Under the pieces are notes generated by a model. That model did no database searches, was not told the DNA's origin, and saw only the letters and a program-made list of their open reading frames with translations. Below are positions 1 through 64,000 of a stretch of DNA of 64,000 nucleotides, in pieces. A program made the translations under genes and the position numbers. Origin of the DNA: Eledone cirrhosa (Eukaryota); the NCBI GenBank assembly GCA_964016885.1, contig OZ024743.1, positions 325,748,001 through 325,812,000 on the forward strand. The letters run 5' to 3'. Within the stretch, counting starts at the first letter, position 1. Every line of letters begins with the position of its first letter.

Positions 1-3000
1 CACTGGTAGTATTGGTGTCAGATAAAATACACTCAGTACACTGGTAGTGTTGGTGTCAGATAAAATACACTCAGTACACTGGTAGTATTGGTGTCAGATA
101 AAATACACTCAGTACACTGGTAGTATTGGTGTCAGATAAAATACACTCAGTACACTGGTAGTATTGGTGTCAGATAAAATACACTCAGTACACTGGTAGT
201 ATTGGTGTCAGATAAAATACACTCAGTACACTGGTAGTATTGGTGTCAGATAAAATACACTCAGTACACTGGTAGTGTTGGTGTCAGATAAAATACACTC
301 AGTACACTGGTAGTATTGGTGTCAGATAAAATACACTCAGTACACTGGTAGTGTTGGTGTCAGATAAAATACACTCAGTACACTGGTAGTATTGGTGTCA
401 GATAAAATACACTCAGTACACTGGTAGTATTGGTGTCAGATAAAATACACTCAGTACACTGGTAGTGTTGGTGTCAGATAAAATACACTCAGTACACTGG
501 TAGTATTGGTGTCAGATAAAATACACTCAGTACACTGGTAGTATTGGTGTCAGATAAAATACACTCAGTACACTGGTAGTATTGGTGTCAGATAAAATAC
601 ACTCAGTACACTGGTAGTATTGGTGTCAGATAAAATACACTCAGTACACTGGTAGTGTTGGTGTCAGATAAAATACACTCAGTATACTGGTAGTGTTGGT
701 GTCAGATAAAATACACTCAGTACACTGGTAGTGTTGGTGTCAGATAAAATACACTCAGTACACTGGTAGTATTGGTGTCAGATAAAATACACTCAGTACA
801 CTGGTAGTATTGGTGTCAGATAAAATACACTCAGTACACTGGTAGTGTTGGTGTCAGATAAAATACACTCAGTACACTGGTAGTGTTGGTGCCAGATAAA
901 ATACACTCAGTACACTGGTAGTATTGGTGTCAGATAAAATACACTCAGTACACTGGTAGTGTTGGTGTCAGATAAAATACACTCAGTACACTGGTAGTGT
1001 TGGTGTCAGATAAAATACACTCAGTACACTGGTGGTGTTGGTGTCAGATAAAATACACTCAGTACACTGGTAGTATTGGTATCAGATAAAATACACTCAG
1101 TACACTGGTAGTATTGGTGTCAGATAAAATACACTCAGTACACTGGTAGTGTTGGTGTCAGATAAAATACACTCAGTACACTGGTAGTATTGGTGTCAGA
1201 TAAAATACACTCAGTACACTGGTAGTATTGGTGTCAGATAAAATACACTCAGTACACTGGTAGTATTGGTGTCAGATAAAATACACTCAGTACACTGGTA
1301 GTGTTGGTGTCAGATAAAATACACTCAGTACACTGGTAGTATTGGTGTCAGATAAAATACACTCAGTACACTGGTAGTATTGGTGTCAGATAAAATACAC
1401 TCAGTACACTGGTAGTGTTGGTGTCAGATAAAATACACTCAGTACACTGGTAGTGTTGGTGCCAGATAAAATACACTCAGTACACTGGTAGTATTGGTGT
1501 CAGATAAAATACACTCAGTACACTGGTAGTGTTGGTGTCAGATAAAATACACTCAGTACACTGGTAGTGTTGGTGTCAGATAAAATACACTCAGTACACT
1601 GGTGGTGTTGGTGTCAGATAAAATACACTCAGTACACTGGTAGTATTGGTATCAGATAAAATACACTCAGTACACTGGTAGTGTTGGTGTCAGATAAAAT
1701 ACACTCAGTATACTGGTAGTGTTGGTGTCAGATAAAATACACTCAGTACACTGGTAGTATTGGTGTCAGATAAAATACACTCAGTACACTGGTAGTATTG
1801 GTGTCAGATAAAATACACTCAGTACACTGGTAGTGTTGGTGTCAGATAAAATACACCCAGTACACTGGTGGTGTTGGTGTCAGATAAAATACACTCAGTA
1901 CACTGGTAGTGTTGGTGTCAGATAAAATACACTCAGTACACTGGTAGTATTGGTGTCAGATAAAATACACTCAGTACACTGGTAGTGTTGGTGTCAGATA
2001 AAATACACTCAGTACACTGGTAGTATTGGTGTCAGATAAAATACACTCAGTACACTGGTAGTATTGGTGTCAGATAAAATACACTCAGTACACTGGTAGT
2101 ATTGGTATCAGATAAAATACACTCAGTACACTGGTAGTGTTGGTGTCAGATAAAATACACTCAGTACACTGGTAGTGTTGGTGTCAGATAAAATACACTC
2201 AGTACACTGGTAGTATTGGTGTCAGATAAAATACACTCAGTACACTGGTAGTATTGGTATCAGATAAAATACACTCAGTACACTGGTAGTGTTGGTGTCA
2301 GATAAAATACACCCAGTACACTGGTAGTGTTGGTGTCAGATAAAATACACCCAGTACACTGGTAGTGTTGGTGTCAGATAAAATACACTCAGTACACTGG
2401 TAGTATTGGTGTCAGATAAAATACACTCAGTACACTGGTAGTGTTGGTGCCATAATGAAATGTATTCAGTACACTGGTAGTGTTGGTGTCAGATAAAATA
2501 CACTCAGTACACTGGTAGTGTTGGTGTCAGATAAAATACACCCAGTACACTGGTAGTGTTGGTGTCAGATAAAATACACTCAGTACACTGGTAGTATTGG
2601 TGTCAGATAAAATACACTCAGTACACTGGTAGTGTTGGTGTCAGATAAAATACACTCAGTACACTGGTAGTGTTGGTGTCAGATAAAATACACCCAGTAC
2701 ACTGGTAGTGTTGGTGTCAGATAAAATACACCCAGTACACTGGTAGTGTTGGTGTCAGATAAAATACACCCAGTACACTGGTAGTGTTGGTGTCAGATAA
2801 AATACACTCAGTACACTGGTAGTATTGGTGTCAGATAAAATACACTCAGTACACTGGTAGTATTGGTATCAGATAAAATACACTCAGTACACTGGTAGTG
2901 TTGGTGTCAGATAAAATACACTCAGTACACTGGTAGTATTGGTGTCAGATAAAATACACTCAGTACACTGGTAGTGTTGGTGTCAGATAAAATACACCCA

Positions 3001-3312
3001 GTACACTGGTAGTGTTGGTGTCAGATAAAATACACCCAGTACACTGGTAGTGTTGGTGTCAGATAAAATACACTCAGTACACTGGTAGTGTTGGTGTCAG
3101 ATAAAATACACCCAGTACACTGGTAGTATTGGTGTCAGATAAAATACACTCAGTACACTGGTAGTGTTGGTGTCAGATAAAATACACCCAGTACACTGGT
3201 AGTGTTGGTGTCAGATAAAATACACTCAGTACACTGGTAGTATTGGTGTCAGATAAAATACACCCAGTACACTGGTAGTGTTGGTGCCATAATGAAATGT
3301 ATTCAGTACACA
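1..3312. repeat. 38-bp minisatellite (CACTGGTAGT[A/G]TTGGTGTCAGATAAAATACACTCAGTA)n, ~87 copies, probably within a GALK2 intron
   Basis: Direct 38-bp periodicity from position 1; the array runs off the window start and ends by running into SINE-like sequence (..CAGTATAAAGTTGTTGACTTTAGGAAGGGC..). Confidence 0.97.
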
Positions 3313-3499
3313 GTATAAAGTTGTTGACTTTAGGAAGGGCGACCAGATGTAGAAATCATGTCAAAAACATTCAAACAACACGACAGATTTCATACTCTTC
3401 ATAGGGTTCTTTTTAAAATAATGGTTTATGGCTGGATGCCCTTCAAATTAACCCTTTTTGTGACGTGAGGACATACTGTAATGTGGTGTAGCTCTTATA

Positions 3500-4495
3500 A
3501 TTCAGTAGCTATATTGATAGTGTAGCAATATTGATAGTGTAGCTATTGTAATAGTGTAACAATATTGATAGTGTAGCTATTGTAATACAGTTGCAATATT
3601 GATAGTGTAGCTATATTGATAGTGTAGCTATTGTAATAGTGTAACAATATTGATAGTGTAGCTATTATAATACAGTAGCAATATTGATAGTGTAGCTATG
3701 GTAATACAGTAGCTATATTCATAGTGTAGCTATTGTAATACAGTAGCAATATTGATAGTGTAGTTATTATAATACAGTAGCTATATTGATAGTGTAGTTA
3801 TTATAATACAGTAGCAATATTGATAGTGTAGCTATTGTAATACACTAGCTATAGTGATAGTGTCACTACTGTGGTACAGTAGCTATATTGATAGTGTAGT
3901 TATTGTAATACTGATAGTGTAGCTATTGTAATACAGTAGCAATATTGATAGTGTAGCTATTGTAATACAGTAGCAATATTGATAGTGTAGCTATTGTAAT
4001 ACAGAAGCTATATTGATAGTGTAGCTATTGTAATACAGTAGCTATATTGATAGTGTAGTTATTGTAATACAGTTGCTATATTGATAGTGTAGCTATTGTA
4101 ATACACTAGCTATATTGATAGTGTCACTACTGTGGTACAGTAGCTATATTGATAGTGTAGCTATTGTAATACAGTTGCTATATTGATAGTGTAGCTATTT
4201 TAATACAGTAGCTATATTGATAGTGTCACTACTGTGGTACAGTAGCAATATTGATAGTGTAGCTATGGTAATACAGTAGCTATATTGATAGTGTCACTAC
4301 TGTGGTACAGTAGCTATATTGATAATGTAGTTATTGTAATACAATAACAATATTGATAGTATCACTACTGTGGTACAGTAGCTATATTGATAGTGTAGCT
4401 ACTGTAATACAGTAACAATATTGATAGTGTCACTACTGTGATACAATAACAATATTGATAGTATCACTACTGTAATATAGTAGCAATATTGATAG
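3500..4495. repeat. ~34-bp degenerate minisatellite (TAGCAATATTGATAGTGTAGCTATTGTAATACAG)n
   Basis: Direct tandem periodicity with internal ~17-bp half-unit similarity; ends ~60 bp before the GALK2 acceptor. Confidence 0.93.
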
Positions 4496-4554
4496 TTAAA
4501 ACACAATATATGTTGAAAGTTCTTTATATTTATATGTTCCTTTTGTTGATTCAG

Positions 4555-4707
4555 GCCAAACTGATAACATTTAATCCACTGACTGCTACCAATGTCTATC
4601 TGCCATCTGGTATTGTGTTTGTTGTATCAAACAGCTGCGTTGAGATGCATAAAGCTGCAACAGCCAATTATAACATCAGAGTTGTTGAATGTCGACTTGC
4701 TGCACAG
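4555..4707 (+). CDS. GALK2: N-acetylgalactosamine kinase (GHMP kinase), internal exon
   Basis: ttcag|GCC...GCACAG|gtaggt; encodes [51 protein letters not shown], matching GALK2 AKLIEFSPLRATDVKLPSG..NIRVMECRLAAK. Upstream exons lie outside the window. Confidence 0.93.
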
Positions 4708-6519
4708 GTAGGTATAAAACAAATACTGCTCTATAGTATATTGCTGGTATATGATTAAATGATTGCAGTATCATACAGTTCATCATCACTGCTTAACGTC
4801 CATTTTCCATGCTAACATGGGTGAGACGAGTTGTCCTATTATAAGAAAAGTCAGATCGGGTGACTGTGTCTTATTCATACAGAACTGTATCTGGCTTGGT
4901 TTCTAAGGCTGGATGTCCTTCCTAATGCCAACCACATTTACAGTGTGAATTGTGTGCTTTTTATCATGACACAAAAAATGACCAGCTAACAAGTTGGATT
5001 GGATGCTTTTTCATTGTCACCAGCATAACCACCTTATAGGGTGGGCTGGCTGTTTTTTGTCATAACACCAACACAACCACCTTACAGTTGTATATTATAT
5101 TTATTTTGTGTATATTTTGTCACTGCTACATCTTCGACATGTCTGTTCCTGGTTATGTTTCTTTCATCTCATTTATATGTCCTTTGATACAACTCTTAGG
5201 CAGAAACAAGATTACACAGAACAGAACTGGCTGGCAATATGTCATATTACAAAGGCCTGACCATCAGTACAAGCACTGCATCTCCAAAAGTAAACATAGT
5301 AAGAGACTGGAGGCTACAGTGTTTGGCAATTGAAACCAAACAGAGTTAATATACAGTTTTAGGGGACTCTTTTGTCTGACCTAGCATGTGACAATCTCTC
5401 TAGTCCTGGTGCCATGATAAAATGGATGCAGTTCATTCTGTAAAGTGGTAGTGCTGGTGGCACAGAAAATGCATCTGTGCTGGTATCAGAGAGATCACAC
5501 TCAATACACTCTAAGATGGTTGGCATTAGGAAGGGCATCATACCATAGAAACCATACCAAATATGGAACATAATGAGCATGATTGGTTACTCCATCACAT
5601 CTGGTCTTAAAATATGACAACCCATCCAACCCATGCCAGTGGGAAAAACAGATCTAGCATGATCATCAAACTTGTTTGTTTCATGCTGCGATAGTGTTTT
5701 GGATATAGCAGGGTTGCCTTAGGCATCAAAACTGTAGAGATGTCTAAAATAGAAAACATTTTCATTGATGTCCTATGTTTTAACCATCATTCTCTCTGTT
5801 ATCCCTTGCAATGTATCAAACATTTGCACCTCTCTCTGTTATTCTCAGCAATATATTAACCATTCTCCTCCCTCTGTCTGTTACCCCCAGCAATGTAACA
5901 ATATATTTATTTCAACCATCTCTGTGTTTTTATATTTACTTATTCTCAATTTGTTGCTACCATCCCTGTATGCTTCTTTACTGACTATATCATATTTTTG
6001 AATATGATACATAGGCTTTTGTTTATACACACATTCTTCCTAGTATTGGTGATTTACGCAATAAATGAACCCACTAAACTCTCTAAAGTAGTTGGTGATA
6101 GGAAGGGCATCCAATCATAGAAAACTAGCCGGACAAAGAGTCAAGAGAACTCTTCAGCTGTGTCAAAAACATTGCAAACCTCCTTGCACTTGTAATACTA
6201 ATCTCCTAAACACTCATTAGAGAATTGGATTGAATGTATGTGATATGCAGGCCCCTGGTCCATCAGAGAAGACAGTAGACCTGCTTGACCCAGTCCCTGA
6301 AGACTCATACAACACATGCTATTAGGAGAAATATGTTAACTGATGATAAATCTGGTCTACTTTTACTATACCAAATGACAACTCACCTTGTGTGTTTTAT
6401 TATGGATGTTATATATGTACTGACATGGGGACTAAACAGCAACAACCACAGAAAAAATGCAACGTTCAAAAAAGGTAATGTTTTTGTTATTGTTTTCACA
6501 TTCGTTTTTCTGCACTTGC

Positions 6520-6895
6520 TTGGGTTAGATAAGTTCTGTCCAGTACAGCATCTCTTCACTTGTCTCTCTCTCCTTTGTGAGGGTAATGTTTTGAGATCAA
6601 CTCTCACCACTTAATTCTGCCCAGGTCTTTCTTGGTCTCCCTCTTCCATAGTTTCCTTCCTCTAAAAACTCTTCTCACTTTTTCACTCAACAATCATCAT
6701 CCATACACATCACGTATATGTACCAGCATAATCTTCTCTCCTGCACATATCTGATTCCTCTTATGCCCAGTTTTTCTCTCAGATCATCCATGCTTCATCG
6801 TTTGTGCACATTAACATTACACATCCAGTGGAGTATGCTTGTTTCATTTATCTTATGCATTCACCACCCATGTCTCACTGCCATGCAGCATTGTA
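6520..6895 (-). mobile_element. Degraded RTE-type LINE 3' fragment
   Basis: Resembles the 3' ends of the RTE copies at 13.3-13.8 kb and 61.9-62.2 kb (WMCNVN..LREKLGIR..GRPRKTW-like residues). Confidence 0.65.
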
Positions 6896-6935
6896 TTTGT
6901 CTTTATATTAAAATCTCTCCCTAATTCTCTTGTAG

Positions 6936-7146
6936 ATAATAGCAAAGATGAAAGGCCTTGACTGGCCTCAGCTTAAGAAGCTCAGAGATGTACAAAAAGC
7001 CTTAAAGTCTAGTTTGCCAGAGATGCTCTCAATTGTAAAGGAGTTGTTGCACTCAGAAGCCTACAGTAAGCAGGAAGTGTGTAAAATATTTGGAATAGAG
7101 GAAGCAGAACTGAACAAAACTAGTCTCTGTGGAAATACACACCATG
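6936..7146 (+). CDS. GALK2: GALK2 internal exon
   Basis: tgtag|ATAATAGCA...CACCATG|gtaagt; IIAKMKGLDWPQLKKLRDVQKALK..LHSEAYSKQEVC; phase 0 in, phase 1 out, consistent with neighbouring exons. Confidence 0.92.
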
Positions 7147-7374
7147 GTAAGTAATGTTCTTATATGAAGAGGGTTAGGATAGTGGTGGTGTTGATGGATC
7201 CTCAGTCAGTTGTGATGATGTGCATTTAGTTTTTCAATCAACTCAACATCCAACTATAGAAATTATGTCATAAAATGGAACATCTGAAATAGCAGTAACT
7301 CCAAATAAAAACTGACTTCAGCTGTGATGACCTATACTGTCATAGAAAGGTTGACATAAATATGATGACGATAT

Positions 7375-7650
7375 AGTGGCCTATGGTAAAGGTGTTGGAC
7401 TTATAATCATAATGATGTTGGTTTGATTCCTGGACTGGGTTGTGTGTTGTGTTCTTAAGCAAAACATTTCATTTCACGTTGCTCTAGTATACTCAGCTGA
7501 AGATAAATATCAGTAGTAGCTGGGGGTTTATCCCTGTGATGGACTGGTGTCCTGTCTAGGAGGGGAGTCTTGTACTCTCAGTCACTTCACGTCACAGAAG
7601 CTGAGGTAAGCACAGGCCAGATGAGTCTCTGGGCTTGAGACAGACTTTTA
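7375..7650 (+). mobile_element. tRNA-derived CORE-type SINE
   Basis: A-box (TAGTGGCCTATGG) and B-box-like (GGTTTGATTCC), followed by the CORE-like GTGTTCTTAAGCAAAACATTTCATTTCACGTTGCTC. Confidence 0.65.
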
Positions 7651-7946
7651 TGTAGTATATATAGGATTACCTTGACTTCTATATTCTTGTTTATTTTTTG
7701 TCTTTTATGATGGTCAGATGAAGATTTGGCTGCTATTTCTAGCAGGTCAAGAAATCAATTAGAGATTTCTCTATTTCTTGGTGGGGGTGGTGGTGAAGGC
7801 TGATACAGATACAACATACCTGGGGAAGTTGGTTTGGGCTTCAGTTTCAGCTATTAAAAGTGGGTAGTTGAGATATGTTGAGAGGTACAATACATCAGGG
7901 CAACCTATTACAGAATAAAAGGATTGTATATTTGAAATATTTACAG

Positions 7947-8148
7947 TGCAACAATTCGAGCTGTATAACCGTGCCATGCATGTGTTCAGTGAAGCTAACC
8001 GCGTCCTGCAGTTCAAATCTATCTGTGACAACCCTGAGGCTGATGCAATACAGAAGCTTGCTAAACTTATGAATGACAGTCATGCCAGTTGCCGAGACCT
8101 ATATGAGTGCAGCTGTCCCAAGCTGGACACATTAGTGAACATTTGTCT
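7947..8148 (+). CDS. GALK2: GALK2 internal exon
   Basis: ttacag|TGCAA...TGTCT|gtaagt; [42 protein letters not shown], typical GalK C-terminal domain; phases 1/2. Confidence 0.94.
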
Positions 8149-10424
8149 GTAAGTAGAGTTGGTAGCTCCTATTTTTTATTATTGTATTTATTATTAATTT
8201 CAATCCTTGGACTGTGACCATGCACTACATTCAAAGGTTTTAGTTGAATATATTAACCCTAGCTTTTATTATTTCTGTTTTGAGTTCAAATCCCACTGAA
8301 ATTTGATCAAATAATCTATATTCTGCTATAATGGTTGGTCATGTGTGAAATCAATAGCATATTCCAGGTAATATTTATTTTTGATATACAAAGCTACATA
8401 TTTGACCCTCATCTTATCAGATTTCTAATGAAAGACACTCCCTATGATTTTCAAATCATTTGGAAAATAAGAATTTGGAGGGATTTGGTAATATAGCTAA
8501 TTTTCTCACTAAGCTGGTGTTTGGAACGTAATTTAACAAAGGTGGTTTACATAAAATTATGATGGAAGGTTTCTATAAACACTTTCAACACTTTTTATAT
8601 CTTTGAACTACAGGTGGTTTGCTATTAAAAGGGTTAAAGGGTAATATGTGTATGACATTTATGAGCATTAATAGCTAATGTGAAGGCAGTGGGTTGGCAG
8701 AATCAGTAGAGTGTTGAACACCATGCTTTGATAGACAACCTATGTAGTGCTGGTGGCACAATAAAATGCACCCAGTTCATGCTGTAAAGTGATTGGTGAT
8801 AAGATCAGCATCCAGCCAGAAAACTTCTGTGAAAAAAAAAATGATTAGCACAACAGTTGAACCCTTGCTAGAAGGGAAAATAGATGTTAAACGATGATGA
8901 TGATACTCACAATCCTAAAATAGGATGCTTATGTCACCTGTGTTTCACAAGTAATCATCTATCTAAGTAAAAACTAATAAACGTGACAGATTTATGTGAA
9001 CCAGAGGTTTTGCGACATTTTTGCTTTTGTTGAAACCTCCATATTCACACATTAGATTTTGTGCCTAACTCTCAAATTCATTGTTACTGTTGGATTAATA
9101 CCCTCCAACAACTCCTACTCAAAAGGTGCTCTCTACTAGTCGGGTCACACATTTCACCCTCACCCTCATGAGGTGAATTCATCCATGAAGTCACACCAGA
9201 GTCTCTCTTGTGATGGTGTATATAGCAAGGTAGACTGTTTAAAATGTGGATTGTTATGACAAAAATAAAATCTTGAGCTAATATCTGATCCTTGTATATA
9301 TGGTGTCTGCCATTGGAATGATGAATGGCTGACAATATCTGCACTGGATGTCTCTGATCACTATAATTGGGTGGCCTTTGTTCACAATACTGTGGGTACG
9401 CTGACTGAAGATAGCTGAAGCCAACCTCAATAAATGGCAACACAAAGTACTAACTAGGCTTGCCATTACTGAACTTATTCTGGTCAGTAATAATCCTGCT
9501 AGATGACAAAGAACACAACTTTAGCACAGTAAATGAAATACCTTGAATAAGTTCATCTTGATCCATTATGTTCTGATTTCAAATTCTACTTTTTTTAATC
9601 CCTGCAGATTTATACTTTTACTGGTTTCAGTTATTAGACTCTAGTCATACTGAAGCACCACCTTAAAGAGATTTAATCGATCATCTAAACTCCAGTACTT
9701 ATTTTATTGATCTTTTTTTGTCAAACTGTTATGTTGTAGGACATGAACTCATATGATTGGACCAGCATTGTCGTAGCTAGGGGTCAAACCTGTGTACATC
9801 CATTTCAATTGTCAATGACCACAGAGATTTTTTTTATTTTTCGTTCTCTTAGTAACCCTTTCATGACCACATTTCTAATGTAACACGCTATTTTAATTAA
9901 TGAAGAATTTTGAAGGATTTGCTAAAATTATTATTTCATTACTAAGATAGTAACAATGTAATGCTCTTATATAAAATTATGTTGGAAGATTTTAATTTGA
10001 ATTAGTAACCTTTAAAATGGGTGATTTTATTTCATAGAACCAGAGTCGGTTTTGACTGTGTTGGTAACTAAAGGGCTAAGTTATATATATAAATATATTC
10101 ACCATCATTATAATCATCATTTAACATCCTTTAGGAAGGACATCCAGCCATAGAAACCATGCCAAATATGAAACATAATGAGTAGGATTAGTTGCTCTAA
10201 TCCATACCAGTATGAAAAGGTGACATAAAATGATGGCAATAATGATGTTGAATCTTTTGACATTTATAACAGCATATCCATTTGTTTTTGAATTATAATC
10301 AATTTCCTTTAATCAACTCTTTTGATACCAATCTGGTCAAAATCACCCCTGTTTCTATTAGACAAAACCATTCATTAAATGTTTTGCTATTTATATTAAA
10401 ACCTAACATTATTTTAAATTCAAC

Positions 10425-10590
10425 CGGTGGATTGGCAGTATCGGTAGAGGGTCGGACGCCATACTTTCTAGCATAGTTACGTCCCTTTACGATCTGAGTT
10501 CAAATCCCGCCGAGGTTGACTTTGTCTTTCATCCTTACGGGGTCGATTACTGGGTAATTGCTGGCCTTGTGCCTAAAGTAGAAACAATTA
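10425..10590 (+). mobile_element. tRNA-derived SINE with Meta-like central domain, young copy with target-site duplication
   Basis: GGTGGATTGGCAGTATCGG..GAGTTCAAATCCC..CTTTCATCCTTACGGGGTCGAT; ATTATTTTAAATTCAACC is repeated on both sides. Confidence 0.85.
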
Positions 10591-11057
10591 TTTTAAATTC
10601 AACCTTTATATTAAAACCTAACATTATTTTAAATTCAACCTTTTTGTTAAGCTGTGTTACAAATAGCATCTTTATAACAAAACAATAATTTTAGTAAATT
10701 CCTCCAAATTCTTAATTAATTCATTAACTCTCAATGTCCTGAACCACATGAAACCACATTAGCTAGACACTCATGAAAAATACAAAATAGCTCTGACTGC
10801 ATCACATCAAAAATTAGACTTCATTTTCATTTTTCATACTGCAAGTTAAAATGTGTATTTCATTAGAAATACAACCATAAAAGGTTTCAAAAGTTTGTGA
10901 TAATAGCTAGCTGGGGGGGGGGGTTTCTGTGTGTGTTAATACATTACAGTGTGGTGGGGGGATTTATGGTATATTGTCATAATAGACTATTTTTGTCTTT
11001 CATTCTACTGAAGTTTTGTTATATTCTTTTTTTTTTCTATTTTCCTTTTGTCCTCAG

Positions 11058-11271
11058 ACAATCTGGTGCTGTGGGAAGTCGTTTAACTGGTGCTGGATGG
11101 GGTGGCTGTGCTGTGTCTATGGTCCCCACTGAACAACTTGAAAGTTTTATGGAGAAAGTTAAGGACCAATATTATATGTCTGACTCAAAACGAGCTGGTA
11201 AATTGAAAGAATCACTTTTTGCCTCCAAGCCAGGTAATGGTGCTGCAGTGTATCTATTGGCACAGAAATAA
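11058..11271 (+). CDS. GALK2: GALK2 terminal coding exon
   Basis: cctcag|ACAA; GAVGSRLTGAGWGGC (GHMP motif 3)...LFASKPGNGAAVYLLAQK*; AATAAA at 11329-11334. Confidence 0.95.
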
Positions 11272-11919
11272 CCACCCATTATTCCATTGAGAAGATGATA
11301 TGGTTCTCTTGGTAAAAATGAAAAAAAAAATAAATACTTTGGGGGAAAATTTATATTTATATATATTGTTTTTTATATACATTTTTTTTTAATATGGAGG
11401 TTGAAATGGAAAATCCTGGAAAATAAAGGATCTAAACACCAAATGTAAAAAATATTTTTCTGTAAGAATTTATTTACATCAATAATTTTACAAAACTCTG
11501 TTCAAATAAGAATTATATATATATATTTTTTTTAATTATTTGGTAGATTTAGAGAAAGGTACAGTACCCATGGCCTTTAGTCCTTTCAAGACTAGTGAGG
11601 TTACTAGAGAAGGGGACAGTGCCCATGGCCTTCACATGCCTTCTGATACCAGTCAGGTTACTAGAAGAAAGGACAATACTCATGGTCTTCACAAGCCCCC
11701 TGATACCAGTCAGAAAGGGGTAGTACCCATAGCGTTCATAAAACTTCTGGGACCAGTGAAATTGATACCATTGATGTTCTGTTTAAATTGGTGCCAGTCC
11801 ACTCCTTTAATCTGACATGAATAGGGAGGAAGTTCTAGAGGGGTAACCTTCTGGACAGGAAGGAATGGGCATAGTGTTTAGTGTAGGGCCTGGATAGTTG
11901 GACACATGGATGATGAGGA

Positions 11920-12690
11920 AGAGACTCAGGTGAGTTGAGAGTACCTCACTCTACATCTATTTCCTCTTATACCAACAATTTCTAGGGAGTCACCCTGGAA
12001 ATTGAGGAAATCAATTTTACATGTGCTCTTAATGCTTTCTTCTGTACATCTACTGCATACAAAGTCTATCTTCTTCAACCTGCCTGTGATGCCACTACAT
12101 TTCTTGTGCATTTTTAGAATTACACTGTGTGCACCTTATGGAGTTTCTCCCCACCCCTTTGCAACATATCAATCAAGGCCAAGTTTACTTTTAATTTTTA
12201 AATTTTTCTTCCATGCTTGGTATTTTGTTGTAACTCTCCCATGGATTCAGCTATAAGGACTGAATCAGAATATAGGAGTTCCAGTCTTAAACTTTTTAGT
12301 AATGGCTTGAAGGACGATGATAAACAGAAGTGGACTGAAAACTGAGTCACTGGAGAGCTCCAGTTTCACATCAAATTCATCACAGTACGTGTTGCCAAAT
12401 CTCACCTTGCTGGTTGCACCTCCATACATGGTTAGCACAGCCCTCACAAGCCTCTCGTCTACACTTAGCTTCTTTAGTACCCACTAGATTACAGATTGAG
12501 AGACTTTGTCAAAGGCCTTCACCAGAACCACAAATGCTATGTACAGAGGCTTAATCTTAGTGAAGTACTTCTGCAGTTGTCTTACTTGGAAAAATTCATC
12601 GGTTGTGCCCCTACTTGGCATAAAACCAAACTGCATCTCATTTAACTTGATTCTGTCTTTAATTCATTGTTACTTTCATGACTTGATCCA
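11920..12690 (-). mobile_element. Degraded RTE-clade LINE, RT region
   Basis: Broken frames give MQFGFMP, SPLLFIIVLQAIT and HKKCSGITGRL..FVCSRC, the same family as the 61.9-64 kb copy. Confidence 0.8.
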
Positions 12691-12789
12691 TAAACTTGAT
12701 GTCTCAGTAGTTATCTCTCTCTCTTTAATGTGGCTCTTGTTGTTGACCCTCCTCCATCCTATTCAATGATGAGTGCTCCAGTTGACTCA

Positions 12790-13065
12790 ATCAACAGAAC
12801 TGGCTGCTTGGGAAATTAATGTATAATTGACATTTGACAGACACATTCATCCTTAATGTAGTTTTCAGGGAGATTCAGCATGATACAATGTGTGACAAGG
12901 CAGGCCTCTAGAATAACAGATACTACTCATTTTTGCCTGCTGAGTGGACTTAATGTAAAATAAAGTATCTTGCTCAAGGACACAACATACCTCTTAGTCC
13001 AGGAATCGAACTCATGAACATACGATTATCAGCCAAATGCCCTAACTACTAAGCCACACACTGCA
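12790..13065 (-). mobile_element. CORE-type SINE
   Basis: The reverse strand reads GTGTGTGGCTTAGTAGTTAGGG..GAGTTCGATTCCTGG..GTGTCCTTGAGCAAGATACTTTATTT. Confidence 0.75.
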
Positions 13066-13309
13066 ATGATACAGCTGCACCAATTGCTGTGTGACACCAT
13101 CTTGTGTTACTTAATTATGTCTCACTAGCTCATACCTTATCAGAATTTGTTATTGCAAAATAAAATTTTTTTCTTGTCTGATAAAAATATTCACATTATC
13201 TAAATTTCTCCAGCTGAATATGCCCTCTTAGAATCAAAGAAAGAATGGCATGTCACAGTTTTAGTGCAGCAATCACCCCCCCCCTCCTTCTTCGTCCACA
13301 CACACTTTC

Positions 13310-13810
13310 CTTGTAACTACTACCTCTGTTGACAACGAAAGCTTTCACCCTCTGAATGAAAGGCCGGCTGCATGTCACCTGTGTGTAAAGTGTTATGGTG
13401 TATGGCTCTGAAACAGTTGCCGCAGAGGATATGCAGAGGTTAGAGAGAAATGAAGTAGACATGATTCACTGGATGTGCAATGTTAATGTAAGAAAACAGA
13501 GCTTGGATGAACTGAGAGAAAAAACTGGGTATAAGAGAAATGAGAAGTAGTGTGTAAGAGAGAAGTTTGCGTTGGCATGTGATGTGCATGGATGGTGATC
13601 ACTGGATGAGGAAGTGTGAAGAAATCTCAGTGGAAAGAAGCTGCAGTAGAGAAGGCCAAGCAAGACCTAGGCAGAGTAGGTTAGAGCTGATCTCAAATCA
13701 TTGAAACTCACAGAGATGATGAAGGATAGTGACATGGAGAGATACTGTGTTGAAATAGACCCATCCAACCCATGCAAGTGTGGAAAAACATGTAAAAACG
13801 ATGATGATAA
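13310..13810 (+). mobile_element. RTE LINE 3' end fragment
   Basis: LPLLTTKAFTL..MVYGSET..RLERNE..WMCNV; ends in CCATCCAACCCATGC..(ATG)n tail. Confidence 0.75.
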
Positions 13811-15019
13811 ATTTCTTAATAATGCATGTTTTTAAATAGTTTTTGCTGAGATAAGTTTTTCATGGTGTAGATTACGATTGTTTTGATAAGATTAAAAGTG
13901 ACCGCAAGGACTGGAGACATGCTGTTCTGGTGAAGACCTGCCTACTGACCCATCCATGACCCTCCCTTTCCACTATCACTCCTTAGTAGTTATTCTCACC
14001 ATCACTGTACACCTCCACTCAATCTCAAGGATCACCAGCCCTTTAAATCCTAACATCCACGCTATATAACTAGTATTAACCCCCACCCAATATCCTGACA
14101 TACTAATCATAACCCCATAATAGCTGTGATCATCTCATCCCTTTCTACTCTTCACCTCTTCACCACACTTACCATACACCCATATTATACTGATCATCTC
14201 TGTTACTCACAGCCTGTTCTACCATTCTCTTCACGGCTCTTTAGTTGAGTCAATGACCAACTACTTCTTGTGCTTGTGCCACGAAAATCACCCAGTACAC
14301 CCTGTTAAGTTGTTGATGATAGGAAGGGCATCCTACTGAAGAAACCATGACAAAAAGGATTGAGAGGATTCTCCAGCTGACAAGGACATAACAACCTCTC
14401 TAATGCTGGTGAGCTACACAATAATTGCACTCAGTATATTCTGTAAAGTGGTTGGTGAAAGGAAGGGTTATCCAGTCTACCAAATAAAGAGTCTGGAGGA
14501 CTCTTCAACTGTGTCAAAGACATGACATCCTCACTAGTGCTGGTTTCATCATAAAATGGTATATAAACAAATATACCGGCCTGTCTGAACACTCGGTAAG
14601 GTGCAGGAGTGTATGTAGGATGGATGCAGGGTCCTGACCCACGGTGGGTCAGGACACTGCACCCATCCTACAGATGATAATGATATATCACAAGCAAATG
14701 TTCAGGTAAAAATAGTTAAGACAACACAGTTTCAAGCTCATTACAGTTCTACAATAAGCCAAATAAGTCAAATCCAGTCATCACAAGTATAATCCATAAA
14801 GATTTGTGAATCAAACTTTGAGTAAACAAATCTGAAAGTTCATATGAATGTAGATGTACAGAACTCATAGATAAGGGAAAAACAACCAAGATGAAAATCT
14901 TATGACATTTTATTCTTCAAACACACCTTTCTTCAAGGATGAGTGGAAAACTATAAGGGAAAAATAAAAGTGGTGAAGTACCTTGCTCAAGTTCCATTAA
15001 TAATAAATAGAAAGATCTA

Positions 15020-15195
15020 TATGAGGTACACTCAAGAGGTTTTGAGACTTTTATCAGAGACATTTATTTAATTCAGATGAACATAAAGCTCTAGTCTCCC
15101 TCAAAGTAGAATCCTCCAGCTTCAATGCACTTGTTGTAGTGCTCCAGTCACTTCTGGAAGCCCCCCCTGTCCATTCATCAGCATTTCACACAGCG
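15020..15195 (-). mobile_element. Mariner (Tc1/mariner) transposon relic: transposase C-terminus plus right terminal inverted repeat
   Basis: The minus strand translates as FQK*LEHYNKCIEAGGFYFEGD*, the typical mariner C-terminus, followed by a TIR-like AAAAGTCTCAAAACCTCTTGAGTGTACCTCATA. Confidence 0.75.
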
Positions 15196-16324
15196 GTTAT
15201 ATATGGGACAAATCACCCAGAAAGCCAACAACAAACAAACTACAACTTCTGCCATGTGCAAATGAACAACAACAAACTCAAACCAATTCTTTCTATCACT
15301 ACTCAATTCACCATCGATTTTGCTACATATCTGCCTTACCATCCTATACTAATAAACTATAAAAATACCATATTTGTAAACAATATATGGTTCTGGCCAT
15401 GTCTCTTGTTTCAGTGACAACATGTGGACTATTATAGAGGCAGAGTGGATACCAAGGCAGTGAAGAAGAACCAGAGGGTGGCCAAAGGCCAGATGACATG
15501 ATGATCTGACCCAATAACTCGGACCCACATTGCCCAATATGACCAGAGGTAGAGGTCAACCAAGGACGGGTTCCTCCAATGGGAGTAAGAAGGCCCTGAA
15601 TTTTCGATTTTGGATATGGAATATTGCCAGTAAAAGTAGCAGTTACCAAAGTACTGTTGATAAAATTTCCAGACAAATTAATATTTAATAAAAATTCTTA
15701 TAGTTTAACAATGACACAACAAGCATCCAAAGGAGATGAGGTAGCATTTGTAACATAATAAAATACACCTAGTTCACCTACAGGACAGTTATGCTAATGC
15801 CATGACAAAAAGCACCCAGTCCACCCTGTATGATAGCTGACATTAACCCTTTAGTTACCAACTCTGCCAAAAACGGCTCTGGTTCTATGAAATAAAACAA
15901 CCCATTCTAAAAGTTTCCAATTTAAATTAAAATTTTCCAACATAATTTTATATAAGAACCTTACATTAAGTTACTATCTTACTAATGAAATAATTAATAA
16001 TTTTAGTAAATCGAAATTCTTCGTTAATTAATTAAAATAGAGTGTACTTCTTTAGAAATGTGGTCATGTAAAGGTTAAGAAAGACATCCAGTTGTAAAGA
16101 GCCAAGCCAAAAGCAGAGCATATCAGCTAGACAAGGGCACCTGACTTGTCTAGCCTCCTAGCCTGACAGTTATCTAATCCATGCAGGCATAGATAACAGA
16201 CATTAAATGGTGGTGATGATGACAAATGACAGTTTACATATGAAAGAATTAAATATTAAATCTTTCTATGATAATGAAGGTTTAGAAGCATTGAAATTAG
16301 AACATTATTATTAATAGAGATAGA

Positions 16325-17070
16325 GCGGTAGAGGGTCGGATGCCATGCTTTGCAGCATAAAGTTACGCCCCTTTACGGTCAAATTCCACTGAGTTAACTT
16401 TGCCTTTCATCCTTATGGGGTCGATAAAATAAAGCACCAGTAATGTACTGGGATAATGCTGGCCTTGTGCCAAAAATAGAAACATTATTATTAATAGACA
16501 TTAATAGACAAGGGCGGTGGATTGGCAGTATCGGTAGAGGGTCGGACGCCATGCTTTGTAGCATAGTTACGTCCCTTTACGATCTGAGTTCAAATCCCGC
16601 TGAGGTTGACTTTGCCTTTCATCCTTACGGGGTCGATAAAATAAAGTACCAGTAATGCACTGGGTAATTGCTGGCCTTGTGCCTAAAGTAGAAATAATTA
16701 TTATTAATAGACATTTACGTTCTGAGTTCAAATCCCACCAAGGTTAGTTTTGCCTTTCATCCTTACAGGGTTGATCAAATAAAATACCAGTAACGCTTGG
16801 GATCGATTTAATCGACTTTCCAATCCCTCAAAAAATGGGTGGCCTTAAGCCAAAAGGAGAAACGATTATTATTAATAGACATTAAGGATTAGCAGTATCG
16901 CTAGAGCGTCAGACACCATGCTTTGCAGCAAAGAGTTATGGCTCTTTAAGTTCTGAGTTCAAATCCCACTGAGGTTAACTTTGCCTCTCATCCTTACGGG
17001 GTCGATAAAATAAAGTACCAGTAATGTACTGGGTATTTACTGGCTTTGTGCCAAAAGTAGAAACAATTAA
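16325..17070 (+). mobile_element. Cluster of ~4 head-to-tail Meta-like SINE copies
   Basis: Repeated GAGTTCAAATCCC..TTTGCCTTTCATCCTTACGGGGTCGATAAAATAAAGTACCAG units separated by ATTATTAATAGACATT. Confidence 0.85.
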
Positions 17071-17451
17071 TTATGAACACTTTTATATTGGGAAAATAAA
17101 AAAAAAAGTAAAAATGAATCATTTGATAATCTCAATTACATTATTAAATTCACAAAGGTATTACTTAAATATGAATACACACAGAGACAGTGAAGATAGA
17201 TATAAGCTATATACTCAGTGTTTGACTTGAGATATGTTGGTGAGTCCTTATGGAGGGGCAGAATCAATAGAATTTTGACTCCTACCATCATATAAATTTT
17301 TGAACCAGTGGCCAATCGGTTGATGGTATTTTGATGACGTGTAGGGATTTCAGTTACTAATGTACTACTGTGTCACCTGTCGCATTCACTGCCATAGGTG
17401 GCACGGACTGGAATCGGATTCTGTTGAGCGATTGATTATTGATTAGGCGAG

Positions 17452-17564
17452 ACCCGCTGATGAAGCCATATGCGATGATTGTGCATTGTTGCATAATAAA
17501 TGCAGACCGTAGATGCTGTATATTCTCTTGCTGCATTAAGTGTGGCTGAAACTGATGTATGGGT
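17452..17564 (+). ncRNA. Type I hammerhead ribozyme with a 70-nt insertion in stem II
   Basis: Stem I ACCCG/TGGGT; core CTGATGA (17457-63); stem II AGCCATA/TGTGGCT; GAAA (17548-51); stem III AC-TGAT-GT; cleavage triplet GUA (after 17559). Confidence 0.75.
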
Positions 17565-18176
17565 ATAGATTAATGGTACCCATTTACATGTGTTGATTTG
17601 AAGCAATTAACTTTGGGTCTACTCTGGGATTTATACATAACTATACCTATTGAGTATGCTGAGAGGCAACTGGTACTAGCAGGGAAACATATGCTAGTCT
17701 TGTCAACTTCTTATTACTCAGGGGTTTACATATATAAGCTTATAATGTCAATATGAAGAATGAAGGGAGTAAGATAAATCTTCAGCAGACTTTATAGTCT
17801 GCTCTATATGGTATGTATTAAATAGAATAATGAATTTTATACAACAAACTTTATCATAAATTTTCTGGATATAAATTTATCTTGTATTTAGAATCATATC
17901 ATAATTATTTGTTGTTTATTGTGTGTGTGGGAGGGAGGGGTGTATATATATATTCTCTTTTCTTCCCCTTTGTTTTCCTTCCCTCCTTGCTCCGTTTTCC
18001 CAATAACTTATCCAGTTATTGACGCCCTGGGGGGAGGTATATTGTCTTTAAAGCGTAGAAATATCCAAGACCCCCAGTAGACAACTGATGAGGACCCCCC
18101 GCCCCTGTTCTTGCTTTCTTTGTATTCCCACTGCATTTTAAGTTACCTTAGATAGCAACTACACAGCCATTTCTAT

Positions 18177-18225
<49 letters not shown>

Positions 18226-19741
18226 CAGGAATTGAACTAATATCATAGAGGTTTCATTGCTGTTGTTAGTCTCAGGTCAGCCATGAACATGCAACAAGCC
18301 TAACACCAAAGACACTCCAGCCATGACGTCCTCTCAAGCACAGCTAACTTTGGAACAGCATCTCAGATGATGGTGTGGTGATGAGCAGGGAGGTAGAGAG
18401 TGATTTGAAGAAAGGAGACTTGGCTGCTACTTTCAGCAGGTCAAGCAACAGTATAGAGGGCTCCCCCAATGGCTCAGTGAGTGTTACAGTAGTGGAACAT
18501 GTAACAGTAACGATAACAGCAGCAGTAACTGTACCAGTAATACATTAAGGGGAGAGGTGAATGTAGTAGTAAGATGTAGCAGCCATTATAACAGTAATAC
18601 ATGGAGGAATTACTGTAGTATTAGCCACAGTATCAGTAATATATGAAGATTTGGGTGACTGTTGTAGTAATATGTTTCATAAGAAATGAAATAAAAACAA
18701 ATGAATGTAATAATAATGATGATGATGATGATGATAACTGTGGTGATTATGTGGGGGAGGGTTTGATATTTGCATAAGTGGCAAGAGAGAGAGAGAGGGC
18801 AGAAAAAAAGAGAAATAGAAGGAGAGAGAGAGGGAGTGGGGCGAGAAAAAGATAATAGATAGTAATATCAATGGAAAGACCAATGGAAGCATTGTTTCAT
18901 TGGTTCAATCTGATGATCGACTTTTTCCTTTCCTTTTTTGTACTACTTCAATCCATCTACTTATCTAATATATTCTAAGGTATTCTAAGGTGGTGGTTGA
19001 CTAGTAACTACAGGTGTTTTTTTCATTCCCTTTCATCCCTTCCACTGTTTTCCTTTATTTTTTGTCTTCTGTTTTCTTCCCTCTCCCAAACATCCTCTCT
19101 TCCCTCTGTATCTCTCTTCCAATGAAGGACTAACATCCAAAACATTAAGATTCTTTTCTAACTTCTTATAAGTGTTATATTGATATACCATTATTGTAGT
19201 GTTTTCTGGTACAGAAGTTCTTTTTCATGATTTTCACTTGTTTTACTTATTTATATAGATAGGTTTACACATGTTGTTTATAAGCCACTGGCAAAACTAA
19301 AAACTCCTTTCTACACTGCCATAATTTTATCAGCAATGATTATACAGAGTCTACAGAGTACAGCTATCAATTGCATCTAGGATTATCTTTATCTGCATTT
19401 AGGTCCTTTAAGATAAAAACAGAATATATTTGCCTAAAAGTATGAAGAGCACATCACACATATCTATTATATTATAGTTGTTGTACATGTCATGTAAAAC
19501 AACTGTCATGATGTTGGAAGGGTATGGCGAGAGAAAGAAAAAGAGAGAAAATAGTGGTGATGTTTTATTAATCATATCCTGGAACAAGTCTTTAGGGATA
19601 GGGGATGGTATGAGTGAGTGTGATGAATTTTATAAATCCTGAATGATCATATTATTTCTAATTAAACCATTGAATTTGCACAGGATCAGCAAGTTTGTTT
19701 GAAATTATTGAATTATTATATATATATATACACAAAATACT

Positions 19742-19776
<35 letters not shown>

Positions 19777-20479
19777 TTTGTATATATATATATAATCCTA
19801 GACCTCATTTGCTTAGCGAGTGGGGTGAGCTCGTCAAATTGGACCGAAGAAACAATATTTCTATTGGTCTTTCCAATTGCTAATACTATCTACTGGTTGC
19901 AAATCCAGGCAGCAGAATCAATGTGATATAAAGTGTCTTGCTTAAGGACATAACAAACTCACAACCTCACAATTGCAAATCCAATTCTATAACCACTCAG
20001 CCACGTGCCTTCACATAGAGATGGTTAAAAGAGTTCCAAGTATTTTATTATGCGCATTTCAAAAACAAATATCATCTGCGTTCTCATCAGATAAAATAGG
20101 GAGACATGATATGAAGCTTAAAAAACACTTGTGAGCAGTGAAGTTTTAAATCAACATATGAAAAATAAACTAAGATGGATATATGAGATTGGGAAAAATG
20201 AGGGGGGAGGGGGTAGGAAAAGGTAAGGAAGAGGAAGAAAGAAAAATATATATTATTTATACTCCAGTCCTACAAACTGTAGAGTGCTACTTATCCGATA
20301 TTTGCATTGCTTTATTGTGCTACAATAAAACTCACCTCCTACATTATCTATATATATCATTATGCTCTATATTTTTCCATAATACATTGAACTTTTTCAC
20401 ACTTGATAATGAACAAGTGATATATCAACTCCTATTCATCTCCTACATATATATGCATATATATATATATATATATAAC

Positions 20480-20708
20480 ATTTTCATTTCATTTTTCATT
20501 TCACATCCACTTTTCCCTGCTTGCAAGGGTGGGACGGGAACTGATTCTGGCTTGATTTCTACAGTTGGATGCCCTTCCTAACACCAACCTCATTTACGGT
20601 GAGTGCTGGGTGCTTTTTTGCCGTGGCACCTCCACGACCACTTTGCAGTGGAATGATAGGGACCCCAGTCCCTATCATCTCATTTCTACAGCTGAGTAAA
20701 CTGGAGCA
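20480..20708 (-). mobile_element. CORE-SINE with RTE-like 3' tail, truncated by the retrozyme-like insertion
   Basis: Near-identical to the copies at 35490-35775 and 46668-46995. Confidence 0.8.
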
Positions 20709-20732
20709 AGAGTTGTAACAACAACGAAACTA

Positions 20733-20782
<50 letters not shown>

Positions 20783-21934
20783 TAGTTTCGTTGTTGTTAC
20801 AACTCATCAGCAATATTTACCTATCTACCGGCCTTTCTGGAGAATCGTAAAAGCACATATCGTTATATGCTTTTTCTATGAAAATTAGTAGTGGGCAGAC
20901 TAATTTGCATAGAGTGTGAGTACGTACCGGTTCAACGGAGACGATAAAAACAAATAACGAAACGAAATTAAATTTCGTTTCGTTTGTAACTCACTTTTGT
21001 ATGACTGACGCTTAAACAATTAAGTTAAAAATGTACATCCATATATGTATACTGAAATACTAGTATGCATATGAATACACACACGTATACATATGTAGAT
21101 GTACCAAGTCTTTCACTGGTTACTTTACTGTGAGTATCCAGCTATTCTGTATGTAAACACACAGACAAACCGGTTTTTAGAGTCATACTGGTTTTTGAGG
21201 AAACACCTTTCCTCTATTCTCCAGAAAGCCAGACAAGGAATATTGAACTAGTTTCGTTGTTGTTACAACTCATCAGCAATATTTACCTATCTACCGGCCT
21301 TTCTGGAGAATCGTAAAAGCACATATCGTTATATGCTTTTTCTATGAAAATTAGTAGTGGGCAGACTAATTTGCATAGAGTGTGAGTACGTACCGGTTCA
21401 ACGGAGACGATAAAAACAAATAACGAAACGAAATTAAATTTCGTTTCGTTTGTAACTCACTTTTGTATGACTGACGCTTAAACAATTAAGTTTAAAATGT
21501 ACATCCATATATGTATACTGAAATACTAGTATGCATATGAATACACACACGTATACATATGTAGATGTACCAAGTCTTTCACTGGTTACTTTACTGTGAG
21601 TATCCAGCTATTCTGTATGTAAACACACAGACAAACCGGTTTTTAGAGTCATACTGGTTTTTGAGGAAACACCTTTCCTCTATTCTCCAGTATGACTCTA
21701 AAAACCGGTTTGTCTGTGTGTTTACATACATAATAGCTGGATACTCACAGTAAAGTAACCAGTGAAAGACTTGGTACATCTACATATGTATACGTGTGTG
21801 TATTCATATGCATACTAGTATTTCAGTATACATATATGGATGTACATTTTTAACTTAATTGTTTAAGCGTCAGTCATACAAAAGTGAGTTACAAACGAAA
21901 CGAAATTTAATTTCGTTTCGTTATTTGTTTTTAT
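20709..21934 (-). mobile_element. Non-autonomous hammerhead-bearing tandem element (non-LTR retrozyme-like), 466-bp unit x ~2, with inverted ends
   Basis: Direct repeat starting at 20781 and 21247; no protein-like ORF; a hammerhead at the unit junction; inverted duplications at both ends (20709-20734 and 21687-21934); flanked by (TA)n. Confidence 0.8.
21239..21283 (-). ncRNA. Minimal type I hammerhead ribozyme, intact
   Basis: Minus strand AATATTG-CTGATGA-GTTG taacaa CAAC-GAAA-CTAG-T-T-CAATATT: 7-bp stem I, 4-bp stem II, palindromic stem III (ACTAGT), GUU triplet. Confidence 0.9.
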
Positions 21935-22011
21935 ATATATATATATATAAAATATTAAAAAAATAATGAATAAAACAATGAAACAGTTCCTTATATTAAA
22001 CAAAAAAAGTT

Positions 22012-22162
22012 CATTATTTAACGATCGTTTCTAGGATATATATGTGTTAGAATTGGCATGCATATTCAACAGATCTATGTACAAAATTATACAAAATTAT
22101 ACAAACTATCAAAATTAAATATACATACCAAACACATATATATGCCGTCTTCAGAAATAATG
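22012..22162 (-). ncRNA. Type I hammerhead with long stem II (mirror copy)
   Basis: Reverse complement of 24270-24420. Confidence 0.7.
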
Positions 22163-22678
22163 AAATATATTTATTGATAATAACAACAATTCAAAATTTC
22201 AGGTCTGTTTGGGAACAGAATTCAAATTGACCAATGAAAATACAAAAAAGTTTATGCAGTTAGGTGTGTGTATATACATGTAATTAACTTCGTTCACAGA
22301 TATGCATAAAGATATGTGTTCACATGCATACGCATGCCAAAAAGATGTATGTAAATACAAAAATTCAAGGCTAATGTCTCTGTAAGTTTATAATCTACAG
22401 ATAAAATGCGTATAGATACATAATTATAAAATAAATATATACACACATTCATATACTCACACATATTCGTACACTCACACAACACACGCGCGTATACGCA
22501 TAAACATACACATAACTACGAACATACATAATTTTACATGTTTTTATGTGTGTATGTGTGTATATATGCGTATATGTAAGTGTGTATGTGTGTGTGAGTA
22601 TATATCTATGTCTATGTATGACTATGTATGTGTGTGTATGTATGTGTGTGTGTATGTATGTATGTGTGTATATGTGTG

Positions 22679-22720
<42 letters not shown>

Positions 22721-22818
22721 TTTATTATATGTTGTGTGTGTGTGTATATATCTTTATATATGTGTATGTGTATGTGTGTGTATGTGTGTGTGTGTATATG
22801 TGTATGTGTGTGTATATG

Positions 22819-23007
<189 letters not shown>

Positions 23008-23017
23008 ATGTGTATGC

Positions 23018-23061
<44 letters not shown>

Positions 23062-23130
23062 GTGGGTATGTATGTGTTTGTGTGTATATATATGAGTGTG
23101 TTTATATATATATATATGTGTGTAGATGTG

Positions 23131-23177
<47 letters not shown>

Positions 23178-23246
23178 GTGTGTATATATATATATATGTA
23201 TATATATGTATATATGTGTGTGTGTATATATATACGTGTGTTGTGA

Positions 23247-23283
<37 letters not shown>

Positions 23284-23576
23284 CGTGTATGTGTATATAT
23301 GTGTAAATATATATATATATATATATGTGTGTGTGTATGTGTGTATATGTCTATGTATTTATATGTGTATATATACGTGTCTCTATATGTATGCGTGTGT
23401 GTATGTGTATGTGTATTTATATGGTATGTGTATGTATATGTATGTGTATGTATGTGTTTGTATATATGTGTATGTATATGTATGTATATGTATGTGTGTG
23501 TATGTGTGTGTATATATATGTGTATGTGTATGTATATGTATGTATATCGATGTATATTTTATATTTTATATGTGTC

Positions 23577-23654
<78 letters not shown>

Positions 23655-24269
23655 CTTGATATATTTCTTTTTTCTTTTTCTTTTTCTTTTTCTTTTTCTT
23701 TCCTTTTATTTCTAAGTTTATAGATACATTTATAAATAGGCAGTCTGCTGACACCGTTGAATACTGACCTCCCCCCCCCCCCACCTAATTTCTGTATCTG
23801 GATCTAGATATGTGTGGCAGTGTTTCTGTGCGTGTATTAATCTCCATATGCTTATGATAATAGTATATACACATATATATGTGTGTGGGGGTGTATGTGT
23901 GTATGTATGTTCGTAGTTATGTGTATGTTTATGCGTATACGCGCGTGTGTTGTGTGAGTGTACGAATATGTGTGAGTATATGAATGTGTGTATATATTTA
24001 TTTTATAATTATGTATCTATACGCATTTTATCTGTAGATTATAAACTTACAGAGACATTAGCCTTGAATTTTTGTATTTACATACATCTTTTTGGCATGC
24101 GTATGCATGTGAACACATATCTTTATGCATATCTGTGAACGAAGTTAATTACATGTATATACACACACCTAACTGCATAAACTTTTTTGTATTTTCATTG
24201 GTCAATTTGAATTCTGTTCCCAAACAGACCTGAAATTTTGAATTGTTGTTATTATCAATAAATATATTT

Positions 24270-24420
24270 CATTATTTCTGAAGACGGCATATATATGTGT
24301 TTGGTATGTATATTTAATTTTGATAGTTTGTATAATTTTGTATAATTTTGTACATAGATCTGTTGAATATGCATGCCAATTCTAACACATATATATCCTA
24401 GAAACGATCGTTAAATAATG
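24270..24420 (+). ncRNA. Type I hammerhead with a 116-nt stem II domain
   Basis: CATTATTT-CTGAAGA-[cggcATATATATGTGTT...AACACATATATATccta]-GAAA-CGATCG-T-T-AAATAATG; stem I extends to 10 bp; palindromic stem III. Confidence 0.72.
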
Positions 24421-24619
24421 AACTTTTTTTGTTTAATATAAGGAACTGTTTCATTGTTTTATTCATTATTTTTTTAATATTTTATCTTGACTCTGTATTC
24501 CGTTTATCTTTCACCGAAAGTGATTTTTCATTGCATCTCTTCTTTCCATGATATCCGGATTACATTGAGTTCTTCATACGGATTGGACACTACCGTAAAC
24601 TCTTGGTAGATTTATCTAC

Positions 24620-24715
<96 letters not shown>

Positions 24716-25993
24716 TCAAAAGATGGTTAAAGGAGTTCCATGTATTTTATTATGCGCATTTCAAAAACAAACATCATCATGCAATAATATTTGTGTTTTC
24801 ATCAGATAAAACAGGAGAACATGATATGAAGGCTAAAAAACACTTGTGGATAGTGCAGTTTTAAATCAACATATGAAAAGTGGTTTTAGATTGATGTGTG
24901 ATATTGGGAAAAATATTTTATTTAGAGAGGGGGGGGTGGAAAGGATGAAAAAGGGGAGGAGATGAGAGTGAAGGTGGAGAGGGAGAGATGGGTGATAGAG
25001 AGAAAGAGATAGTTTTTATAACTGAGAGAAGATATATTGTTTTACATAGAGAGGTTGAAAACCGTTGGAAGATAATGTATAAATTAAAAGAATTTGAAAA
25101 TTAACGAAGGGAAAAATATGTACGAGGAAAAAATATTTTATTTAGGGAGGGGGGGTGGAAAGGATGAAAAAAAGGGGAGGAGATGAGAGTGAAGGTGGAG
25201 AGGGAGAGATGGGTGATAGAGAGAAAGAGATAGTTTTTATAACTGAGAAAAGATATATTGTTTTACATAGAGAGGTTGAGAACCGTTGGAAGATAATGTA
25301 TAAATTAAAAGAATTTGAAAATTAACGAAGGGAAAAATATGTACGAGGAAAGAGAGGGAGTTGATATGTATGAAGATAGAGAGAAAAAATAATAATTGCG
25401 GATGAATATTCTAACGTCAAAAGGGTGTATGTTTATAAGTATTGTGGCAATTTCAAAATTAACGAAGAGAAAAAATTATTAAGGTTTGTGTGTAGAAGGA
25501 TTTGAGAAAAATAATGTGAAGTTAAAGTTTGTATATTGAAGGAATTGATAATATGTGCGAAGAAAGAGTTAATATATATTAAAAAATTATTAAGGTTTGT
25601 GTATTAGTTGATTTGAGAAAAATAATGTGAAGTTAAGGTTTGTATATTGAAGGAATTGATAATATGTGCGAAGAAAGAGTTAATATGTATTAAGAATGAG
25701 TTCGTTGATGGGGAGAAAAAAATAATAAATTAAGGATGAAATTGAGATTAAAAAGTTTTATGATAGAGAGAAAAAATAATAATAATTGCGGATGAATATT
25801 CTAACGTCAAAAAAACAAATGTATATGTTATGAAGGATTTTATAAGGTGAAGATAGAATGAGGGTAATGAGTAAACAAGTATTATAGAGTGTATAATGCC
25901 CTTTGAAGTAAGGTAGGAAGATGGGTATATTTTAAAGAGGTGTATGTATATGTGCCTTTGAGAAAAGATTCTAAATTGATAAAGAATTGAATA

Positions 25994-26440
25994 TTAGCTG
26001 TATACTTTGTGAAAAGTCCTATGGAATTTATGCAGGCAGATAGAAAACAAATCTGTACGTCTATTTATTATAGAATCTAGATTAGAGATAATGGTAAATT
26101 TTTCATTTAGGCAGAGATTACAGATTTTAGATAGAGAGCTGTTCAAGTATGAGGACGCAGAAGAAACCTTCTTCCAAAAGGTGGTATATTTAATGTTTTT
26201 GTCTTTCAAGGACCATATGAGTTCTGAGAGAGCCGTGTTGGTTCTTTTAAGTTTGTATTTAAAAGGTGAATGATGATTATAGAGACGAGCTTTAAAAGAG
26301 GTGGAAATGGAGCCAAAATAGGTGAAGGAATTGGTGCTAGTTATAACTTTACATTCATAAATTAAGTTTTTATCAAGACAATGGTTGTTGAGAGGACATT
26401 TATTGTTAATGCGGCAGTTGCAATTAGAGAGATTATTAAT
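25994..26440 (-). mobile_element. Degraded PLE GIY-YIG endonuclease fragment, inverted relative to the adjacent copy
   Basis: The minus strand gives CNCRINNKCPLNNHCLDKNLIYECKV..TYFGSISTSFKARLYNH, then a frameshift to ..CNLCLNEKFTI..NRRTDLFSICLH. Confidence 0.8.
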
Positions 26441-26459
26441 GATTATTAATGATTATAAT

Positions 26460-27269
26460 GATAAGATTATGTACATAGATAATGATAGACAAACTAAACA
26501 AAATAACAACTATTTTAATTACGGCAACAACCTTAACAACTATAATAGAAAGCATTACAATAATTCCAAAAGCCAAAAAAGAAATAGAACTAGGAACATA
26601 ATATGGTTTGCCCCCCCCCCCCCTTTCTCACTAAACATTAAAACCCACATCGCTAAACTATTTTTTAAAGCTCTTGATAATCGCTTCCCTAGAACACATA
26701 GGTATCACTCAATTTTCAATAGACATACTATAAAATTAACCTACTCATCCACCAAAAATTTAGCACAAAATATTAATAGAATAAATAATAGGAACTTAAA
26801 ACCTAGCGATAATAGCATAAATAATATACAAGATAACAAATGTAACTGTAGAGATAGATCTAAATGTCCGTTAAATAACAACTGCTTAGTTAAAAATATA
26901 ATATACAATTGTAATGTTAAAACTGACTCTAATTCTTTTAACTACGTCGGTTCCACATCGACGGAATTTAAACTTCGCTATAATAACCACAAGAATTCTT
27001 TCACAGATCCAAGCAAAAAATCTTCAACAGCACTATCAGGCGTACTCTGGCAACTTAGGCAAGATAACGTTAGATATTCGACGGCTTGGAATATAGCCTC
27101 AAGAGGGATTCCTTTTAATTCATCCTCTGAGACATGTGACCTCTGCGCAGAGGAGATATTCTTTATACTAAAATCTAAAAATTCCCTTAATCTACGGACA
27201 AATTTATTCAGTTGCTGCAAACATAGATTAAACTCAACTTTTAAATATAAATTTAAATTTAAAATGTAG
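26460..27269 (+). mobile_element. 5'-truncated Penelope-like element ORF (linker plus GIY-YIG endonuclease; possibly Naiad-type)
   Basis: RNIIWFAPP..FPRTHRYHSIFNRHTIKLTYS..CNCRDRSKCPLNNNC..IIYNC..NYVGSTSTEFKLRYNNH..CDLCAEE..CCKH; no RT domain present. Confidence 0.85.
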
Positions 27270-28612
27270 TATATTTAGTTTGATTTATAATTATTTGGGA
27301 AACTAGCCGATAAATCTTTCGATTTCTTCTTTTTATTCTTCTTTTTATTTTTATTTTTATTTTTATTTAAACATTCTTCATGAAAATTAAACTACCCTAA
27401 AAGGTGATGCTCCAAATATTTCGAATAAACGTTACACTAGATAAACTTCTATATTAAATATAAGAACATATGTAGACCAAATGGGCATCCTAAACTTTTT
27501 GAAATGATTTTTGCTAGACGCGATTTGATAAATAATTTTTAGCTTTATCTGTTTTCGACTCTGATGCTTATAATGAACTTGGCAATATATTGTCAATTAA
27601 TTTTGAAGGGTTGATCTTTGTGGTCGATTTGCGTGGCATATTATGTTTCTATTATGTTTTTATTTTTATTATTGTAATATTTTCTAATATTTTTATTTTT
27701 AATATGTAATATTTTTTAGTTTTCTATTTTATTATTATTTATTATTATTATTATTATTATTTTTTGTTTTTGTTTCTGATATTTTTTATTAATATATTGA
27801 AATCTGTTCTCTATTTCTGCTTGATAGATAATCATGTAGAGTAAAGACAAGATTAGTATTGTTAAAATTAATATAGACTCTATATATATGTGTATATATA
27901 TACACATATATGTATACTTAAATTTTTATAGCACAATGAGAATGTTCTCCGTGTGAAATAGGGGTTTGCAGAGTTGATCACGTAAATTCACATCGATGTT
28001 TGTAGTTATCATATAAATATATGAATTTTTAAAACTAAACATAAGATCATTACTTTTCACACATTATGGATACGTGTCTCATTCAGGAATACTGATATTT
28101 ACATTATAGTGCCTGGTTTTTATACGTACTAATATTTCTACATTAAAACATAGGGTTTTTAAATTATGCCTCGCCTATGTCTGGTTACTTTTCATTTTTC
28201 TCTCTATATAACGGCTGGTTTCTTTCCTAACCACATATATCTCCCTTACATTAATACTAGAGCTAAATAAATATATAAATAAATAAATGTATCATTGATA
28301 CGTTCATTCAACGGATGTCCAACTACCTACTTTTCTCTATATATATCTATCTCTATCTATTTCCTCTCTCTATATATATCTCTCTCTGTTTCCTTACATG
28401 AAGTTCTTCTCTTTATCTATCTTTCCATCTCTCTATTTTGTTGCATGCATTTCTTCTTTTTCTTCTTTTTCTTCGTTTTCTTTCTTTCTTTCCTTCTTTC
28501 GCTCTTTCTTTCTTTCTGTTTACAATTTTTCACTGCCAAATCAACTTTTTCAAATACAAGTCGATGTTGAACGGTATGTCAAATCTATTTATCTATAAAA
28601 CTGTCTATATTG

Positions 28613-28678
28613 TATTTTGTCTGAGGAAGGCATAACATATTGTTAATATGATATCCCTGAAATATATATAATGAAATA
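28613..28678 (+). ncRNA. Type I hammerhead in the presumed 3' pLTR of the upstream PLE
   Basis: TATTTTGT-CTGAGGA-AGG...CCT-GAAA-TATATA-TA-ATGAAATA; 8-bp stem I (2 G-U pairs), AUA triplet. Confidence 0.65.
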
Positions 28679-28805
28679 AATATGGTTTTATAAATATAGT
28701 TTCCATTTATTTAATATCGTAAATATACTCCAAATACTTGTTGAGTGCTTTTATATCAGTTATAAATATTTACTAGTTGTAACCCAACAATTTAAATATA
28801 ACTTT

Positions 28806-29590
<785 letters not shown>

Positions 29591-29827
29591 TTTTGGGGTT
29601 TTTTTTGTGTGTGTATTTGCATGTGTAGTTTTATTTTATTTTATTTTTCCTTTCCTTCTCCCTTCTCCAGCCTCACTTTCATATAGATTGCATTTTTGTT
29701 TTTGTAATCCAAATTCAATAAACAAACCAGGATTTTTTCGTTCTGAGGATTGAAAGCAAAACCTTTTGCTTTTAGGAAACCACTGGTAAATGGAATAATT
29801 GCCTTATGTTGTTTATTACATAATAAT

Positions 29828-29914
<87 letters not shown>

Positions 29915-29918
<4 letters not shown>

Positions 29919-32861
29919 ACGTAGTTTAGAAAGCCACAACAATGCAGAGGGAAATCTCGAGGTAGGAAGTGAATGATAGATAAGAGAAATAGGAGAAAGT
30001 GAAAATAGAGAGAGACAAAGATGAAAACAAAACAAACGTAGAAGGGTTACCGTAGTGGAGATTTAATCCCAATATTTCGGGCTCACGCCCATCAACGGGG
30101 GAAAGTTCCGAAGGGGGGGGAACAGGCTAAGCGGAGAAAGTTGTGATGTCGTTAAAACAGGAATGCCGTTATGGGGAGAAAAATTATTTAAAATTTAAAT
30201 GAGGGAAAGAATGCGCGTGCGCGTGATAGGCTGTGGCAAAAGCTACAGACCAAATGGGTTAAATCAAGAGGGTGCGCTAGCGTGTGAAAGCCGTAAAATA
30301 TGTGTGTGTAAATATTTATGTGTGTGTAACTGTGTGTGTATATGTGTAAGTGTGTATATGTGTGAGTGTGTGTGTGTGAAAGATAGTGGGCTGTAGAAGC
30401 TGGAAATCATAGGGTGTGAAAGGTGGTAGGTTGTAAAACATGTGTGCGTGTATAAACATGTGTGTGTGTAAGCGTATGGGTATACATGTGTGTGTAACTG
30501 TGTGTGTGTATGTGTGAGTGCGTGTGTGTGTGAAAGATAGTGGGCTGTAGAAGCTGGAAATCAAAGGGTGTGAAAGGTGGTAGGTTGTAAAACATGTGTG
30601 CGTGTATAAATATAGATGTGTATGTGTATGCGTATGGGTATGCATATACGTGCGTGTGTGTGAAAATAGCAGGCCGTAAGGGCTGTGAATGGTCACTATG
30701 GTTAAGTTAGCCATGTCAGCTCATTACTCTCAGCCCGGTTGTTAAGTGGGGGTCTGAGGTTCTTAATAACAAGTGCTTCCTTTATCCTTAAGGATCCGAT
30801 GCTGCGTTCAGTCGCTAGGACTGTGACCAAGGGTCTACCCTGTGGGTTTCCGCATTTAAGGACGTGTTTACGGAAGGAAGATGCGTTGGTGTTGATATGT
30901 TCCTTGATACGAACATGTAGGGGTCGGATGGTGCTACCTATGTAAAACTTGTTACATTTATCGCATTGAATCTTATATACGACATAGGTGCGTAGGCAAT
31001 CTGCCCCCCGTATCGGGCAGTTGCTGAGGGAACACGTCCCATCTGACTCGTCGGGTTTGTTGGAGAGGCATCTTCGCAGCGAAGGTCCTGTGTGGGCCAA
31101 ATGTATGTCAAGTCCCTCCGTCCGTATGGCCCTGCGGATGGCGTTCGTGGTATATTCACTCAGGTGGGGGATTTTAAAGAAGCACCTGCTTTTATTTGAG
31201 TTTCTAGTGGGTGTCTGTCTATTGGGTCTGGGGTCTCTAATTCCGTTAATCAGTCGCTTGGGATATCCATTAGACCTGAGTAGATTACGGAATTGTGTGG
31301 TATGGGTGAGACCACCCATCGGGTCGCTGCATCTGTTAGTGATACGTGTCAGTTCATTTAGGACATAGCCTCTCTTAGCGTTGTTGGGGAGGGCTGAGTT
31401 GTAATGCACAAATAAGTCCTTGCACGCTGCTTTGCGGTAGAAGGTGGTGTTTATGTCTCCTTCTTCCGAGATGTTGATACGGAAGTCGAGGAGGGCGAGT
31501 GACCCGTCTTCTCCTGGGTGTTCGATGGTGAAATCGACGTGATGGTCAGTATCGTTGAAGATTTGGTGAATTTCATTCGCCATCTCCCGGGAAGAAGTAA
31601 GTATCAGGATGTCATCAACGTATCTGGAGTAGAAGGCGACGGCGTTGGGTTGGCAGGTATTGAGTGCCTTGCGTTCCAGGTGGTCCATGTACGAGATCGC
31701 AAGTATGCCGGACAGACTAGAGCCCATAGGTAGCCCAGAGATTTGTTTGTACGTGTGGCCGAGGAAATTGAAGAGTGCATTATCCACAACGAAGGAGAGG
31801 AGTTGGTGGATGTCCGTGTGTGTGAGTCCGAAGCAGTGTAAGTTAGATGCTCGGACTCGTTCGGTCAACAGGTCGACGGCTGGGGATGCTGGTACGGAGG
31901 TATAAAGGGCGACCACACCAAGACTGAAGGCATAACCGTTGTCCTTTCTGGTGCTGGGCGCCAGATGGTGTAGTCGCTCCAAGACCTCCTTTGAGCTGCA
32001 GACGTGGGCTGGTAGTGTGTGTAGAATAGGTTTCAGTAGTGTGGAGAGCAGCCACGATATTTTGTAGAGTGGGCCCTCCACGCTAGAGACAATGGGCCTG
32101 ATTTTCAAATCGGGTCCTTGTTTATGTGTTTTAACCAGGTGGTAGAAGGTGGGTAGTTTGCTGTTTCGAGTCATTATGTTGTTTTTTACCTTCTTTGGCA
32201 GTTTTCGTTGGACACAGATGTTAGTCCATATGGTGTTAATGCCTTCCTCGATTAAAGTCGAGGAGGTCCCTGTGACTTTCGAGTAGAGGCTGTGGTCATT
32301 AAGATGTTGGAGAGCCAAGTTGTTGTAGGTCTCTCTCGAGATGACACAGAATTCTTTCCCCTTGTCAGAGGGAAGGTACACAAGGTTCCTGGATCTTAGG
32401 TTGGTGAGAGTGTTGAATTGTGCATTGGTGAGGTTGCGTTTATTGTGTGTGTGTGTTGGGAAAAGATGCTAGAGATAGAATGTTTCAACCTGAGTAGTTT
32501 AGTGTCAAGTTCGTGGTTGGTGGGTGGGGGTGGAGTGGGTTGTCGAGGTGGTACGTGGGGAGTGTGGGGTGGGTTGTGGGGTTGTAATCGATCTCGGTGT
32601 TGTTGTTTTGGATGGCGGTTAGCCATTTCAGTTGATATGCTGTCCGACAGAAGTTGGTTTCGATGTCGAGTTTCAGTCTATCATCGAGACGCTGTGTAAT
32701 GATGAACTTGGGTCCGAGGCGCAGAAGTTCGAGTTCGTCGTTGGTGAGGGTACCGGTTAGGTCAGTAACGAGGTGTGAAGCATCGTTGGTAGGTAGATCG
32801 ATGTTGGGGGGTGTAGCGGAGGGTGTTGTATAGCTGTTGCCCCTGGTGTGGTTGCAGTCGG

Positions 32862-32865
<4 letters not shown>
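29915..32865 (-). mobile_element. Penelope-like retroelement (RT plus GIY-YIG), 5'-truncated, bounded by (TA)n on both sides
   Basis: Contains the 559-aa ORF at 30702-32381, a 3' region with a ~128-bp tandem duplication, and a degenerate hammerhead at 30067-30100. Confidence 0.88.
30702..32381 (-). pseudogene. PLE reverse transcriptase-GIY-YIG ORF (partial, likely inactive)
   Basis: YLPSDKG, KTHK..IRPIVS, GLPMGSSLSG, RYVDD, LDF, FYRK, VVYKIQC..FYIGST..R..EH, E..I..P.LN; the motif-A Asp is replaced (FSLGVVALYT) and the frame is broken upstream. Confidence 0.9.
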
Positions 32866-32920
<55 letters not shown>

Positions 32921-33768
32921 CTAGTGGGTCCGGGTAAGCTTTTTACATTCATATGATTTATTGATATTTTATCTGAGTGACCCGAATCTTCCTGGTCGTA
33001 ATTTTTCGGCCGCATGGGTGATTTTCGACATAATCTTTGTGTGTTGGTATTTTAACGATAGTTATAGCTCTGATTTATCTGAATTATTGAGCCCTCTGCC
33101 ACTCATGTCGAATTTGTTTATCGTAAACTCGTGAGCCGATTTTCCGATACTCGATTATTCTACTATATTTAGCTCTAGACTTAGCTATTGACCAGTTAAT
33201 TTTATTGTTCATTTTTTGTCGATTCTATTAAATGATGAATAGCTCCTGTTTATTTTAACATGTCTATTGAGCACTCTTATTCGATATGTGATTTCCCACA
33301 TTACCGAATATCTTTCGCGGATATAGAGGTTATCTCCCTTGCTGGACACCATGTGCGTCTCAGCTAGGGTTAGCTTTTTTATTCGTTTGGACAAGACCCG
33401 TTGATAAAGTATTCCGGTCCGCCGCTCTCTAGAAGTCTTATATATTTTTATGTGGGCTGATAGGGGACGGATTAAGGAATTACAGAAACCCAAGAAGCTA
33501 GATTTACCATCTTTCTAGTGGGTCCGGGTAAGCTTTTTACATTCATATGATTTATTGATTTATTGATATTTTATCTGAGTGACCCGAATCTTCCTGGTCG
33601 TAATTTTTCGGCCGCATGGGTGATTTTCGACATAATCTTTGTGTGTTGGTATTTTAACGATAGTTATAGCTCTGATTTATCTGAATTATTGAGCCCTCTG
33701 CCACTCATGTCGAATTTGTTTATCGTAAACTCGTGAGCCGATTTTCCGATACTCAATTATTCTACTAT
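32921..33768. repeat. 594-bp non-coding unit in partial tandem (1.4 copies) between (TA)n and (GATA)n
   Basis: CTAGTGGGTCCGGGTAAGC starts at 32921 and 33515; ~250 bp is duplicated almost exactly. Confidence 0.85.
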
Positions 33769-33776
33769 ATATATAG

Positions 33777-33807
<31 letters not shown>

Positions 33808-34108
33808 GATAGATAGATATGTGAAGGTACGTGGCTGAGTGGTTAGAGAATTGGATTTGCAATTGTTAGGTTGTGAGTTTGTTATGTCCTTAAGCAATAT
33901 ATATATATACATACATATATATATACACAGAGATATCCACAGTAAGTTGTGGGGTCTATTCTGCATGAAGAACTCGATGTAATCCATATGTTGAAAATGT
34001 TGGAGGTTAAGATAAATCTCAGAAAACAATAAAACATTAAAAGGAAAACAGAGTCATGATATAAGTTAAAACAATGAAATAAAAAATCAACTCATTAGAG
34101 ATATACTT

Positions 34109-34250
34109 CACTGCTTTACGATCGTTTCTAGGTGATGGCAATACATTGTAGCTATACTCAGTTATTGACCTATGTAAGGTTAGTTACAAACTATCAGATA
34201 AAGAGAATATTTACTTACATGCATATCACCAGCTGTTTTCAAAAGCAATA
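34109..34250 (-). ncRNA. Decayed long-stem-II hammerhead (same family as 24270-24420)
   Basis: TATTGCTT-TTGAAAA-[..GGTGAT...ATCACCta]-GAAA-CGATCG-TA-AAGCAGTG; the core has C3>U and G8>A changes. A partial inverted copy lies at ~36800-36950. Confidence 0.55.
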
Positions 34251-35135
34251 ATAATTTTATTCAATAATAATTTTATTCAGAATTAGTGGTATGTTAGTAT
34301 TATGTTCTTATTTGAAGGTAGTTGAAGAACTAACCAATCAAATTGTTTTTTTCATATGGTGTTAAGATGAAAAGTAATATACTTTAGTTGAGGTCATGAC
34401 CCTTTGAAAGGAATGGTTGAAGGGTGTTAATAGTAGAATTGGCATAAAAATCTATTAGGAGGAAAGGGATTGTCAAACTGATAGTTGAATGTATCTGGTA
34501 TAGTGAATTTAAAAGGAATGTCAAAATAAATTGTGATTATTGTTGTATTGAGTTTTAAGGTGAATATAAATTAAGGTTATGGCTAGGAAAGATAGTATAT
34601 TAAAAGCTGAAAATTATAATAAGATAATTGTTTTTATTTTAGGCACAAGGCCAGCAATAACCCAGTACATTACTGGTACTTTATTTTATAAGGATGAAAG
34701 GTAAAGTTAACCTCGGCAGGATTTGAACTCATAATAAGATAATGAAATACAGTAATGCGATAATATACAATTTAACCAACACAATATAGTACGGTGTAGT
34801 AAATTGCACTTAGTATAATATAGCATATGATACGCTCTAAAATACTATCAAGTATGTTTATGCATAAATAATCAAACTCAGATAAATACTTGTTGGCATA
34901 GTTAAAACACATAAATTTCATAGATTACAAAGTGCATATACCCACATTATATAGAGAGAGAGGTACAGTTAAATTGATATCCAACCAAAAATATACATAC
35001 GCACAAATAAATGTAAATCTAAATACACATTTATCATATACATATCCATACATATCTATATCCACACATACACATCTATACCCACATATATACATATATA
35101 TATACACACACACTCATACATATATATATATACAT

Positions 35136-35202
<67 letters not shown>

Positions 35203-35469
35203 TATATATATATATATACATATATACACACACACATACACATATATATACATGTGTGAGTATATGTACACTCCTTGTACATGTTCACATACTCATATAT
35301 AAACACTCATACACCTATATTCACATATACACACACACACAAACACACATATATATATATACATATATATATATACACACACATGCACATACACACATAC
35401 ATATACAAGTATATATACATACACACATACACATACATAAATATATATACATATATATACATATATATA

Positions 35470-35775
35470 TCATCATCATCATCATCATCATTTCATTTTA
35501 CATCCGCTTTTCCCTGCTTGCAAGGGTGGGACGGGAACTGATTCTGGCTTGATTTCTACAGCTGGATGCCCTTCCTAACACCAACCTCATTTACAGTGAG
35601 TGCTAGGAGCTTTTTTGCCGTGGCACCTCCACGACCACTTTGCAGTGGAATGATATGGACCCCAGTCCCTATCATCTCATTTCTACAGCTGAGTAAACTG
35701 CAGCAATGTGAAATAAAGTGTCTTGCTCAAAGAAACAACACATCACCCGGTCTGAGAATTGAACTCACAACCTTT
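35470..35775 (-). mobile_element. CORE-SINE with RTE-like tail and (ATG)n end
   Basis: Reverse complement of the copy at 46700-46995. Confidence 0.85.
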
Positions 35776-36029
35776 TTATATATATTTACTCATGCAATTA
35801 CGGGTGGCTGTGTATCTTGTTGCCTTTAGTCATTAACACATAAATCTAAGGAAGCCAAAACATTAAAAGGCCAAAATAAGCATGAATGCATATAATTAGG
35901 GGAAAGAGGTACTAATAAATGTTACTCTATATGGAATTATAGTGAGTTGCTATTTAGAATATTTAATTAGGTTTATAGTATTTAAATGTTCTTCGTATAC
36001 AGTGATTACAAACTATGATCAATTCCTGT

Positions 36030-36800
36030 CTTTTATTTAATAAATCATCCTTAGATTTAGTAATTTCCAAAATCTACCCTGAATATAATCTGCATTCCCT
36101 CCTGTTCCCAAGATATGGAGTTCTTTGTAGAATGGTGTTCCACGATAGCTTGAAATCTATTTTTTTCTTTTTATAATTATTTACCGCTTCAGCTAAAGAT
36201 GTGGTGTTAGCTACTAGAGTGTGTACTAGAGTGTGCGTAAAATCTTTTCTTAAATGTGTTTGATGTAGATCCTATATATGTTTTGTTGGAGTCTGTAGTA
36301 GACACAGTGCATTTATATATTACATTATTAATCAAACAGTTTCCATTTAAGGGGCAAATGCTTCTCTTTCTGCAATTACAGCCATACGTGAGATGGTTGT
36401 TTGGGGTGCCTATACTATTCTCATTAATCCTTGAGCTATTCCTATTGTAATTAATGGTAGCAGGAGAATGAAAGTTGCTTTGTGGGTGGTTTGGTGCTAG
36501 AGTTGTATTGTGATTTTGTGTTCTGTTGTTTTTGTGTTGGTGATTTGGGTGGTTGTGTTTTCTAGGTTGAAGGATTGTATTATTTGCCTTTTTAAAAGGT
36601 GCAGTCCTATTTAAATTATGTTGTGGTGGTGTAGTCATATTATTTTTAAGTTTATAAATGTTGTAGTTGCTTATTTTTTGTTGGAGATTGCTTGGTGTAG
36701 AGTATGAGAATTTAACAGTATATTTGTTAAATATTTGGTGGTATCTGTGGTTTGGTGGAAAATGTTTATGTAGAATTTCAAAGAATTTTTGGGGGAAGTA
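36030..36800 (-). mobile_element. Degraded PLE GIY-YIG fragment
   Basis: GCNCRKRSICPLNGNCLINNVIYKCTV..TYIGSTSNTFKKRFYAH; same type as the 26.5-27.3 kb ORF. Confidence 0.82.
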
Positions 36801-36947
36801 AATATTCTCTTTATCTGATAGTTTGTAACTAACCTTACATAGATCAATAACTGAGTATAACTACAATGTATTATCATCATCTAGAAACGATCGTAAAGCA
36901 GTGAAGTATATCTCTAATGACTTGATTTTTTTATTTCATTGTTTTAA

Positions 36948-37016
<69 letters not shown>

Positions 37017-38242
37017 TGGCCAATTCTGGCAAGACTTGTTTCTCGATGTAGACGACCCGTCTAAACCATGCAAGCATGGAAAATGGACATTAAATGGTGA
37101 TGATGATGATGATATATATATAGGAGATGAATAGGAGTAGATATATCACTTGTTCATTATCAAGTGTGAAAAGTTCAATGTATTAATCACTTATGGAAAA
37201 ATACAGAGCATAATAATTTAATTTAGGGGAAAAACCAAAGATAACATCATTTTAGTTACTTCTACATTCTTTTCAATTTTAACGACATAAAATCACAAAA
37301 TATAAATTATGATTTGCAGTTTTTCATATCTATCACTTTCTGATCATTGCCTGGTATTTTGGGGATATACATCCCAAAAATCTAATATTGGTTTCCTTGA
37401 AGAGATTTTGTGATATGTGATTGCAATTGTTTATTGATTTGATTGATCTGTAAATTAATTAATCTGCAGATCAGCGCAAGAGAATGTGACCGCATCACTG
37501 GGGTAGCGAAGATGGGTGTTCTACACCTTTACATATCCCTTATATCAAATACACTTCTACATATGTTCAATTATTATTTTAACAAACTATTTTAACGTAT
37601 CTAAATTTATCTAAAAATCTTCCATTGTGATTTTATGAATGAACCTTTATATTAAGTTCCAAATACTAGCTTATTACAACTTTTATTAATCCTTTAGCAT
37701 TTAAACCAACTGTATCCGACTAGAGTTCTCTCATCTCTTTCTGTTCAAACCAGCTGTAACTGGCCACTCATACTTATGTTAAGGTATTGTTCTCAAAATA
37801 AATAGCATCAAAATCTCATAGCTTTCATATTATGTGAGATAATTATGTGAGGTAAATCTTTTACCATAAAAATACAATAGTATATATAAAGTAATGTAAA
37901 TGCTAAAGGGTTAAAGTAACATATAAATATGTGTGTGTGAGTGTGTGTATGTATGTGTGTGCACGTGTGCTGTGTGTATATATGTTTAACTCTTTAATGT
38001 TCAAACCGGCCAAAACCGGCCAGAATTCTCTACCTTTTTCTGTTGAAACTGGCTGTAACTGGTTGCTCAAACTGATGTTAAGGTATTGTTCTCAAAATAA
38101 ATACTTTCAAAATCTCATAGATTCGATACTAGGTGAGATATTTATGTGAGGTAAAGCTTTTACCATGAAAATATAATAGTATATATAGAGTAATGTGAAT
38201 GCTAAAGGGTTAAGTAAATGGAATACATCTAGCTGTTATCAA

Positions 38243-38349
<107 letters not shown>

Positions 38350-38578
38350 TTCTCTCGGCAGTAGTATATTGAAAGAATTGTAGTAGTTATATTGTTTTTT
38401 ATTTGAAAGTATTGTTACAAAGGTTGTTAGTTGTTAGGGATATTAGTGTTGGATTAAATTCTTTCATATTTATTCTGGCTGACTATGTTATGAGTTTAAA
38501 TCTTGCTGAGGTCAACATTGCCTTTTATCCTTTCAAGGTTGATAAACAAAGTATCAGTCCCATGTTTGAGGCAATTAT

Positions 38579-38616
<38 letters not shown>

Positions 38617-38655
38617 TTTCTCCCTGTCTCTCCCCGTCTGCCCATCAATCTATCT

Positions 38656-41033
38656 GCGTCTCTCGAACACGGACGCCGAGTTCTGCGATAGACCAATCAC
38701 GGAGACTGAGATACGGGACGCTCTGGATCGCTGTGGGAAACGCAAATCACCCGGTTTAGATGGTCTACCCTATGAGTTTTACATAGGCAAGCCGGACATG
38801 TTCTCTGGCGTCCTCGAAGCCGTCTACTGCAATTGGCAGCAGAACGGGAGAATTCCCAGTGCTGCAGGCAAGGACATAATAACGCTGATCAGGAAAGACG
38901 AGAACAAGGGGGACGAAATTAACAACTTCAGGCCCATAACTCTGCTCAACACAGAGTTAAAGATTTTGGCCAAGGTGCTAGCGACGAGGTTGGCACTTGT
39001 CGTCGAGAACCTGGTAGGGAAAGCGCAAACATGTGCAATCCCAACCAGGTCCATACACGACAACCTCCACCTCATGCGATACATCATAGAGAGGGTGGGT
39101 AGTAAACCCGGCTTCGGTGGGGCTCTGATCAATTTGGATCAGTCTAAGGCATTCGATAGGATCAACCGTCGATGCTTGGAAATGGTTCTCAAGGCGGCCG
39201 GTTTCGGACCTGTGTTCAGAGGCTGGATCGAGGCGATGCACACCAGCATTTTCTCGAGGGTCAAGGTGAACGGCTACCTATCGGAGCCATTCGCAATCAC
39301 GCGTTCCATTCGACAGGGGTGCCTTCTCTCCTCCATTCTGTATGTATTGACTCTAGAACCACTACTGCAGAAATTGGAGCTGTTGCAGGGACTGCGCAAA
39401 GCGGCGTCGGCTTATACCGACGACGTGACAGTAATGATGTCGAGCACCTCGGAAATCGGGGTGATCGGCAACTTACTGAAAGAATACGAAACGCTGACGG
39501 GAGCAAAACTAAACCCGGACAAGTCTGTTGGTTTGCAACTCGGTACGTGGAGAGCAAACTGATGACGTCCGACAGCGTCGTTGGACGCTGGACGGACGGA
39601 CTGGTGAAATTGCTCGGAGTCTGGTTCGGTCCAGAACTCCAGGTGGAGAAAAACTGGAATGAGGTTACGGCCAAGGTGTTTGCACTCACCCAGAAGTAGG
39701 CAGAGTGCAAACTGTCCTTGAAAGGTCGAGCGGAGGTGGCGAACACTTTCATAGCGTCCGTCATCTACTACCGCTTGACTGTCGTGCCTTGTCCCCGTGA
39801 ACACCTCTCCAAGATGAAATGCATGCTCTTCCAGTTTCTGTGGAAGAAGCAGGCTCCGCTGGTGAGGAGATTCGTCTGCTGTCAGCACCCTTCCAACGGA
39901 GGGCTGGGAATGCCGTGGCTGATGATGCCCAAACATGCGCTGAGGCTGCGGCATCTCCAGGTATTCCTCACCGACCCCCAACCGGTGTGGGCACCGTTTG
40001 TGAGACAGGCTTTCCCACAGCTCATCTCGCTGACGGAGCTGCAGTCCTGGGTCAAGAAAAAACTGAAAACGATGGGCGCCTGGCACATTGAGTGCGCTCA
40101 GGCGCTCACAGTCCTCTGGCAAGCGGGCGCAGCAATCAGTGGAGACTCCACTTCGACATTCTATAGAGGGATTGTACGTTACAAGGGCGACGACGTGCTC
40201 GGAGAGACTCTGGGCGTCGAAGACGATGAGCTCACCAGTCTGTTTGGTAGGACTTTCCACCCGGGACCTATGGACAACTTCCAGAGGTCCCTGGTCTGGC
40301 AGTGCTACCAAGGTGCTCTACCGGTTTGTGACAAGATCTATAGGCACGGACGCCCTGGCAGGGATCCTTCCAAGAGGACGTGTCCAAGATGCGCGCAGGA
40401 CATTGAAACAGTCCTGCACACAATTGTACAGTGCCTGGGCGTAACCGACCTGTGGAACTATGCAGAACAACTGCTGTCGCGTATGGGACAAATCCAGTTG
40501 ACTGCCGAGTCCATAGTAAGGATCAAACCACCAGCCTCTTTCAAAAACGAAAGAGAGGCGGTTTTCCTCTGTACGGTGGCTATGGTGAAAGAAGTTATAT
40601 GGTGGACGAGGTTGAGAGGACTGAGGACAGATGCCTTTCTCTCCGGACAACAATTGATTCCCTTCTTTAAGTATCACTTTAGAAGGAGAATCAGGGTGGA
40701 GAGAGAGGCACTGCACCCCAGTAAATTTACTGAAAGGTGGGTGAATGAAGCAAAAATGGCCCGAGTGATTGGGCCTTCTCTGTTTATAAGCCTGTAGGTT
40801 GAAGAAGAGAGCAAAAGGAAGAAAGGAGCACTTGCACAACACGCTCCTGCAGTTGAGGGTTGTTCTATCGACGGGGTATTAAACAACCCATTTGTGGCGC
40901 TTCCCCCCTATTGGGGATTTCGATTGTTGTAATTGTTTGTTTTTATATTTTTTACACGACTGTATGTAAAATCCCCGGCATGTCTTTGTATTATCCCCTT
41001 TTCTTGTGCGCCCTTGTGGCTAATAAAGAAATA

Positions 41034-41040
<7 letters not shown>
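38656..41040 (+). mobile_element. Tx1/L1-clade LINE, 5'-truncated ORF2 with a frameshift (~39560) and a nonsense codon (39697-39699)
   Basis: KSPGLDGLPYEFY, NFRPITLLNTELKILAK, LDQSKAFDR, SIRQGCLLS, AYTDD, GGLG, CPRC..ET..H...C zinc knuckle; AATAAA followed by (TATC)n. Confidence 0.92.
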
Positions 41041-41065
<25 letters not shown>

Positions 41066-41116
41066 ATTCTATCTACCTGCCTATCTATTTATCAATCTAT
41101 CTATCTATCATCATAG

Positions 41117-41590
41117 CTATGGCGAAAGAGGTTGTATGGTGGACAAGGTTGAAAGGGCTGAGGTCACACCTTTCTCTCCGGCCAACAACTGATTCTTTTT
41201 TTCAAATACCACTTTGGAAGAAGAATCAGGATGGAGAGAGAGGTGCTGTACCCCAGCAAGTTTTATGAAAGGTGGGTGAAAGTGGCGAGAATGGCCCGAG
41301 TGAATGGGCCTTCTCTCTATATCAGCCTGTAGGTTGAGGAAAAGGAGGAGGAGAGGAAAGGAGTACAAGCTCTTCGTACTCCTGGAGATGAGGTTGCACA
41401 TTTTTTTTCGGGGGTATGTGTTACCCATATAAACTGTCTCCCTCTATTGGGGAAAATCGACTAACTTTTTTAAATTCCATCTGTGATAACATTTTACACG
41501 TTTTTATTGTATGTAAACTTCCCCCTTTGTATTTGTCCCCTTCTTTTGTGCCCCTGTGGCTAATAAAGAAATATATCTATCTATCATCAT
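41117..41590 (+). mobile_element. Second, short 3' copy of a related Tx1 LINE
   Basis: Paralogous to 40578-41040 (AMAKEVVWWTRLKGLR..; GTGGCTAATAAAGAAATATATCTATCTATC). Confidence 0.88.
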
Positions 41591-42679
41591 TATCATCATT
41601 GTTTAACGTCTATTTTCATGCTAGCATGGGTTAGATGGGTTTGTCCCATTTGATGCAAGATATGTTGGGTGACCGTGTCTTGCTCATTTGGACTGTTTCT
41701 GGCTGGTTTTCTATGACTGGATACCCTTCCTAACGCCAACCACTTTACAGTGTGGGCTGGGTGCTATATATATATTATGTATTTGATTTAATTATACAAA
41801 TTTGTGCAAAACTGTGATCCATTAAGGTTCAGTAATTCACCTCTCTGGCTTTAATAGTAGCACTGGTCCTGGCTACCTCAATACTGTAGATCTGAGAACT
41901 AATTATGGCTAAACCACAATAACAACAAGTAGTTGGTTTCTTCATATCACTTAATTATGACAAGAATGTTAATTGAGAATATGATACTAATTGTTATAGA
42001 AACACATGACAAAGGACAGCTTGATACCTGTATTGCATTAAATGCAGTTAACTATAATCTTACTCTCTATACATTATTATCATCATTTAATGTCCATTTT
42101 CTCTTGAATGAGTTATCTATCACAGACTGAGTCTGTACTCAAACAAGGCTACTGACTGGGATGGGAATGGGGCTGCATCTCACTTATATTTGATCCTGTG
42201 CTCAACCGGCTGCATTTAATCATGACACCAGCACTAGGAAGATTGTCGTGTTTTTGACACAGCTGAAGGGTTCTCCTAACCCTTTCTTTGTCAGGTTTTC
42301 TATGGCTGGGTGCCCTTCCTATCACCATCCATTTTGGAGAGTGTACTCAGCGCATTTACTCACCAACATAAGGGAGGTTGTCATGTCTTTGACCCAACTG
42401 AAGGGTCCTTCCAACTCTTTTTTTGACAAGTTTTCTATGGCTGGGTGCCCTTCCTATCACCAACCACTTTGCAGTGTGTAAAAATCAATCAATAGGTTGC
42501 ACTGCTTGAATGGATCTCATTGATTCTCTGTCAATATCTAATCCTGTTGTTCATCATATTCAGCATAATCAGAGGGAATGCAGTTTATGTCATCTCAAAT
42601 CTGTTTGATATAGGTCTAACCCATGCTAGCGTGGAAGATGGACATTAAACGATAATGATGATGATGATGATGATGATGA

Positions 42680-43330
42680 TGATAGGTCATTCTAGCTCTT
42701 CCTTGTGTAGACTCCCACAAAAGAACTACACTAACAATTTCATCTTTAGCTCTCCAGCAATGCCCCCTGAATCTGACTCTATGCTCTTTGATGATTTCTG
42801 ATACTAAGTAAAGGTTCCCATACAGCCACTCATTGGTCACACAATTTCTCCAAGTGATATTCAAAGTCACTCTTAGCAAGCAAGTGTAGGCTCTATCTAA
42901 TATTTTGAGGTAAGCATCCATGCTGAGTAGCCGTACAATAGAACAGAGGAAACAGTGCTTGAAAGGGGCTTCTTTTCATGTCTGGAAGTCTAGATTTCCA
43001 TACTAGAGATAACTTATCAATGGCACCCCAGGCCTTACCAATATATGTGTTTACATTACTTTTTCAGCGAGAGACTTTACTTCCCACATAATTCTTCTAC
43101 ACAGTTAGGAGGTCTGCCAGTTACTGTTTTGATTGTTCCATTTTGATTTAAACTTATGTATTCTGTTTTGTCTGAGTGAACATAAACACCAATACCTTTA
43201 GCTGAATCTTCATGACTATGGTTTGGGCTTGGCTCGTTAGATTGTAGAGTAGCTCTAAATCATCAGTGTAATCTGCATTTGTGATTTTTGTATCTGTGAT
43301 TCCATATCTGAACTCAGCAGATTTCTTCCA
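42680..43330 (-). mobile_element. Degraded RTE-like LINE RT/C-terminal fragment
   Basis: DYTDDLELL, LDRAYTCLLRVTLNITW, RFRGHCWRAKDE..VLLW. Confidence 0.7.
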
Positions 43331-44263
43331 GAGAAGGATAGATAGTAAGAGAGAGGAAGTGAGAAAGTGATATAGAAGATGAATCAACCCCAGTACTAGA
43401 GTTGTACTTTTTTTTAGTAATATTGAAAGGCAATATTGGTGAGATTTGAATTTAGAAAGGAGACAACTGGAATTTATATTGTACATACCTTTTTAGGGCT
43501 GTGGATTGGCAGTGTTGGTAGAGCATCAGACAACATGCTTTGTGGCATATAGTTATGTTCTGAGTTCAAAGATTAGCTTTGCATTTCATCCTTATAGGAG
43601 CGATGAAATAGAGTACCAGTAATGCACTGGGGTTGATTTAATAGACTTCCCCTTCCCCCAAAATTATTGGCCTGGTGCCTAAATCAGAAACCATATTGTA
43701 CATACTTTAATTCAGTACATATTTGCACACGTATATGTGTACATAAACCTATTTGTAAGCACTTATGTATATAAAGATATGTATGATCAGGTACATACTC
43801 ATGTATGAATTCCCATATATGTGTATATATCTATAAAAGCGTACAAATATGTGAGCATACATGTGATCATAATTATAAATGTGTATGAATATATTTGAAC
43901 ATGTGTATTTATGTAACCCCTGGGTGAACAGGTATAGGGGAGTCATACATTTGCAGGTATACACAAATGTGAGCACAGATCATGACTTGCTATCCTATTT
44001 AGATTATGACTAATCATACACTTCTCAGTTGATGTCTGAGTTAATAACACTACAAGTACAGTGAATAGTGTGCCATTACTCTTTACTTCTAAAATATTTA
44101 ACTTACGTATTAATATCATTATTGTTACTAGCAGAAAAACCACCCTTCGGGTGGCTTTCAGCTAGCATGTGTAGTGTGTATATTGATATTATACGCAAGT
44201 ATATATACATGTAGATATGATATGTACATAGATATGATATATACATGTAGATATGATATGTAT

Positions 44264-44830
44264 CGGTAGAGGGTCGGACACCATGCTTTCCAGCATAGTT
44301 ACGTCCTTTTACGATCTGAGTTCAAATCCCGCTGAGGTTGACTTTGCCTTTCATCCTTACGGGGTCGATAAAATAAAGTACCAATAATACACTGGGTAAT
44401 TGCTGGCCTTGTGCCTAAAGTAGAAACAATTATTTGCTGCGGTGAATTGGCAGTATCGGTAGAGGGTCTCAGATGCCATGCTTTGACGCAAAGAGTTATG
44501 ACCCTTTCCATTCTGAGTTCAAATCCCGCTGAGGTTGACTTTGCCTTTCATCCTTACGGGGTCAATAAAATAAAGTACCAATAATACACTGGGTAATTGC
44601 TGGCCTTGTGCCTAAAGTAGAAACAATTATTTGCGGCGGTGAATTGGCAGTATCGGTAGAGGGTCTCAGATGCCATGCTTTGACGCAAAGAGTTATGACC
44701 CTTTCCATTCTGAGTTCAAATCCCGCTGAGGTTGACTTTGCCTTTCATCCTTACGGGGTCGATAAAATAAAGTACCAGTAATACACTGGGTATTTGCTGG
44801 CCTTGTGCCTAAAGTGGAAACAATTATTTG
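44264..44830 (+). mobile_element. Three head-to-tail Meta-like SINE copies
   Basis: ~198-bp repeats; copies 2 and 3 are nearly identical. Confidence 0.88.
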
Positions 44831-45215
44831 CTGTCTACATTAACTATAATACTGTTAGCATTAACTACAATACTGTTACAATAACTATTGTTAACTAATT
44901 ATGCCAAACCTGTTATAAGCAAAGTTCAGTGATAACATTTGCATATTGATAGTGGATGGCAAATCACAAACACTCACACATACACACACACACATGCACG
45001 AAGACACAAACACACACACAAACACACATACACACACACACAAACACACAAACACACAAACACACTCACACAAATGTACATATATATATATGTATGTATG
45101 TCACAGGAGTCATTTGACAGGCAAGCTGCAAGGGAAAATAGCAAGAAAACCCAAGTGTCTTCATAATAATTTAGCAGTTAGTTGATTTATTACTACTTTA
45201 GACTCTTACACCAAA

Positions 45216-45444
45216 ATGTCCACAACGGTAAGCGAAGAAAAGAATATGGATCCTGAAAATATAAAGAAAGAAATCGAAAGTAATTTTGGGCAATATTTTG
45301 GCAAAGATGGCCATCCCATGAGCGTTTATAAATATAAAGGACATAATATTCTTTATATGGAACTAGCTTCATCAGCTTTATCTAAACTACATACTCTGAA
45401 AATTAGACCTGATGATATGTTGATGTATACACACCCTGGAGCAG
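45216..45444 (+). CDS. Cytosolic sulfotransferase-like protein, coding exon 1
   Basis: ATG in AAAATG context; IRPDDMLMYTHPGAG is equivalent to SULT RPDD..TYPKSG; donor G|gtatgc. The upstream tttag suggests a 5' UTR intron. Confidence 0.85.
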
Positions 45445-46241
45445 GTATGCAAAGCCATAGTTATATATTGCACTTCTCTAACTGAACAAATTATATTGAC
45501 TACTTAATGTAAATATTTTACATGTTTGTATTAACGTAATCCTTTTATGCAAATTTAGATATTTTAGTTGTTGTTACAATCAATTATGTATAAGGTTGTT
45601 ATGCTGGTGACACAATGAAAAAGTACCCAGTCCAACCTGTCAGTTGGTCAGATATTTTTGGGGCCATGATAAAAAGCCCCCAGTCAATGTTGTAAGCGTG
45701 GTTGGTGTTGGAAAGGGCATCAAGCTGTAGAAACCAAGCCAGAAACGGTTCTGTATGAGCAAGACACAGTCACCTGATCTGACTTATCCCACAATGAGAC
45801 AACTCCTCTTACTCGTGCTAGTTCGGAAGATAGACGTTAAACAGTGATGGTGGTGATCGTTAGTCTTCCAAAGGCAATTTAATTGACAATGTTAAGAGAC
45901 TTTGAACAAAAATTATACCAGCACGAGGTTTGCACCCCTGGGGCCAGTACAATGCAAGTGGCAATGAAAACTGAATGTGTTGCTTCTGCAGTGCCATAGC
46001 ACTATAAACATACACATCATCAAGAAGATGCTGGCAGAGCTCCCTGATCTAATTGTGCATGCACTGGTGAATAGGGTTATGAGTGTGAATGGAAAACTGA
46101 TATCAATGCACATGAGATATGACTATAATAGTACCGCCTCCTCTATAATAGTTAACTGTCTCTGATTGTTATATTAGATCATTGACAAGATTCATGTTTA
46201 TGCAGTATTTAGTACATCTATGATTGTATAACACTTTTCAG

Positions 46242-46559
46242 GGTCACATTGGTTATTTGAAATAACTTATATGATATTGAGAGGAAACAGTGAAAGAGTC
46301 CCCATGATAAAGGAAGATTTACTATTAGACTGGGCAACAATAGAGCATCTTGATGCAATTGAATCCCCCCGGCTCTTGAACACACACCTTCCTATTGAAT
46401 TTCTACCCCCGGAATTGCTAAAGGATCATAAAATTCTCTACATAAACCGCAACCCAAAAGCTATGATGGTGACATACTACAAACACGTGAAGGGAGCTAA
46501 TTTATTTAAATATGATGGAGAATTTTCCAGCTTTTTTCCCCTTTATATGAAAGGGGAAG
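46242..46559 (+). CDS. Sulfotransferase-like exon 2
   Basis: tttcag|GGTCACATTGG...GAAG|gtaagt; SHWLFEI..SPRLLNTHLP..KILYINRNPKAMMVTYY. Confidence 0.92.
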
Positions 46560-46667
46560 GTAAGTCGTCAAGATTATTGTTACTACTACTACTACTACTA
46601 CTACTACTAATACTACTACTACTACTTCTAATACTACTGTAATGTTATAGGATATAGAATAGAATAT

Positions 46668-46995
46668 GGCACATGGCTTAGTGGTTAGAGCATTGGCCTT
46701 GTAATTGAGTTCAATTCTCAGACCGGGTGATGTGTTGTTTCCTAGAGCAAGACACTTTATTTCACATTGTTCCAGTTTACTCAGCTGTAGAAATGAGATG
46801 ATAGGGACTGGGGTCCCTATCATTCCACTGCAAAGTAGTCGTGGAGGTGCCATGGCAAAAAAGCACCCAGCACTCACTGTAAATGAGGTTGGTGTTAGGA
46901 AGGGCATCCAGCTGTAGAAATCAAGCCAGAATCAGTTCCCCGTCCCACCCTTGCAGGCAGGGAAAAGCGGACATAAAATGATGATGATGATGATG
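46668..46995 (+). mobile_element. Full-length tRNA-derived CORE-SINE with RTE-like tail
   Basis: TGGCTTAGTGG A-box, GAGTTCAATTC B-box, GAGCAAGACACTTTATTTCACATTG core, AGGAAGGGCATCCAGC, (ATG)n tail. Confidence 0.85.
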
Positions 46996-47129
46996 ATGAT
47001 AGAATATAAGAAGAGACGTGATTATTCAAGTATAATAAAATACATTTGAAACATTGAAATCCAAACACAGAGTTACTATATATGATAAAAGTGTTAGAAT
47101 AATGGTATTTTACATGATTTTCTAACATT

Positions 47130-47470
47130 GTGGATTGGCAGTATCGGTAGTGGGTCGGACGCCATGCTTTGTAGCACAGTTATGTCCCTTTACGGACTGA
47201 GTTCAAATTCCGCCGAGGTTAACTTTGCCTTTCGTTCTTACGGGGTCGATAAAATAAAGTACCAGTAATACACTGGGATAATTGCTGGCCTTGTGCCAAA
47301 AATAGAAACAATTATTAACAGTTAGATATTAGCAAAGAGTTGTGGCCCTTTGCATTCTGAGTTTAAATTCCACCAAAGTTAACTTTGCCTTTCATCCTTA
47401 CGGGGTCGATAAAATAAAGCACCAGTAATGCACTGGGGTAATTGCTGGTGTTGTGCCAAAAGTAGAAATA
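47130..47470 (+). mobile_element. Two Meta-like SINE copies
   Basis: Same motifs as the 10425 copy; further copies at ~43500-43700, 49925-50620 (interrupted) and 52358-52540. Confidence 0.8.
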
Positions 47471-47574
47471 ATTCGTAACATTTATAGTGACTGTGTTTGG
47501 ATTTCAATGTTTCAAATTTGAAGTCACCCAGACACCTTGATAAATCATAAGATATGTTTATTTCTGGCTATACG

Positions 47575-47925
47575 AGACTATATATATAGACTATATACAC
47601 AAGTATACCAGACTGTATATTTAGACTATATACACAAGTATACCAGACTGTATATTTAGACTATATATTCAAGTATACCAGACTGTATATTTAGACTATA
47701 TATTCAAGTATACCAGACTGTATATTTAAATATACCAGACTGCGTGAATTAAAAAAAATGAATAAATGTTTATTCTCAATATATGTTTCACTCACAAAGT
47801 TGGCTTTAAAACCATTGATAATTATATAAATATGAAAAACAATTATATAAATATGAAAAACAATTATATAAATATGAAAAACAATTATATAAATATGAAA
47901 AACAATTATATAAATATGAAAAACA
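47575..47925. repeat. Short 35-bp and 21-bp tandem arrays
   Basis: GACTATATACACAAGTATACCAGACTGTATATTTA x~4; AATTATATAAATATGAAAAAC x5. Confidence 0.85.
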
Positions 47926-48098
47926 AAATTAGTAATGAGAAAAAGGGGAAAGGGTAAAGAAGGGCAGATCTGGCTGCATGGGAAAGTAGAGGAAAGGACT
48001 ATAAATGGTATAAATGAGAGGAAAAGGGGGAGAAAGCAAGAACTCTTAGGCTACAGATGAAAGGGAGGAGGAAGGGAAGAGTGTGATGGGCTCTGAGC

Positions 48099-48420
48099 CT
48101 AGGGCAGGGCAGTGTTTCGGCTGCGGCCTGTGTTCAAAATGGTAACAGCATTTCCACCAACAATGGCCAGCGACACCTGCTGTAACAGCCACCCCACCTC
48201 ACGGAGCTCCTTCCTCAGACAGGCTGCTGACGTTCCGATTTTGTGGAGAAGCTCGGCAGTATGGGGTCCCAGGATGCCTGAGGTCTCAATATTGACCGAT
48301 ATGAAGAGCAAGTGGCTGGACAATATATCTAGGTTATATATTCAATGTTGTTGTTGTTTTTATTCATGGCAAAGTCACACTACCAACAAAGTTCTGCCAT
48401 GTGTTCGATCCCAATGCTTG
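48099..48420 (-). mobile_element. CRE-like non-LTR retrotransposon, restriction-like endonuclease C-terminal relic
   Basis: IETSGILGP..ELLHKIG..WLLQQVSLAIVGGNAVTIL resembles the RLE-end pattern ETxG..G..L.QR.S.A.QRGNA..IL. Confidence 0.6.
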
Positions 48421-49529
48421 GCTCGTGCTGGTCATGTTTCCCATCATGATGAGCCTGCAAGGAAACTACTTTTCTGATCACCAGATGCAAAGCCTTGAGT
48501 ATGACATCCAAACATAACCATCAGGACTTTGTTTGAGAGGAATACTGGCCTCGCTGGACAGGATCTTCTTGCTGCAATGAGAGACTGGGAAGTCTGCAAC
48601 AAGAACTTTGTGCATGTTTCCCCTTCAATGAAGAGATGACTCAAGAAGAAAATCTATTCAAGTATCCCAGATTATATATTTAGACTACATATTCTAGTAT
48701 AATAGACTATGTCACAGTAAAACAGACAGAGTTTTATGGATTATTAAGGAATATTCTGCATTTAATTCCACTTAGTGATAAGATAATTCTTCTGGGGATT
48801 TTAATGTTCATCTGGGTAAAGATTTAGAGACATAGAGCTGTCTTGGAAGGTATGGAGTTTGGAAAGCTATTACTAATGGCCTGCTTCTGCTAGAGTTCAA
48901 CTTGTATATTTTGAGCACACACTTCAAGTATAGAGAGGATCATGTCACAATATAGATGAACCCAGGTTTCCACAGTAGTATTTGATTGATTATATAATTG
49001 TTTGCAAATGTGACATGCAGGATGTCTTTCATGTCCATTCTATATGAGGTGTTGAGTGCTGGACTGATGTTGACCACAGTATTTGACTGGTATTTTAATT
49101 TGTCTACTATAACTCACTTTCAGGCAGTTGAAGTGCAGTTAAGGTATAACAAAACATTTAACAACTATCTAAAATAAATGAAAAATTAATATAAAAGTTT
49201 TTTGGATAATTTGTAAATTATATATATAAATTATATGTCAATCAACTTTTGATTTAATTTTAATAAATGCTCGGATTTATTACTTGAATCTTTGAGCTTA
49301 TTCCACAAGTGATATGGCACGTGCTTCTAATATTCTCAGACGTCGCATCTTTAATTCAATTTTGGTGGTATAAAGGTTTTTGTGAATTTTAATATGGTTA
49401 AAATGGTTGATGTATGATGCAATTGGTATCGAAGTGTCCTTCTTCATTCGTTGAATTTATTAATCACGTCTTTTAAGAATTTTTACTAAACAATCATAAT
49501 TTCTACAATATTTTTCACATTTCTTTCAG

Positions 49530-49627
49530 TTCCCTATGATGATTATTTTAAACACACTCAAGAATTTTATGCTTTAATTAAAGACAATCCAAATGCTCTT
49601 ATCATAACTTATGAAGAAATGAAACAG
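49530..49627 (+). CDS. Sulfotransferase-like exon 3 (not in the ORF track)
   Basis: ctttcag|TTCCC...AAACAG|gtaaat; VPYDDYFKHTQEFY..NALIITYEEMKQ, matching the SULT YEDMK motif; phases 1/0 fit. Confidence 0.9.
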
Positions 49628-50060
49628 GTAAATATATATATATATTTACCTTATTTTTGTTAATATTAATGAATCTTTCTTCTTAAGTTTTAATTTTTCA
49701 GTTAATGATGAGGAAACAAAAACTATAGTATAAATACAATATGTTAAAGATTTTAAATACTATCATATTTTCTTGGATTATAAGAATATGATTATTGTAA
49801 GGAATATACTTTTTCATTTCATATTATTTATCTCTGTCATAATGTTAATCACATATTTAATCGACTTTCCCCTCCTCCAAATTGCTGGCTTTGTGTTTAA
49901 AGTAGAAATAATTATTATTATTTTATTGGCAGCATTGGTAGAGAGGCGGACACCATGCTTGGTAGCATAGAGTTGTGTCCCTTTACAGACTGAGTTCAAA
50001 TCCCGCCGCGGTTAACTTTGCCTTTCATCCTTACGATGTCAATAAAATAAAGCACCAGTA

Positions 50061-50545
50061 CATGGCTATGGTGCGGCCACACTTAGAATTTGCATCACCA
50101 GTCTGGAACCCCTATCTTGCTCAGAACATTGACCGCCTGGAAACTGTTCAGAGACGTGCAACCAAGCGAATACCCTCCATCAGGCATCTACCATACTCTG
50201 AATGCCTTGCTTCCCTGGGCATGGATACATTGAAGCTCTGACGTCTGGCAACTGACTTGGTAAACACCCACAAAATTGTTAACCATCTTGCCAACAACAA
50301 CCCTGAGCACCTTTTTGATTTCCATGTGTCTAACACAAGTGGACATGCCCACAAAGTCAGAAAACGGCACAGTTCCCATGACTTTCGGAAACATTTTTTC
50401 ACGCTCAGAGTTGCTGAAGCATGGAACAAACTGCCTGCATCAGTTATTAGCTGCTGTATTATTCTATGTACTATACATGCGCTTTTGACGAGTAGTAGTG
50501 CACCTGAGCACTGTACACAATAATTTCATTATTATTATTATTATA
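50061..50545 (+). mobile_element. CR1/L2-group LINE 3' fragment inserted into a SINE
   Basis: MVRPHLEFASPVWNPY..LETVQRRATK..RKHFFTLRVAEAWNKLP and an (ATT)n tail; it splits the SINE between CCAGTA and AATGCACTGGG. Confidence 0.88.
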
Positions 50546-50736
50546 ATGCACTGGGGTCGATTTAATTGACTTTCCCCTCCCCTTAAAAAAATTGCTGGCC
50601 TTGTGCCTAAAGTAGAAACAATTATTTTATTAAACCAAAACATTATTCACAGAAAATATTTCTCTATGATGAGAAAACATCTGTATGTCAAATACAGAAA
50701 TCTTTATGATTTCACTCCAAAATGTCTCTTTAATAG

Positions 50737-50914
50737 GATCTATCGAAAGCAGTAATGCGTGTTGCTAAGTTCTTGGGGAAACCAATCAGTGATGAACTTA
50801 CTAAAAGTATTGTCGACATGTGTACGTTTGATAAAATGAAATCCGAAAAATTAGTGGTTGATTCATATGTCCCCAAAGACCTGATGAAAAGTGATGGCAC
50901 CTACTACCATGTTG
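50737..50914 (+). CDS. Sulfotransferase-like exon 4
   Basis: taatag|GATCTA...GTTG|gtaagt; DLSKAVMRVAKFLGK..IVDMCTFDKMK..YYHV. Confidence 0.9.
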
Positions 50915-50990
50915 GTAAGTCTATATCTTATTATATGTTTTGACAAATTGAAATACACATATTGTATTTGTAGTTGCCTTGTTTGTTTTG

Positions 50991-51063
<73 letters not shown>

Positions 51064-53197
51064 TATATATATATATACATATACATATATACATATATGT
51101 GTGTAAAAGGTAAAAAGAAATAACAACACAATCAGTACAGTATATGGAAGGAATATATTTGAAATAGCAGGAAGAGGGTATTGGCGCTTTGGACTCCATG
51201 CGGAATGGAAAAAAAGATATTTTTAGAGAAAAATAACAGGTCCATTCATGTTAAGTTTAAGCAAAGAATCGCTGCTTTCACTCTTTTACGGGATCTTCTG
51301 AAACATTTGTTGAGTAGAGATCCCGTAAAAGGGTGAAAGCAGCGATTCTTTGCTTAAACTTTTATCTGTACTTATAATAAATATTTGCTCTATGGGTTTT
51401 TTTATATATATATAATTCTTATCGAACCCTCTTAGGATTTTAGTCTTCACACTTATTATAACAAAAAGGCACCTAGTCCACACCGTAAAGTGGCCATGTG
51501 GGCACCTCGGTAAAAAGCACCCACTATTCACTATAAATGAGGTTGGTGTTAGGATGGGCATCCAGCTATAGAAATCTAGCCAAAATCAGTTTTGTATGAA
51601 CAAGACACGGTTACCTGACCTGGCATTGCCCACAACAGGACAACTCATCTAACCCATACTAGTGTGGAAGAATGGACGTAAAACAGTGATGATGATGATG
51701 ATATATATCATCATCATCGTTTTTACATCTGATTTTCCGTGCTTGCATGGGTTGGACAGGTCGTTCTCAGCATGGCATCTCTGCATACATCGCGATCCAT
51801 TGTCATTGCCTCTGTGAGTCTCAGTGATTTGAGGTCAGCCCTCACAACTTCTGCCCAGGTCTTTCCTGGTCTACCTTTACTACGACTTCATTAAAGCAAA
51901 CGACACAGTACAATAAAGAAATATATTATTAGTTTTACGCTTGATAGAGTAGGAAAAGAGTCTTAACATTTCGGACACTAGTCTTTCATCAGAAAATAGA
52001 ATGAGAAATTAAAAAAGAAATAGAAAAATAGAGTTACACTTGCAGGATTGTCATGTCTAATGATCCTGCAAATGTGTAGGTGAAACTCCAGAGTAACAAG
52101 ACTCACTACTTAGCCATAATAAAGGAACATATTTCCATTCAGATTACTACTAACAGATCAGAATCACAGAAACTAATGGGCCGGAAAATTAAATTTCCTA
52201 CCCACATGAAATTGTTTTTCTGACTAATTAACATATAAGTGTGCACTCTAATTTTCTTTGTGTCTTAATAATACAGACTTATTAAATTATTGAGTGAGTG
52301 AGAAAATGACCAAAACTGTGTCAGTCCCATTTGATAGTTTTGTTTCATTATTATTTGGATTGGCAGTATCGGTAGAGGGTCGGACGCCATGCTTTCCAGC
52401 ATAGTTACGTCCCTTTACGATCTGAGTTCAAATCCCGCCGAGGTTGACTTTGCCTTTCATCCTTACGGGGTCGATAAAATAAAGTACCAGTAATGCACTG
52501 GGTAATTGCTGGCCTTGTGCCAAAAGTAGAAACAATTATTATTTTAAACTCCCAGTGGACTAACCTGCATTCAAATTGTATGTTGAACGTTTTTATTTTG
52601 TTTATTATAGTTCGATTTATTTATTTATTGCTTGCCATTCTGACTTTGCTTTTTCTATGGAAGCCCCTGGTTGAGTGCATCATGGTCTGTTCATTTTTTT
52701 AATTTGAATAAGTGCCAACATGTTCCCTGTGAACGGTCAAGACTGGCTTACTTCCTCTTTGGTGTGAAGTCATTATATATATATGTATATTATAGTACAA
52801 ACTTGATATAAATATCCAAGGGTTTAGAAACTTAAGTACTTGTATATGTCACTGTTGTAACTAATTATATATATATGTTAGGATTAAACCAGTTTTAAAC
52901 TAGTGAGACCATTATTAAACAAAGTACTCAATACTTGGGATAGTAGAGTGTGATTATATTAGAAAGAGTCAGGACCTAATGGCTGAGCTCTTGCCATTTC
53001 AACAGCTACTTCCAGACTACTATATATATATAGAGAGAGAGAGGTAGAACACTGGGAGGTTATATCCGTAGTAAGTAGAGCACTCAGTCCATAGAACGAG
53101 TTCAGTATAGAGTTAGTTCCACAACATATTAGCAAACCATACTTGACGACACATGTTTCACCCAACGGATTTTATGTATGTTTGTAAATATTTACAG

Positions 53198-53304
53198 GTA
53201 AGGTGGACACATGGAAAAAATGGTTAACAGTGGAACAAAGTGAAACAGTGGATGCCAGGATCCAATCAGAATTGATTGATCAAGGAATCGAGCTTAATTT
53301 TTGA
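53198..53304 (+). CDS. Sulfotransferase-like terminal exon (not in the ORF track)
   Basis: tttacag|GTAAGGTG; GKVDTWKKWLTVEQSETVDARI..NF*, equivalent to SULT G..GDWKN.FTV.Q.E.FD; AATAAA at 53465. Spliced CDS is 930 nt (309 aa). Confidence 0.88.
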
Positions 53305-53619
53305 ATTGTTCTTTGATGTTAGAAATTATCATTTTGTACTCAGCCGAATTTGTTTTGGCCAAATATAGAAATATGTTTAAACACTCCTCAATTAAAAACG
53401 TAGGAAAGGAATTTATTTATGATTTACGTTCTTATATCATAATTATGATTTACTAAAACATTTGAATAAACATTATAAATATCTATTGACTGGTTTTTAA
53501 GTTCCCTTATTTTATTTTTTAACATAACTTCCATTTCACTCCTAACTCACCTGAAGTTTACAATATTTATCTTTGAGCAGTTAAATTGCATATGTGAAGT
53601 TTTATCTGAGTGTTGACCC

Positions 53620-56600
53620 AGAGTGGTACTGTTTGAGTAAAGAGATGAACTAGAGTGTTGTGGTACTGTTGGAGTAGTGTGATGAACTAGAGTGTTGTGG
53701 GACTGCTGAAGTAGAGTGATGAACTAGAGTGTTGTGGTACTGTTGGAGTAGAGAGATGAACTAGAGTGTTGTGGTACTACTGGAGTAGAGAGATGAACTA
53801 GAGTGTTGTGGGACTGCTGAAGTAGAGAGATGAACTACAGTGTTGTGGGACTGCTGAAGTAGAGAGATGAACTAGAGTGTTGTGGGACTGCTGGAGTAGA
53901 GAGATGAACTAGAGTGTTGTGGGACTGTTGAACTAGAGTGTTGTGGTACTGTTGGAGTAGTGTGATGAACTACAGTGTTGTGGGACTGTTGGAGTAGTGT
54001 GATGAACTAGAGTGTTGTGGGACTGCTGAAGTAGAGTGATGAACTAGAGTGTTGTGGTACTGTTGGAGTAGAGAGATGAACTAGAGTGTTGTGAGACTGC
54101 TTGAGTAGAGAGATGAACTAGAGTGTTGTGGTACTACTGGAGTAGAGAGATGAACTAGAGTGTTGTGGGACTGCTGAAGTAGAGAGATGAACTACAGTGT
54201 TGTGGGACTGCTGAAGTAGAGAGATGAACTAGAGTGTTGTGGGACTGCTGGAGTAGAGAGATGAACTAGAGTGTTGTGGGACTGTTGAACTAGAGTGTTG
54301 TGGTACTGTTGGAGTAGTGTGATGAACTACAGTGTTGTGGGACTGTTGGAGTAGTGTGATGAACTAGAGTGTTGTGGGACTGCTGAAGTAGAGTGATGAA
54401 CTAGAGTGTTGTGGTACTGTTGGAGTAGAGAGATGAACTAGAGTGTTGTGAGACTGCTTGAGTAGAGAGATGAACTAGAGTGTTGTGGGACTGCTGGAGT
54501 AGAGAGATGAACTAGAGTGTTGTGGGACTGTTGAACTAGAGTGTTGTGGTACTGTTGGAGTAGAAAGATGAACTACAGTGTTGTGGTACTGTTGGAGTAG
54601 TGTGATGAACTACAGTGTTGTGGGACTGTTGGAGTAGTGTGATGAACTAGAGTGTTGTGGGACTGCTGAAGTAGAGTGATGAACTAGAGTGTTGTGATAC
54701 TGTTGGAGTAGAGAGATGAACTAGAGTGTTGTGAGACTGCTTGAGTAGAGTGATGAACTAGAGTGTTGTATGACTGTTGGAGTAGAGAGATGAACTGGAG
54801 TCTTGTGGGACTCCTGAAGTAGAGTGATGAACTAGAGTGTTGTGGTACTACTGGAGTAGAGTGATGAACTACAGTGTTGTGGGACTGCTGGAGTAGAGTG
54901 ATGAACTAGAGTGTTGTGGGACTGCTGGAGTAGAGAGATGAACTACAGTGTTGTGGGACTGCTGGACTAGAGTGATGAACTAGAGTGTTGTGGGACTGCT
55001 GGAGTAGAGAGATGAACTAGAGTGTTGTGGGACTGCTGGAGTAGAGAGATGAACTAGAGTGTTGTGGGATGGCTGAAGTAGAGTGATGAACTAGAGTGTT
55101 GTGGGATTGCTGAAGTAGAGTGATGAACTAGAGTGTTGTGGTACTGCTGGAGTAGAGTGATGAACTAGAGTGTTGTGGGACAGTTGGAGTAGAGTGATGA
55201 ACTAGAGTGTTGTGGGACTGCTGGAGTAGAGAGATGAACTACAGTGTTGTGGGACTGCTGGACTAGAGTGATGAACTAGAGTGTTGTGGGACTTCTGGAG
55301 TAGAGAGATGAACTAGAGTGTTGTGGGACTGCTGGAGTAGAGAGATGAACTAGAGTGTTGTGGTACTGCTGGAGTAGAGTGATGAACTAGAGTGTTGTGG
55401 GACAGTTGGAGTAGAGAGATGAACTAGAGTGTTGTGGGATGGCTGAAGTAGAGTGATGAATTGTAGTGTTGTGGTACTACTGGAGTAGAGTGATGAACTA
55501 CAGTGTTGTGGGACTGCTGGAATAGAGAGATGAACTAGAGTGTTGTGGGACTGCTGGAGTAGAGTGATGAACTAGAGTGTTGTGGGACTGTTGGAGTAGA
55601 GGGATGAACTAGAGTGTTGTGTGAATGTTGGAGTAGAGAGATGAACTAGAGTGTTGTGGGACTGCTGAAGTAGAGTGATGAACTAGAGTGTTGTGGTACT
55701 GCTGGAGTAGAGTGATGAACTAGAGTGTTGTGGGACTGCTGGAGTAGAGAGATGAACTAGAGTGTTGTGGGACTGTTGGAGTAGAGTGATGAACTAGAGT
55801 GTTGTGGGATTGCTGAAGTAGAGAGATGAACTAGAGTGTTGTGGGATTTCTGAAGTAGAGAGATGAACTAGAGTGTTGTGGTACTTCTTAATTAGAGTGA
55901 TGAACTAGAGTGTTGTGGTACTGCTGGAGGAGAGTGATGAACTAGAGTGTTGTGGGACTGCTGGAGTAGAGTGATGAACTACAGTGTTGTGGGACTGCTG
56001 GAGTAGAGTGATGAACTACAGTGTTGTGGGATTGCTGGAGTAGAGAGATGAACTAGAGTGTTGTGGGACTGCTGGAGTAGAGAGATGAACAGGGGTGTTG
56101 TGGGACTGCTGAAGTAGAGTGATGAACTAGAGTGTTGTGGGACTGCTGGAGTAGAGTGATGAACTAGAGTGTTGTGGGACTGCTTGAGTAGAGAGATGAA
56201 CTAGAGTGTTGTGGGACTGCTGGAGTAGAGAGATGAACAGGGGTGTTGTGGGACTGCTGAAGTAGAGTGATGAACTAGAGTGTTGTGGGACTGCTGGAGT
56301 AGAGTGATGAACTAAAGTGTTGTAGGACTGCTTGAGTAGAGAGATGAACTAGAGTGTTGTGGGACTGCTGGAGTAGAGTGATGAACTAGAGTTTTGTGGG
56401 ACTGCTGGAGTAGAGAGATGAACTACAGTGTTGTGGGACTGCTGGAGTAGAGAGATGGACTAGAGTGTTGTGGGACTGCTGGAGTAGAGTGATGAACTAG
56501 AGTGTTGTGGGACAGTTGGAGTAGAGGGATGAACTAGAGTGTTGTGTGAATGTTGGAGTAGAGAGATGAACTAGAGTGTTGTGGGACTGCTGAAGTAGAG

Positions 56601-59600
56601 TGATGAACTAGAGTGTTGTGGTACTGCTGGAGTAGAGTGATGAACTAGAGTGTTGTGGGACTGCTGGAGTAGAGAGATGAACTAGAGTGTTGTGGGACTG
56701 TTGGAGTAGAGTGATGAACTAGAGTGTTGTGGGATTGCTGAAGTAGAGAGATGAACTAGAGTGTTGTGGGATTTCTGAAGTAGAGAGATGAACTAGAGTG
56801 TTGTGGTACTTCTTAATTAGAGTAATGAACTAGAGTGTTGTGGTACTGCTGGAGGAGAGTGATGAACTAGAGTGTTGTGGGACTGCTGGAGTAGAGTGAT
56901 GAACTACAGTGTTGTGGGACTGCTGGAGTAGAGTGATGAACTACAGTGTTGTGGGATTGCTGGAGTAGAGAGATGAACTAGAGTGTTGTGGGACTGCTGG
57001 AGTAGAGAGATAGATGAACAGGGGTGTTCTGGGACTGCTGAAGTAGAGTGATGAACTAGAGTGTTGTGGGACTGCTGGAGTAGAGTGATGAACTAGAGTG
57101 TTGTGGGACTGCTTGAGTAGAGAGATGAACTAGAGTGTTGTGGGACTGCTGGAGTAGAGAGATGAACAGGGGTGTTGTGGGACTGCTGAAGTAGAGTGAT
57201 GAACTAGAGTGTTGTGGGACTGCTGGAGTAGAGTGATGAACTAAAGTGTTGTAGGACTGCTTGAGTAGAGAGATGAACTAGAGTGTTGTGGGACTGCTGG
57301 AGTAGAGTGATGAACTAGAGTTTTGTGGGACTGCTGGAGTAGAGAGATGAACTACAGTGTTGTGGGACTGCTGGAGTAGAGAGATGGACTAGAGTGTTGT
57401 GGGACTGCTGGAGTAGAGAGATGAACTGGAGTGTTGTGGGACTGCTGGAGTAGAGTGATGAACTAGAGTGTAGTGGGACTGCTGGAGTAGAGAGATGAAC
57501 TGGAGTGTTGTGGTACTGCTGGAGTAGAGTGATGAACTACAGTGTTGTGGGACTGCTGGAGTAGAGTGATGAACTAGAGTGTTGTGGGACTGCTGGAGTA
57601 GAGAGATGAACTACAGTGTTGTGGGACTGCTGGACTAGAGTGATGAACTAGAGTGTTGTGGGACTGCTGGAGTAGAGAGATGAACTAGAGTGTTGTGGGA
57701 CTGCTGAAGTAGAGTGATGAACTAGAGTGTTGTGGGACTGCTGAAGTAGAGTGATGAACTAGAGTGTTGTGGTACTGCTGGAGTAGAGAGATGAACTAGA
57801 GTGTTGTGGGACTGCTGCAGTAGAGAGATGAACTTGAGTGTTGTGGGATGGCTGAAGTAGAGTGATGAACTAGAGTCTTGTGGGATTGCTGAAGTAGAGT
57901 GATGAACTAGAGTGTTGTTGTACTACTTGAGTAGAGAGATGAACTAGAGTGTTGTGGGACTGCTGGAGTAGAGTGATGAACTAGAGTGTTGTGGGATTGC
58001 TGAAGTAGAGTGATGAACTGGAGTGTTGTGGTACTGCTGGAGTAGAGTGATGAACTAGAGTGTTGTGGGATGGCTGAAGTAGAGAGATGAACTGGAGTGT
58101 TGTGGTACTGCTGAAGTAGAGTGATGAACTACAGTGTTGTGGGACTGCTGAAGTAGAGTGAAGAACTAGAGTGTTGTGGTACTGCTGGAGTAGAGAGATG
58201 AACTAGAGTGTTGTGGGACTGCTGGAGTAGAGAGATGAACTAGAGTGTTGTGGGAGTGCTGGAGTAGAGTGATGAACTAGAGTGTTGTGGTACTGCTGGA
58301 GTAGAGTGATGAACTAGATTGTTGTGGGACTGCTGGAGTAGAGTGATGAACTACAGTGTTGTGGGATTGCTGGAGTAGAGAGATGAACTAGAGTGTTGTG
58401 GGACTGCTGGAGTAGAGAGATGAACTAGAGTGTTGTGGGACTGCTGGAGTAGAGAGATGAACTGGAGTGTTGTGGGACTGCTGGAGAAGAGTGATGAACT
58501 AGAGTGTTGTGGGACTGCTGAAGTAGAGAGTTGAACTACAGTGTTGTGGGACTGCTGGAGTAGAGAGATGATCTAGAGTGTTGTGGTACTACTGGAGAAA
58601 AGATGATGAACTAGAGTGGTGTGGGACTGCTTAAGTAGAGTGATGAACTAGAGTGTTGTGGGACTGCAGGAGTAAAGTGATGAACTAGAGTGTTGTGGGA
58701 CTGCTGGAGTAGAGAGATGAACTACAGTGTTGTGGGACTGCTGGGGTAGAGAGATGAACTAGAGTGTTGTGGGACTGCTGGAGTAGAGTGATGAACTAGA
58801 GTGTTGTGGGACTGCTGGAGTAGGGAGATGAACTAGAGTGTTGTGGGACTGCTGGAGTAGAGTGATGAACTAGAGTGTTGTGGGACTGCTGAAGTAGAGT
58901 GATGAACTGGAGTGTTGTGGTACTACTGGAGTAGAGTGATGGACTACGGTGTTGTGGGACTGCTGAAGTAGAGTGATTAACTACAGTGTTGTGGTACTGC
59001 TGGAGTAGAGAGATGAACTAGAGTGTTGTGGGACTGCTGGAGTAGAGTGATGAACTAGAGTGTTGTGGGATTGCTGAAGTAGAGAGATGAACTAGAGTGT
59101 TGTGGGATTGCTGAAGTAGAGAGATTAACTAAAGTTTTGTGGTACTTCTGAATTAGAGTGATGAACTAGAGTGTTGTGGTACTGCTGGAGGAGAGTGATG
59201 AACTAGAGTGTTGTGGGACTGCTGGAGTAGAGTGATGAACTACAGTGTTGTGGGACTGCTGGAGTAGAGTGATGAACTACAGTGTTGTGGGACTGCTGGA
59301 GTAGAGTGATGAACTACAGTGTTGTGGGATTGCTGGAGTAGAGAGATGAACTAGAGTGTTGTGGTACTACTGGAGTACAGAGATGAACTAGAGTGGTGTG
59401 GGACTGCTGAAGTAGAGTGATGAACTAGAGTGTTGTGGGACTGCTGGAGTAGAGTGATGAACTAGAGTGTTATGGGACTGCTGGAGTAGAGAGATGAACT
59501 ACAGTGTTGTGGGACTGCTGGAGTAGAGTGATGAACTAGAGTGTTGTGGGACTGCTGGAGTAGAGAGATGAACTAGAGTGTTGTGGGACTGCTGAAGTAG

Positions 59601-61565
59601 AGTGATGAACTAGAGTGTTCTGGTACTGTTGGAGTAGAGAGATGAACTAGAGTGTTGTGGTACTGTTGGAGTAGAGAGATGAACTAGAGTGTTGTGGGAC
59701 TGCTGAAGTAGAGTGATGAACTAGAGTGTTGTGGGACTGCTGGAGTAGAGAGATGAACTACAGTGTTGTGGGACTGCTGGGGTAGAGAGATGAACTAGAG
59801 TGTTGTGGGACTGCTGGAGTAGAGAGATGAACTGGAGTGTTGTGGGACTGCTGAAGTAGAGTGATGAACTAGAGTGTTGTGGGACTGCTGGAGTAGAGTG
59901 ATGAACTAGAGTGTTGTAGGACTGCTTGAGTTGAGAGATGAACTAGAGTGTTGTGGGACTGCTGGAGTAGAGTGATGAACTAGAGTGTTGTGGGACTGCT
60001 GGCATAGAGAGATGAACTACAGTGTTGTGGGACTGCTGGAGTAGAGAGATGAACTAGAGTGTTGTGGGACTGCTGGAGTAGAGATATGAACTGGAGTGTT
60101 GTGGGACTGCTGGAGTAGAGTGATGAACTAGAGTCTAGTGGGACTGCTGGAGTAGAGAGATGAACTACAGTGTTGTGGGACTGCTGGACTAGAGTAATGA
60201 ACTAGAGTGTTGTGGGACTGCTGGAGTAGAGAGATGAACTAGAGTGTTGTGGGACTGCTGAAGTAGAGAGATGAACTACAGTGTTGTGGTACTGCTGGAG
60301 TAGAGAGATGAACTAGAGTGTTGTGGGACTGCTGGAGTAGAGAGATGAACTAGAGTGTTGTGGGACTGCTGAAGTAGAGTGATGAACTAGAGTGTTGTGG
60401 GACTGCTGAAGTAGAGTGATGAACTACAGTGTTGTGGTACTGCTGGAGTAGAGAGATGAACTAGATTGTTGTGGGACTGCTGCAGTAGAGAGATGAACTT
60501 GAGTGTTGTGGGATGGCTGAAGTAGAGTGATGAACTAGAGTCTTGTGGGATTGCTGAAGTAGAGTGATGAACTAGAGTGTTGTGGTACTACTTAAGTAGA
60601 GATATGAACTAGAGTGTTGTGGGACTGCTGGAGTAGAGTGATGAATTAGAGTGTTGTGGGATTGCTGAAGTAGAGTGATGAACTGGAGTGTTGTGGTACT
60701 GCTGGAGTAGAGTGATGAACTAGAGTGTTGTGGGACTGCTGGAGTAGAGAGATGAACTAGAGTGTTGTGGGACTGCTGAAGTAGAGAGATGAACTACAGT
60801 GTTGTGGTACTGCTGGAGTAGAGAGATGAACTAGAGTGTTGTGGGACTGCTGGAGTAGAGAGATGAACTAGAGTGTTGTGGGATGGCTGAAGTAGAGTGA
60901 TGAACTAGAGTGTTGTGGGATTGCTGAAGTAGAGTGATGAACTAGAGTGTTGTGGTACTACTGGAGTAGAGAGATGAACTAGAGTGTTGTGGGATTGCTG
61001 AAGTAGAGAGATGAACTGGAGTGTTGTGGTACTGCTGAAGTAGAGTGATGAACTACAGTGTTGTAGGACTGCTTGAGTAGAGAGATGAACTAGAGTGTTG
61101 TGGGACTGCTGGAGTAGAGTGATGAACTAGAGTTTTGTGGGACTGCTGGAGTAGAGAGATGAACTACAGTGTTGTGGGACTGCTGGAGTAGAGAGATGAA
61201 CTGGAGTGTTGTGGGACTGCTGGAGTAGAGTGATGAACTAGAGTGTTGTGGGACTGCTGGAGTAGAGTGATGAACTAGAGTGTTGTGGGACTGCTGGAGT
61301 AGAGTGATGAACTAAAGTGTTGTGGGAAGGCTGAAGTAGAGAGATGAACTACAGTGTTGTGGGACTGCTGGAGTAGGAAGATGAACTAGTGTGTTGTGGG
61401 ATGGCTGAAGTAGAGAGATGAACTAGAGTGTTGTGGGACGGCTGAAGTAGAGAGATGAACTAGAGTGTTGTGGGACTGCTGGAGTAGAGTGATGAACTAG
61501 AGTGTTGTGGGACTGCTGGAGTAGAGTGATGAACTAGTGCGTTGTCATACTGATGAAGTAGTGAT
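53620..61565. repeat. 37-bp minisatellite (GATGAACTAGAGTGTTGTGGGACTGCTGGAGTAGAGA)n, ~215 copies
   Basis: Direct periodicity over ~7.9 kb, starting ~150 bp after the sulfotransferase polyA signal. Confidence 0.97.
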
Positions 61566-61864
61566 GAAATCATGTGTTGATTGGAAAATAAATCATCATA
61601 AAGAACCTCATAGTAATATTTCCAGGCTTCTTTCTTTTGAGCATCAGTGGTGCACCAGTGTCATTTATCACACACTTTTTACCCAACAATATTATGATTG
61701 ACAGTGACACACTACCTTGCAATGTGAAACACTTCAAGCATCTGATCCTCACATCTCAGGACATCTGAGGTGTGTTCACCTTCTCACCAAGTTTCTCTCT
61801 TAGCTACCTGGTACTGGTCTCTGTTAACCTCATTTTTGCAGCCTGTCTCTTGGTTTTAATGGCT

Positions 61865-64000
61865 GTGTTACCATGATCATCATTTTACATCTGCCTTTCC
61901 TTGCTTGATAGGGTGGGACAGGTCCTTTTCAGCACAGCATCTCTCCATTCATCATCTCCTCTGTGAGATGCAGCTATCTGAGGTTGGCTCTCACCACCTC
62001 CACCCATTTTATTTGTGGTCTTTGTTCCACTGGGATTTCTTGGCACTTCTTCACCCAGCAGTCATCTTCCATGCACATCACATAGCCATACCAATGCAGT
62101 CTTCTCTCCTGCACACTACAGTTTATTCCTCTTATACACAGTTTCACTCTCACCTCATCCATGCTTAGTTGTTCATGCACATTGACATTGCACATCCATG
62201 CTTGCTTCATTTCTCTCCAGCTGTCGTATGCAGCATCATGCATCTCACAACTGATCTTTCATTTGTAGGGAGAAACCCTTTGTTGTCAACAGAGGAAGCA
62301 GCTCCCTAAACTTCTTCCATCCTGTCCTTATTCTAGATACTATGGCCTCAGAGCATCCTGCTCCCTTGCTCATCTGATCACCTAGATATCGGAAGCTATC
62401 AACCACCTCTTTAGATCCTACCTGCATTTGAAAAATGTGCCTATCACTGACACTTCTACTATCAAATTTCCCTGAACATCTACTACATATGAAGTTTTCC
62501 CTTCCTATTAGTTTGCCTGCTATCCCACTACACCTCTTGTGTACTCAAGATCTGCATTGTGTACATTCTATAGAGCTTATACCAATTCCTTTTCTACATG
62601 AACTCCTCACTAAACTCCATTCCTACTCTCACTTTACTGACAGCTCCTCTGTACATAACTTGCACTGTCCTCACAGGCCATTCCTCTACACCTAGTTGCC
62701 TTAGGGACCACCAGATGACAGATCAGGGTACTCTATGAAAGGCCTTCTCTAGTCAACAAAAACTAAATATAGTGCCTTATTCTTCTCTAAGACCCTCTCT
62801 TGTAGTTGTCTGACTAAGATGTGGGCATCTGTTGTACTTTTCCCAGGCACAAAGCCAAACTGCATCTCATCTAATTTGACTATTTCTCTAATTAGTTGTG
62901 CTAGCCCTCTGTCTTTCATAACCTGATCCATCAGTTTTATGCCCCTATAATTGCTCCTCGCCAGAGAGTTCCCTTTACCTTTGTAGCAATACTGCTGCAT
63001 CAGTCTTTGGATATGACTCCACCATACATAGCTTGATTGACTATGCGTGCAACCAGTTTAGTTCCTACTTCTGAAGTCTTCAACATCTCAGCGACTATCC
63101 CTGACAGACCAATGGCCTTACCACTTTTCATTTCCTTAATTGCCTCATTGACCCTATGATCGTCAATCTGAATAGTTGATATCTGTTGGGGGCTAGTTTC
63201 TCTCTTTCCCATTCATTCTCAATATTCATCAGTGTCTCGTAGTGTAATTTCCAGGCGTCCTTTTTCTGAGCATGTGACGCTAAGTGAACCCGCATAATTT
63301 CAGACACATTTATCTCCAACAACATCCTGATTTACACTGACACTGCTTTGCAATGTGGAACACCTCACGTCTCTGATCCTCTCATCGCAGAATATTGGCA
63401 TACTCCTACTCTTAGCTTCTCTGTGTGCTAAGTATACCCGACATCTAGCCTCTCTTTTAGTGGATGAGTATCGGTCTCCACTTCCCCCATTTTTCCAACC
63501 CTTCCATGCTTGTCTTTTGTCTTTAATGGCTCTACTGTACTGTTCCACCACCAATCACCCTCTGTCTGGTTGAAGCTTTGCTCTAGCCACAAGTCTCTTC
63601 AGTTGCTTGCTGTAGGTTGTCACATAAGAACTTCCAGTTATCTTCTATGTCATACAATTCTAATTCGTCTTCTTTCTCATCATACACATCTTGAAAGGCT
63701 TTCCTAAAGTTATATTTAAGTGAAAGGTCTTTTAGCTTCCAGACCTTTCTGTGTCTCTCATTCTGTCTCCTGCTTATTGAGATGTCACTAACGACTAACC
63801 TATGTTAGGGGGGGGGGTAAAACATTCTTCCCTAGGGCATGCATTAGTATTCAAAACTATCTGCCTGTCTCGTTGCCTAACTAGAAAGAAGTCAATCTGG
63901 CTTATGTGTTCGCCTGATTAGTAGGTTATTAGGTGGTTGGCAAGTTTCCTGAAATTAGTGTTGCAAATGGTGAGTTCACTTGCATTACAAAATTACAGAA
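61865..64000 (-). mobile_element. Degraded RTE-clade LINE (endonuclease end, RT, 3' tail)
   Basis: Broken frames give QIDFFLV, SNYRGIKL, MQFGFVPGKSTTDA, LYLVFVD, VDSFRYLG, RIRTGWKKFRELLPLL and RRLHWYGYV. Confidence 0.9.

Follow-up and report, generated by a model that had tools for sequence, protein, structure and literature searches.

A hammerhead ribozyme with a branched stem II lies in a truncated copy of a repeat that likely spread as folded RNA using the enzymes of Penelope-like retrotransposons

The hammerhead motif examined here, found in a window of 64,000 nucleotides (the whole stretch of DNA that was analysed), is real, beyond chance and part of a repeat copy (Table 1). With a probability of roughly 85%, this is a dead, 5′-truncated copy of an ORF-less repeat of ~888 nt that moved in trans, as the retrozyme-like passenger of a Penelope-like element (PLE); the repeat likely spread as folded RNA using the enzymes of such retrotransposons. 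We propose that a source tandem would be transcribed across more than one unit, that a PLE RT/GIY-YIG protein would nick AT-rich DNA, and that cDNA synthesis would begin at one internal position, lying 150 nt 3′ of the hammerhead cut site, and break off at variable points. The source hammerhead is predicted to be off as a monomer, with a 2-bp stem III and an out-competed stem I, and to cut only as a dimer via its palindrome, or with the help of protein. The branched stem II is predicted to spare the geometry of the core and is likely a tolerated folded cargo or a protein-binding site. The window locus is one fossil among thousands and carries little weight by itself.

Table 1. Positions, in the window, of the repeat copy, its ribozyme and its predicted structures, with other hammerheads of long stem II in flanks of fetched loci
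Feature	Position	Strand	Remarks
Left direct repeat	17212..17218	+	TACTCAG, 7 bp; probable target-site duplication
Repeat copy, subfamily A	17219..17714	+	5′-truncated: 3′ ~496 nt of ~888-nt ORF-less unit; genome search and alignment
Long predicted rod upstream of ribozyme	17306..17441	+	21-bp helix 17306-26/17421-41 in family fold; several pairs broken in window copy
17-position hairpin, tip of rod	17368..17406	+	At two pairs, both bases differ between subfamilies
Type I minimal hammerhead	17452..17564	+	Predicted cut after A17559
Stem I	17452-56/17560-64	+	ACCCG/TGGGT
Core pieces	17457-63; 17548-51; 17557-59	+	CTGATGA; GAAA; GTA
Stem II, 7 bp	17465..17546	+	17465-71/17540-46; opens to three-way junction in predicted fold
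Hairpins IIa; IIb	17478-17497; 17499-17537	+	Arms of stem II three-way junction
Stem III/loop III	17551..17558	+	ACTGATGT in window copy; palindromic ACTCGAGT in family majority
Alternative hairpin taking stem I 3′ strand	17560..17582	+	In both subfamilies
Terminal hairpin	17675..17698	+	~11 nt before fixed 3′ end
Fixed 3′ end of family	17702..17714	+	GTCAACTT + ATT/TA; inferred reverse-transcription start
Right direct repeat	17715..17721	+	TACTCAG
Other long-stem-II hammerheads	L005 +630; L042 -2392; L145 +885; L068 +40; L019 +3409 / L094 +2446		Offsets on named strand

All 11 core positions are intact in the window copy, and the core halves and stem I lie where a preliminary description of this DNA had placed them. 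A descriptor search returned 3 hammerhead cores in the window, against an average of 0.05 after dinucleotide shuffling, where a core turned up in 2 of 40 shuffled windows. The hammerhead alone folds weakly (z of -0.57 for 17445-17570 and -2.2 for 17452-17565). Its two core halves are separated by 84 nt; Rfam gave no match at the gathering score for this region and no hammerhead up to an E value of 10, and the hammerhead search of Craig et al. 2021 (PMC8557442), in the available part of that paper, was for cores with 7-17 nt spacers. The motif is thus one that short-stem-II descriptors miss, as had been foreseen. All three stems had been said to pair: stems I and II do, but stem III is only 2 bp long in the window copy, with a TGAT loop in place of the palindromic TCGA of the family. 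Similarly, sub-hairpin IIb was drawn correctly, whereas IIa as drawn (TATGCG../..TTGCATA) depends on mutations of the window copy itself, the family IIa helix being ATTGTGCA/TGCATAAT. An AATAAA is found at the stem II junction (17495-17500).

The hammerhead is not stand-alone, as first thought, but belongs to a dispersed repeat family. When 17150-17800 was searched against the genome from which it comes, 2,237 first-look candidates emerged, which are not copy numbers; the 40 best were scored per search, and among the best 40 of these 2,237 the non-self matches were all 82-88% identical, most of them spanning 17218-17716. In 30 fetched loci, the right end was fixed (GTCAACTT, then TA, TTA or CA repeats) and the left extent varied. 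Since most copies reach further left than the window copy, the latter is 5′-truncated. The longest copies ran ~400 nt further leftward, to a junction with another copy of their own subfamily, whose 3′ end they adjoin; this defines a unit of 885-888 nt. This unit has 42% GC and no ORF in the majority sequence of either subfamily. Among 120 pieces from 108 non-duplicate loci, 96 ended within 0-9 nt of the unit junction, and a second 3′ end, at +15 to +24, was rare (3/120). The 3′ flanks were AT-rich or CA runs in 40 of 57 copies (a raw count), and target-site duplications were not general in the family (3/57 vs. 1.2 by chance).

The window copy has no tandem copy or PLE ORF adjacent to it, just as described. 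Elsewhere in the family, partial head-to-tail tandems reached 1.6 units, several loci having two hammerheads one unit apart; 20 of the 108 loci exceeded 900 nt (a class enriched through the choice of query) and 4 contained both orientations. No array of two full units was seen in the 108 + 30 loci, the longest being 1,406 nt among 30 junction-spanning loci. Tandem partners were no closer to each other than unrelated copies (divergence of 0.105-0.20 vs. a mean of 0.145). A fixed 3′ end at TA/ATT microsatellites, ragged 5′ ends and partial tandems are hallmarks of PLEs. The family is older than the SINE-like insertions that interrupt several of its copies (L093, L100, L110 and L193); a very abundant SINE-like repeat of this kind is also present in tandem copies at 16500-17070 of the window. 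Two loci, L033 and L034 (C1:352.58 and 352.61 Mb), are inverted, 27 kb apart and identical in match scores and junction sequence, indicating either a recent segmental duplication or an assembly duplication. Other assembled contigs, perhaps from the same individual, match the window copy nearly without differences, and RAD reads barely cover it.

The family majority has a stem I of ACCCG/CGGGT, a 7-bp stem II and the sequence GAAAC-TCGA-GTA, which makes its stem III palindromic; together with stems I and II, it has the conserved core CUGANGA / GAAA / UH. The family hammerhead is of the PLE minimal type in its palindromic stem III and has, in addition, a stem II that opens into a three-way junction. 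The PLE minimal hammerheads of Cervera & de la Pena 2014 (PMC4209133), as described in its available text, are likewise type I, with a helix I of 5 bp, a helix II of 7 bp, an extra nucleotide after the first core half and a palindromic stem/loop III, and mostly occur as single dispersed motifs from truncated elements; they are weakly active in vitro and thought to work as dimers. Unlike them, the family has ~68 nt in stem II, arranged as a three-way junction; the base of this stem shows an A-C or a bulged C, and no ORF lies between repeats. The Hydra-clade PLE hammerheads in the accessible part of PMC8557442 also have ACTC..GAGT stems and a mismatch at the stem II base, but the longest loop 2 in that part of the table is 34 nt, compared to the 68-nt branched insert of the family. 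The non-autonomous Chlamys PLEs of the same source, e.g. MRC1, resemble the family in having partial tandems that form pLTRs, truncated 5′ ends, now and then an inverted arm, and (TA)n targets; in contrast to these PLEs, no autonomous partner has been identified for the family.

The family also resembles the animal non-LTR retrozymes, which, in the portions available of the two reports (Cervera & de la Pena 2020, PMC7229834; Li, Clavereau & Pollet 2026, bioRxiv 10.64898/2026.07.22.740005), are non-coding head-to-tail units with one type I hammerhead, GC under 45-50%, strong self-pairing and a proposed dependence on PLEs. Li et al. give a range of 51-972 bp, which includes the unit length; however, the retrozyme circRNAs tested in these studies are 170-400 nt long vs. 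888 nt here, and the family is known from DNA alone. Published non-LTR retrozymes, as far as these sources go, have a canonical hammerhead and tandem arrays, whereas the family has a minimal hammerhead and no full dimer or multimer was seen. Because arrays in the strict sense hold two complete units, we file the family as a non-autonomous PLE-type repeat that is retrozyme-like. The earlier suggestion of a structured, ribozyme-bearing, retrozyme-like RNA unit is supported by these family data. Literature searches on Octopus and PLE hammerheads listed no description of the family, which may already stand in a repeat catalogue under another name.

The unit could alternatively be the long 3′ UTR or pLTR of an autonomous PLE whose ORF-bearing copies were unsampled. 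PLEs are heavily 5′-truncated and most of their minimal hammerheads are single motifs (PMC4209133, available text), and only the best 40 candidates were scored per search. The 5′ part of the unit also has splice-like signals and an ATG, as in pLTR-proximal regions: full-length copies (e.g. L053:1501-1545, in a part missing from the window copy) show a splice-acceptor-like tract, a 13-nt stretch with ATG and a GTAAGT donor-like site, possibly the relic of a 5′ micro-exon of a parent PLE. However, all long copies pass from the 5′ end of the unit into the 3′ end of another unit or into flank, never into shared coding sequence. PLE ORF pieces near L045, L138 and L190, considered as a potential partner, are set apart by microsatellite or unrelated sequence and look like separate insertions. 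We therefore consider a pLTR origin unlikely.

An autonomous partner for the proposed passenger was not found. In the 150 family loci that were fetched, some of them duplicates, no copy ran on into a PLE ORF. Neither of the two young PLE families in the window has sequence in common with the unit. The 3′ ends of the published Octopus Naiads, Naiad_Obim and Naiad_Ovul, showed no resemblance to it on reading by eye or in a motif search of the available part of a supplement, in which line breaks may conceal motifs. The first of the two young families (RT + GIY-YIG, 30702-32468 on the - strand, with a 3′ UTR to about 29915) has 30,361 candidates, of which those scored are 96-99% identical as protein; in the 3′ UTR of this family lies a hammerhead-like variant core, TTGATG..GAAA, that was not accepted by the descriptor. 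The second, a family with a ~745-aa ORF that is Hydra-clade-like by eye, has 78,566 candidates when seeded from 26361-27269; in the window it is represented by an inverted pair of fragments at 25994-27269.

Of 65 aligned pieces, 33 group into subfamily A and 31 into subfamily B; L018 was left out. Copies differ from their own majority at 19% of CpG positions and 7% elsewhere; the window copy is 8.6% (42/491) from the subfamily A majority, with 20/52 and 22/439 changes, respectively. The core is intact in 24/31 A copies and 10/29 B copies, so that an intact core is unremarkable, and the palindrome in 13/31 and 14/29. At the base of stem II (A-GCC..GGC-C), the family can form a G10.1-C11.1-type pair only with a bulged C, and otherwise has an A-C that CpG decay has turned into A-U in the window copy. 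CpG decay also accounts for the G-U next to the core in stem I of this copy (CGGGT in the family). The self-duplex of stem III is predicted at +1.2 kcal/mol in the window copy vs. -10.7 for the family palindrome, and the window copy, lacking palindrome and partner, likely does not cleave. The core was less variable than its neighbours in subfamily A (6/310) but not in B (19/286), and a base-matched comparison in the set chosen by 3′ end was not significant (13 vs. 22.4, P = 0.09). Stems I-III are identical between subfamilies, leaving the hammerhead itself without covariation, and RNAalifold recovered neither the hammerhead nor the upstream hairpin from 56 decayed copies.

The preliminary description also claimed a structured island of about 400 nt. 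The excess of folding was confirmed (z of -3.4 for 17230-17650, with 0/100 shuffles as good), but the true extent of the island is that of the repeat copy. The upstream hairpin that it reported was confirmed and folds more stably on the + strand (-21.0 kcal/mol) than on the - strand (-15.5). Folded as the + strand, the majority monomers had z-scores of -6.5 and -5.0, whereas their - strands gave -2.3 and -1.0 (14 shuffles in each case), and the majority monomer is 63% paired when folded as a circle. We then predicted the structure from one subfamily and scored it on the substitutions of the other at the 53 sites where they differ, with spectrum-matched random placement as the expectation. Far fewer confidently predicted pairs were broken than expected (5 vs. 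17.3 and 4 vs. 15.1), with 0/5,000 draws as low. The two-sided changes in the upstream hairpin (C-G 19 / G-C 15 and G-C 24 / A-U 22, in 56 rows) are two events, not many. Since the differences between subfamilies avoid breaking predicted pairs, the modelled structures point to structural selection on the source RNAs. It did not act on the window copy, in which 8/42 substitutions break pairs vs. 9.3 expected (P = 0.37).

The same predictions bear on the activity of the ribozyme. TGGGTA (17560-65) and TACCCA (17577-82) had been proposed to sequester stem I, and do so with pair probabilities of 0.94-1.0; the downstream hairpin takes stem I at P above 0.94 in both subfamilies and in the window copy. 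Stem I itself has P ≤ 0.04 in context, and the active fold lies ~6 kcal/mol above the ground state in the monomer. Folding thus agrees with a source ribozyme that would be mostly off. The idea of a co-transcriptionally switchable ribozyme found no support in folding: stem I has a P ≤ 0.08 at every nascent length folded, even before TACCCA is made. A hairpin across the tandem junction had a P of 0.0. The monomer scores much the same whether folded as a linear or as a circular RNA and forms no helix across the junction; folding does not separate circle from concatemer.

The window copy was also suggested to be a domesticated ribozyme, which would make it a switchable self-cleaving element of a host transcript, between a GALK2-like exon upstream (10867-11271 on the + strand, a GHMP kinase C-terminus, galactokinase-like) and a sulfotransferase exon downstream (46232-46642, +). 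It lies on the same strand as both exons, its core is intact at 11/11 positions and CpG decay has given it the A-U at the stem II base. Nevertheless, an intact core is common in subfamily A, the palindrome is lost and stem I weakened, stem I hardly forms in context (P ≤ 0.04), and the 42 substitutions break pairs at the neutral rate. The copy is not single-copy, keeps no structure beyond neutral decay and decays like its siblings, making domestication very improbable.

Judged by the features of Helentrons and HINEs, the repeat could be a rolling-circle DNA transposon, non-autonomous and with a hammerhead only by accident: a hairpin sits ~11 nt from one end, copies can be tandem and neighbour microsatellites, target-site duplications are mostly absent, and ACTAGCA occurs near both unit ends. 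The strand-specific fold and G-U-preserving changes point to RNA instead, the hammerhead is palindromic and of PLE type, and one end is fixed while the other is broadly ragged; we give this explanation scarcely any credence. An endogenised viroid-like or infectious circular RNA, amplified secondarily, would fit the size and the strong fold, but is just as implausible given a hammerhead on one strand only, a branched fold at 42% GC with no junction-spanning helix and equal linear and circular scores, and thousands of candidate matches among dispersed copies with PLE-type ends, and the earlier proposal of a viroid-like circRNA insert is not supported.

Returning to the PLE passenger, we asked what RNA had been copied, using 60 loci chosen solely by their last ~146 nt; L103 and L113 (mis-anchored) and L134 (the same insertion as L121) were dropped, and copies shorter than the ~146-nt query fall outside this set. 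The cut site precedes the fixed 3′ end by 150 nt. Among the remaining 57 insertions, 53 extend at least 10 nt through this site, 3 stop within 2 nt and 1 at +10, i.e. there is no pile-up of 5′ ends at the cut site. Three apparent truncations are interruptions by another repeat, and the true copies can only be longer. The template was therefore continuous at this point, either an uncut concatemer or a re-ligated circle. The 53/57 figure is in line with in-vitro work in which PLEs copied RNA that had not been processed. In the available text on Poseidon PAc of Anolis (Frangieh et al. 2024, PMC11167929), unprocessed RNA is the main template and the hammerhead needs protein help, to which we liken the family; both also share AT-rich (ATT) targets and an internal RT start. 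By analogy with this in-vitro result, we lean slightly towards uncut RNA over a re-ligated circle. PAc differs in being autonomous and in having two RT start sites that give a tail, while one 3′ end dominates in the family.

The family contributes, from a cephalopod-type genome, a large non-autonomous PLE passenger whose structure was under selection; its insertion pattern offers a natural substrate for asking what PLE hammerheads do. Flanks of the fetched loci contained five other hammerhead sequences with 51-88 nt between core halves, unlike the family and one another; long, branched stem II inserts are common in this cephalopod-type genome and invisible to Rfam and short-loop descriptors. 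A broader reading, which we offer as doubtful, is that Octopus-type genomes hold overlooked PLE passengers whose stem II domains are large and folded (51-88 nt, in six or more unrelated families of the genome searched here), the 888-nt RNA of the present family being structure-selected and copied as a ligated circle with its ribozyme off, and the three-way junction serving as a recruitment site for PLE protein. If this were true, surveys based on descriptors would have counted too few PLE hammerheads and retrozymes, and some 'hammerhead-less' PLEs would be among the cases missed.

Other repeats of the window also deserve mention. A different high-depth repeat at 17950-18150 has CTGATGAGG at 18086 and no complete hammerhead. 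A hammerhead family with a stem II of 26-27 nt is represented at 29743 (+) and also in L051 and L072. Lastly, two 466-bp units at 20781-21690 (-) are 99% alike and carry canonical minimal hammerheads (21276 and about 20810) and a (TA)n end, with a short inverted piece beside them at about 20700-20733; this pair is either a young retrozyme-like dimer or a pLTR dimer.

What the first reader, a model, noticed from the sequence alone, without database searches (positions are those of the whole stretch)
20709..21934. 466-bp tandem retrozyme-like element whose genomic end coincides with its hammerhead cleavage site
Seen: a non-coding 466-bp unit is repeated about twice, with an intact minimal type I hammerhead on the minus strand at the junction (21239-21283). 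The distal copy stops at GAAACTAGT and runs into (AT)n, within 1 nt of the predicted cleavage site, and lacks the 3' strand of stem I. The unit has several internal hairpins, e.g. AACGAAACGAAATT/AATTTCGTTTCGTT and CTATG-AAAATTAGT/ACTAATTT-GCATAG. Established: metazoan non-LTR retrozymes are tandem non-coding repeats with minimal hammerheads that have palindromic stem III, cleave as dimers, yield circular RNAs, and are thought to be mobilised by Penelope-like elements. Inference: this is a cephalopod retrozyme family copied from a self-cleaved or circular RNA by the PLE machinery found next to it.
Basis: partly seen in the sequence, partly recalled or inferred. Interest (0 to 1): 0.85.

Follow-up and report, generated by a model that had tools for sequence, protein, structure and literature searches.

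The report
Ribozyme repeat copied by Penelope machinery
This is one of thousands of copies of a 466-base non-coding repeat with a predicted self-cutting RNA motif, likely spread by Penelope-type jumping genes; its copies end at two fixed internal points, one used at each end, and the end at the ribozyme cut site that drew attention is a one-off.

Summary
The 466-bp unit, the hammerhead (21239-21283, minus strand) and the left end 1 nt short of the predicted cut are real. That end is not a family feature: this window is the only place with (TA)n at unit position 1, against 2,045 exact junctions at position 164 and about 1,200 at 233-238. The window's own right end is at 164. Of 93 insertions read, 67 are two head-to-head arms. 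Each pairs a 'tailed' (164) with a 'tailless' (233-238) end, and none pairs like with like. The two arms share private variants (0.5% apart, against 4.1% between loci), and inner breakpoints ignore the cut site (KS p=0.83). This is the Penelope-like (PLE) tail and two-start signature. Active Hydra-clade PLEs in this genome show the same pairing (4 of 4). Verdict: a non-LTR retrozyme family, likely mobilised by PLE enzymes through internal priming on uncut or re-ligated RNA. It is a known kind, but gives countable evidence for a coupled two-site mechanism. No partner PLE was identified; cleavage and circular RNA are untested. The scan noted PLE-derived hammerhead repeats in two other genomes.

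The parts
20500..20709 (+). Left part of an abundant SINE-like repeat, cut off at the insertion; its normal continuation is missing on both sides of the element
   Evidence: other window copies continue past this point; loose ends at 20709 in four runs show the normal continuation.
20710..20734 (-). 25-nt inverted copy of unit positions 25 to 1; likely a snap-back repair product around the (TA)n
   Evidence: perfect palindrome 20710-20805. A similar fold-back around (TA)n is seen at locus L064.
20734..20781 (.). (TA)24 target tract at the left end
20781..21690 (-). Arm A: 1.95 head-to-tail units (U1-466, U1-444). The RNA sense is the minus strand. The outer end is aberrant, at U1 instead of U233-238.
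21239..21283 (-). Complete type I hammerhead; predicted cut between 21246 and 21245 (GUU triplet)
20781..20817 (-). Distal hammerhead lacking the 3' strand of stem I (predicted inactive)
20944..21018 (-). 'Tail' of the unit, between the family's two fixed ends (U164 = 20944; U233/U238 = 21013/21018). It holds the 13-bp hairpin at 20956-20984.
21687..21934 (+). Arm B: inverted, 5'-truncated copy (U411 to U164) with the standard tailed end; joined head-to-head to arm A over a 4-nt microhomology (21687-21690)
21935..21947 (.). (TA)7 at the right end, shared with the next, unrelated two-armed element

Best explanation
The unit is a non-coding hammerhead repeat (non-LTR retrozyme) whose copies sit in (TA)n as two head-to-head arms, one ending at unit position 164 and the other at 233-238, and it is likely copied in trans by a Penelope-like reverse transcriptase/GIY-YIG enzyme, most likely of the Hydra clade. 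Inferred steps: the enzyme, probably a dimer, cuts both strands of a (TA)n tract. Each 3' end, ending in A, pairs with a U inside the element RNA, one at each side of a 70-75-nt tail. Both cDNAs are made from the same template and run through the hammerhead site for up to about 31 units. They stop at random points and are joined to each other. The ribozyme does not set either end. Its likely role is upstream: cutting tandem transcripts into monomers that are re-ligated to circles and then copied by rolling-circle reverse transcription (about 0.55; an uncut linear concatemer is the alternative). The window copy is a young insertion with a normal tailed arm and a one-off left end at the cut site. 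That end is more likely chance plus repair (about 0.6) than priming on a ribozyme-cut RNA end (about 0.4).
For: Exact genome counts: 2,045 junctions at U164, 0 for the reversed control; 588 non-redundant reverse-strand junctions at U233-238; 5,217 hammerhead cores; 2 matches at U1, both in this window. Of 93 insertions, 67 were tailed+tailless, 20 single-armed, 2 had an aberrant end, 4 were unresolved, and 0 were like-with-like. From anchored samples, 31 of 31 and 11 of 11 resolved pairs were complementary, p=2e-13 against independent 50:50 choice (tallied by hand). In 28 loci anchored only on the hammerhead, ends were 26 tailed, 21 tailless, 1 aberrant, 1 unresolved, 0 at the cut. An independent run shows loose ends at 20944, 21013 and 21018 (12, 4 and 2 contigs). 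Arms of one insertion differ by a median 0.53% (46 pairs), against 4.1% between loci. Between-arm divergence does not differ detectably from within-arm (0.64 vs 0.53%, p=0.38, n=41). The 136 inner breakpoints are uniform (KS p=0.83; 2 at the cut against 1.75 expected). A 420-bp sister family, 64% identical, ends at the homologous positions. An autonomous 739-aa PLE with the Hydra motifs has at least 20 intact frames among 150 matches and pairs tailed with tailless ends in 4 of 4 loci. In vitro, an anole PLE starts at two internal sites that bound the tail and does not need hammerhead cleavage (PMC11167929).
Against: No autonomous PLE with ends homologous to the unit was found, so the partner and its clade are inferred from target and anatomy only. 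In the sister family, 8 of 10 resolved two-armed loci follow the rule, 1 is tailed at both ends (L159) and 1 has an aberrant end. L212 has tailless outer ends on both sides and was scored unresolved because it looks like two fused insertions. Seven of the 67 pairs have a second arm of 22 nt or less, four of them called by eye. Samples come mostly from contig C1 and from exact-pattern anchors. Some arrays have higher-order periods of 2-6 units, which a monomer circle does not give. The anole enzyme showed no strand difference in start site in vitro. Three family junctions lie within 2 nt of the cut, against 0 of 6 matches at one control position, so a slight excess is not excluded.
Confidence: 0.85

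Rival explanations
1. One reading: the family is copied from the 3' end of a ribozyme-cleaved RNA, so genomic ends coincide with the cut site.
For: The window's left end is 1 nt short of the cut and fits the A-to-U priming rule. Weak priming at the template's 3' end was seen in vitro (PMC11167929).
Against: It holds for 1 locus against more than 3,000 junctions elsewhere. The two other near-site junctions (L073, L081) keep the first base beyond the cut, which a cleaved RNA would lack. Most arms run through the site, and inner ends show no pile-up there. The window's end also carries a snap-back copy and a deleted flank, which are signs of repair. As an account of this one end it remains possible (about 0.4).
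Confidence: 0.04
2. The unit is only the terminal repeat (pLTR) of an autonomous PLE, and the arrays are truncated PLE ends expanded in place, with no RNA life of their own.
For: The end anatomy is the same as that of autonomous PLEs. Higher-order repeats in some arrays. PLE-derived repeats of this kind are proposed in bioRxiv 10.64898/2026.07.22.740005.
Against: In the loci read, arms continue unit after unit across the position where an ORF would lie. PLE protein hits fall in neighbouring insertions. Multi-unit arms with fixed ends occur at dispersed loci, and both arms share variants. No ORF-bearing relative appeared among 30+30+20 loci of sister families. An ancestral origin from a pLTR is still likely.
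Confidence: 0.08
3. A Helitron or Helentron-like DNA element, or a satellite spread by recombination.
For: CTAG|T at the window's left end; internal hairpins and a microsatellite-like core.
Against: Family ends are not CTRR. Two inverted arms with random inner truncation and a conserved hammerhead are not Helitron features (from recall). Fixed ends in (TA)n at thousands of sites do not fit unequal crossing-over.
Confidence: 0.03

Closest known systems
Metazoan non-LTR retrozymes (Cervera and de la Pena 2020, PMC7229834, passages read; Li, Clavereau and Pollet, bioRxiv 10.64898/2026.07.22.740005, parts 1-3 of 5 read)
   Same: Tandem, low-GC (35%), non-coding unit with a type I hammerhead in every unit and a short palindromic stem III. 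Strongly self-paired (circular MFE -150 kcal/mol, z -9.6 on 40 shuffles). About 5,000 motifs, as in mussel. PLE mobilisation is proposed there.
   Different: The unit is a little longer (466 nt, against about 170-400). Those papers infer PLE mobilisation from co-occurrence and pLTR homology. In the passages read they do not describe fixed paired ends or inverted arms ('inverted' occurs 0 times in PMC7229834). Cleavage and circles were not shown here.
Insertion units of EN+ Penelope-like elements: tail and inverted 5'-truncated arm (Arkhipova 2013, PMC3846280, passages; Craig 2021, PMC8557442, passages and sections 10-11; Frangieh 2024, PMC11167929, parts 1-3 of 4)
   Same: Head-to-head inverted arms, a tail at one end, two internal RT start sites bounding the tail, an AT-rich target, and hammerhead cleavage dispensable.
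   Different: No ORF. The tail is 70-75 nt rather than 30-40. The papers say the tail is 'often' or 'optionally' at one end; here the pairing is 67 of 67 among pairs with two standard ends. Arms are arrays of up to about 31 units.
Non-autonomous Chlamys elements such as MRC1 (PMC8557442 section 10)
   Same: Non-autonomous PLE derivatives with multicopy head-to-tail insertions.
   Different: They are algal, from a clade that mostly lacks hammerheads, and resemble their autonomous partners at the 3' end. No such resemblance was found here.
Hydra-clade PLEs (PMC8557442 section 11)
   Same: (TA)n target and canonical hammerheads. An active family in this genome carries RWR, DKT, CxCx5C, CxxC and CxH and shows the same end pairing.
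   Different: It is autonomous, its tail is 86 nt, and it has no nucleotide homology to the unit beyond a 19-nt microsatellite-like match. It is a candidate mobiliser only.

Membership tests
Non-LTR retrozyme | Type I hammerhead in each repeat unit | tested here: met
   Core intact in 316 of 328 copies; compensatory pairs; Rfam HH9 E 3.9e-7, below gathering
Non-LTR retrozyme | Short head-to-tail tandem unit, low GC, non-coding | tested here: met
   466 bp, GC 35%; no frame of 120 aa or more over the element; arrays of 1 to about 31 units
Non-LTR retrozyme | Highly self-paired monomer | tested here: met
   Predicted only: 66% paired, z -9.6; an extended stem I closes the monomer
Non-LTR retrozyme | Self-cleavage (monomer or dimer) | not testable with these tools
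   Bench assay needed. The GUU triplet in 245 of 328 copies (GUC in 82) and the 2-bp stem III predict weak, dimer-dependent cleavage (recalled; PMC4209133 passages)
Non-LTR retrozyme | Expressed as a circular RNA | not testable with these tools
   No read-level RNA data were available
EN+ Penelope-like insertion signature | Inverted, 5'-truncated second arm joined head-to-head | tested here: met
   73 of 93 insertions have a second arm; 20 are single-armed
EN+ Penelope-like insertion signature | Two fixed 3' ends bounding a tail, with the tail on one arm | tested here: met
   tail 70-75 nt
EN+ Penelope-like insertion signature | Microsatellite / (TA)n target | tested here: met
   rare (ATG)n and (ATT)n targets (L083, L090)
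Autonomous Penelope-like element | RT plus GIY-YIG ORF between pLTRs | tested here: not met
   No ORF inside arms in the loci read; not filed as autonomous
Non-autonomous derivative of a named PLE | Ends homologous to an autonomous family | tested here: inconclusive
   None found; only fetched loci and the first 100 rows of pattern searches were examined
Helitron | Fixed 3' CTRR end | tested here: not met
   1 locus against more than 3,000 ends elsewhere
Hydra-clade PLE (neighbour at 26454-28809) | RW[K/R], DKT, CxCX5C linker, CxxC and CxH, short ORF, (TA)n target | tested here: met
   Motifs in the full copy L132 against the description; no tree was built

The most novel reading that the evidence does not exclude
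An asymmetric PLE enzyme dimer loads on one circular retrozyme RNA and primes both strands of a cut (TA)n site, obligately at two different staggered start sites. It then copies the circle by rolling-circle reverse transcription in both directions, so that kilobase tandem arrays are born in one step as head-to-head palindromes. This would give animal retrozymes a defined mobilisation mechanism and a Hydra-clade driver. It would also turn the PLE 'tail at one end' into a strict coupling rule that the one in vitro system did not show.
Probability: 0.4. Interest if true: 0.7.

Novelty: new member of a known kind. Interest (0 to 1): 0.45.

Why it matters
How animal retrozymes are copied, and why PLE insertions are tailed palindromes, are both open in the papers read. 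This young, ORF-free family offers thousands of insertions and a 466-nt minimal substrate. It shows that the ribozyme site sets neither end, that the two target strands use different start sites, and that both arms come from one template. Those three constraints can be tested directly with a Hydra-clade protein from the same genome.

Tried and rejected
End at the cut site as a family rule: rejected. Pile-up of inner ends at the cut site, suspected by eye: not found (8 of 136 within U456-U13, against 7.0 expected). The 584-bp inverted repeat at 21947-24485 as a rearrangement caused by this insertion: rejected; it is a separate hammerhead-bearing two-armed element with the same ends at other loci. 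The neighbouring PLEs first taken for Neptune: reassigned to Hydra by motifs. Pfam gave no hit on that protein; the ESM Atlas gave GIY-YIG and RVT-bearing eukaryotic clusters at 0.96-0.98. Search for the autonomous partner by sister-family DNA, by hammerhead pattern, by shared tail motif and by a profile over masked loci: only further non-coding relatives were found. Test for two separate templates per insertion: no arm-fixed sites in 41 loci; it does not separate a circle from a homogeneous linear concatemer. Energy of the monomer hammerhead with its 2-nt loop: the folding program does not allow it. Expression: no RNA holder listed. A relative's raw DNA reads laid 0 reads. No contig of four runs crossed the window's left junction, which is uninformative on whether the junction is real or private to this individual. 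The miRNA matches are (TA)n artefacts. Pyatkov 2004 (PMC522041) is not held. Literature searches listed no paper on cephalopod retrozymes or on a strict end-pairing rule. Subscription papers such as Evgen'ev and Arkhipova 2005 and Arkhipova 2006 are not in the library, and no supplements were read; either may already describe the rule or these families.

Full report
1. Observation. Tandem Repeats Finder gives a 466-bp period at 20781-21690. Calling 20781-21246 the unit U, the locus reads: truncated SINE-like repeat (to 20709), inverted U25-U1 (20710-20734), (TA)24, U1-466, U1-444, inverted U411-U164 (21687-21934), (TA)7. The minus strand at 21239-21283 is a complete type I hammerhead with a 7-bp stem I, a 5-bp stem II, a palindromic 2-bp stem III and a GUU triplet. 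The distal motif stops 1 nt before the predicted cut.

2. The family. The unit has near-identical copies on many contigs (217 matches from 39 scored of 546 candidates) and 5,217 exact hammerhead cores. The core is intact in 316 of 328 copies in fetched loci; position 17 is U in 245, C in 82 and A in 1. Stem II shows a U-A to A-U switch between subfamilies, and sister families change further pairs in both stems. The unit folds far better than shuffles (z -9.6). Sister non-coding families of 420-480 bp exist. A tail motif shared by the clan abuts (TA)n 11,048 times, against 22 for the control.

3. Where copies end. (TA)n joined to U1 occurs twice, both times at this locus. A looser pattern gave 7 places: 2 in the window, 2 other family loci that keep one base beyond the cut, and 3 unrelated. 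A control position gave 6 matches, none in the family. (TA)n joined to U164 occurs 2,045 times. For U233-238 there are 588 reverse-strand matches; forward matches overlap, so about 1,200 in total is an inference. Contigs of an independent run have loose ends at the same three positions; none is listed at the cut, with 34 rows not shown. In the sister family V the ends fall at the aligned positions V148 and V204-208.

4. Pairing. I read 93 insertions: 22 top-identity loci, 40 anchored on the tailed junction, 13 more anchored on the hammerhead, 14 anchored on the tailless junction and 4 picked as long; one duplicate, L063, was dropped. Of these, 67 pair a tailed with a tailless end, 20 are single-armed, 2 have an aberrant end (the window and L087), 4 are unresolved, and none is like-with-like (a hand tally). 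Against a strict rule: L159 in family V is tailed at both ends, L212 is ambiguous, and seven second arms are 22 nt or shorter. Both arms of an insertion come from one template source: 0.53% apart against 4.1% between loci, and no more different than units within an arm. L049 has 21 pieces with no shared variable site while differing from U at 14. Inner ends, hand-listed, are uniform over the unit.

5. Mechanism. Shown: fixed paired outer ends in (TA)n, random inner ends, read-through of the hammerhead site, one template source. From the literature: PLE insertions have an inverted truncated arm and a 30-40-bp tail, often at one end (PMC8557442; PMC3846280). The anole Poseidon protein cuts both strands, is predicted to be a dimer, starts reverse transcription at two internal sites that bound the tail, and does not need hammerhead cleavage (PMC11167929). 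Inferred: a PLE dimer primes both strands on one RNA, each at its own site. Circles are favoured by long homogeneous arrays at dispersed young loci and by the lack of any preferred 5' end, and they were proposed before (PMC4209133; PMC7229834). Higher-order periods of 2-6 units in some arrays need multimeric templates or later duplication, so the circle stays at about 0.55.

6. Partner. The window holds Hydra-clade PLE fragments at 24712-28809 and a Poseidon-like RT-GIY-YIG frame at 30702-32468; the Poseidon label is from recall. The first family has at least 20 intact frames of 736 aa or more among 150 best matches, the Hydra motifs, and tailed+tailless pairing in 4 of 4 loci. It shares no real homology with U. 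Hydra is therefore the likely clade by target and anatomy, but no partner family is identified.

7. The window's left end. It should be tailless (U233-238) but lies at U1. It also carries a snap-back copy and has lost the SINE's right part. With about 2% aberrant ends (1 of 49 in the hammerhead-anchored set), roughly one hit at this position genome-wide is compatible with chance; this is my estimate. Priming on a cut RNA end remains possible for this one event.

8. Verdict. This is a new family of a known kind (non-LTR retrozyme) that works like a non-autonomous PLE. The residual interest lies in the countable pairing rule and the single-template result, which I did not find in eight library searches; older subscription papers and supplements were not seen.

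Noticed in passing
window 21947-24619: A second two-armed head-to-head element (arms 100% identical over 584 nt, 134-nt tail, (TA)n at both ends). It has a type I hammerhead with a roughly 115-nt stem II and a palindromic stem III at about 24268-24422 (+). The same two ends occur at L084, L130 and L143.
   Followed up: partly
window 24712-28809: Two different Hydra-like PLE families (roughly 40% protein identity) are joined head-to-head at about 26442-26454 without (TA)n, one apparently tailless and one tailed. This may be a single insertion made from two different RNAs, which would run against the one-template result, or it may be two events.
   Followed up: partly
G000, e.g. L132-L135: A large, recently active Hydra-clade PLE family (739-aa ORF, many intact copies at 95-99% identity, 86-nt tail) that Pfam does not detect.
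   Followed up: partly
L136-L194, L216-L235: Sister retrozyme families of 420-480 bp with the same stem III and tail hairpin. Several have a mismatched first pair of stem II (U-U or C-A). There are 1,699 matches for one hammerhead pattern and 11,048 tailed junctions for the clan.
   Followed up: partly
L094, L097, L099, L036: Higher-order repeats of 2, 3, 4 and 6 units inside single arms.
   Followed up: no
L064 600-760; window 20710-20805: Snap-back inverted copies of 25-38 nt centred on (TA)n at insertion ends.
   Followed up: partly
L160 about 1500: A sister-family copy whose outer end lies within a few bases of its hammerhead cut, joined without (TA)n to the upstream region of a Hydra-like ORF.
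   Followed up: no
window 20021-20360: An older copy (about 80%) of the hammerhead-bearing PLE end that is also at 24712-24914.
   Followed up: no
window 1-3286 and 53623-61545; 38570-40797: Long 38-bp and 37-bp minisatellite arrays, and a decayed non-LTR RT element (Pfam RVT_1).
   Followed up: no
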